Below, piece after piece: positions 1 through 39,354 of a stretch of 39,354 nucleotides of DNA (position 1 is its first letter; the number at the start of each line of letters is the position of its first letter). The notes under the pieces are model-generated. The model worked only from the letters and a program-made list of their open reading frames with translations, had not been told where the DNA came from and ran no database searches. A program made the position numbers and the translations under genes. Source of the stretch: an uncultured Candidatus Saccharibacteria bacterium (GTDB lineage: Bacteria > Patescibacteriota > WWE3 > 2-01-FULL-39-13); the NCBI GenBank assembly GCA_965230915.1, contig OZ246395.1, forward strand, positions 298,181 through 337,534, written 5' to 3'.

Positions 1-318
1 AACTTTCCAGTCCATTTCCCCGTTATCTTCCATTTCCATAACGCCAATTACGCGTCCAGTAATTAATGATCCAGGCAAAATTTGTCCTGAAGTATAAATA
101 ACAGCATCGAGCGGATCTCCGTCCCCTTCGTTCCAAGTTCCAGGAACATCGCAGTACGCAACTGGATAATGAACCGGTCCATATAACACACGATCTACTT
201 CGAGAACTCCGTATTCGTGGTTGTATTCGTACTTAACAAAATCTCCTTTTGAGATTTCAACTATTAACTTTAATACTTCTGGGGCATCTTTTTGTTTTAC
301 GGTATGGAATAAACTCAT
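1..318 (-). CDS. ppa: Inorganic pyrophosphatase, family I (first 106 codons; C-terminus lies beyond the left window edge)
   Basis: Not in the ORF track because it is edge-truncated. Minus-strand ATG at 318..316. Hand translation MSLFHTVKQKDAPEVLKLIVEISKGDFVKYEYNHEYGVLEVDRVLYGPVHYPVAYCDVPGTWNEGDGDPLDAVIYTSGQILPGSLITGRVIGVMEMEDNGEMDWKV stays open to base 1. It contains the family-I PPase D-G-D-P-L-D signature and the EIxKG...KYE block. Confidence 0.85.
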   Translation of the reverse strand, partial: MSLFHTVKQKDAPEVLKLIVEISKGDFVKYEYNHEYGVLEVDRVLYGPVHYPVAYCDVPGTWNEGDGDPLDAVIYTSGQILPGSLITGRVIGVMEMEDNGEMDWKV

Positions 319-325
319 TTTATTA

Positions 326-1555
326 TTAGACTCTTGTTAGAACCAAAAAAGCAGTAGCACCAATAACGCTTCCTAATGAGGAAGCGAACATCAGTTCATT
401 CTCGTATTTTTTGGAGTCTATAAGACCTACTAAATATAAATAAATACTAGTGCCAAAAATCAATGCTGATAACGATTCATCGTTGCCGAACCTTATTATA
501 AGCACTAATGCCAATATTGTACAAATACCATATATCAATGGAAGTAAATTCCCAACCTCATTTTTTTCTAAAATCTCTTTAAATTTATTTCGATATTTTG
601 CGGCTTCGTAAATAATAACAATTGCTAAAAACATCCAGCCTGCTTGGTTTCCATTAATTAAGTTAAACCTTATTATTTGTCCCTCATTCTCGCGGATTTC
701 TGTTGCCGCGATCAAAAACATAATCGGAGCTAATTTATATACAACACTTGAAAGGCGGTCGTAGTTTACTTCCATGGTTCTTCTCATGATTGTTATATAA
801 AGGTAAGCAAGTAAGAATGCGAGTGCGACTCCCAATAGGCCTGAGATTCTATATGGTAAGAGTGTTAATAAAATTATTTCATTAACATCTGTTATAAATG
901 ATTTTGGTTTTATAAAAAGCTCGATTATTCCAACTACTAACCCGCATAAAAGTGGAAATAAAATTGTTTCTGTGCCTACTTCTTTAAATAGCCAATAAGT
1001 AAATCCCCATAAAATAAACGGAATAATAATTGTTATAAAAGTTATTATCTTTGGCTTCCATGTGGTTCTTGCAGCTTTAAAGTTTGCTTCTACAGCTATT
1101 AACAAAAAGTAGATGGCTAATGCTATAAGTAAAAGTATTGGGATTGTAAGCATTACAACGTCGGCGTCGATTTTGTTGAACCCTCTAAATTTTGTAATTC
1201 CGCTATTAAATACGATTCCGGATAAAATGATCACATTTAATAAATTTAGCGACCTATTTAAGTTTCCGGTTTGAACTTGAAAATAATAGAAAGCTAAGTT
1301 AATTCCGATTAAAAATGAAGAAACAAAAAGTGTATCTAGAGATGAAAAATATAATGCTGTTGCTCCAATTACTATTATTACTGCTTCTAGCCCCAATTCT
1401 GATTTCTTTTCGTTGCCCAAAAAACTGTACAAAGAATAAGTTATAACGGCACCTAAAACCCCTGCAATAAGGCCATAAACGCTTAATCCAAAGAGGTAAA
1501 AAGTTAATAATGGAAAAACAATTAATGCTAAAAGGTTTGCGTTAAAAATCTTCAT
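326..1555 (-). CDS. Polytopic integral membrane protein, function unknown
   Basis: 409-aa ORF made almost entirely of hydrophobic segments, roughly 10-12 predicted TM helices. It packs tightly against ppa (7-nt gap). I recognise no catalytic motif. Confidence 0.6.
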   Translation of the reverse strand: MKIFNANLLALIVFPLLTFYLFGLSVYGLIAGVLGAVITYSLYSFLGNEKKSELGLEAVIIVIGATALYFSSLDTLFVSSFLIGINLAFYYFQVQTGNLNRSLNLLNVIILSGIVFNSGITKFRGFNKIDADVVMLTIPILLLIALAIYFLLIAVEANFKAARTTWKPKIITFITIIIPFILWGFTYWLFKEVGTETILFPLLCGLVVGIIELFIKPKSFITDVNEIILLTLLPYRISGLLGVALAFLLAYLYITIMRRTMEVNYDRLSSVVYKLAPIMFLIAATEIRENEGQIIRFNLINGNQAGWMFLAIVIIYEAAKYRNKFKEILEKNEVGNLLPLIYGICTILALVLIIRFGNDESLSALIFGTSIYLYLVGLIDSKKYENELMFASSLGSVIGATAFLVLTRV

Positions 1556-1557
1556 AT

Positions 1558-1607
1558 AGAGGCACTTAAAATTTCTAGATACATATAATAAATTTTTTAG
1601 TGCCTCT
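1558..1607. repeat. Inverted repeat AGAGGCACT / AGTGCCTCT (9 bp perfect, extended by AAAA/TTTT) around a 32-nt AT-rich spacer
   Basis: Arms read directly at 1558..1566 and 1599..1607. The repeat lies between the gyrB stop (1662) and the start of the membrane-protein gene (1555). The left arm ends 2 nt from that ATG. Confidence 0.5.
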
Positions 1608-1661
1608 TACTGTCTGAAATATCCATATCTATAAAGTTATTTCAGACGAATAGCAGCACTA

Positions 1662-3701
<2,040 letters not shown>

Positions 3702-3838
3702 TTATTCTAGCAATTTAAGTACTTTATAACAAGTTAAGATGCACAAAAAAAGCTGATATTACAGGCAAAATGAGCAATATAATTGCTTAAATGGCTTGAC
3801 TTTGGTTAAAAACACTATCTACGAGTTTTTTACAAAGA

Positions 3839-3866
3839 TTTACCAATAATTGGAATCTTATATAAT
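3839..3866 (+). promoter_or_regulatory. Candidate promoter TTTACC - 16 nt - TATAAT, with the -10 ending 7 nt before ATG 3874
   Basis: TATAAT at 3861..3866 and TTTACC at 3839..3844. Only ttaaagc separates the -10 from the start codon. Confidence 0.3.
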
Positions 3867-3873
3867 TTAAAGC

Positions 3874-4869
3874 ATGAAACTATTAACGAAAGCCCTGCTT
3901 TTGTGCTTGTTTCTTGCCACTCTTTTATTCGCTGCCTTTATATACATTAAAACTAATTTGGGTATTAACCCTATTAGTGCAGAAGATCTTAGCAATATGC
4001 AGGTCCTCCCCTTTACATTCGAACAGGAACTTGGTGCACATGGATCGGATCATCTTACTTTAACTACCGGAAAAGATTACCCTTATTTATTTTATTATTT
4101 TCGTAGTGGTAATGCTGACTTCATTCCTGAAAATTCGAAAGTGGTTGAATATAAAGCTTCGGATGAAAGATTTTATGCCTATTTTATTATGCCTTATTAT
4201 CAATTCGAATCTAAAGTTCAAGCATGTAATCCATTTAATGTGTGTAAAACTTTTAAAATTACTTGTGAGGAACACAAATCGGGGCCAGCTAGCAAAAGAT
4301 GTATAACGATAGATATTCCGGATGAAAAAAATAAATTACAAGGAATGAAAGAGGTCAAAATAATTCACGACGATGTTGAAGGTTCAATAGACTATGCATC
4401 TGTTGATGATAACTTAAAGGTTTTTGGTGAAGAAGGTTTGTATGAAACTACTACATCAATTACAAAGATCAAAAGTAAGAATCGAATATTTAAAAGTCAG
4501 AATGTTAGTTATGGTTTTGACGAAAACGCTTTTAATCAAGAAAGTTGGGATTTAAAAAAAGAAAAACTTAGAGGCTTAGCCAATTCACTAAGTAATGGGG
4601 CCAAAATAAAAGAAACTGAAGAAACTCAAGACTATGATCTTGCTCCAGGATTTCCTCAGACAGAGCGTTTTTACACAATAACATGGGAATCTAGTATTGA
4701 TGTATCTGGATTAGAAGACTATGGTGATTTTTATTCGGATAACAAAGCGTCTAATTCCATCGAACTTAGATCTCGAAATGAATATGGATTTAATGATGCA
4801 AATTACAATAAAAATGAAACTAATCAATGGTATGGGTTACACATTCATACATACACACAAATAAGGTAG
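3874..4869 (+). CDS. Hypothetical secreted or N-terminally anchored protein
   Basis: 331 aa. The N-terminal hydrophobic segment MKLLTKALLLCLFLATLLFAAFIYI is a signal peptide or anchor. The rest is hydrophilic with 5 Cys. No recognised motif. Confidence 0.55.
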   Translation: MKLLTKALLLCLFLATLLFAAFIYIKTNLGINPISAEDLSNMQVLPFTFEQELGAHGSDHLTLTTGKDYPYLFYYFRSGNADFIPENSKVVEYKASDERFYAYFIMPYYQFESKVQACNPFNVCKTFKITCEEHKSGPASKRCITIDIPDEKNKLQGMKEVKIIHDDVEGSIDYASVDDNLKVFGEEGLYETTTSITKIKSKNRIFKSQNVSYGFDENAFNQESWDLKKEKLRGLANSLSNGAKIKETEETQDYDLAPGFPQTERFYTITWESSIDVSGLEDYGDFYSDNKASNSIELRSRNEYGFNDANYNKNETNQWYGLHIHTYTQIR

Positions 4870-4871
4870 TT

Positions 4872-6080
4872 TTAAAGTGCAGTTGTAAGTTGATAAATTG
4901 GAAGAATAACGGAGACAACAAGAAGTCCAACCAAACATCCAAGCATGATCATGATTATTGGCTCCATGGCTGTAGAAAGATTCTTAACAACCTTATCGAC
5001 TTCGCCTTCGTAATACTTAGCCAAACTATTAAGGCGTTGGTCAACTGTACCAGTTTCTTCTCCAACCATTAACATTTGTGAAACTAAAAGTGGAAACTGT
5101 TCTTCTTTTGCAACAGCTTGTGAAAGCGGATATCCGTGTTTAATGTCTTCAATAAAATTTTCTACACTTTTTTGATAGATAACATTGCTCATACCATCGC
5201 GCACAATTTCTAAAGCTTCAACAAGTGGAACTCCAGCTTGAGATAAAAGACCCAATGTTCTTGTAAATTCAACGATAAGAGATTGCGTGATAATTCCCCC
5301 AAAAACAGGTAATTTAAAAGAGACTTTTGCCGAATAGTATTGACCAGCCGGGGTCGCCAATATAAATCTAATGCCGGAAACTACTCCTATAACCATTAAT
5401 ATAGCAACCCACCACCAATTTATTATGAAGTCTGACAAGGCTATAAGTATTTTTGTTGACAGTGGAAGGTCAGTTTCAAATGACTTATAAATTTCGGTCA
5501 TTTGTGGAATCAAGAAAACAATAATCAATATAAAAACCAAAACCATTGCTGTCACAACAATCGCTGGGTAAACTAGCGCCCCAGTAACCTTGCCTCTAAA
5601 TTGACGATCTTTCTCTAGTGTTTCAGCAAGTCTTTGCAAAACCTCATCTAGTTTTCCTGATGCTTCACCTGCTTTGACAAGATTTACATAGCTTCTGGAA
5701 AATGTTTTCTCGCCTCTGTTTTCCATTGCTTTTGCCAGTGGAGCTCCACCTTCTACTTCGTTCAAAATCATTTGTGTAGCTTCTGACATTGGGCCATTCT
5801 TAGTTTGTAAAGATAAAATTTCCAAAGACTTAGTAAGCGGAAGGCCCGCTGTTATCATACTTGATAGTTGGTCGGTAAATTTAACTTTTTCTGTTAATGG
5901 GATTTTTCCTCGGTTCCAAAAATGCATTATGTCGAACTTTTCGTTTACAGGGGTTAATGAGTAAACAACAAGTCCTCGGTCTCTTAGTGATTTAACTGCC
6001 GAATCTCGGTCTGGAGCGTCTATTTCACCACGCTTTACTGTTAATCCGTCTCTAGTTTTTGCTGCGTATTTGAGTCGCAT
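4872..6080 (-). CDS. pilC: Type IV pilus platform protein PilC (GspF/T2SS-F family)
   Basis: 402 aa with two T2SS-F-type repeats (LSSMITAGLPLTKSLEIL... and FTRTLGLLSQAGVPLVEALEIV...) and three TM segments. It lies directly downstream of pilT and pilB. Confidence 0.85.
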   Translation of the reverse strand: MRLKYAAKTRDGLTVKRGEIDAPDRDSAVKSLRDRGLVVYSLTPVNEKFDIMHFWNRGKIPLTEKVKFTDQLSSMITAGLPLTKSLEILSLQTKNGPMSEATQMILNEVEGGAPLAKAMENRGEKTFSRSYVNLVKAGEASGKLDEVLQRLAETLEKDRQFRGKVTGALVYPAIVVTAMVLVFILIIVFLIPQMTEIYKSFETDLPLSTKILIALSDFIINWWWVAILMVIGVVSGIRFILATPAGQYYSAKVSFKLPVFGGIITQSLIVEFTRTLGLLSQAGVPLVEALEIVRDGMSNVIYQKSVENFIEDIKHGYPLSQAVAKEEQFPLLVSQMLMVGEETGTVDQRLNSLAKYYEGEVDKVVKNLSTAMEPIIMIMLGCLVGLLVVSVILPIYQLTTAL

Positions 6081-6083
6081 GTT

Positions 6084-7172
6084 TTATTTCTTATTTATAT
6101 ATCTCAGCATTTCGTTCGGATGTTTGGCCTTTGCTAAAGCTTCATCGAGTTCTACTTTTCCTGAATTTACAAGTTCGGCTAAAGATTTTTCCATTGTTAT
6201 CATTCCGATATCAAAGTTTGTATTAATATTGTTGTAAATAAATTGAGCATTGCCCTCGCGTATAATATTTTTAATCGCGTTTGTTGCAATCATCAGTTCA
6301 ATAGCTGGATATCGTTTCGATGGATCAATCCCTTTTACTAAGTTTTGTGTAACGGTTCCTTCTAAAACTGCAGCGAATTGCATGCGTGCTTGATGTTGCT
6401 GGTGTTCGGGGAACATACCAATAACGTGTTCTACTGTTTGGTCGGCTGAGTATGTATGAATTGTTGCAAAAACTAAGTGCCCTTTTTCGGCAGCTGTAAT
6501 TGCTAGGTTCATTGTTTCGTAATCGCGAATTTCTCCGATAAGAATTATATTTGCATCTTCGCGAAGCGCAGATTTAAGTGCATGTGTCCAACGTAAAGTA
6601 TCGATACGAATTTCGCGTTGCTGAATTAAGGCCTTATTTGATGTAAACATGTATTCGATTGGGTCTTCAATTGTAATAATGTGAGCGTTTTTATTTTGAT
6701 TAATCCAGTTTATAAGTGCAGCAAGTGTTGTTGATTTCCCTTGGCCTGAAGCTCCTGTAACCAAAACTAAGCCTTGTGGTAATTTGCAGAATTCGTAAAG
6801 CATCGTTGGTAATGCCAATTCTTCTAGGTTTGGAAGTTTAGTCGGAATGTATCTGAATGCAACAGCTAAGCATCGTCTTTCGAAAAATACATTTACACGA
6901 AAACGACCTTTATCGCCTATTGCATAAGAGGAGTCCATTTCTTTTTCTCGGTATAACTCTTCGAGCTGAGTTTCAGATAAAAGTTGACCTACTATATATT
7001 GGATATCGTTTTCCTCGAGTTTTTTGAATCCGGCAAGCGGTTGTAGAATTCCAGCTACACGAACAATAGGAGGCATTCCGTTTGATAAATGTAGATCTGA
7101 TGCACCTTTCGTAATTGTTTTTTCTAAAAGTTCATCAATTAAAAACGTTGATTGGGCAGTTTCTTCGGGCAT
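6084..7172 (-). CDS. pilT: Twitching-motility retraction ATPase PilT
   Basis: 362 aa. ASDLHL, Walker A GASGQGKSTT, Asp box IITIEDPIEY, Walker B ILIGEIRD, His box TIHT, and the PilT-specific AIKNIIREGN block. Confidence 0.85.
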   Translation of the reverse strand: MPEETAQSTFLIDELLEKTITKGASDLHLSNGMPPIVRVAGILQPLAGFKKLEENDIQYIVGQLLSETQLEELYREKEMDSSYAIGDKGRFRVNVFFERRCLAVAFRYIPTKLPNLEELALPTMLYEFCKLPQGLVLVTGASGQGKSTTLAALINWINQNKNAHIITIEDPIEYMFTSNKALIQQREIRIDTLRWTHALKSALREDANIILIGEIRDYETMNLAITAAEKGHLVFATIHTYSADQTVEHVIGMFPEHQQHQARMQFAAVLEGTVTQNLVKGIDPSKRYPAIELMIATNAIKNIIREGNAQFIYNNINTNFDIGMITMEKSLAELVNSGKVELDEALAKAKHPNEMLRYINKK

Positions 7173-7212
7173 TATTCTCCAAATTTTTGTAGGTTATTAA
7201 ATTACTAAAACT

Positions 7213-9042
7213 CTACGAACTATTTATTACTGATAAAACTTCTTCTATGGTTGTTACTCCCCATAGTGCTTTTAAATATCCGTCCTGTTCTAATGTTATC
7301 ATTCCTTGTTCAATTGCTTTATCGTTTATTTCATTTTCAGATGTATCTTTTTCGGTCATGCGTTGTATTTCCGCTGTTACTTTCATAACTTCATAAAGAC
7401 CCATACGGCCTTTGTATCCAGTATTGTTACACCTATCGCAACCTTTTCCTCTATATAATGTTATCTTACTTACCTCAGACTGTGGAGCATTACTTTCAAT
7501 TCTTTCAATAATCGCATTGTCATCGGCATCAGTGTCGACGGTTTCGTCAGCTTTATTTTCAAATGGAGACTTGCCCAATCCAATACTCAAAAGTTGTGGT
7601 GTTAGTACGCGTTTAATTTCTGCGACTTTTTCGGGCTCCGCTTCATACGCTTCTTTGCAATATGGGCAAATTCTTCTACTTAAGCGTTGTGCTAAAGCAA
7701 TGTCTAAAGTTGAAGCAATTAAAAAGCTTTCAACTCCCATATCTTTTAAACGTGGAATTGAACCCGCCGCAGAATTTGTATGCAATGTAGCCAGAACTAA
7801 GTGACCAGTAAGGGCAGCTTGAATCGCGAGTTGCGCAGTTTCTTTGTCACGAACCTCCCCTACCATTATTATGTTTGGATCTTGGCGCAAAATTGACCTT
7901 AGTCCCGAAGCGAAGGTTAGACCAGCTTTGACATTAATCTGAACCTGGTTAACTCCAGGTATGCTAATTTCAACCGGATCTTCAAGAGTAATGATATTTA
8001 CTCCAGTAACATTTAATTTTGAAAGAGACGTTGCTTGGGTAACGGTTTTACCAGAACCTGTTGGCCCAGTAACGAAAATAATTCCCGTAGTTTGTTTAAG
8101 GGCCTGATTAAAATCATGGTGAGCCTTTCCCCATAAACCGAGTTGCTTTAGTGTGAAAATAGTTTTTGTATCTTTAAGCAAACGAATAACAACTTTTTCT
8201 CCAAATACTGTCGGAATTGTAGATACACGAAGATCGGTCTTGGTATCTCCAAATTCAACTTTGAATTTTCCATCTAGCGGAATACGCCTCTCATCAATCG
8301 GCATATCGGCCAAGATTTTTATACGGGCAACAATCGAATTATGGATAGTTTTTGGGAACGGAAACTTTTCCTGCAAAACTCCGTCAATTCTATATCTAAC
8401 GCGGGTGCCTGTTTCAAATGGTTCAATATGTATATCTGATGCGCCTGACTTAACAGCATATTCCAAAATAACGCTAACAATTTGAGCGACAGGCGAAACT
8501 TTAATAATATCTTCAGCCTGGTCAATGTTCTTTAAAGATTCCTGAAGTTTTTTTGTAGTCGTTTCTGTAGCTTGCTCAATCGCGTGTGTAACGTCTTTTC
8601 CTAGCGATTTACTGTATTCGCGGTCAATTGCAGTTTCAATTAATTTTGATGAAGATAAAAATGGTCTAACTTTTAAGTGTGTGCTTCTTTCGATGTATTG
8701 AATTATTAAAAGATCTTCTGGGTCAATCATTGCAACACTTATGGTTGTTGCATCTTTATCAAATGGAATTAGCTTATATTTTCTTGCAGTAGCTTCCTGT
8801 ATTAGTTGTACTGCTTCGGGTTTAATTACAAGTTCGGTGGGGTCAACGTATGGAACTCCAATTAAATCAGCCTTATATTTTTGAATTATATTTTCATCAA
8901 CAAGTCCGTTTTGTAAAATTATTTCTTCAGAAGTTTTGCCTGTTTTAATTTTTTCCTCAGTAATAGCTTTGTGTTGGCTTTCAGAAATTAATGAGTTTTG
9001 AAGAAGAATATCTTCGATTAATCGGGCAGAATTAGTCGACAT
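7213..9042 (-). CDS. pilB: Type IV pilus assembly ATPase PilB (GspE family) with N-terminal T2SSE_N domain
   Basis: 609 aa. Walker A GPTGSGKT, ITLEDPVE, MVGEVRD, ATLHTN, and tetracysteine CPYC...CDRCNNTGYKGR. The N-terminal part (LISESQHKAITEEKIKTGKTSEEIILQNGLV) is GSPII_E_N-like. Confidence 0.85.
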   Translation of the reverse strand: MSTNSARLIEDILLQNSLISESQHKAITEEKIKTGKTSEEIILQNGLVDENIIQKYKADLIGVPYVDPTELVIKPEAVQLIQEATARKYKLIPFDKDATTISVAMIDPEDLLIIQYIERSTHLKVRPFLSSSKLIETAIDREYSKSLGKDVTHAIEQATETTTKKLQESLKNIDQAEDIIKVSPVAQIVSVILEYAVKSGASDIHIEPFETGTRVRYRIDGVLQEKFPFPKTIHNSIVARIKILADMPIDERRIPLDGKFKVEFGDTKTDLRVSTIPTVFGEKVVIRLLKDTKTIFTLKQLGLWGKAHHDFNQALKQTTGIIFVTGPTGSGKTVTQATSLSKLNVTGVNIITLEDPVEISIPGVNQVQINVKAGLTFASGLRSILRQDPNIIMVGEVRDKETAQLAIQAALTGHLVLATLHTNSAAGSIPRLKDMGVESFLIASTLDIALAQRLSRRICPYCKEAYEAEPEKVAEIKRVLTPQLLSIGLGKSPFENKADETVDTDADDNAIIERIESNAPQSEVSKITLYRGKGCDRCNNTGYKGRMGLYEVMKVTAEIQRMTEKDTSENEINDKAIEQGMITLEQDGYLKALWGVTTIEEVLSVINSS

Positions 9043-9095
9043 GATTTATATAGCAATTCAAAACTTTGTTTTGAATTGGCTTAAACTAGTATATC

Positions 9096-9830
9096 ATGTG
9101 GCTTGTAAATCAATTCAATATACATAAAATGTCACAGCCAATTTTAATATCACAAGGAACACTTTTATCTCGTCAAGAAACCGCTGAAAATCTCATCGCG
9201 AAAATTTTTTCGGAATCCACTGATTACAAAAATAATATAGATTTCAAATTGTATGAATTACAAGATGATAAAAAACTAATTGCGATTGATCAGGTTCGCG
9301 ATCTTATAAGAGAAATAAATATAAAGCCCCGTGTTAATAAAAATAAGGTTATTTGGATAAAAGAAGCTCAAAGTCTATCAACCGAAGCGCAAAATGCTCT
9401 CTTAAAAACGCTAGAAGAACCCCCGGCATATTCGCAAATCATTTTGACTGTAGATCATTCTGAGAATTTAATACCAACTGTTATCTCGAGATGTATTGTT
9501 AAAGACTTAAGTTTGTCTGCACGCGTAGATTTAAATTCTAAAGAATATTTAGACGCTAAGAAAGAATTTCTTGAGGTTTTAAATATGGATATCGGACAGA
9601 AAATCGATTGGATAACCGAAAATAAAACTAAAATAAAAGACCGCGAAGCTACCCTAACCCTATTCGATTATTGGGAAGTAGCTTTAAGAGAAAAAATGCT
9701 TGAGTCAATAAAAAATGAAGAAGCCGACAAATATAAAGAAAATATAAAACTTTTGCAGAAAATTAAAAAATACATTTCTATGAATGCCAATGCGGCTTTG
9801 GCAACTGAAACTTTACTTCTCAATATTTAG
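9096..9830 (+). CDS. holB: DNA polymerase III delta-prime subunit-like clamp-loader protein
   Basis: IDQVRDLIREI, AQNALLKTLEEPP, and IPTVISRC are classical HolB/clamp-loader box motifs. An alternative start is ATG 9129 (MSQPIL...), which would leave more room for the divergent pilB promoter. Confidence 0.7.
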   Translation: MWLVNQFNIHKMSQPILISQGTLLSRQETAENLIAKIFSESTDYKNNIDFKLYELQDDKKLIAIDQVRDLIREINIKPRVNKNKVIWIKEAQSLSTEAQNALLKTLEEPPAYSQIILTVDHSENLIPTVISRCIVKDLSLSARVDLNSKEYLDAKKEFLEVLNMDIGQKIDWITENKTKIKDREATLTLFDYWEVALREKMLESIKNEEADKYKENIKLLQKIKKYISMNANAALATETLLLNI

Positions 9831-9946
9831 GTGCTTATACTTATATCAATGTATGAGTTTAATTCTAAATATTGGATCTGTAACACTTCAGATCTGGGAT
9901 TTAATATTTTAGTTAAACTTTCCTGCCGAGGGGGTGAAGTCTTCTA

Positions 9947-10411
9947 ATGAATAAAATTTTCACAGTAACAAAAAGAGGTTTTACGTTAGTCGAACTTTTG
10001 ATTGTTATTATCATCATCGCTGTTTTAGCTGGTATCGTTTTAATTGCTCTTAACCCAGCACAACAAAGAGCTAGAGCTACAGCTACTGCATTAAAGTCTA
10101 ACGTTACTGCAGTTTGTCGCGCTCAGGCTGTTTGTTTGGTTCAATCTGACACTGGAGCTGCTGGTTGCGACGCTTTTGGCGCAACTGAAGTTGCTATTGC
10201 AGATCCATATCCTGGAGCTGGAACACCAAATATAGCTATTGCAGATGTAGGTGCAGATGTTAACGCAACTGTTACCGGAACATATGTTGGTACAACAACA
10301 TTTACGTTTACATGCCAGAATATTGACTCAAGTGCTGCTACTAACTTTGGTAGAACAGACTGTCTTGCAGCTGGTGGTACATACACCTGTGCTGGATTCG
10401 GTTTAGAATAA
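9947..10411 (+). CDS. Major type IV pilin (prepilin-type N-terminal cleavage/methylation motif)
   Basis: MNKIFTVTKRG/FTLVELLIVIIIIAVLAGIVL is a class III signal with Gly-1, Phe+1, Glu+5. It is small (154 aa) and Ala/Thr/Gly-rich with 7 Cys. A strong SD (GAGGGGGTGA) sits about 10 nt upstream and a strong intrinsic terminator sits just downstream. Confidence 0.85.
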   Translation: MNKIFTVTKRGFTLVELLIVIIIIAVLAGIVLIALNPAQQRARATATALKSNVTAVCRAQAVCLVQSDTGAAGCDAFGATEVAIADPYPGAGTPNIAIADVGADVNATVTGTYVGTTTFTFTCQNIDSSAATNFGRTDCLAAGGTYTCAGFGLE

Positions 10412-10440
10412 TTTTTAAGCAATCTTAAAAATTCAATTAA

Positions 10441-10468
10441 CAGAGAGGCTAAACCCTCTCTGTTTTTT
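10441..10468 (+). terminator. Rho-independent terminator after the major pilin gene
   Basis: CAGAGAGG (10441..10448), loop ctaaac, CCTCTCTG (10455..10462), then TTTTTT (10463..10468). Confidence 0.8.
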
Positions 10469-10535
10469 GTATAGGTGTGCTTAAAATATCAAGTCGTTTT
10501 ATAGTGTTATTTTAGACGGTTTCCCTCTACTTTTC

Positions 10536-10587
10536 GCAAGCCGAAGGCGCTACTTTTTGCGAAGCGAAATGCAAGCCGAAGGCGCTA
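10536..10587 (+). repeat. 35-nt-period tandem duplication carrying three GAA-loop mini-hairpins upstream of pilD
   Basis: GCAAGCCGAAGGCGCTA occurs at 10536..10552 and again at 10571..10587. GCCGAAGGC is at 10540..10548 and 10575..10583, and GCGAAGC is at 10559..10565. The end of the second copy overlaps TATACT (10586..10591). Confidence 0.6.
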
Positions 10588-10598
10588 TACTTATTTGA

Positions 10599-11432
10599 AT
10601 GTTATTGATTTACCTTTTTGCTTTCTTTGTATTTTTATTTATAGGGTCATTTTTGGGAGTTATAGTTGATCGTGTTTATCGTGGTGAGCAGTTTGTAGCA
10701 GGTCAATCATACTGCGAGAGTTGCAAGCATACACTTGGCTTTTGGGACTTAATTCCAATTTTTTCTTTTTTATTCTTGGCAGGAAAATGTCGTTACTGTA
10801 GTAAAAAAATACCAGTTTGGCTTCCGATTACCGAACTTTTAACATCTTCAGCATTAACAGCAACTCTATATTATGTAATTGAAGGGAAATATTTTTCTTA
10901 TTTTTCGGAATATTATTTCGGATTCCCCTACTCTGCGACTCTTACCATCCAGATCGTAATTGCATTGGTTATAACTTCTCTTTTTATTTTGATTTTTCTT
11001 ACAGATGCGAAGCATATGGTGATTCCGGATGTTTATATGTATCTTCTCGCGGCAATTTATCCGTTTTATTTAATATTCTTTAAGTTCCAAGTTGGTTGGC
11101 CACAGAATTTTTTAATTATTAAGGATAATTTAACCGCCGCGATAATTTTGGGTGCGTTTTTTGCAGTAATACATTATGGCAGTCGCAAAAAAGCCATGGG
11201 CGAAGGTGATATTTATTTAGCTGGATTAATCGGTCTGTACTTAGGAACAACACTATCAATTGTTATGTGGTTTATGGCTTTCTTGACAGGTGCTATGTAC
11301 GGGGTAATATTATTACTAAGCGGAAAAAAGAAAATGCGCAGCGCTGTTCCCTTTGGACCTTTTCTAATTTTGGGAATGTATATTTCATTTGTATGGGGAC
11401 AACAGTTTTTAAATTGGTATTTTAGTATTTAA
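10599..11432 (+). CDS. pilD: Prepilin peptidase / N-methyltransferase PilD (peptidase A24)
   Basis: 277 aa and polytopic. N-terminal Zn-binding CESCKHTL...CRYCSKKI (DiS-P-DiS type), then the A24 aspartates in TDAKHMVIPD and MGEGDIYLAG. Confidence 0.85.
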   Translation: MLLIYLFAFFVFLFIGSFLGVIVDRVYRGEQFVAGQSYCESCKHTLGFWDLIPIFSFLFLAGKCRYCSKKIPVWLPITELLTSSALTATLYYVIEGKYFSYFSEYYFGFPYSATLTIQIVIALVITSLFILIFLTDAKHMVIPDVYMYLLAAIYPFYLIFFKFQVGWPQNFLIIKDNLTAAIILGAFFAVIHYGSRKKAMGEGDIYLAGLIGLYLGTTLSIVMWFMAFLTGAMYGVILLLSGKKKMRSAVPFGPFLILGMYISFVWGQQFLNWYFSI

Positions 11433-11503
11433 TTATTTTTTTAGTTTTATCATATTTAAAACTAAAAAAACCAGCGATTAACAATCAATCGCACTAAATA
11501 ATA

Positions 11504-12073
11504 ATGTCCTGCCCGACATCCCAAAAAATAAATAATAAAAGAGGCTTCACTTTAGTCGAAGTCTTGCTTGTGCTAGTTATCATAAGTATTATGGCCGGTC
11601 TTCTGATCACAGTTATCGATCCTGTAAAACAAAGAGGACGTGCTCGAGATGGAACAATTATCGCAACTTCGAATAAAATAATTGCGGCAGTTCAGGCATA
11701 TAACAGTGCAATTGGTTCATATCCAACTTGCGTTACGCTAGTTGGAGGTACATCTCCCGAGGTTCAGAATGCAGCATCTTTAACAGGCTGTACTGCTGGC
11801 GAAGGGTCATTCTCTATAAATGGACTTGTGACTCCAATTGATGTTTGCGACGCAGCATTTTATGCAGCTGGTACAACATCTGGGGCATGTAAATTCAGAT
11901 ACGAATCAAGCGGAACGAGAGCCTGCCTTGGTATAAGACTTAATTACCCGGTCGATTTGAATAACGACGGGACACCTGGTCAGTATTTATTCTGGGATAG
12001 TGCAACCGCAGCTAACGGTGGAACAAACGGTGCAGTTTCAGATGCTACAACTGGTACTTGCAACGTTATATAG
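11504..12073 (+). CDS. Type IV pilin-like protein
   Basis: MSCPTSQKINNKRG/FTLVEVLLVLVIISIMAGL prepilin motif. The IDPVKQRGRARDG block is shared with its neighbours. 6 Cys in the globular part. Confidence 0.8.
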   Translation: MSCPTSQKINNKRGFTLVEVLLVLVIISIMAGLLITVIDPVKQRGRARDGTIIATSNKIIAAVQAYNSAIGSYPTCVTLVGGTSPEVQNAASLTGCTAGEGSFSINGLVTPIDVCDAAFYAAGTTSGACKFRYESSGTRACLGIRLNYPVDLNNDGTPGQYLFWDSATAANGGTNGAVSDATTGTCNVI

Positions 12074-12090
12074 TTTAGCTTTTTAACTAT

Positions 12091-12621
12091 ATGATATTAA
12101 GCCCAAAGCAATTAAAAGGATTAACACTTGTTGAGCTTCTAATTGTTCTTGGGCTTATTGTGATTCTAGCCGGAATCGCAGTTGTGGTTATTAATCCTGC
12201 AAAGCAAAGAAATCGCGCAAAAGACGGCGTCTTGCAAAATGCTATTTCAAGTATCGGACAAACATTCGAATCATTTTATGGCCTAAAGGGCTACTACCCT
12301 ACAACAGCTCAAGCATCAGAAATTGTTCCATATATTCAAGGTTTTACTGTAAATACCGCTGTTACTCCCGTTACTTTTTATAATGCAGCCGTAAATACTG
12401 GGATTAATGTTTCAGATGCAGCAGCTACAAATGGAATAATTAGGTATTATCCTAACGATTTTAACGGTGACGGAATTTATGACCTTCCCTGTTTGCAAGC
12501 ATATTCTAACGTGGATTCAGCACGATATATTGCTTGGGCTCCGGGTTATGGAGTCAAAGAATTAGCGCAAAGTTGTCACACGTCAGGGGGTTATACAGAA
12601 TTAACGGGAATCACACCGTAA
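12091..12621 (+). CDS. Type IV pilin-like protein
   Basis: MILSPKQLKG/LTLVELLIVLGLIVILAGI, followed by INPAKQRNRAKDG. Confidence 0.75.
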   Translation: MILSPKQLKGLTLVELLIVLGLIVILAGIAVVVINPAKQRNRAKDGVLQNAISSIGQTFESFYGLKGYYPTTAQASEIVPYIQGFTVNTAVTPVTFYNAAVNTGINVSDAAATNGIIRYYPNDFNGDGIYDLPCLQAYSNVDSARYIAWAPGYGVKELAQSCHTSGGYTELTGITP

Positions 12622-12628
12622 TAAAATA

Positions 12629-14488
12629 ATGCGAACATGCAAAGCTTACACACTGGTAGAAATATTAATTGTAATGGGGATCGTTTTGATCCTTTCTGGG
12701 ATTGTTATTACTGTTATAAATCCTCGAGGGCAAAGAGATAGGGCAAAAGATACAGCTATTAAAAAATCTGTAAATGATATTGCTGCTGCAATAGAAGTTT
12801 TTAAAGCTTCGACTGGGCGTTATCCTTCAAATTCTGACGTATCATATTTACAACCATATGTGGGGAGTTCCTTTACTGTTTATTTATCAGGTAGTTTGCT
12901 TGGATTTTATAGCCCAAGTATCGAAAATGGAACTAGTAGCAATTCAATTTTCTGGGATCCGAACTCAACTTGTTTGCAGTCAACTCTAAACGAGACGACT
13001 GCAGGAACAGTATATTGGACCCCAAGTACGAAAGTTCAGACGGGTGCTACAGGTTGTAGTGCTTCGATCGCGTCAGCCTCTGCTTCATCTAGTGCCCCAC
13101 CTACTATAGTTGCAGGAAGTTCGGGAAATCCTGTTGCTCCGGTTAGTAACGAATTTAATCAGGCATCGAGTAATCCAAATGCATTAGTGGCTTATTACAA
13201 AATGGATGAAACAAGCGGTACTGTAATGGCTGATTCCTCTGGCAAAAATAATAACGGGACTTACGAAAACGGTGTTACTTTTGATTTAGGTGTGAAAGAT
13301 GGAGCTATGAGACTTAATGGCGTTAATCAATACGCCAAAGTTCCAAATTTGCTCGGGAATCCAAGGTCTGTTACTTTGAGTGCTTGGGTTAATATTGACA
13401 GTATGCCCGCATCTCAAGGTTCAGAAGTAGTTTCTATTGGCGATAATATAGCGATGCGTGTTTTACCCAATAAGCTTCACTTTTTTTATCATAACTCTAC
13501 TACATGGGTATATCTTGAATCGACTGCACCTGAAGCACTGATCGTGGGCAAAGGCTGGACCAATTTAGTTTTTGTTTTTGATGATAATAATAACTCGCAA
13601 AAGATGTATGTTAACGGTGTCGAGTTAACGAGTAACAGTAATACTGAAAGTATTGTCTATGCAGGACTTGGGACTATAACCTCTATTGGTAATCATGCAA
13701 ACCCAACAACTATGAATTGGTGGTTTGACGGCCGCATAGATGAAGTTAAAGTTTGGAATTACGCTCGTTCTGCTTCCCAAATTACTGCTGACTATAATTC
13801 TTCGAAATTGGCCAATCTTACAAACCCATACATTTATTACAAATTTAACGAGGGTACAGGAACAGTTGCTGCAAGTACTCCGTCGTCGGGTGGAAACGCA
13901 ACTTTGGTAAATATGGCATCTCCCGCAACAGCAACTTCGGGTTGGACTTCAACTACAGCTGGTAAATTTGATAGAGCGGTAAGCTTTGATGGAACTAATG
14001 ATTATGTTCTGTCAGCAACTCCAACAACCAGTTCTACTTCTTCGTTAAGCTATAGCATGTGGATATATGTAAATTCATATACTAATGGTGCGGCTGGTGA
14101 TGGTTCAGGCACTTATTTTATAGATAGGACAACTGCCACCGTTGGAATTTTGAGTCTAAAAGCTGTCGGTAGTCGATGGTGCTGGCAAATTAGGTATAAC
14201 AATAATACAGGGATAACTTGTGTAGTTGGCGGAACAATTCAGACAGGTCAATGGGTTCACTTAGCATTAGTTCGTGATGTCGCGGGAAGTAAGTTTGTTA
14301 TGTATACAAATGGTGTCGCCGGTGGCGCAAGGGTTGATACTAAAGGGGCATTGACGCCGCCTACTCCTAAAATAGGGATTCACCAAGGAAATTCTGCTGC
14401 AAGTGCATTTAACGGAAAAATCGATGACTTTAGGATTTTTAATTATGCATTAACTTCTGACCAAGTTAATGCAGATTACAGAAGGTAG
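12629..14488 (+). CDS. Pilin-like protein fused to two LamG/concanavalin-A-like (Laminin_G_3) domains; candidate pilus adhesin
   Basis: 619 aa. N-terminus MRTCKA/YTLVEILIVMGIVLILSGI plus INPRGQRDRAKD. An Ala/Ser/Pro linker (ASIASASASSSAPPTIVAG) follows. Then come two LamG-type units: LVAYYKMDETSGTVMADSSGKNNNG...VTLSAWVNID...GRIDEVKVWNYARSASQI and YIYYKFNEGTGTVAAS...SYSMWIYVNS...GKIDDFRIFNYALTSDQV. Confidence 0.75.
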   Translation: MRTCKAYTLVEILIVMGIVLILSGIVITVINPRGQRDRAKDTAIKKSVNDIAAAIEVFKASTGRYPSNSDVSYLQPYVGSSFTVYLSGSLLGFYSPSIENGTSSNSIFWDPNSTCLQSTLNETTAGTVYWTPSTKVQTGATGCSASIASASASSSAPPTIVAGSSGNPVAPVSNEFNQASSNPNALVAYYKMDETSGTVMADSSGKNNNGTYENGVTFDLGVKDGAMRLNGVNQYAKVPNLLGNPRSVTLSAWVNIDSMPASQGSEVVSIGDNIAMRVLPNKLHFFYHNSTTWVYLESTAPEALIVGKGWTNLVFVFDDNNNSQKMYVNGVELTSNSNTESIVYAGLGTITSIGNHANPTTMNWWFDGRIDEVKVWNYARSASQITADYNSSKLANLTNPYIYYKFNEGTGTVAASTPSSGGNATLVNMASPATATSGWTSTTAGKFDRAVSFDGTNDYVLSATPTTSSTSSLSYSMWIYVNSYTNGAAGDGSGTYFIDRTTATVGILSLKAVGSRWCWQIRYNNNTGITCVVGGTIQTGQWVHLALVRDVAGSKFVMYTNGVAGGARVDTKGALTPPTPKIGIHQGNSAASAFNGKIDDFRIFNYALTSDQVNADYRR

Positions 14489-14525
14489 CCTTTACGATTC
14501 AGTTTATATTGCTTAATATTAGTGT

Positions 14526-15113
14526 ATGCCCAAATTGTTTCTACCCTACTCTTCTAAAAAAGCACTCACTTCGTTAGCTGTTTTTGTCTTGCCTAGTCAA
14601 AATAAAAAGGGTTTTACATTAGTTGAAATTCTAGTCGTTATTGGAATTATTACTATTTTATCTGCTCTTGTTATAACTGCACTAAACCCTGCACAACTAA
14701 GAAAATCGGCCCGTGATACAAATCGCAAAAAAGATATTGCAATTATTTCTAACGCACTAGAACAATATTATGCAGATAATAATGCTTATCCAAACGTTGG
14801 CACTGGTGGGCTTAATTGTTTAGCCACTATTCTTAATGGAACAGATACCAATTGTGCTACATCAGGGGCCCCAACGGGAACAGTATTTTTAAAATCGGTT
14901 CCGAAAAGTCAGTCTGCGCCTACTACTCCGGTTGAATATTGTTACACAAGTTTAGGTGCTACTCGCCAAGGCTATGTAATTTGTGCTCCGATCGAAGCAG
15001 AACTTACCACAACAAGTGTAGGTGGCGATGGTTCAACAACTTGTACGCCGACTCCTCCAACTGGCGTTGCTGCAACTGACATTGGATTATATTGTATTGA
15101 AAATCCATTTTAA
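14526..15113 (+). CDS. Type IV pilin-like protein (long leader, or alternative TTG start at 14589)
   Basis: NKKG/FTLVEILVVIGIITILSAL plus LNPAQLRKSARD. From ATG 14526 the leader is 29 aa. An in-frame TTG at 14589 would give a conventional 8-aa leader, MPSQNKKG. Confidence 0.75.
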   Translation: MPKLFLPYSSKKALTSLAVFVLPSQNKKGFTLVEILVVIGIITILSALVITALNPAQLRKSARDTNRKKDIAIISNALEQYYADNNAYPNVGTGGLNCLATILNGTDTNCATSGAPTGTVFLKSVPKSQSAPTTPVEYCYTSLGATRQGYVICAPIEAELTTTSVGGDGSTTCTPTPPTGVAATDIGLYCIENPF

Positions 15114-15121
15114 TTCGGTAA

Positions 15122-15685
15122 ATGACAAGTTATATAACTAATAAAAAGAAATCCTCTAATAAAGTTAGAATAAATAACAAATTTAAGCTGGGTGTTACAT
15201 TAGTTGAACTTTTAATTGTAGTTGGAATTATTACAATAGTGTCTTTGGCAATAATTCCATCTTATTTAGATTTTGCTGAGAAAAAAGATTTTAATAATAA
15301 AGTCGAAACTGTAGTCTCAGAAGTGATGAATGTTAGAAATAAAGCCCTTGCTGGAGCAGTTTATATAACTGGTAGTGGGACTACTGAGGAAGTTAACTGG
15401 GGAATAGTTCCACGTCAGAATTGTGATCTAAGGGTTTATGACCTAGGATATGTATATCCTGATGATGATACTCTACACATAGTTTCTTCTCAGACTCTTC
15501 CTGATAGCGTATCTTTTGCAAGAGATAGTGGTGGTCAATGTGATTTAATAATTTTCGAAAGATTAAAAGGAACTCCGATTCTTGATACTGCGAACGGGGA
15601 AACCTTTATGGAAATTAATTTAAGATATAAATCTATGTCCAGAAGAATTATTGTTAATAGCTCAGGTCGTGTAAGCTATAATTAG
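15122..15685 (+). CDS. Minor pilin, GspH/FimT-like
   Basis: KFKLG/VTLVELLIVVGIITIVSLAIIPSYLDFAEKKDFNNKVETVVSEVMNVRNKAL has the typical GspH/FimT N-terminal layout. The leader is 24 aa. Confidence 0.65.
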   Translation: MTSYITNKKKSSNKVRINNKFKLGVTLVELLIVVGIITIVSLAIIPSYLDFAEKKDFNNKVETVVSEVMNVRNKALAGAVYITGSGTTEEVNWGIVPRQNCDLRVYDLGYVYPDDDTLHIVSSQTLPDSVSFARDSGGQCDLIIFERLKGTPILDTANGETFMEINLRYKSMSRRIIVNSSGRVSYN

Positions 15686-15808
15686 TTGTGTTTGAATTAT
15701 TTTCTTTAAAAAACGTCCTCGACCTAAATAGTCTTCGACGGATGGAAAGACTGCGGAATGTTTTTTTGCGAAAATAATTCAAACACATGCAGAGTTAGTA
15801 TTAAAAAA

Positions 15809-16351
15809 ATGTCAAAGACTGCCCAAAAAATTTTAAGGTCCCCTACTCTATCTAATCACTCAGGACAAAGCATTGTTGAAGTTGTTTTATCGTTAGGAGT
15901 TGCGGCTCTTGTTATTGGTGCACTAATTGTGTTGGGCACTGTATCACTTCGTACAGCTTTATCATCAGCAAGAAGAACAGAAGGAACTCGTATTGCAGTC
16001 TCAGGTCTTGAAGCTATGAGATATTTACGTGATACCCAAGGTTTTTCTCAGCTAACTGCAGGGTGTTTTCAGATCAGTACAACTGGAGCTATTACAAAAA
16101 TGACTGGGGCTAATGGCGCATGTGCGACCGAACCTACTGGTTGGCAGACAATCGATTTAACAAATTCTGCGTCTAAATCAATTTTTAAAAGACGAATTAG
16201 AGTGGTCAATTATCCTTCTGGAGCAGCAGCATCCAGCCCAATGAGAAAAGTCACCGTAACGGTTCGTTGGCCCGAAGGTTCTGGGGAAAGTGTCGGCGGC
16301 GAAGCAAACCAAAGAAGTGTTGAAATGTCAGTTGTTTTATCGTCATGGTAA
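15809..16351 (+). CDS. Minor pilin, PilV-like
   Basis: MSKTAQKILRSPTLSNHSG/QSIVEVVLSLGVAALVIGALIVLG. The ORF track extends it to 15758. I prefer ATG 15809 because TAGTAT (15796..15801) lies exactly 7 nt upstream of it. Confidence 0.6.
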   Translation: MSKTAQKILRSPTLSNHSGQSIVEVVLSLGVAALVIGALIVLGTVSLRTALSSARRTEGTRIAVSGLEAMRYLRDTQGFSQLTAGCFQISTTGAITKMTGANGACATEPTGWQTIDLTNSASKSIFKRRIRVVNYPSGAAASSPMRKVTVTVRWPEGSGESVGGEANQRSVEMSVVLSSW

Positions 16352-17058
16352 AAAATAATATTAGAAATAAGAAAACACTCACTTCATTAGCTGTTTTTAG
16401 TTTGCCTAGGCATACTAAAAAAGCATTTACTCTAATTGAATTGACCATTTCTATGGGAATATTAGCGCTGATTGTTGGCTTAACTGCAGGAGTTTTAATT
16501 TCGGTTGTTAAGTCATACCAAAAACAGAAAATTGTGTCAGAAATTGAGCGTAACGGAGATTTTATTATAAGATCAATTGAAGAAAGTTTACGTGGTGCAC
16601 AGAATATTTCATGTATGACGTTTTCTGGTGCTACAGTTGCACCTAATGGTGATGGCTCAACTACATGTAATTTAGGTGCATCCGGAGCTGGAAGAATTCT
16701 GCATGTATCTGACCCGCTTCGAGACAAATATTTTGGAAATGGTTCTGATTCTAGCTCATCTACATATACTGGCGCGTGTGTAAATCCGGGAAGAAACTGT
16801 TATGCATTTTCTCTAGACGCTGCAAATCAAATTCAATCTGATGGAACTTTGTTAAATGATTACAGTAAAATGACAAATTCATCTTCAGTAAATGGCGTGA
16901 ATGTAAGCAGATTTTTAGTTACAATAAATGGTGGAGGTGCAGGTGGCGCTCCATACAATATTGCTGTTACAATAGATGTTAAGGGACCCGATGGTTCTGC
17001 ATGGGCCAACGAAACAAGAACTTTTCAGAGCTTCTTAACTCTAAGAGGAACTTATTAA
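16345..17058 (+). CDS. Minor pilin, PilW-like (alternative TTG start at 16402)
   Basis: HTKKA/FTLIELTISMGILALIVGLTAGVLISV. ATG 16345 overlaps the upstream stop (ATGGTAA). An in-frame TTG at 16402 gives the leader MPRHTKKA. Confidence 0.65.
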   Translation: MVKNNIRNKKTLTSLAVFSLPRHTKKAFTLIELTISMGILALIVGLTAGVLISVVKSYQKQKIVSEIERNGDFIIRSIEESLRGAQNISCMTFSGATVAPNGDGSTTCNLGASGAGRILHVSDPLRDKYFGNGSDSSSSTYTGACVNPGRNCYAFSLDAANQIQSDGTLLNDYSKMTNSSSVNGVNVSRFLVTINGGGAGGAPYNIAVTIDVKGPDGSAWANETRTFQSFLTLRGTY

Positions 17059-17060
17059 AA

Positions 17061-17906
17061 ATGTTAATAAAACAACACAAATCTGGACAAGCAACAATCG
17101 TTTTAATCGTCGTTACTATGATGACTGTCTTAGGCGTTGCAGTTGCGTCCTCATCTCAATCTAGAATTAATTTACGTGATACGGTTTATTCAACTCAAAC
17201 TGTTCAAGCTCTTTCATGTGCCGAAGCTGGTGCAGATCGTGCTCTAGTAGATAGCTCTATAACTTCTGATCAGGTCCTTAACCCTTCTCCAAAGACAATT
17301 GCATCAACAGACGGTTCTGGATCATATACTGTAGAAGGATGTGATAGTTATCAAACACAAATCGCAAATTATCCTACATCTAATCCTGGAAAAGTTACAA
17401 TTTTGAGTATCCCTGAAGGTAATACCCAAGAATTTAACATTTCTGGTTTTACAGGTAGTTCTAAAGAAATTAAATTTAAATCTAATAATCCAACAACAAA
17501 TGCTGCAGTCGCTGTTTACGTATATTCAGGAACTGCTGCAGCGCCAGTAGTAACAAGAACTATGGTTTTCTGTAACGATAATCAGTCAAATCAAAAACCA
17601 CAAGATTTTACGGAGGTTACCTCAACCGGCACTATTACACTTGATGATGGAACTACTACCGTTGATCATGCTTGTGCAATAAATGTTTCTATTCCTGCAA
17701 GCCCAATCGTTATGAGAGTTCGACCATTGTATGCTGATGTATTATTCCAGGTTCCAAGTTTTCAAGGAAATACCGGATATAAGATTACATCTAATGGTAC
17801 GTCTGGTCAGGTTCAAAGAACCGTAACTGTTACAAGATTTTATGGTCAGTTATCCGGATCATTCGATGAAGCAATCGTTTCCGGCGAAACTATCGAAGAT
17901 AATTAA
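17061..17906 (+). CDS. Minor pilin, PilX-like (PilX_N type, no Glu+5)
   Basis: MLIKQHKSG/QATIVLIVVTMMTVLGVAVASSS, followed by QALSCAEAGADRAL, which matches the PilX N-terminal domain pattern. ATG 17061 sits 2 nt after the upstream stop. The track start at 17001 would overlap pilW by 58 nt. Confidence 0.65.
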   Translation: MLIKQHKSGQATIVLIVVTMMTVLGVAVASSSQSRINLRDTVYSTQTVQALSCAEAGADRALVDSSITSDQVLNPSPKTIASTDGSGSYTVEGCDSYQTQIANYPTSNPGKVTILSIPEGNTQEFNISGFTGSSKEIKFKSNNPTTNAAVAVYVYSGTAAAPVVTRTMVFCNDNQSNQKPQDFTEVTSTGTITLDDGTTTVDHACAINVSIPASPIVMRVRPLYADVLFQVPSFQGNTGYKITSNGTSGQVQRTVTVTRFYGQLSGSFDEAIVSGETIEDN

Positions 17907-17926
17907 TTTATGTTAAATTAAATCAA

Positions 17927-18553
17927 ATGCCTAGCCCTTCCCTTAATCAAACTCCCTATCAAGCCACTGAACCCAACAAGCCTTTTTTAAAAGGAAAGAA
18001 ACGCAAATTCATACTTTTATTTACTATGCTAGTTGTTGCAGGGTTCTTAGCGTACGCAACTACAAAACGACAAAATATCACTCAAGGTATTCAAAATATA
18101 TTTAACAATCCCCAAGAAACTTCAACAGATATTGTAAATAAAGATACTGGGGAATTAAACGAATCAACCATAAATGATATTTCTAATTTAACAGTAGAAA
18201 AAGTAAGAGAGGCATCTGAATCAAATGGAGTAAATGCTTATAATGCCCCTAACCTATCAGAAACCGAAACTCAGAATAAAATTCTAGAACAAGTCGGAAA
18301 TACCGAACCTCAAAATTATGATGTCAGTTATAGCGACTATGGTCTTAGCTTGCCTTCTCTAGAAGTAAAACAGGGCGATATGGTTACTTGGACAAATGCA
18401 TCTAGTTCTCCTATGAAAGTTATGGGCGAAGGCTGGCAAAGCGCTTCTGATCGTGAGCCTGGGGAAAGATTTACATATACTTTTTATTTTTTAGGCGAAA
18501 ATAAATATAAAATTAATGACACTGTCGAGGGTGTTATCGTTGTCGTTAAATAG
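17927..18553 (+). CDS. N-terminally anchored protein with cupredoxin-like C-terminal domain lacking Cu ligands
   Basis: TM anchor FILLFTMLVVAGFLAYATT. The C-terminal LSLPSLEVKQGDMVTWTNASSSPMKVMGEGW...GERFTYTFYFLGENKYKINDTVEGVIVVVK follows the plastocyanin/EfeO-cupredoxin strand pattern. No His or Cys occupies the ligand positions. Confidence 0.45.
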   Translation: MPSPSLNQTPYQATEPNKPFLKGKKRKFILLFTMLVVAGFLAYATTKRQNITQGIQNIFNNPQETSTDIVNKDTGELNESTINDISNLTVEKVREASESNGVNAYNAPNLSETETQNKILEQVGNTEPQNYDVSYSDYGLSLPSLEVKQGDMVTWTNASSSPMKVMGEGWQSASDREPGERFTYTFYFLGENKYKINDTVEGVIVVVK

Positions 18554-18632
18554 AAAATTCCTTTTATTCATGGGCTTTTTTAAATGTATGCCCTTTTTTC
18601 ACAACCCTCAAAAGACCCTATAGTATTGACAC

Positions 18633-19514
18633 TTGGGACTATCTATGTTACTTTTGCGATATATGGAAATGTACGTAGAGCCTGTTAATACAAATCAAGA
18701 TATTTACTCAGTAAGCGAATCTGCCTATGTTAGAGATGTAAGAAGTATGGGAATTCCCGCAACATTTGGTAGTCCGGATATTATGGACTATATCGACAAT
18801 GATGGGTTTTTAAAGCAACAAAACGATAGAATAGATGCACAGGAAATTGAGCAATCTAACTATATTGAAGTATATTCTGAATCAACTGGTATCCTTGTAA
18901 GAGTTCCAGAAAACATTTTCACTTTTCAAGATGATAATGCTAAGCAATCATATATTGATTCTGTTAATGCATTTTTAAATTCTACAAAGGGTTATTTCGA
19001 ATTTTCAGTGGCTCACGAAGAATTATCTACCCTACCTATCCCAACATCTCCTAGAGTTGTTGCTGATAAATTATTTGCCTTACTTGAAGGAAATCTTAGA
19101 CCGAATGCAGATCCGGCTATACCTTTTGAGCTTAAAACACCTGAAGTAGGTTTTGATACTCCCCAGGATAAATATTTTGTTCGTGAATTTGCGGACGGGG
19201 AAAATAATTTAATGCTAGAGTGCCAGGGAGTTCGACTTACCGGCGGTATGGAAATATGTTTTGTAGATAATGATCAGGATTCTAAAATGAATATTATGAA
19301 AGGTATCGAGCCACAGACAATTGCTACAGCTTTACTTGCACTTGGTGAAATCGGACAAGAGTATCCATATGTTATGGATTCAATAATTGCTGAACTTGTT
19401 GAGAATGGAAAAATTTATGCCAATTTAGAAGTAGTTGAAGAGTTTGTAAAAGATTATGTTAAGAATATGGCGCCTGTAATGCCTGCAAAAAAATATCCGT
19501 ATACCCAACTATAA
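18633..19514 (+). CDS. Hypothetical acidic protein, no signal peptide
   Basis: 293-aa ORF starting at TTG 18633. In-frame ATGs at 18645, 18663 and 18669 are equally possible. No recognisable motif. Confidence 0.45.
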   Translation: MGLSMLLLRYMEMYVEPVNTNQDIYSVSESAYVRDVRSMGIPATFGSPDIMDYIDNDGFLKQQNDRIDAQEIEQSNYIEVYSESTGILVRVPENIFTFQDDNAKQSYIDSVNAFLNSTKGYFEFSVAHEELSTLPIPTSPRVVADKLFALLEGNLRPNADPAIPFELKTPEVGFDTPQDKYFVREFADGENNLMLECQGVRLTGGMEICFVDNDQDSKMNIMKGIEPQTIATALLALGEIGQEYPYVMDSIIAELVENGKIYANLEVVEEFVKDYVKNMAPVMPAKKYPYTQL

Positions 19515-19598
19515 GATGTGGTTGTGTGATCCTATTGATATTGCCGCGTTACAAAGTTTGAATTGAAGTCATAAGTATATAGTTAAAATTATTTAAAT

Positions 19599-20300
19599 AT
19601 GGAATCGAATAATTTCGAACCAGAAGTAACACAAGAACAGGCCCCGATGGTACGTAATACCATTTCAAGAAGAAGATTTTTGGGTCTTCTAGGAGGAGGA
19701 GCAGCAGCCACAATCCTAAGCGCGAGTGTAAATGTAAATGCTGCAAAAAAAGATGTGCCAGATATTTCAGCTGTGGCTGTATCAGAAATGCAGGCTGAAA
19801 TGCTTACAATAGCCGATGCTATCTATTCAGCATCAGGAAATACTTGGATGACAGTTCCAAGTGAAACAGTAGTTGAAGTTACCGGCGGTATGGATGCACA
19901 AACATCCGAAACAGTTAGCCGTGCTTTATCTCATTTATTATCAATCGCAGAACGCGATGGCGGAGAATCAGCTTTTGCTATTAAAGAAAATTTACTAGCG
20001 CTAGGCGGTCATCTTGGTATCGGTTTTATTAATGTCGGAAGCATAGTTGAGCCTAGAAGCGACATTTCAGGCTATGAAGGCGACGGTGAAGTTATTTATG
20101 AGAATTCGCATTTTGGTGGAATTACTATCCATGCAAATTCTGAATCTAGTCTTCATATTACAGTTCCATCTAAAGATGGTCCTGTTCCACAAATTAAGAA
20201 TGGAATGAATATAACAACCGCAGCTGTAATGGCTATGGAATTTGGAAGATACGGAAACGATGCAGCTCAAATTGCAGAAGGATATTTAGGAAATATTTAA
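19599..20300 (+). CDS. Hypothetical exported protein with twin-arginine (Tat) signal
   Basis: TISRRRFLGLLGGGAAATILSASVNVNA/A shows the S-R-R-x-F-L consensus, a mildly hydrophobic h-region and an AxA-like site. Confidence 0.6.
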   Translation: MESNNFEPEVTQEQAPMVRNTISRRRFLGLLGGGAAATILSASVNVNAAKKDVPDISAVAVSEMQAEMLTIADAIYSASGNTWMTVPSETVVEVTGGMDAQTSETVSRALSHLLSIAERDGGESAFAIKENLLALGGHLGIGFINVGSIVEPRSDISGYEGDGEVIYENSHFGGITIHANSESSLHITVPSKDGPVPQIKNGMNITTAAVMAMEFGRYGNDAAQIAEGYLGNI

Positions 20301-20329
20301 GTTCCTATTTTCGATCTATTCTAAAAAAG

Positions 20330-20353
20330 GCAGGGTAAATTCCCTGCTTTTTT
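20330..20353 (+). terminator. Rho-independent terminator (A-tract upstream, so possibly bidirectional)
   Basis: aaaaaag GCAGGG taaatt CCCTGC TTTTTT, read at 20330..20353. Confidence 0.7.
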
Positions 20354-20380
20354 AGTATTTGTTTGGCGCTTGTTAAAACA

Positions 20381-20408
20381 TTGTATCTATACCTCATAAT
20401 GTTATACT
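20381..20408 (+). promoter_or_regulatory. Candidate promoter of giant gene 1: TTGTAT - 16 nt - TATACT, with the -10 ending 7 nt before the ATG
   Basis: TTGTAT at 20381..20386, TATACT at 20403..20408, ATG at 20416. Only a T-tract plus 'a' lies in between, with no SD. Confidence 0.4.
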
Positions 20409-20415
20409 TTTTTTA

Positions 20416-23400
20416 ATGCCGTTACGTGGTTTTATAAAGATATTCTCACTTAAGATTTTTATTCCTCTATCAGTTTTATTTATTGCCGTCACATTAATTG
20501 GGTTGATTAATCCTAAATCCGCTTTCGCTGATTTTGTTTTACGCGGTGGCACTTGTTATTTCAGATATGGAAATACCAGCGGTCAGACTCAGGAATTGCC
20601 TGTTGATATAAATTTTTGTACAGGAGGCCAGGGTAATGGAGCTTGTATGGCTAATCTTGCCGGGGAATGTAGGGCTGCAAATGTCCCTGGGGGTGGTGGT
20701 AGTGGATGTACTACCGAAGATATTATTACAGAATATACTCCTGCCGGACAAACGCCACAATATATAAGGTTTCAAGCTGATTGTTCGGCTACATGGTCAA
20801 ACGGAATAAATTCGCAAGACTATGGCTTAAATATTGCCTATTTCAGAACTTCTGACAGGAAATATACCGATCTTACATCTAGCAGATCAGCTCTAGGTAT
20901 GCAACAAAACAATTCTGCATTTAAAATAGCAAACGGTAATTCCGGGGTTACTATTCCGATGAGTTGGTTTTCAGGTGAAATGGCAGATTACACCACCGAA
21001 AAAAGTATTGGCTTCTATCCAAATTGTGCCGGAAGCATGGACGATGCTATGGAGGCAGACTGCTTTCGTATAGAAGATCTTGAGCCGTATATTCCCCCAC
21101 CGCCACCCCCATGTACAATGCCGCTCGAACAGGTTTCATTTACAACTTCATGTACACCAGGTGCTTATTCTAGTGGGGTACAAAAGACGACTGATGTGGT
21201 CCATGCTTTAAACCTAAATCAAGGTGGTAATTACTGTCAGATTGACTATATTAATGTGTCGACTGTTCAGAACCCGTCATTCCCTAACTACTACAATTCG
21301 GCCGTTAATGGAGTTTCTGAAAAAGCTATACCCCAAGGATTTACATACCGGGGTGATGGGTCTAATTTAATCTTGCAGCCTAATACTACTTATTGGATTT
21401 CGTATTATGATTCGCAGTCCGGACAACTTTCTGCAGGAAGGTCATTTGTAACTAGAGGGTCTTGTTCAACTCCATCTGCGCCAACAATATCACAGGTTCC
21501 ACAATGTAGATTTACTTTTCCGTACGATACTGAACCGGAAAGAGACAGAATTAATTTAAAGTGGGGAGCTCCATCTAACCAAGGTCTTGGTTTTGAGGGT
21601 TACGAAATTCAGATTGCAAATAATTCTGCTTTTACGGGTGCACAAATGTATTCAAATACTGCAACCGATCGCGATATTCCATTTGGTGCTCCTGCATATT
21701 CAAGTAATATTCCTCTTGGTTATACATACTATTATCGAGTACGCGGAGTTAACTGGGGTGGATCAGGGTCATGGTCCGCTGTGAGATCTGGCTATATACA
21801 AATGAAGCCTTCTTCTCTTAATTCTCTTACTTTGGGAGTAACTCCTCCACCTACCCCTACAGGTAATGCTGTTGTTGATATCGATTGGACATATACAAAT
21901 ACTGTTATTGCTCCGCCTGATCCAGTAAGCGGTGGATTTTTTGGAACAAGAACCGGCGGATCATCAGGAATGCAAAACCTTATAGCCCAAGGAACACAAA
22001 GAACGCTAATAAATAATATTCCAGCTTCGGCATGCCAAGACACAAATTACACATATACATTAAGTGCAAGTAATGTCTGTGGTGATGGGCCAGCTACATC
22101 AAGAAGTGTTGTATGTCCGAGAAATACTCCTCCTACCTGTGGAGCGCTTCAATATTTAAATGGATCAAGTTGGCAAAATTTCCATGGAAGTGGTGTAACC
22201 AGAAACAGATCGACGACTATTCAAATCAGAAGGCTTTGTACAGATCCTGAGGGAAATCCTATTACATATTCATGGGTTACATCTTGTGGATCGGTTTCAC
22301 CTTCCAATACTGCAACTACAACCTATACATTCCCGTCAACAGCCAATACAAGTTGTGACATTCTATCCGGGGCTAGAGATAATTTTAATGCATATGCTCC
22401 ATCTGAAGCAGGAATTGCAAATACTAACCCGACAGCCGGAATATCATCATTAACTTTAGCTCCAGACTCTAGAAGCATTCAAAGGTCAAGCACGGCCGAT
22501 GCTTATGCCGTTATTCGTAGAATCACACAAAATCTTGCAACAATGAGATACACCGTTAGTGGATATAACAACCCGGCCTTTGTTGGCGCCCCTGCTGGGG
22601 TAAACGCTACTGCCAGTATTACGATAGATACTTTATCTGCAAATGTTGCAACAAATATAGTTAACATTTGTAATCCGACATATGGAACGTGCGGATTCGA
22701 CAATGGCGGTGGAACATCTATGGGAATGAGTGCAACTAATGCAAGCTATCTTATTAATGTAAGTTTTAATGCTACTCAGCTTGCAAATGTAAAAGATGTT
22801 ATGGTCGGTTCGACTGCAACTACTCCAATTAGGTTTGGAATGATTGTTAATTTTAATGCTAGAGGTGCAGATGGAAGTTTAATAAATATAAATAGAAGTG
22901 GCACTCCATCTATAATTAATAACCCTCCCTATTGTGTAAGTGTAAATATAGACCCAAGAAGTCCATTGAGAACTGGAACAACAAATATAACAGTAACTGC
23001 TCGTGATGACTGGGGGTTAAACCAGATAAACGTAGGTGTAAGCCCGGCTGGTGGAAGTTTAACTTCAACAGATGTAAATACGATTACAGGAAACCCACGA
23101 TCTGGATCGACAACTGTTCCATGGAACATAACTAATGCGGCTACTGGTGTTTATTCGCTTAATGCGACTATCACAGATTTAGATGGAAGATCCGCGACAT
23201 GTAATGCATCAAGTGCTGTTACTGGCAGTGAAAACCCCGGTGGTGGAACTGGAACACCTCCGACAATTATGGTAGATAAGGTTGTTCCTGTTTGTACCCC
23301 AGGAAGTTTTACTGTGACTAGTGTTGATGGAGTTAATTTGGCATTTGCTGTTAGAGGAAGCGATCCGGGTACAGTTGCTAGTGGATTAGCAGCGATTGAT

Positions 23401-25875
23401 ATATCAGTTTTAAGGCCAGGTACAGGACAAACATGGCAGCCTGCCGGATCGAGCGCTGTAATTAATCCTCCTGTTACAACATATAACTATTCTGATGCAA
23501 CTGGTTACAATGTTGCGAATGCTCCATCTGGAACTTATAACTTTAGAGCAACATGGACTGATGAAGCTGGTAATACTGCTACTTGTGCCGCAACATATGA
23601 TAAAGGTAGTCGGATTTCGGGAAGAATAATGCTTAATACAGGGACTAATGGTGATCAATTGAGAGATTACGCAAACGAATCTACCGGAACAAGGTTTAAT
23701 CCAGTAAGTCGACTTGGTGTTGCCGCCCCTACTTCAGCTAATTGGAACATAGCAACTAATACAAATTGTTCGGCCCCCTACCCCGGGACATCTGCTGCTG
23801 CAAGTGATACCGGTGCATGTAATGCTTGGTTTATATCTAATGCAGAATATGCCACAAGCTCAACTCCAACTATTGGAATTAGATTCCCTGCATTAAGCAG
23901 CAATGCTACTATTCCAAAATATCGTTGTACGGCAATGAGATTATTTAACACTGTAGTCTCGTCATCGACTCCTACTAAGACATTTACAGGGGCTACTGTT
24001 GTTCCGATTAATTGCGTTGGTGGTGTCTGTGGGTGTGATGTTACCTTGGCATCTGGAGATATTACTGTGAATAGTAATGCAACCTATACCGCTACTAGCA
24101 TTTGGCCGACTCATGTTGAATTTGATCTCGATTACAACTCAGATCAGGTGTATGGAACAATTCGAAACGAAAGAGGTTCAGCTATTCAAAACGTTACTGT
24201 AACGGCTGGTGGTGTAACACCTGCAGGTACTTCTAATGCATCTGGAAGCTATGAGACGCCTATTCCTGCTGGCGATAATTCGGCCGGATATTTAAGATCG
24301 GGATTAAGCGGATCCCCTGTATCAACCACAGTTACTTTAACTAATAATGACCCGACTAAATTATGTATTCATGCGGTAAAGACTGATTTCACAAATAATG
24401 CGTCAAGAAATACTGTCGGTAATTTTGATTCTGCTGCAGAAGTTAGTTCGATTGCAAAAACCTTATCAGTTCCGGGCACCGGTTGGTCGGTTGCCGCAGA
24501 TGATGCATGTACAGCAACCGTTCAAGTTGCAAATGGAACTATGTCTCCTAAATACCAGAATCAAGTCAATTACTTATTAATTCCAAAAGTTAAAGTTACA
24601 GGCCGTATTTATTTCTTAAATAAAGATAATCTATGCGGAAGTCCAGCTGCGTGGTCAGATTCTGCTAATCAGGCAAGTAGTGGAAGCGTTCCACTTACTC
24701 TTACAATGCAAACAGATACGGGATTGACCGACTTCTATAACCCCGATGGTGATAGTAGTTACAATACGGGTGATAGTTATACTTACTATGCAAATATACT
24801 TCCAGGCAGTACATGGAATACATGGCAGTTGCAAAAGACTGTAAGCTTTGCAGCTGGATCTCCATATACATCATGCGGTAATGACACTATAAATGTAGCT
24901 ACTTCCCTTCCTAACTATCCATACGATAGTTCTAATCCTACACGTGGATACGAAATTAGTTCTGATATAGCAGTTTATGTACGCGAAGCTAACGACTGGT
25001 GGCAGACATATAATGGTGGTGTTCACGGTTTAGCCGGAATACAAAATGCAATTCCGAACGAAAGCCTTCCTGTTGAAGTAGGCGGATTTGATATGCATAC
25101 AATGGTTGGAGTGCCGAATAATGTGATTTACTCTGCCGCATCTTCCCCTTCCCTAATCAAAAATGGCTTTAGACCAAGTACGTCGGGTGCACTTGTTACC
25201 ACCCGTGGAAATATTGGTACTATAAACGCAGGAAGAAGCGGCGCAAATTGGCAAATATCGGGTGATAAAGCTTGGAAACAAGATAGTATGCCCGCGCTTA
25301 GAATCCCGTTTGCCGGTGAAGGTGCCAGCTCAGTTGAGGCAATTGATAAAGTACGTGCGTTAACTTCTGGCAATTGGCCAACAAGCATGCCAAATTTCTC
25401 AACGAGCGGAAGCAATAATAAAGTAATCCTAAGCGGCAATCAGACTATTGGGTCTTCAAGTTCGGATACAACTTATGGAAATAACAACTATATATTAGTA
25501 GATGGAGACGTAACGATAGCCGGAAATCTTAAACCAAGCGGCACTAATCTTGATCAAACACTCTTTATTGTTGCAAGCGGAGATGTGACCATAGCTGCTG
25601 GAGTTGCCGAAATAAATGCGTTTATTTACACTCCAGGTGATATTAATATTGCTACTGCAGGTCAAGATAGCTCATCCGAAAAAGTACTAAGAGTCTATGG
25701 GGGCTTATATGCAGGTGGAACAATCCACCAAAGAAGAGATATTGAAAACACACCTACAAACTTTGGTTATCCATCAGTACAAGTTATGTTTAACCCAGGT
25801 TTAATTATAAGTACAAGAAGCGCATCCTTCCCTAGCCAATTAAAAGACACTAATGTGTACTGGACACAAGAGTAG
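20416..25875 (+). CDS. Giant secreted modular surface/adhesin-like protein, paralogue 1 (1819 aa)
   Basis: Sec signal ...LINPKSAFA/DF. Modules in order: a Cys-rich head; a PPPPPPC hinge; FN3-like YEIQIANNSAF...YYYRVRGVNWGGSGSWS; PKD-like DPEGNPITYSWVTSCGSVSPSN; Ig-like TNITVTARDDWGLNQINVGVSP and ATWTDEAGNTATC; SGRIMLNTGTNGD and VTGRIYFLNKDNLCG units; and a C-terminal beta-helix-like NNYILVDGDVTIAGN...FIVASGDVTIAAG...AFIYTPGDINIATAG...YGGLYAGGTI. No antisense ORF in this span is credible. Confidence 0.9.
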   Translation: MPLRGFIKIFSLKIFIPLSVLFIAVTLIGLINPKSAFADFVLRGGTCYFRYGNTSGQTQELPVDINFCTGGQGNGACMANLAGECRAANVPGGGGSGCTTEDIITEYTPAGQTPQYIRFQADCSATWSNGINSQDYGLNIAYFRTSDRKYTDLTSSRSALGMQQNNSAFKIANGNSGVTIPMSWFSGEMADYTTEKSIGFYPNCAGSMDDAMEADCFRIEDLEPYIPPPPPPCTMPLEQVSFTTSCTPGAYSSGVQKTTDVVHALNLNQGGNYCQIDYINVSTVQNPSFPNYYNSAVNGVSEKAIPQGFTYRGDGSNLILQPNTTYWISYYDSQSGQLSAGRSFVTRGSCSTPSAPTISQVPQCRFTFPYDTEPERDRINLKWGAPSNQGLGFEGYEIQIANNSAFTGAQMYSNTATDRDIPFGAPAYSSNIPLGYTYYYRVRGVNWGGSGSWSAVRSGYIQMKPSSLNSLTLGVTPPPTPTGNAVVDIDWTYTNTVIAPPDPVSGGFFGTRTGGSSGMQNLIAQGTQRTLINNIPASACQDTNYTYTLSASNVCGDGPATSRSVVCPRNTPPTCGALQYLNGSSWQNFHGSGVTRNRSTTIQIRRLCTDPEGNPITYSWVTSCGSVSPSNTATTTYTFPSTANTSCDILSGARDNFNAYAPSEAGIANTNPTAGISSLTLAPDSRSIQRSSTADAYAVIRRITQNLATMRYTVSGYNNPAFVGAPAGVNATASITIDTLSANVATNIVNICNPTYGTCGFDNGGGTSMGMSATNASYLINVSFNATQLANVKDVMVGSTATTPIRFGMIVNFNARGADGSLININRSGTPSIINNPPYCVSVNIDPRSPLRTGTTNITVTARDDWGLNQINVGVSPAGGSLTSTDVNTITGNPRSGSTTVPWNITNAATGVYSLNATITDLDGRSATCNASSAVTGSENPGGGTGTPPTIMVDKVVPVCTPGSFTVTSVDGVNLAFAVRGSDPGTVASGLAAIDISVLRPGTGQTWQPAGSSAVINPPVTTYNYSDATGYNVANAPSGTYNFRATWTDEAGNTATCAATYDKGSRISGRIMLNTGTNGDQLRDYANESTGTRFNPVSRLGVAAPTSANWNIATNTNCSAPYPGTSAAASDTGACNAWFISNAEYATSSTPTIGIRFPALSSNATIPKYRCTAMRLFNTVVSSSTPTKTFTGATVVPINCVGGVCGCDVTLASGDITVNSNATYTATSIWPTHVEFDLDYNSDQVYGTIRNERGSAIQNVTVTAGGVTPAGTSNASGSYETPIPAGDNSAGYLRSGLSGSPVSTTVTLTNNDPTKLCIHAVKTDFTNNASRNTVGNFDSAAEVSSIAKTLSVPGTGWSVAADDACTATVQVANGTMSPKYQNQVNYLLIPKVKVTGRIYFLNKDNLCGSPAAWSDSANQASSGSVPLTLTMQTDTGLTDFYNPDGDSSYNTGDSYTYYANILPGSTWNTWQLQKTVSFAAGSPYTSCGNDTINVATSLPNYPYDSSNPTRGYEISSDIAVYVREANDWWQTYNGGVHGLAGIQNAIPNESLPVEVGGFDMHTMVGVPNNVIYSAASSPSLIKNGFRPSTSGALVTTRGNIGTINAGRSGANWQISGDKAWKQDSMPALRIPFAGEGASSVEAIDKVRALTSGNWPTSMPNFSTSGSNNKVILSGNQTIGSSSSDTTYGNNNYILVDGDVTIAGNLKPSGTNLDQTLFIVASGDVTIAAGVAEINAFIYTPGDINIATAGQDSSSEKVLRVYGGLYAGGTIHQRRDIENTPTNFGYPSVQVMFNPGLIISTRSASFPSQLKDTNVYWTQE

Positions 25876-25882
25876 TTCGGTA

Positions 25883-25912
25883 TTGAACGAACTTGTCTAA
25901 TAGATATATACT
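25883..25912 (+). promoter_or_regulatory. Candidate promoter of giant gene 2: TTGAAC - 18 nt - TATACT, with the -10 ending 7 nt before the ATG
   Basis: TTGAAC at 25883..25888, TATACT at 25907..25912, ATG at 25920. The TATACT-7-ATG geometry matches paralogue 1. Confidence 0.35.
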
Positions 25913-25919
25913 TCTGTTA

Positions 25920-28900
25920 ATGCCACTACATGGTTCTATAAAGACTTCATTCTCCAGATTTTCCTATATCACTATTTCTGTATTTATAATAGTTTTTTCT
26001 TTGTTTGTTACCCTTAACCCTAAAGCTGCATTAGCCGATTTTGTTTTACGTGGTAGTACATGTTTTTTCAGGTACGGAAATACTAGTGGTCAGACTCAGG
26101 AATTGCCCGTTGATATTAGATTTTGCACAGGCGGAGGTAGCGCGAATGCTTGCCATGACATCGAAGTTGGAGGCGGTGGAGAATGTATTACTGCTAATGT
26201 ACCTGGTAGTTCTGGTACAAACTGCGGTGCACGCGAAATGAGTGTTAGCTATCGTTTTAATAATGGGGATAACAATCCTCCTACTCATATATTATTTGAT
26301 GCTGGCTGTACTGAGACTTGGTCTAGATCAGGTGAAGGGGCAGATGATCTGAATATAGAATATTTTTCTGTTAAAGAAGGTAAATATGAAGGATTGAGAT
26401 TTGATAGTCGTTACGACTCTGACGAATTTAAAATTGATAATGGAAACGACACTGTAACTATCCCGTTATATAAAATGAAAGAAGAGTTACAGGACTACAC
26501 TACCGAAAAAAGATTTATTTTTTACCCAAATTGCGGCGGGCGAGAAGATTCAATGGATGCTGATTGTTATCGTAAAGAAGATTTAGATCCATGGATCCCA
26601 CCCCCACCACCACCTTGCATAATGCCACCTGAAGATATTTCTTATACGACTTCGTGTACTCCTACTTCTTGGCATTTCCCGCCGGAACAGAGAACGACCG
26701 ATGTAATTCGGGCTAGAAATTTAAATCTCGGAGTTGTTAATGGAGTTGATTATTGTAAGGTCGATTATGTTAATGTTTCGCTTGTCCAAAATCCTCCATA
26801 TCCGCAGTATTGGAATTCCGCAACAAATGGTGTGGCCGAAAAGCCTATACCTCAAGGCTTTACATATCGTGGCGACGGATCGAATTTAATTTTACAACCT
26901 GGCCAATCATATTGGATCTCTTATTACCATCTGCCCGACGCAGCATCTCCTAATGGTCAATTGTCTGCAGGTAAATTGTTTACAATGAGAGGGTCATGTC
27001 CTACAGCGGCTGCCCCAACGATTTCGCAACTTCCACAATGTAGGTTTAGCTTTCCATACGATACTGAGCCTGAGAGAGACAAAATATATTTAAGATGGGG
27101 CGATTCTCCAAACCCAGGTCAAGGTTTTGTTGGTTATGAAATTCAAGTAGATGATAATTCGTCGTTTAGCTCTCCGGTATCCTATGCCAAGTATGCTGGT
27201 GACACGAAGGAATTGCCGTTTGGAGCGCCCGCATATAGCACTACTATTCCGATCGGTAGCACACAGTACTATCGTATTAGAGGAGAAAACTGGGGTGGCT
27301 ATGGAGGTTGGTCAACAACAAGATCTTATTTTATGCAGAGAAAACCCGCTCCGGTAGGATCTTTTAATGCAACAGCATATCCAAAAAGTGGAACTGCAAC
27401 AAATGCGACCGCAAATATAACGTGGTCTTATCCGAATGACCCGGTATATGCTGTTAACACAACAAGTAGCGGATTTATATTAAGAAGAGCAGGAGGTCCA
27501 GGCGCAAATATAGCTCGGGGGATTAGCTATACAGCTAGAAGTTATACTGATACATCTTTGTTAACTTGTAATAATACAGACTACACTTATTCAATTAATG
27601 GTGTAAATAATTGTGGAACTGGCAATCTTGTATCTGATACTACAAACTGTCCTGCAAACAGGCCACCTACCTGCACTATTCAATATTTAAATGGAACAAG
27701 CTGGCAGAACTTCCCTGCTGGGGGTGTGACCAGAGATAAATCAACGACAATGCAGGTTAGAAATTCTTGTTCGGATCCTGAAGGCAATCCAATTACATAT
27801 TCATGGACAACTACTTGTGGATCTGTTTCACCTTCTAATGCAGCGACTACAACATATAGGTTCCCTGGTACTGCTGGTGTAAGTTGCGATATTAGATCAG
27901 TTGCAACAGATAGCCTTAATGCATCTGCACAACCAGTAACTGGAAGAGCAAATACCAACCCGACCGCCGGTATAACTTCATTAACCTTAGCACCAGACTC
28001 TAGAAGCATTCAAAGATCCAGCACGGCAGATGCATATGCAGTTATTAGTGGGGTCACACAAAACCTTGCAACGATGAAATATACAGTTACTGGATATAGC
28101 AATCCTTCATCTTTTGGAGCTCCTGCTGGCTCAAATAGAACAGCAACTATTTCTATTGATACGACTGCAACCACAGTTGCTACAAATATAACTAATATTT
28201 GTAACCCAACTTATGGAACTTGTGCGTTTGCAAACGGTGGTGGAACATCACTCGGAACAAGCGCAACAAATAGCAGTCAGATTATTAATGTGAGCTTTAA
28301 TGCAGCACAGCTTGCCAGAGTAAAAGATGTGATGGTTGGCTCTACAGCCACAAGCCCTATCAGATTTGGAATAAGGGTTAATTTTAATGCAACAGGATTA
28401 GACGGGGCGACAATTAATCAGAGCAGAACCGGAAGCCCAACAATAATAAATAATGCTCCATATTGTTCGAGTATTGGCATAAGTCCAGCTAGCCCATTAA
28501 GAACTGGAACAACAAATATAACTGTAACTGCTCGTGATGACTGGGGATTAAATCAAATAAATGTTGGAGTTAGCCCTGCTGCAGGAAGTCTCACTTCTAC
28601 TGACATAAATACTATTACTGGAAATCCAAGATTAGGTGCTACTACTGTTCCATGGAACGTAACCAATGCCCCACACGGAACTTACCAGCTTAATGCAACA
28701 ATTACAGATTTAGATGGAAGATCTGTCGCGTGTAATGCCTCAAGTACAGTTACCGGTAGTAATAATCCTGGTGGTGGAACTGGAACACCTCCAACAATAG
28801 TAGTCGATAAAGTTTCACCTACTTGTACCCCTGGAAGTTTCATTATAACCGCGAACGCGGCCAGAACCAGATTAGGATTCAGCGTATCGGCATCAGATCC

Positions 28901-31439
28901 TGGAAATCCATCTACTGGTCTCTCTAATATTGTTATCGATGTGCAAAAACCAGGAACCACAACCTGGCAGGCAACCGGACTAACCCGTACAATAAATCCT
29001 GCTGTTACTCCATATACATATTCTGTAAATAACATTGATGGTGACGCAGATGGAAATGCGTATAACATCGATGCGAATCCGGCAGGCCTTTATACATTTA
29101 GAGCGACCTGGACAGATAAAGCTGGAAATCCAACCAGTTGTACACAGACATATGATAAAGGTAGTCGAATTTCAGGAAGGATTTTCTTGAATACTGGGTC
29201 AAATGGCGATCAACGAAGAGACTATTCAAGTGAAAGCACCGGAACAGCATTTAACCCAATAAGCCGTCTTAATGGAGGTCCGATAGTTTCTGCAAATTGG
29301 AATATTACAAACAATACAAACTGTTCGGCACCATACCCGGGAACTGCTGCGGCAGGAAGTGATACAGGATTATGCGATGCGAAATTTATTACAAATGTAG
29401 AATATGCGTCTACTTCCAGGCCAACACTTGGTATTAGATTTCCTGCCCTATCATCAGATGGAACAGCTGGAAAATATCGATGTATAAGCATGAGGCTATT
29501 TAATACTGTAAATTCATCAACAACGCCTGTAAAAACTTTTACCGGACCTGGAATCACAAATGTTGCTTGTTCAGGTGGTGTTTGTGGTTGTGATGTAACT
29601 CTAGATCCAAACCAAGTCTTTATAAATAGTTCTGCAACTTATACAACTACAAGTACTTGGCCAACACATGTCGAGTTTGATTTAGCATATAATTCTGACC
29701 AAATTTACGGCCAGGTTAGAAACGAATCTGCATCTATGGTTTCCGGTAATACTGTAAAAGTTGGGAATTTAGCTGCAGCTACTGTGGCTTCTGGAAATTA
29801 TGCCTCACCTGCCCCTACTCCAGATAATTCAGCTGCTTACACTAAATCTGGCACTTCCCCGACAAATACAACTGTTGCACTAAATAACTCCGACCAAACA
29901 AAGCTTTGTATGTATGCTGCAAAACGTGATTTTGCAAATCCAACTGCAAATACAGCAAGGCTAAATACTGCAACCAATTTTGATTCACCAACAAAAATTG
30001 CAAATATAGCCAGAAACTTATCTGTACCTTCAGGTAGTGGTTGGACAGTAGGAGTCGCTGCCGAAAATGATTCTCATAATTTGTGTAGCGTAAATGTTGA
30101 GGTAGCTAATGGAGTTATGACTCCAAAATATCAGAATCAAGTTAACTTCTTCTTATTACCAAAAGTTACAGTTACTGGCCGAATCTATTATTTAAATAAG
30201 GATAATTTATGTGGTAATCCAGATACTTGGGATGACGCTGCAAATCAGGCGACTGGTACGATTCCAGTTACTATTTCTATGTCGACATCTGGAACAAGTA
30301 ATAATAATTTCTATAATCCTGATGGAGATGCTAACTATAACTCCGGGGAAACTTATACTTTCTATGCGAATGCACTTCCTGGCAATACTTGGAATACATG
30401 GAATCTTCAGAGAAGCGTAGGCTTTGGCTCGAGCACAGTGTATACATCATGTGGAAATGGAACTATTAATGTAAATAGTAATATTCCAAATTATCCGTCA
30501 GGTGGTTCTGTTATAACATCGGATATTGCAGTATATGTGCGTGAGGCAAACGATTGGTGGCAGACGTACAATGGTGGAGTTCATGGTTTGACAGGTATAC
30601 AAGACGCTATTCCAAATGAAAGTCTTCCAGTTGAAGTAGGCGGATTTGATATGCACACGCTTATTGGAGTACCTAACAATTCAATTTACACAACAGCTTC
30701 GTCTCCGGCTTTAATTAAAAATGGATTCACCCCTTCTACCTCAGGGGCTTTAGTAACAACAAAGGGTTCTCTAAGCGGAATAAATGCGGGAAGAAATGGC
30801 TCAAACTGGCAGATTTCTTCCGATAAAGCTTGGAAACAAGACAGCATGCCTGCACTTAAAATTCCATTTGCAGATAGCTCTTCGAGCACAACAGTTGATG
30901 CAATAAACAAAGTAAAAGCTTTGTCGGGCTCATCAGCTTGGTCAACAAGCACGCCTAATTTCTCAACCAAGTCATCTAATAATAAGATCGTTCTAACCGG
31001 AAACCAAACAATTGGTTCTTCTTCGTCAGATATAACCATAGGTAACAACAACTATATCTTGGTCGATGGAAACGTGAACATAAACGGAAATATTAAGCCA
31101 AGCGGGAACAACTTAGATCAAACAGTCTTTATTATCGCCAGAGGTGACGTGACAATCGCTGGAAATGTTACAGATTTAAACGCGTTTATTTATACGCCCG
31201 GTGACATTAATATCCAGACAGCAGGCCAAGATAGTTCAAATGAGAAGATCTTAAAGGTTTACGGAGGTTTATATGCAGGTGGAACAATTCATCAAAGAAG
31301 AGATATCGAAAATACTCCAACCAATTTTGGTTATCCATCAGCACAAATTATGTTTAATCCTGCCCTAATTATAAGTACACGTGGAGCTTCCTTCCCTAGC
31401 CAGCTGAAAGACACCAACGTATATTGGACGCAACAATAA
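25920..31439 (+). CDS. Giant secreted modular surface/adhesin-like protein, paralogue 2 (1839 aa from ATG 25920)
   Basis: Colinear with paralogue 1 from MPLHGSIKT (vs MPLRGFIKI) to NVYWTQQ (vs NVYWTQE). The start was moved from the track's 25893 to the in-frame ATG 25920, which aligns with the paralogue's start and its ttaATGcc context. Confidence 0.9.
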   Translation: MPLHGSIKTSFSRFSYITISVFIIVFSLFVTLNPKAALADFVLRGSTCFFRYGNTSGQTQELPVDIRFCTGGGSANACHDIEVGGGGECITANVPGSSGTNCGAREMSVSYRFNNGDNNPPTHILFDAGCTETWSRSGEGADDLNIEYFSVKEGKYEGLRFDSRYDSDEFKIDNGNDTVTIPLYKMKEELQDYTTEKRFIFYPNCGGREDSMDADCYRKEDLDPWIPPPPPPCIMPPEDISYTTSCTPTSWHFPPEQRTTDVIRARNLNLGVVNGVDYCKVDYVNVSLVQNPPYPQYWNSATNGVAEKPIPQGFTYRGDGSNLILQPGQSYWISYYHLPDAASPNGQLSAGKLFTMRGSCPTAAAPTISQLPQCRFSFPYDTEPERDKIYLRWGDSPNPGQGFVGYEIQVDDNSSFSSPVSYAKYAGDTKELPFGAPAYSTTIPIGSTQYYRIRGENWGGYGGWSTTRSYFMQRKPAPVGSFNATAYPKSGTATNATANITWSYPNDPVYAVNTTSSGFILRRAGGPGANIARGISYTARSYTDTSLLTCNNTDYTYSINGVNNCGTGNLVSDTTNCPANRPPTCTIQYLNGTSWQNFPAGGVTRDKSTTMQVRNSCSDPEGNPITYSWTTTCGSVSPSNAATTTYRFPGTAGVSCDIRSVATDSLNASAQPVTGRANTNPTAGITSLTLAPDSRSIQRSSTADAYAVISGVTQNLATMKYTVTGYSNPSSFGAPAGSNRTATISIDTTATTVATNITNICNPTYGTCAFANGGGTSLGTSATNSSQIINVSFNAAQLARVKDVMVGSTATSPIRFGIRVNFNATGLDGATINQSRTGSPTIINNAPYCSSIGISPASPLRTGTTNITVTARDDWGLNQINVGVSPAAGSLTSTDINTITGNPRLGATTVPWNVTNAPHGTYQLNATITDLDGRSVACNASSTVTGSNNPGGGTGTPPTIVVDKVSPTCTPGSFIITANAARTRLGFSVSASDPGNPSTGLSNIVIDVQKPGTTTWQATGLTRTINPAVTPYTYSVNNIDGDADGNAYNIDANPAGLYTFRATWTDKAGNPTSCTQTYDKGSRISGRIFLNTGSNGDQRRDYSSESTGTAFNPISRLNGGPIVSANWNITNNTNCSAPYPGTAAAGSDTGLCDAKFITNVEYASTSRPTLGIRFPALSSDGTAGKYRCISMRLFNTVNSSTTPVKTFTGPGITNVACSGGVCGCDVTLDPNQVFINSSATYTTTSTWPTHVEFDLAYNSDQIYGQVRNESASMVSGNTVKVGNLAAATVASGNYASPAPTPDNSAAYTKSGTSPTNTTVALNNSDQTKLCMYAAKRDFANPTANTARLNTATNFDSPTKIANIARNLSVPSGSGWTVGVAAENDSHNLCSVNVEVANGVMTPKYQNQVNFFLLPKVTVTGRIYYLNKDNLCGNPDTWDDAANQATGTIPVTISMSTSGTSNNNFYNPDGDANYNSGETYTFYANALPGNTWNTWNLQRSVGFGSSTVYTSCGNGTINVNSNIPNYPSGGSVITSDIAVYVREANDWWQTYNGGVHGLTGIQDAIPNESLPVEVGGFDMHTLIGVPNNSIYTTASSPALIKNGFTPSTSGALVTTKGSLSGINAGRNGSNWQISSDKAWKQDSMPALKIPFADSSSSTTVDAINKVKALSGSSAWSTSTPNFSTKSSNNKIVLTGNQTIGSSSSDITIGNNNYILVDGNVNINGNIKPSGNNLDQTVFIIARGDVTIAGNVTDLNAFIYTPGDINIQTAGQDSSNEKILKVYGGLYAGGTIHQRRDIENTPTNFGYPSAQIMFNPALIISTRGASFPSQLKDTNVYWTQQ

Positions 31440-31573
31440 TTCTTAAAGGTTAAATTATCACACTAAGAAAATATCCCACCCCTCAAGTGGGTACCCGTGC
31501 AGTCTATGGTATTTCGGAGAAATTCTTTACAAAGTCGAAGCCATTTTCAAGTGTGGGGATTTAATCTTTAAGC

Positions 31574-31954
31574 TTATGCTTTCTTCGATAGAGCTGCCAT
31601 GATTTCCTGCTTTAGTTGATCAGGGTTCATTGTGTCTTTAATGATATAGCCATCGGCTCCGAGTTCGAAACCTTGTTTTATGACTTTATCGTTATTTAGC
31701 ATTGTCGCGAGATAGATTTTTGTATTTGCATATTGATCGTTAGCGCGGATTTCCTCTAATACTTTTAAACCGTCTTTTTTAGGAAGTAATATATCTAACA
31801 GAATTAGGTCAATATTGGGATTATTAGCTACCATAGTCATTGCTTGTTCGCCATCTTCAGCTTCTAGTACCTCGAAGCCCTGCATTTTTAAATATTCAGC
31901 GTAAACGGTTCTAAGTGATGCTTCGTCTTCTACAAGTAGTAATTTATAAGCCAT
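31574..31954 (-). CDS. Single-domain (receiver-only, CheY-like) response regulator
   Basis: 126 aa. LLVEDEASLR, phospho-acceptor context DLILLDILLPKKDG, and LGADGYIIK. There is no output domain. Confidence 0.85.
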   Translation of the reverse strand: MAYKLLLVEDEASLRTVYAEYLKMQGFEVLEAEDGEQAMTMVANNPNIDLILLDILLPKKDGLKVLEEIRANDQYANTKIYLATMLNNDKVIKQGFELGADGYIIKDTMNPDQLKQEIMAALSKKA

Positions 31955-31998
31955 AAAACCAAGATAGCAGAAATTTTATAGTAATGTAAAGGGCGGGG

Positions 31999-33303
31999 TT
32001 ATTTAATTATTGCAATTGCCCCCGACGCCGATTCTTGTTGTGTGGTAGTGAGCTTAGGCTGTGGCGGGAGTGGTGATTTAACAGGAACGGTAAACCAAAA
32101 TGATGAACCTTTTCCTAATTCTGAGTTAAAGCCGATTCTTCCCCCCATTTGTATTGTAAATTGTTTTGAAATATACAAGCCGAGACCGGTGCTGCCCTCA
32201 GAAGTTTTAATTTTAAGACCTTCTTCGGCTCTTCCGAACTTTGTAAAGATTTTTGGATAGTCGCGCTTAGGAATTCCAGGACCTTCATCTTGAACAGTTA
32301 CTTTATAAAATTGATCTGTGTCAGGTTCGATCTTTATATAGATGTTTCCTTTTGGAGTGTACTTTATTGCGTTGCTAATAAAGTTCTCGAGAATTTCCTG
32401 ATATTTTGCTGGGTCAACCTCGACATAAGCATCAATATTATCCGGCTTATGAAGAGTAAGCCCTTTCTTCTTTGCGTTTTCGGTAAGGGCCTCAACTGAA
32501 GAAATTGTTAGTGTATAAATATGAACTTTTTGAATTTCAAAGGTTAACCTACCCTGCTGGATTCTTGATACATTTAATAAATTATTCACAATACTTTGAA
32601 GTCGGTTTAATCCGTAATCCATTTCGTTCATGAATTTTAAGTCGCGCTGAGAATATTTCTTTTTTGTAGTGTTTTCTAGCATCCACAGGTTGTTTTTTAC
32701 CACGGATATTGGAGTTTTTAGTTCATGTGATGCAATCGAAATAAATTCATCTTTCTGTTTATCTAATTCGATTTCATGTGTGATGTTTGATAATACGATA
32801 ACAGCTTCCTTTTTATCGTTTTTGAAATCGACATAAGTGCTTTTTAAATTAAAATACATACGATCTAACTCGTTTTCTTCTGCATTTTCCCCATCTTCAA
32901 TTACAATACTTACGTGTTCTACTATTTTTATTTCATCTTTAAATGCATATTCTTTTGCACTTAAAGGTGAGGTTGTAATACCTCTGTAAATTTTTACAAC
33001 TTCGTCGATATCTTTCCCTATTGCTTCTTTATGGCTTGTATTGAAAACTTGTTCGGCGCTTAGATTGAATAGTGTGATTTTAAAGTCCTGATCAATAGCG
33101 ATGATAATTTCAGCAATCTGAACAAGAATTTCGTTTAGTCTAGTTTCTTCCCGATATAACTGTAGGTTTTTCGTGTAGAGTTCTTCGGCAACATTGTGTA
33201 AGAGTTTAGATGCATCATTGGCGTTGCCTTGCATTAGGCTGCTTATTGAAGAGTTTGAATCTTGGGAGGAATTTTGATTTTGTCCTTGGGAGTTTTCTGC
33301 CAT
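31999..33303 (-). CDS. Soluble sensor histidine kinase with PAS-like sensor region
   Basis: 434 aa with no TM segment. H-box ISIASHELKTPIS, N-box ENFISNAIKYTPKG, G1 VQDEGPGIP, G2 GSTGLGLYISK. It lies 44 nt upstream of the receiver gene on the same strand. Confidence 0.85.
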   Translation of the reverse strand: MAENSQGQNQNSSQDSNSSISSLMQGNANDASKLLHNVAEELYTKNLQLYREETRLNEILVQIAEIIIAIDQDFKITLFNLSAEQVFNTSHKEAIGKDIDEVVKIYRGITTSPLSAKEYAFKDEIKIVEHVSIVIEDGENAEENELDRMYFNLKSTYVDFKNDKKEAVIVLSNITHEIELDKQKDEFISIASHELKTPISVVKNNLWMLENTTKKKYSQRDLKFMNEMDYGLNRLQSIVNNLLNVSRIQQGRLTFEIQKVHIYTLTISSVEALTENAKKKGLTLHKPDNIDAYVEVDPAKYQEILENFISNAIKYTPKGNIYIKIEPDTDQFYKVTVQDEGPGIPKRDYPKIFTKFGRAEEGLKIKTSEGSTGLGLYISKQFTIQMGGRIGFNSELGKGSSFWFTVPVKSPLPPQPKLTTTQQESASGAIAIIK

Positions 33304-33491
33304 GTATTAATCATACTATGTAAGATGACCAAATTTAAGGTTTTGTCATAATCTTGCCATCGTTCTCTTCACGAAAAACGTTATCAACTTTAGAAATCCT
33401 AATGATTGCGAATATTTTTCTTGAATAGAAAGATAACAAGATCCCTAGAGTTTTATATTGGCATGGAAACTAGTCTGAAAGAGGTTAAAAT

Positions 33492-33500
33492 TGCTATAAT
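33492..33500 (+). promoter_or_regulatory. Extended -10 promoter element (TGcTATAAT) for tRNA-Gln
   Basis: TG at 33492..33493 and TATAAT at 33495..33500, 24 nt upstream of the mature tRNA 5' end. The -35 is weak. Confidence 0.45.
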
Positions 33501-33524
33501 AGTGCTGTTATTCACCTTTATCGG

Positions 33525-33598
33525 TGCCCGGTCGTCTAATGGTAGGACGACGCACTCTGAATGCGTTAATCTTGGTTCGAGTCCAGGCTGGGCAGCCA
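33525..33598 (+). tRNA. tRNA-Gln, anticodon CUG, genomically encoded CCA
   Basis: Folded by hand. Acceptor TGCCCGG/CTGGGCA (U1-A72, one G-U). D arm GTCT-AATGGTA-GGAC. Anticodon arm ACGCA-CTCTGAA-TGCGT (CTG at positions 34-36). Variable loop TAAT. T arm CTTGG-TTCGAGT-CCAGG. Discriminator G, then CCA. Confidence 0.85.
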
Positions 33599-35053
33599 TG
33601 TAGTACAGCTAGCGTATTCAATGATAGTATCGAATGGCTTTTTGATTGCTACTTCAACGTTTTTGCCATTCAAACTAAAGTTCTGAAATGCTAGATTTAT
33701 TAAGTCTCTTTTTTCTTCCATATTAGCTGATATGAATAATTCTTCTGCTCTTGAAGCTAGGTTTAGTATATAGCTGGCGGTCATATAATAACTTTCGTCA
33801 GTTGTTCTTAGACTCGATAAACGATCTTCAATCTTCATTTGTTTCTGTCTGTACTCTAAGCTCTTTTTGTCATGTATAGCTGTAGTAATACGCCCATCTA
33901 AAAGGTCTTCGTATATTCTTTCTATTCGTCCTTCTAACTGGCTGTATTCTGTTTGCAATTGGTTTAATAGATCTTTATAGAAGCTATTCTTAGCTTGATG
34001 AGATTCCTTCAATGAACTAACTATATCTGTAAGCTCTGATTCAGGAATATGCATTTTAGAAAATATAGTTGCGAACTGTTGAGTTATACTATCTTCCCTA
34101 ATCCATTCGGCTTTATGTTTAACTTTAGATCCTGTGCAGTGATAATAAAATCTACCTTTTTGCTCTTGTGGTGATATTAAACAACCGCATTCCTGACAGG
34201 TAATGAGACCTCTGTATACTGCTGGTTTTCCTGCATATTTATATTTCTTCTTATGATAGTTTAATCTTACTTCTTGAGCCTTGTTAAATAATTCTTTGCT
34301 TATTATTGGTTCATAATGATGTGTCACTATTCGATTGTGGTATCTAATTTCCCCGTAGTAAATTGGGTTTTTAAGGATATTTGAAATCATATTCCTATCT
34401 AAACGTAAACCATAATCATTTAGAAGTTTTGTTTGTATTGTAGATATAGAATGTGATCCAGAAGCGTACAAAATATATATTTTTTCAACAATTTTAGCCT
34501 TATAAGGATCAGGTTCTACCCATTTATCGCCATTTGGTTTTAATATATTTTTTAAGCCAAAAGGAGCTTGACCTGGTAATTCCCCTTTATCTAACTTGCG
34601 TTGAATTGTATTATAAGCATCTTCTTTTAATCTATTAATGTATTGTTTAGCTAAGAAAACTTTCAAATCCCAATCCTGCATATCTTTACTATTGCTAGTT
34701 TTATCTAGAACCAGCCCATCATCTATAAAATGAAGTTCCTTTCCATACTCTAATCTTAAATCGTCGAATAATACTGCATCTCTATAGTTGCGGGTAACTC
34801 TATCAACTCTGTAAGAAATAATAGCTTTTATATTTGAATTTTCTTTTACATAAGCTATTACCTCATTAAACTTTGTTCTAATCTTTCTATCTGCTGATTC
34901 ACTGAAAACAAATTCTTTAACTATATTTAAATTATTTACCAGTGCATATTGTTGCAACTTAGGTAATTGAATTTCTTTTAGAGAAAGACCCTCTTTCTCT
35001 TGTTTTAATGTTGATACTCTGGCTATTAAGATGCCATCTGTTTTTGTTTTCAT
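33566..35053 (-). CDS. Large serine recombinase (integrase)
   Basis: 495 aa. Catalytic N-terminus GILIARVSTLKQ and resolvase core VDRVTRN. Recombinase domain ILKNPIYYGEI. Zn-ribbon CQECGC...YYHCTG. C-terminal coiled coil. The last 11 codons (WLPSLDSNQD*) are the complement of tRNA-Gln positions 33566..33598. Confidence 0.85.
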   Translation of the reverse strand: MKTKTDGILIARVSTLKQEKEGLSLKEIQLPKLQQYALVNNLNIVKEFVFSESADRKIRTKFNEVIAYVKENSNIKAIISYRVDRVTRNYRDAVLFDDLRLEYGKELHFIDDGLVLDKTSNSKDMQDWDLKVFLAKQYINRLKEDAYNTIQRKLDKGELPGQAPFGLKNILKPNGDKWVEPDPYKAKIVEKIYILYASGSHSISTIQTKLLNDYGLRLDRNMISNILKNPIYYGEIRYHNRIVTHHYEPIISKELFNKAQEVRLNYHKKKYKYAGKPAVYRGLITCQECGCLISPQEQKGRFYYHCTGSKVKHKAEWIREDSITQQFATIFSKMHIPESELTDIVSSLKESHQAKNSFYKDLLNQLQTEYSQLEGRIERIYEDLLDGRITTAIHDKKSLEYRQKQMKIEDRLSSLRTTDESYYMTASYILNLASRAEELFISANMEEKRDLINLAFQNFSLNGKNVEVAIKKPFDTIIEYASCTTWLPSLDSNQD

Positions 35054-35056
35054 GAC

Positions 35057-36160
35057 TTATATTGTTACTCTTTCAAAAGCAAGTAATTTACTTTTAATTA
35101 AGTTAATTAAACTATATTGTGGACTTTTATCAAATGAGAATCTTTTTAATTGTGACTTTGCTTTTGACCATGAGTTTTTCCCATATTTAACTTCTGTTAG
35201 ATTCCTAAATTCCTTTAGATTTAATCCATCTAACATCATTAAATATCCATAAGCCATAGCCATATTATTCATTGAAGCTGATGGGTTGTTTATCATAAAG
35301 TTACCTGCAAACTCTTCAACTTTTTTTGATTCTGACAGTAATGGCAATCGAGTAGATTCAATATTCTCAAATGTTTTTAATAAAACAGCTTTAGATTTAG
35401 CCATACTGAAAAGTTCTTTTAAGGTTAGACTTTCTGATAGCCCTGCTTTTCTTAAAGCAGACCTTATTTCTTTTTTTGTGTTTAATCTAGTTTCAAACCT
35501 TATAACTCTAGGAAGCTCGGCAGTGTTGGTGAAGTCAAAAAGATGAAGTTGAATAGCATTATCTTTTTCTTCCCTCCCCTTTTCTGTTGTCTTTGACTTT
35601 TCTAAATCTTTGATTTTATCGTAGAAAACATATTCATAACTGTTTGTTCTAAATTTAAGTAAACTACCTCCGTTTCGGTATTCTATTTCTGTTTGATCAA
35701 GCCTTTTACTCATATCACAGTTACTAAGCTCTTTAAGAACCATATGAGGAAATAAGTGCTTATCTAAGAATATATTTTTAGAATAATGGATTCCACTTAA
35801 CTCATGATTTATTAAAACTTCCCTATCAATTACAATCCCTTGAAAAAACAAAGCCTGTCTAAGTTTATCTATGAGCTCTTCGAACAAATCATCTTTAAGC
35901 TCTATAAAGTTATTTTTAAACAGCATTTTAGATGCTGAAAACTCTATCCTTAATGTAGTGCTACCACGGCGGTTGTATAAAGTTAGCCTTGGTCTGTAGT
36001 TTCCTTTTAATAAATCCTCTTTAGTGGGATTAGATATAAGTTTAGCTATTGATATGTTAGAACCTTTGTAATTACTATCTTTAATAAAGGTTTTGAATTT
36101 TTCCATATGTAATCCTTTAATTTTTACCCTAGGAATATTTATAACTATTGTATCTATCAT
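35057..36160 (-). CDS. Rolling-circle replication initiation protein, filamentous-phage gene II/X (Phage_CRI)-like
   Basis: 367 aa. N-terminal MIDTIVINIP resembles the MID-h-h-x-h-x-h-P start of inovirus gpII. LRIEFSASKMLFKNNF, SGIHYSKNI, YVFYDKIKDL and VIRFETRLNTKKEI align from memory with the gpII blocks VEIKASPAKVLQGHNVFG, SRIDATF, LVAYLKHVEL and LVRFEARIKTRYL. This needs HMM confirmation. Confidence 0.5.
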   Translation of the reverse strand: MIDTIVINIPRVKIKGLHMEKFKTFIKDSNYKGSNISIAKLISNPTKEDLLKGNYRPRLTLYNRRGSTTLRIEFSASKMLFKNNFIELKDDLFEELIDKLRQALFFQGIVIDREVLINHELSGIHYSKNIFLDKHLFPHMVLKELSNCDMSKRLDQTEIEYRNGGSLLKFRTNSYEYVFYDKIKDLEKSKTTEKGREEKDNAIQLHLFDFTNTAELPRVIRFETRLNTKKEIRSALRKAGLSESLTLKELFSMAKSKAVLLKTFENIESTRLPLLSESKKVEEFAGNFMINNPSASMNNMAMAYGYLMMLDGLNLKEFRNLTEVKYGKNSWSKAKSQLKRFSFDKSPQYSLINLIKSKLLAFERVTI

Positions 36161-36419
36161 TGTTCATTACCTCTTCAAACTTCTTTGAAATTACTTCTTC
36201 TAACATTTTTCCTATGTCTTTACTGATCGGATAGAAAATATCTATACTCTTTTGTTCTGTAACTTTATTTGGAAACACTAATCTATAACCGCCGCTTTTC
36301 CTTGTGAAGATCGCAATGCTACCTAAATAAAAGGATCCATCATAAATAACACTGGCAAAGGCTACTAAGCCGTTATTGGGCTTTACTGGTACTATCTGAA
36401 TTTCAGTTATTTTTGGCAT
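36129..36419 (-). CDS. SpoVG-family nucleic-acid-binding protein homologue
   Basis: 96 aa. KITEIQIVPVKPNNGLVAFASVIYDGSFYLGSIAIFTRKSGGYRLVFPNK...IDIFYPISKDIGKMLEEVISKKF follows the SpoVG pattern (VTDVRLRRV..G.M.AIASITLD.EFVVHDIRVI....GLFVAMPSK...D..HPI......I..AVL..Y). Its 3' end overlaps the Rep start by 32 nt. Confidence 0.6.
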   Translation of the reverse strand: MPKITEIQIVPVKPNNGLVAFASVIYDGSFYLGSIAIFTRKSGGYRLVFPNKVTEQKSIDIFYPISKDIGKMLEEVISKKFEEVMNNDRYNSYKYS

Positions 36420-36595
36420 TTTCGATTGTATTAGAACTAATTCTCTTATCTATTGCAGCTAAGATTTCAAAGAAACTTACCAAAGGTTTTATAGATTCTA
36501 TTTTAGGTGGGTTTTTTATCTTCTTAGCCTTTTTCATTAAGCTAAGAGTACGAAATAGGCAGTTGCGCAAAGTTGAGCAACTTTTATGGTCAATT

Positions 36596-37591
36596 TTATT
36601 TCAAATAAAGAGAGTTAATTTGTTTGGTAGTTTTAGTATTTAATATAAGTTTGTCTGTGGGATTCTTTGTATAAGCTTTGGCTTTATCGTTAATTCTTCT
36701 AGCAGCATAATAGAAAATATTTTGCCAGTAAGATATATCTTTCGTTTGAAGATCCTCATGTGCTGTATCTACTAGCTCATCTATATTCCATTCTTTTCGC
36801 TCAGAAGTATTGTTTTTAAATAATATATCGCATAGAAGTCTTTCTTTAGAGTTTGGAATGAGTGTAATGAATCCAGTTCCGATAGATAACTGTCCAGTAT
36901 TTTTATCATAATTTATAGCTTTAGTCGCTGGTTCATTTGATCCTGTTAAGAGACTCAATTTACTTACTTCAAGCTCTAGTGATGCGATCCTATTACTTTG
37001 TTGTGCATTTTGAGATTTAACTTCTTCCAGCGTGATGAGAGTAATATCTAATTTATCGTTAATTACATCAACATTTTTACTGATTTTATAGGCAACAAGT
37101 GATCTTGGTGGTTCTGGTACTAAATAATCAGTCCGAATTGAATCTAAAGCTCCATAATTAAAGATGTCTGCCTGTCTTATACTAGCTTCTAGCCCTAAAA
37201 TGCTTGTGTTGAGTTTTATATCGAGACTAATTGCTCTAATACCGCTTACCATGTTATCTATGGCTTTAGCATGTGCAGCGTAAAAGGTTCCAGCTAGTTG
37301 TATCTTACCTATATTTATATTGAGATTTCTAAATATACTAACAAAATCAGTTTCAATTTTGCGAATTGATTCAGCAAGTATAGGTGCATAATTTAGTGTT
37401 TTTTGTATATCTACTAATATCTGTGGGGCTAGGCTGTTGTTAAACTTTTCTAATAACTCTTCTTTTAAAAGGGCAATTTCTTGAAGATTCTCGGGCGATG
37501 GGTTCCTAAGGTCTTTTACTTTTAGCTTGTATCTATTTGGTTGTATAAGCCGACCTTCAATAGGCTTATCAGAGTTAGTTACTTTTTTCAT
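36596..37591 (-). CDS. Hypothetical protein with central coiled coil (element cargo or regulator)
   Basis: 331-aa ORF in the same orientation as the XRE, SpoVG-like and Rep genes. The QNAQQSNRIASLELEVSKLSLL segment is coiled-coil-like. No recognised motif. Confidence 0.5.
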   Translation of the reverse strand: MKKVTNSDKPIEGRLIQPNRYKLKVKDLRNPSPENLQEIALLKEELLEKFNNSLAPQILVDIQKTLNYAPILAESIRKIETDFVSIFRNLNINIGKIQLAGTFYAAHAKAIDNMVSGIRAISLDIKLNTSILGLEASIRQADIFNYGALDSIRTDYLVPEPPRSLVAYKISKNVDVINDKLDITLITLEEVKSQNAQQSNRIASLELEVSKLSLLTGSNEPATKAINYDKNTGQLSIGTGFITLIPNSKERLLCDILFKNNTSERKEWNIDELVDTAHEDLQTKDISYWQNIFYYAARRINDKAKAYTKNPTDKLILNTKTTKQINSLYLK

Positions 37592-37628
37592 TACATCTTC
37601 AACTAAAATTTTAATGGATTATTCGTTA

Positions 37629-37853
37629 CTATACTGTCTTAGGGTATAGATTATCAACAGGTATACCGAGTGCTTTCGCTACTCGATAGAGGCTATAAGA
37701 AGAAGGACTTCTTTTATTGGTTTCTAACAGGTTAATATAAGTTCTATAGAATCCGCATTTAAATGCAAGGTCGTCTTGTGTTAATCCCTTTTTCAGTCTT
37801 TCCTTTTTGATATTTTGCCCTAAGATTTCAGTGAATTTTTCTCTACTTAACAT
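37629..37853 (-). CDS. XRE-family helix-turn-helix transcriptional regulator (Cro/CI-like)
   Basis: 74 aa. LGQNIKKERLKKGLTQDDLAFKCGFYRTYINLLETNKRSPSSYSLYRVAKALGIP is a canonical HTH_3 domain. Confidence 0.85.
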   Translation of the reverse strand: MLSREKFTEILGQNIKKERLKKGLTQDDLAFKCGFYRTYINLLETNKRSPSSYSLYRVAKALGIPVDNLYPKTV

Positions 37854-37874
37854 TGTTTATATTTTGATTTAGTT

Positions 37875-37898
37875 CGCACAACTGTGAAACGCACAACT
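37875..37898. promoter_or_regulatory. Tandem direct repeats CGCACAACT (x2, 15-bp register) in the divergent XRE / 37979 promoter region; candidate operator
   Basis: CGCACAACT at 37875..37883 and 37890..37898. TGTATAAT at 37911..37918 and SD AGGAGG at 37963..37968 precede ATG 37979. Confidence 0.45.
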
Positions 37899-37978
37899 AG
37901 TAGAGTTTCATGTATAATTAGCCTATTAAATAAGTGTTTTTAGAGGATTAAGCCCTTTATTTAGGAGGTGACAATTTA

Positions 37979-38482
37979 ATGAACAAATTTTTAAAATGGG
38001 GATGTATTGGTGTTGGAGGTTTTGTATTACTGCTTATAATAATTGGAGCAATCGCTTCAAGTAACGATACTTCTAATACGACAGAAATTACAAATAGCCA
38101 ACCTACTCCTTCTGGATCAGATAAGAATAATCAACCAGTAGAAGCTACAACCCCTGACGTTGAGCCTTTAGTTGTTGATACAAAGCAATTTATTACTGAT
38201 TTTGATAAGAATCAGCTTGCAGCAGAAGAAAAATATAAAGGACAAACGGTTAAACTTACCGCCTATATAAAGAATATTTCAGAAGATATTTTAGGTAACC
38301 CGTTCTTGTCGCTTCAACCTACCAGTGATGAGTATTACTTCGGTACTTCCATTCAGTGTATTTTTAAGAACAAATCTGAACTTATAAGTGTAGAAAATGG
38401 TCAGCAAGTTACCATCGTAGGTAAAGTAGATTCACAAGATATAGGAATAATAGGAATTGATGACTGTAGTATTCAGAAATAG
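37979..38482 (+). CDS. Membrane-anchored OB-fold (tRNA_anti-like) protein
   Basis: TM anchor WGCIGVGGFVLLLIIIGAIA, a Ser/Thr/Pro/Asn linker, then FDKNQLAAEEKYKGQTVKLTAYIKNI...ENGQQVTIVGKV, typical of the OB-fold 'tRNA_anti-like' lipoprotein/anchor family. Strong SD. Confidence 0.55.
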   Translation: MNKFLKWGCIGVGGFVLLLIIIGAIASSNDTSNTTEITNSQPTPSGSDKNNQPVEATTPDVEPLVVDTKQFITDFDKNQLAAEEKYKGQTVKLTAYIKNISEDILGNPFLSLQPTSDEYYFGTSIQCIFKNKSELISVENGQQVTIVGKVDSQDIGIIGIDDCSIQK

Positions 38483-38494
38483 ATCTACTTTCGA

Positions 38495-38523
38495 ACAGGG
38501 CTTGGAAACGAGCCCTGTTTTTT
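38495..38523 (+). terminator. Rho-independent terminator
   Basis: ACAGGGCT (38495..38502), loop tggaaacg, AGCCCTGT (38511..38518), then a T-run to 38523. Confidence 0.75.
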
Positions 38524-38560
38524 AGCTATAATGTAATTATACGTGTTGTGTTATAGCTAA
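38522..38560. repeat. Perfect 10-bp inverted repeat TTAGCTATAA / TTATAGCTAA with 19-nt spacer, overlapping a TATAAT box
   Basis: Arms at 38522..38531 and 38551..38560. TATAAT at 38527..38532 lies inside the left arm. ATG 38582 follows 21 nt after the right arm. Confidence 0.5.
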
Positions 38561-38581
38561 CTTAATTCTGCCTTATAGATA

Positions 38582-39354
38582 ATGGATGATAAGAATAAAT
38601 CGTATAGCATTTATATTGATCGAAGACCTAGCCGTATTCTTTATATTTTTAACCGAAAAAAAGTAACTATTGATCAAGTTGACTCCATTATTGAGTACAA
38701 TTTAGGAAAATGGGGAGGCAGATACAATTTTATACTCCCCATTACAGGAACTAATATTTCAGGGTCTCAATGGAAGTTTTTAGAGAGATACGACCCTGAC
38801 TTTGTTAACTCCTATATACCTATAACTAGAAAGTTAGCTATAGATTTTGATACGAAAATTACTCCTCTATTAGTTACAGATTTATCTTCTAGAGTTTTCA
38901 CACCTCGAATAAATGATGAAGGTCTAAGTATATTACCTACCACTAATAATATATGGCAAGTTAGTAATTCATTTGGTGGTGAAGCACATATTGTTCTATT
39001 TGATTTAGATAACTGTACTGACAAGACAATAAGGAGTTTTATTGAAAGAAATTTCGGGGTGCTTAATTTGAAGGAACTCTTTAATGAAAAACTGCTTAGC
39101 CAATACAAAAACAAAATTATACTTAAAATAACAGATAAAAAATCTTTAATCGAAGCATTAAAATCTTTTAATGACTTTAAACCATATGTTTTTCCTATTC
39201 AGCTATGTTCAATTGGTGATTATCTCGATGACGATAAAACATTAGATGATGAAAATAACTTCTATGTTTTCATCGGGGATAGTGCGTTAGATTTGATTGA
39301 TTTTTGGAATAATCCTATTTATTTAAAATATTGGACAAGAAATAGACTTAGACA
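38582..39354 (+). CDS. Hypothetical protein, N-terminal 257 codons (open through the right window edge)
   Basis: Not in the ORF track because it is edge-truncated. Hand translation from ATG 38582 reads MDDKNKSYSIYIDRRPSRILYIFNRKKVTIDQVDSIIEYNLGKWGGRYNFILPITGTNISGSQWKFLERYDPDFVNSYIPITRKLAIDFD...FYVFIGDSALDLIDFWNNPIYLKYWTRNRLR with no stop. The track's minus-strand ORF 38812..39114 is its antisense shadow. Confidence 0.6.
   Translation, partial: MDDKNKSYSIYIDRRPSRILYIFNRKKVTIDQVDSIIEYNLGKWGGRYNFILPITGTNISGSQWKFLERYDPDFVNSYIPITRKLAIDFDTKITPLLVTDLSSRVFTPRINDEGLSILPTTNNIWQVSNSFGGEAHIVLFDLDNCTDKTIRSFIERNFGVLNLKELFNEKLLSQYKNKIILKITDKKSLIEALKSFNDFKPYVFPIQLCSIGDYLDDDKTLDDENNFYVFIGDSALDLIDFWNNPIYLKYWTRNRLR

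What the first reader, a model, noticed from the sequence alone, without database searches (positions are those of the whole stretch)
20416..31439. Two head-to-tail ~1,830-aa secreted modular paralogues placed where a pilus-associated adhesin (PilY1 analogue) would be expected
ORFs 20416..25875 (1819 aa) and 25920..31439 (1839 aa) occupy 11,024 nt, 28% of the window.

Targeting signals: both begin with a Sec-type signal (NPKSAFA/DF and NPKAALA/DF), not a prepilin motif. Neither has an LPXTG or lipobox signal.

Shared module order:
- Cys-rich head: ADFVLRGxTCxFRYGNTSGQTQELPVDIxFCTGG.
- PPPPPPC hinge.
- FN3-like units.
- A PKD/cadherin-like DPEGNPITYSW unit.
- Ig-like units: TNITVTARDDWGLNQINVGVSPA and TWTDxAGNxTxC.
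- Two SdrD-B/CarboxypepD_reg-like GRIxxLN units.
- A near-identical C-terminal beta-helix-like domain: REANDWWQTYNGGVHGL...NNYILVDG...AFIYTPGDINI...YGGLYAGGTIHQRRDIENTPTNFGYPS.

Context: they follow a FimT/PilV/PilW/PilX-like minor-pilin set that has no PilY1-type gene. In canonical fimU-pilVWXY1E operons the large non-pilin adhesin sits exactly there.

I recognise the individual folds by motif, but I do not recognise the full-length architecture as a named family. A pilus-tip or contact-dependent host-attachment role is an inference.
Basis: partly seen in the sequence, partly recalled or inferred. Interest (0 to 1): 0.85.

Follow-up and report, generated by a model that had tools for sequence, protein, structure and literature searches.

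The report
Giant candidate pilus-tip adhesins, CPR bacterium
Two neighbouring genes in an ultra-small (CPR/Patescibacteria) bacterium encode huge secreted surface proteins of an undescribed family; their conserved tail module probably plugs them onto the tip of the cell's type IV pilus, so that their variable heads can grip a host cell.

Summary
ORF A (20416..25875, 1819 aa) and ORF B (25920..31439, 1839 aa) are 63% identical paralogues under purifying selection. Both have Sec-type signals and no prepilin, LPXTG or lipobox signal.

No Pfam, NCBIfam or PDB family claims them. Only three full-length relatives turned up among 5.8 billion proteins. All lie in the same locus type: pilB/holB/pilin/pilD/pilins, then an H-I-J-K-like minor-pilin set, then the giant(s), then a response regulator and histidine kinase.

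The last ~300 aa define a wider undescribed family: 125 clusters, with the domain always at the extreme C-terminus of Sec-signal, Cys-rich-head proteins. The domain holds an NxWWQVYNGGVH motif, a three-faced beta-solenoid and a fixed terminal peptide (..NVYWTQE-COOH). The solenoid's best structural neighbours, all non-significant, are the Thermus tip pilin ComZ and ice-binding proteins.

My best reading (about 0.5): these are functional analogues, not homologues, of PilY1/PilC/MshQ. In this reading the solenoid and terminal strand dock in trans onto the PilX/GspK-like minor pilin. The docking is inferred, not shown.

Three findings count against it. A conserved terminator separates the giants from the pilin operon. 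Three ORFs intervene. Some smaller family members lie away from pilin genes.

The parts
20416..25875 (+). Giant A, 1819 aa (P0001)
   Evidence: ORF and translation. 63% identical to B. 70% identical orthologue P0002 in L001. Under purifying selection.
20416..20529 (+). Giant A Sec-type signal peptide (residues 1-38, predicted cleavage AFA|DF)
   Evidence: Read directly from the sequence: basic n-region, hydrophobic core, AxA site. No prepilin motif or lipobox. P33 and A38 are invariant in the five-sequence alignment. Cleavage is predicted, not tested.
20530..21114 (+). Giant A Cys-rich variable head ending in the IPPPPPPC hinge (residues 39-233)
   Evidence: Cysteines at 47, 68, 77, 85, 98, 123, 204, 216 and 233. 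One of the two most divergent stretches between A and B: windows of 32-57% identity, as low as residues 433-582 at 35-36%. In the B lineage it has the highest nonsynonymous divergence, pN 0.35-0.41.
24955..25872 (+). Giant A conserved C-terminal domain (residues 1514-1819)
   Evidence: Profile match 1514-1819. 80% identical to B and the lowest pN. Defines a 125-cluster family in which the domain is always C-terminal.
25342..25824 (+). Three-faced beta-solenoid within the A C-domain (about residues 1643-1803)
   Evidence: AF2 with the 17-sequence alignment: pLDDT 80-96 over most of this stretch, falling to 67-76 at its C-terminal end, with three short strands per rung. Weak DUF7305 and FapA beta-solenoid HMM hits. 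Foldseek top hits are ComZ and ice-binding proteins, all non-significant.
25843..25872 (+). Giant A terminal peptide LKDTNVYWTQE-COOH (last ~10 aa), candidate trans beta-strand
   Evidence: Near-invariant in the 5 full-length homologues. In 20 diverse members an aromatic-W (or aromatic-Y) dipeptide sits at a fixed distance of 3-4 residues from the C-terminus. AF2 leaves it unplaced, pLDDT <50.
25920..31439 (+). Giant B, 1839 aa (P0003); signal peptide residues 1-39 (ALA|DF)
   Evidence: 57% identical orthologue P0004 in L001.
30513..31436 (+). Giant B conserved C-terminal domain including the terminal peptide LKDTNVYWTQQ
15122..15685 (+). Minor pilin, GspH/FimU-like position
   Evidence: N_methyl hit and weak GspH/prepilin hits. 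Orthologues in L001, L002 and L088.
15758..16351 (+). Minor pilin, PilV/GspI-like (G|QSIVE)
   Evidence: Weak full-length type_IV_pilV hit, E=0.018. Orthologues in L001, L002 and L088.
16345..17058 (+). Minor pilin, PilW/GspJ-like
   Evidence: TIGR02532 above its cutoff; N_methyl hit. Orthologues in three loci.
17001..17906 (+). PilX/GspK-like minor pilin without Glu5 (likely start 17061); proposed acceptor of the giants' terminal strand
   Evidence: Assigned by position, size and a hydrophobic N-terminus SGQATIVLIVV lacking Glu5. The L088 orthologue (38% identical) weakly matches PilX_N over the whole profile. It is the best conserved of the four minor pilins across loci. The acceptor role is inferred.
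17927..20300 (+). Three accessory ORFs between the minor pilins and the giants: 17927..18553 (TM plus cupredoxin-like), 18633..19514, and 19599..20300 (Tat-like signal)
   Evidence: The first two are conserved in L001 and L002, the third only in L001, and none in L088.
20324..20353 (+). Terminator-like hairpin upstream of giant A
   Evidence: 12-bp stem followed by a T-run. Conserved in L001. A promoter-like site lies at 20373..20400.
31574..33303 (-). Receiver-only response regulator (31574..31954) and cytoplasmic histidine kinase (31999..33303), convergent with the giants
   Evidence: Translations. Pfam calls for the orthologues. Orthologues sit immediately downstream of the giant(s) in all seven loci.
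4872..15113 (.). Type IV pilus machinery and pilins: pilC 4872..6080(-), pilT 6084..7172(-), pilB 7213..9042(-), holB 9096..9830(+), pilin 9947..10411, pilD 10599..11432, pilins 11504..12073 and 12091..12621, LamG pilin 12629..14488, pilin 14526..15113
   Evidence: Pfam hits.

Best explanation
A and B are paralogous, Sec-exported, ~190-kDa fibrillar adhesins of a Patescibacteria (CPR) bacterium. I propose that they act as non-homologous functional analogues of PilY1/PilC/MshQ.

Proposed mechanism:
1. After export and signal cleavage, the conserved C-terminal module associates with the pilus-tip initiation complex. The module is a ComZ/ice-binding-protein-like three-faced beta-solenoid followed by the terminal peptide ..NVYWTQE-COOH.
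2. The last ~10 residues complete the beta-sheet of the PilX/GspK-like minor pilin (17001..17906) in trans.
3. The solenoid sits on top as the 'tip plug'.
4. The long Ig/FN3-like stalk projects the variable Cys-rich N-terminal head towards the host cell surface.
5. The two paralogues, with conserved tails and diverged heads, give alternative binding specificities, as PilC1/PilC2 do in Neisseria.

Shown here: the genes are real and constrained; the signal is Sec-type; the C-domain family and its solenoid fold exist; the terminal peptide is conserved; the position next to the H-I-J-K minor-pilin set is conserved; no other tip adhesin is present.

Inferred: docking onto the K-like pilin, tip location, and adhesin function.
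For: 1. Locus. The window holds a complete T4P gene set with four minor-pilin-like genes and no PilY1/PilC-like gene.

2. Synteny. The giant follows the orthologous minor-pilin set in the window, L001, L002 and the distant L088, that is 4 of 4 loci with a visible upstream side. L084, L085 and L087 share the same downstream regulator-kinase pair.

3. Constraint. The C-terminal ~306 aa is among the most constrained parts: 80% identity between A and B against 63% overall, with the lowest pN, while synonymous sites are saturated. The head is one of two fast-evolving regions, with residues ~430-590. This fits a conserved dock plus a variable binder.

4. Family. An exhaustive HMM search finds 125 clusters with the domain always at the very C-terminus of Sec-signal proteins of 120-2700 aa. 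Most end in a fixed terminal peptide, [YF]Wxxx[DE] or WxE[VI]xP.

5. Structure. AF2 (pTM 0.76) gives a confident solenoid but leaves the conserved last 8 residues unplaced, as expected for a strand that pairs in trans.

6. Structural neighbours. Foldseek's best PDB neighbours are ComZ (three chains) and ice-binding proteins. The ComZ paper reports an ice-binding protein as the closest relative of ComZ's own solenoid (PMC6561018).

7. Precedent, in cis. ComZ and cyanobacterial PilX carry such a solenoid between the penultimate and last strand of a GspK-type tip pilin.

8. Precedent, in trans. PilC/PilY1 supply that last strand in trans from their final ~10 residues. MshQ is predicted to do the same, and MshQ is a large protein encoded just after the pilIJK homologues (PMC13533445).

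9. The K-like pilin is the best conserved of the four minor pilins across loci.
Against: - No complex modelling or experiment links the giants to any pilin.
- All Foldseek matches are non-significant (E >= 0.3). The DUF7305 hit is below Pfam's cutoff, 19.3 against 27 bits.
- A strong, conserved terminator-like hairpin and a promoter-like site precede giant A. In L088 an opposite-strand ORF separates the K-like pilin from the giant. The giants are therefore probably not co-transcribed with the minor pilins.
- Three accessory ORFs intervene in the window.
- The 740-aa family members in L089 and L091 have no pilin genes within 8 kb. L090 has only pilMNO-like genes about 3-6 kb upstream.
- All syntenic loci come from one CPR clade that also conserves the downstream regulator and kinase. 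Part of the synteny could therefore be inherited gene order rather than functional coupling.
Confidence: 0.5

Rival explanations
1. Pilus-independent surface fibrils. The giants are cell-envelope-anchored adhesins or a fibrous coat. The conserved C-terminal solenoid and terminal peptide bind the wall or S-layer, or oligomerise at the cell surface. The genes merely neighbour, and may be co-regulated with, the pilus locus because both serve host attachment.
For: The giants appear to be a separate transcription unit. Family members occur away from pilin genes (L089, L091). Many family members are small proteins of 170-300 aa, little more than a signal peptide and the C-domain, which suits a general anchoring module. 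Giant fibrous surface proteins are reported for other CPR such as Vampirococcus (PMC8080830, listed; not read).
Against: No known wall-anchoring signal or module is present: no LPXTG, lipobox or C-terminal TM segment, and no anchoring-domain family in the Pfam or NCBIfam scans. The family is small for a general CPR anchor, 125 clusters among 1.84 billion representatives. Adjacency to the minor-pilin set is kept at 25-38% identity. A fixed free C-terminal peptide is more typical of strand docking than of wall binding.
Confidence: 0.25
2. Reverse orientation. The N-terminal hydrophobic segment is an uncleaved membrane anchor. The conserved C-terminal ice-binding-protein-like solenoid is then the distal ligand-binding domain, as in the giant Marinomonas ice-binding adhesin (comparison recalled from my own knowledge, not tested).
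For: The hydrophobic core of the signal is long, about 23 residues. The solenoid's fold neighbours include many ice-binding/DUF3494 adhesive domains.
Against: Canonical AxA cleavage sites, with P and A invariant in the five homologues. The pattern of variation is the opposite of what is expected for a distal ligand-binding tip: the C-domain is most conserved and the N-terminal head among the most variable. The same C-domain ends proteins with many unrelated N-terminal parts.
Confidence: 0.12
3. Self-polymerising subunits. The terminal strand is a donor strand for head-to-tail assembly of a Sec-dependent filament, by analogy with the CPR-specific Pam pili.
For: Pam pilins are CPR-specific, Sec-exported, Ig-like and assemble by donor-strand exchange. 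They occur in Microgenomatia (bioRxiv 10.64898/2026.03.03.709456).
Against: Pam pilins are 38-55 kDa two-domain proteins whose donated strand is an internal linker, and they come with chaperone- and usher-like genes. The Pfam and NCBIfam scans of the window ORFs gave no chaperone- or usher-family hit. The giants are about 190 kDa with a solenoid, not an open Ig-like barrel, at the C-terminus.
Confidence: 0.05

Closest known systems
PilY1 / PilC tip-associated adhesins of type IVa pili (Pseudomonas, Neisseria, Myxococcus, Acinetobacter)
   Same: Large non-pilin proteins with a Sec signal. They are encoded with or near the PilV/W/X (I/J/K) minor pilins, and paralogues with different heads occur (PilC1/PilC2). 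Function depends on the last ~10-12 residues, which add a beta-strand to PilK/PilX (PMC13533445). The giants share the position, the signal type, the paralogy and a strongly conserved free C-terminal peptide.
   Different: No sequence homology. There is no C-terminal beta-propeller (PF05567 gives no hit; AF2 shows a solenoid) and no vWA domain. The giants are nearly twice as long, with an Ig/FN3-like stalk. They belong to a CPR organism with no outer membrane or secretin gene in the window. Docking is untested.
ComZ (Thermus thermophilus) and cyanobacterial PilX: GspK-type tip pilins with an inserted beta-solenoid
   Same: An ice-binding-protein-like triangular beta-solenoid is followed by a final beta-strand and proposed to cap or plug the pilus tip. 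ComZ chains are the top Foldseek PDB hits for the giants' C-domain model.
   Different: In ComZ and PilX the solenoid is inserted in cis in a pilin with an N-terminal pilin helix. Here the solenoid and terminal peptide sit at the end of a separate Sec-exported giant, and the K-like pilin is a separate 281-aa protein. The structural match is not significant (E 0.5-1.7, TM 0.24-0.35) and there is no sequence match.
MshQ of the Vibrio cholerae MSHA pilus
   Same: A large (~1200 aa) non-PilY1 protein encoded immediately downstream of the pilIJK homologues mshDOP. It is predicted to donate its extreme C-terminus to the PilK homologue (PMC13533445).
   Different: Homology was not tested because no MshQ sequence was at hand. 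The phylum differs, and no beta-solenoid C-domain is reported for MshQ.
TM7x (Saccharibacteria) PilX2
   Same: A CPR T4P adhesin candidate with a non-canonical signal, needed for host binding (PMC12206443).
   Different: PilX2 carries its beta-propeller adhesin domain on the minor-pilin-like protein itself, and it is far smaller. Giant proteins with this C-domain are not mentioned in the passages retrieved from that paper.
Pfam DUF7305 (PF23981) and FapA-type beta-solenoids
   Same: Weak HMM similarity over the solenoid rungs. DUF7305: E=0.0012 for A's C-domain and E=0.0029 for P0025. FapA: three of the five full-length homologues (best E=6e-4) and two of 17 diverse C-domains (best E=8e-5).
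   Different: All hits are below the curated cutoffs. They cover only part of the domain and not the NxWWQVYNGGVH motif or the terminal peptide.

Membership tests
PilY1/PilC family | C-terminal PilY1/Neisseria_PilC beta-propeller domain (Pfam PF05567) | tested here: not met
   No Pfam or NCBIfam hit at E<=1. AF2 shows a beta-solenoid, not a propeller.
PilY1/PilC family | Sec signal rather than a prepilin leader, and encoded beside the PilV/W/X-type minor pilins | tested here: met
   AxA signal with no prepilin motif. The giant lies downstream of the H-I-J-K-like set in 4 of 4 loci with visible upstream DNA, though separated by 0-3 ORFs and a terminator.
PilY1/PilC family | The last ~10 residues add a beta-strand to the PilK/PilX sheet | tested here: inconclusive
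   The terminal peptide is strongly conserved at a fixed distance from the C-terminus and is left unplaced by monomer AF2. No multimer prediction was available.
ComZ / cyanobacterial PilX (solenoid-bearing GspK-type tip pilins) | N-terminal pilin helix with a class III leader | tested here: not met
   No prepilin motif in the first 60 residues and no N_methyl hit.
ComZ / cyanobacterial PilX (solenoid-bearing GspK-type tip pilins) | Ice-binding-protein-like triangular beta-solenoid followed by a final strand | tested here: inconclusive
   AF2 gives a solenoid with three strands per rung, pLDDT 80-96 over most of it. ComZ and ice-binding proteins are the top Foldseek hits but with E 0.5-2 and TM <=0.35.
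Pfam DUF7305 (PF23981) | Score at or above the gathering threshold (27 bits) | tested here: not met
   19.3 bits for A's C-domain; one of 17 diverse members matches at E<=1.
Sortase-anchored MSCRAMM/Sdr-type adhesins | C-terminal LPXTG motif, hydrophobic segment and basic tail | tested here: not met
   No LPXTG near the C-terminus and no run of 17 or more hydrophobic/small residues anywhere in either protein. Both proteins end ..NVYWTQE/Q.
T1SS RTX giant adhesins (LapA / ice-binding adhesin type) | No Sec signal, plus C-terminal RTX repeats and a T1SS signal | tested here: not met
   A Sec-type signal is present. No RTX/HemolysinCabind hit.
Autotransporters | C-terminal beta-barrel translocator | tested here: not met
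   No autotransporter Pfam hit. The C-terminus is a solenoid plus a short peptide.
Pam pili of CPR bacteria | 38-55 kDa two-domain Ig-like pilins with an internal donor strand, in an operon with chaperone-like genes | not tested
Size and C-terminal fold differ from the published description.
MshQ | Sequence homology to Vibrio MshQ | not tested
   No MshQ sequence at hand. Only the gene position is comparable.

The most novel reading that the evidence does not exclude
CPR bacteria of this clade have split the tip pilin. The solenoid 'plug' and the licensing beta-strand, which ComZ and PilX carry in cis, have moved onto exchangeable Sec-secreted cargo proteins. The ~300-aa C-domain ending in ..YWxxxE-COOH would then be a general pilus-tip docking tag, carried by at least 125 protein clusters ranging from bare ~170-aa domains to 2700-aa fibrils. 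One retractile pilus could present alternative giant heads (A or B) to find and reel in host cells. Pilus assembly itself might be licensed by whichever cargo is available.
Probability: 0.3. Interest if true: 0.85.

Novelty: new variant of a known kind. Interest (0 to 1): 0.62.

Why it matters
How CPR/Patescibacteria recognise and hold their hosts is largely unknown. Type IV pili are their best conserved surface machine, yet no PilY1-type tip adhesin has been identified outside Saccharibacteria PilX2.

If these giants dock on the pilus tip, three things follow:
- They would be the host-recognition molecules of a Microgenomatia-like lineage.
- They would extend the newly described beta-strand-addition licensing rule for type IV filaments to a monoderm-like, deep-branching phylum, through a non-homologous protein.
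- They would define a recognisable C-terminal tag for finding pilus-tip cargo in metagenomes.

Even if the docking model is wrong, the work delimits an undescribed, CPR-restricted surface-protein family with a diagnostic C-terminal domain.

Tried and rejected
Searches that found nothing useful:
- Pfam, NCBIfam and PDB sequence searches of the full proteins, of the full-length alignment and of both C-domain profiles gave nothing above threshold.
- The search for homologous proteins with the C-domain alignment, and with a single divergent C-domain given as letters, returned nothing, not even the source proteins. I treat this as a tool limitation, not as evidence.
- A scan of GTDB species representatives with the full-length alignment found no relative.
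- An IMG/VR scan found none, so there is no support for a phage tail-fibre origin. BFVD fold search gave no significant hit.
- No paper mentions DUF7305 or PF23981.

Models and readings rejected:
- AF2 with only the 5 close homologues gave an unusable model, pLDDT 45. It was replaced by the 17-sequence model.
- Recent gene conversion as the cause of the C-domain identity is rejected because synonymous sites are saturated.
- Positive selection on the heads could not be assessed because dS is saturated even between orthologues. Only elevated pN can be reported.
- The conserved MPLxG start as a cryptic prepilin leader is rejected. There is no Glu5, and distant family members have ordinary Sec signals.
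- Homology between the Tat-like ORF upstream of giant A and the Tat-like ORFs upstream of the 740-aa family members was not detectable.
- A search for att direct repeats of the element at tRNA-Gln found none within the window.
- An internal-repeat search found only one Ig-like pair.
- The K-like pilin has no PDB sequence relative.
Full report
**1. The observation**

The window (39,354 nt, GC 0.30-0.42) contains two tandem + strand ORFs:
- A: 20416..25875, 1819 aa.
- B: 25920..31439, 1839 aa from the ATG. All homologues begin MPLxG.

They align end to end at 63% identity. Both proteins start with a basic n-region, a hydrophobic core and an AxA site (AFA|DF in A, ALA|DF in B). Neither has a prepilin motif, a lipobox, or a C-terminal LPXTG with a hydrophobic tail.

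The ORFs are real genes. Nonsynonymous divergence (pN 0.10-0.46) is far below synonymous divergence (pS 0.5-0.8) along the whole length. This holds between A and B and between each and its orthologue in another assembly.

Because synonymous sites are saturated, the high identity of the C-terminal domain reflects purifying selection on an old duplication, not recent gene conversion. That domain is about 80% identical in protein against 63% overall.

**2. Organism and locus**

The organism appears to be a deep-branching CPR/Patescibacteria bacterium:
- GyrB (1662..3629, -) has its best match among GTDB species representatives in a Candidatus Woesebacteria MAG, at only 55% identity.
- The source contig is 945 kb.
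- The DNA is low-GC.
- No GTDB species representative encodes a relative of the giants.

The window is a complete type IV pilus locus:
- pilC (4872..6080, -), pilT (6084..7172, -), pilB (7213..9042, -), holB, pilD (10599..11432).
- Five pilins, one of them a 619-aa modular pilin with two Laminin_G_3 domains (12629..14488).

Four minor-pilin-like genes follow, in the canonical H-I-J-K order and sizes:
- 15122..15685: prepilin-type, GspH-like position.
- 15758..16351: G|QSIVE; weak full-length PilV hit.
- 16345..17058: TIGR02532 above its cutoff.
- 17001..17906: likely start 17061; hydrophobic N-terminus without Glu5. Its 38%-identical orthologue in L088 weakly matches the whole PilX_N profile.

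No PilY1/PilC-like, vWA or beta-propeller gene is present.

Between the K-like pilin and giant A lie three accessory ORFs (17927..18553, 18633..19514, 19599..20300). After them come a strong terminator-like hairpin (20324..20353) and a promoter-like site (20373..20400).

Downstream, convergent with the giants, are a receiver-only response regulator and a cytoplasmic histidine kinase (31574..33303, -).

**3. Relatives of the whole proteins**

Among 5.8 billion proteins only five full-length relatives exist: A, B, a tandem pair in an NCBI assembly (P0002/P0004, locus L001), and a single 1987-aa gene in a Logan assembly (P0005, L002). None is named by its source or carries a precomputed Pfam domain.

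Both other loci repeat the window's gene order from pilB to the regulator-kinase pair. L002 has one giant, so the duplication is specific to the window/L001 lineage. It predates the split of those two, because A pairs with P0002 at 70% and B with P0004 at 57%.

Two regions evolve fast:
- the Cys-rich head (residues ~40-240), particularly in the B lineage: 29-44% identity between orthologues, pN 0.35-0.41;
- a segment at ~430-590 (pN hot spot ~420-660 in the A lineage).

The C-terminal domain evolves slowest (pN 0.10-0.13).

**4. Domain content**

No Pfam or NCBIfam model reaches its cutoff. Across the five homologues the recurring sub-threshold hits are:

| Family | Members matching (of 5) | Best E-value |
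|---|---|---|
| fn3 | 2 | 7e-5 |
| CarboxypepD_reg | 2 | 1.2e-3 |
| PKD | 1 | 0.2 |
| FapA beta-solenoid | 3 | 6e-4 |

Profile-profile self-comparison detects one internal repeat. The two Ig-like units carrying TNITVTARDDWGL.. and ..TWTDEAGNTATC (about residues 867-932 and 990-1060) match at 96% probability.

PDB sequence searches with single sequences and with profiles find nothing.

**5. The C-terminal domain defines a wider, undescribed family**

An exhaustive HMMER search of 1.84 billion cluster representatives with the C-domain profile found 125 proteins at E<=1e-3. Of these, 18 were at E<=1e-10.

In every case the match runs to within a few residues of the C-terminus. Host proteins range from 120 to 2710 aa. 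The complete ones begin with an ordinary Sec signal, usually followed at once by a Cys-rich segment.

Members with the full domain share three features:
- an N.WWQ(V/T)YNGG(V/I)H motif;
- a solenoid region;
- a terminal peptide, ..(K/T)E(S/T)(N/K)V-[YF]-W-x-x-x-[DE]-COOH, in which the aromatic-W pair always sits 3-4 residues from the end.

More distant members end in WxE(V/I)xP, NWQWGN, AEYNPRF or DLPPVIN.

AF2 results depended on the alignment:
- With the 5-sequence alignment the model failed (pLDDT 45).
- With the 17-sequence alignment it gave pTM 0.76 and a confident three-strands-per-rung beta-solenoid at domain residues ~130-290, pLDDT 80-96 over most of it.
- The conserved last 8 residues were left unplaced, pLDDT <50.

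Foldseek found no significant match. The top PDB hits are the three chains of the Thermus competence tip pilin ComZ (6qvi; E 0.5-1.7) interleaved with ice-binding proteins. The top viral hit is a DUF3494 protein.

A's C-domain weakly matches Pfam DUF7305: E=0.0012, 19.3 bits against a cutoff of 27.

**6. Genomic context of family members**

A metagenome scan with the diverse alignment returned nine loci, one of which is the L001 contig again. ORF maps and tblastn with the window's proteins show the following.

| Locus | Family member | Upstream | Downstream |
|---|---|---|---|
| L088 (98-kb contig) | 1773 aa, P0014; C-domain 27% identical | pilD, three pilins, orthologous H-, I-, J-, K-like set (29-38% identity), one opposite-strand ORF | orthologous regulator and kinase |
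| L085 | giant >2400 aa, then second member of 806 aa | cut by contig end | same regulator and kinase |
| L087 | giant >2400 aa, then second member of 727 aa | cut by contig end | same regulator and kinase |
| L084 | giant, cut at its 5' end by the contig end | cut by contig end | same regulator and kinase |
| L089, L091 | 740 aa | no pilin genes within 8 kb | no regulator-kinase pair |
| L090 | 740 aa | pilM, pilN and a T2SSM_b-like gene, about 3-6 kb upstream | cut by contig end |

So the giants keep their place after the minor-pilin set in all four loci where that side is visible. Smaller family members can be unlinked, as pilC1/pilC2 are in Neisseria.

The K-like pilin is consistently the best conserved of the four minor pilins. 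Its identities to L001, L002 and L088 are 85%, 63% and 38%. The other three score 73-82%, 51-56% and 29-34%.

**7. Mechanistic reading**

Three published facts frame the anatomy:
- PilC/PilY1 license pilus assembly and are held at the tip because their last ~10-12 residues add the final beta-strand to the sheet of PilK/PilX. T2SS GspK has that strand in cis. The large MshQ, encoded just after the pilIJK homologues, is predicted to do the same as PilC/PilY1 (PMC13533445).
- ComZ of Thermus is a GspK-like tip pilin in which an ice-binding-protein-like triangular solenoid is inserted between the penultimate and last strand (PMC6561018).
- All cyanobacterial PilX homologues have the same insertion, which is proposed to replace PilY1 as the 'tip plug' (bioRxiv 10.64898/2026.02.12.705559).

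The giants' C-terminal module has the same order of parts as the distal half of ComZ/PilX: a solenoid, then a short, invariant, free terminal peptide. Here it sits on a separate Sec-exported protein, encoded downstream of a small K-like pilin that has no such insertion.

I therefore propose a 'split ComZ/PilX' arrangement. The giant supplies the plug and the licensing strand in trans, and it projects a ~1500-residue stalk and a variable Cys-rich head from the pilus tip. I put this at about 0.5.

The steps from 'conserved C-terminal module next to minor pilins' to 'docks on the K-like pilin' are inference.

**8. Evidence against, and rivals**

- The terminator hairpin before giant A is conserved in L001. 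In L088 an opposite-strand ORF intervenes. The giants are therefore probably their own transcription unit.
- All syntenic loci belong to one clade that also conserves the downstream regulator and kinase, so part of the synteny may be inherited.
- Structural similarity to ComZ is not significant.

Rivals:
- Pilus-independent envelope-anchored fibrils, with the C-domain as anchor (0.25).
- Reverse orientation, with an uncleaved N-terminal anchor and the solenoid as the distal binding domain (0.12). The conservation pattern and the AxA sites argue against it.
- Donor-strand self-polymerisation like the CPR Pam pili (0.05). Size, fold and gene context differ.

**9. Comparison and novelty**

The proteins are not members of the PilY1/PilC family (no propeller, no homology). 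They are also not ComZ/PilX-type pilins (no pilin helix), sortase-anchored adhesins, RTX adhesins or autotransporters.

They most likely work like PilY1/PilC/MshQ, so I file them as a new variant of a known kind, built from an undescribed protein family. Literature searches found no description of such giants in CPR. The only CPR tip-adhesin candidate described is TM7x PilX2, which carries its propeller in cis.

Interest is 0.62. The family and its C-terminal tag are new, and the hypothesis is specific and directly testable. The key link is still unproven.

Noticed in passing
window 12629..14488 (+): A 619-aa modular pilin: a class III leader and pilin helix followed by two Laminin_G_3 (concanavalin-like lectin) domains. 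It is present in L001 but absent from L002 and L088. It is a second, independent adhesin candidate in the same pilus locus, reminiscent of the modular pilins of Streptococcus sanguinis.
   Followed up: partly
window 20324..20353 (+); L001 about 9937..9962: A strong terminator-like hairpin (12-bp stem, T-run) lies between ORF 19599..20300 and giant A. It is conserved in L001, where the stem is kept while the loop and a flanking stem position differ. A promoter-like site follows at 20373..20400. The giants are therefore probably transcribed separately from the minor-pilin genes.
   Followed up: partly
window 33525..37591; L002 17849..19661; L084 4481..4554: tRNA-Gln(CTG) follows the histidine kinase in the window, L002 and L084. 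In the window its 3' end is overlapped by a 495-aa serine recombinase gene (33566..35053, -) that heads a low-GC (~0.30) block of unknown genes. L002 has a recombinase-type gene at the same spot and L084 has none. This looks like an integration hot spot carrying a mobile element. No att repeat of 18 nt or more was found inside the window.
   Followed up: partly
window 31574..33303 (-): A receiver-only response regulator (126 aa) and a histidine kinase with no N-terminal membrane segment lie immediately downstream of the giant(s) in all seven loci. They are convergent with the giant in six loci; in L088 the regulator lies on the giant's strand. Regulator identity across loci is 49-94%. This may be a dedicated regulator of the pilus/adhesin locus; compare FimS-AlgR beside fimU-pilVWXY1E in Pseudomonas.
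   Followed up: partly
window 19599..20300 (+); L090 7641..8348; L089 638..1519; L091 7576..8457: The ORF just upstream of giant A has a Tat-like N-terminus (SRRRFLGLLGG; TIGR01409 15.0 bits against a cutoff of 16.7). The 740-aa C-domain family members in L089-L091 are also preceded by ORFs with RRxF-type N-termini. No sequence homology between these ORFs was detectable, so any link remains open.
   Followed up: partly
window 17927..18553 (+): A 208-aa protein with one N-terminal membrane segment and a C-terminal stretch weakly resembling cupredoxin/amicyanin (E=0.018). It is conserved after the K-like pilin in L001 and L002 but absent in L088.
   Followed up: no
L085 3..10275; L087 1..9486: In two metagenome loci a very large family member (>2400 aa) is followed directly by a much smaller one (806 and 727 aa) with the same Cys-rich start and C-domain. 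Tandem pairs of unequal size therefore also occur.
   Followed up: no
L001 (contig JADMIO011627935.1 of GCA_016307145.1): The closest relative of the whole locus sits on a 47-kb contig of an assembly whose contig numbering runs into the millions. This suggests a CPR sequence inside a very large metagenome or a contaminated eukaryotic assembly.
   Followed up: no
tool behaviour: the search for homologous proteins returned no hits at all for a C-domain alignment and for a C-domain given as letters, not even the source proteins. The exhaustive HMM search found 125 hits with the same profile used. Negative results from that tool with sub-sequence queries should not be trusted.
   Followed up: yes
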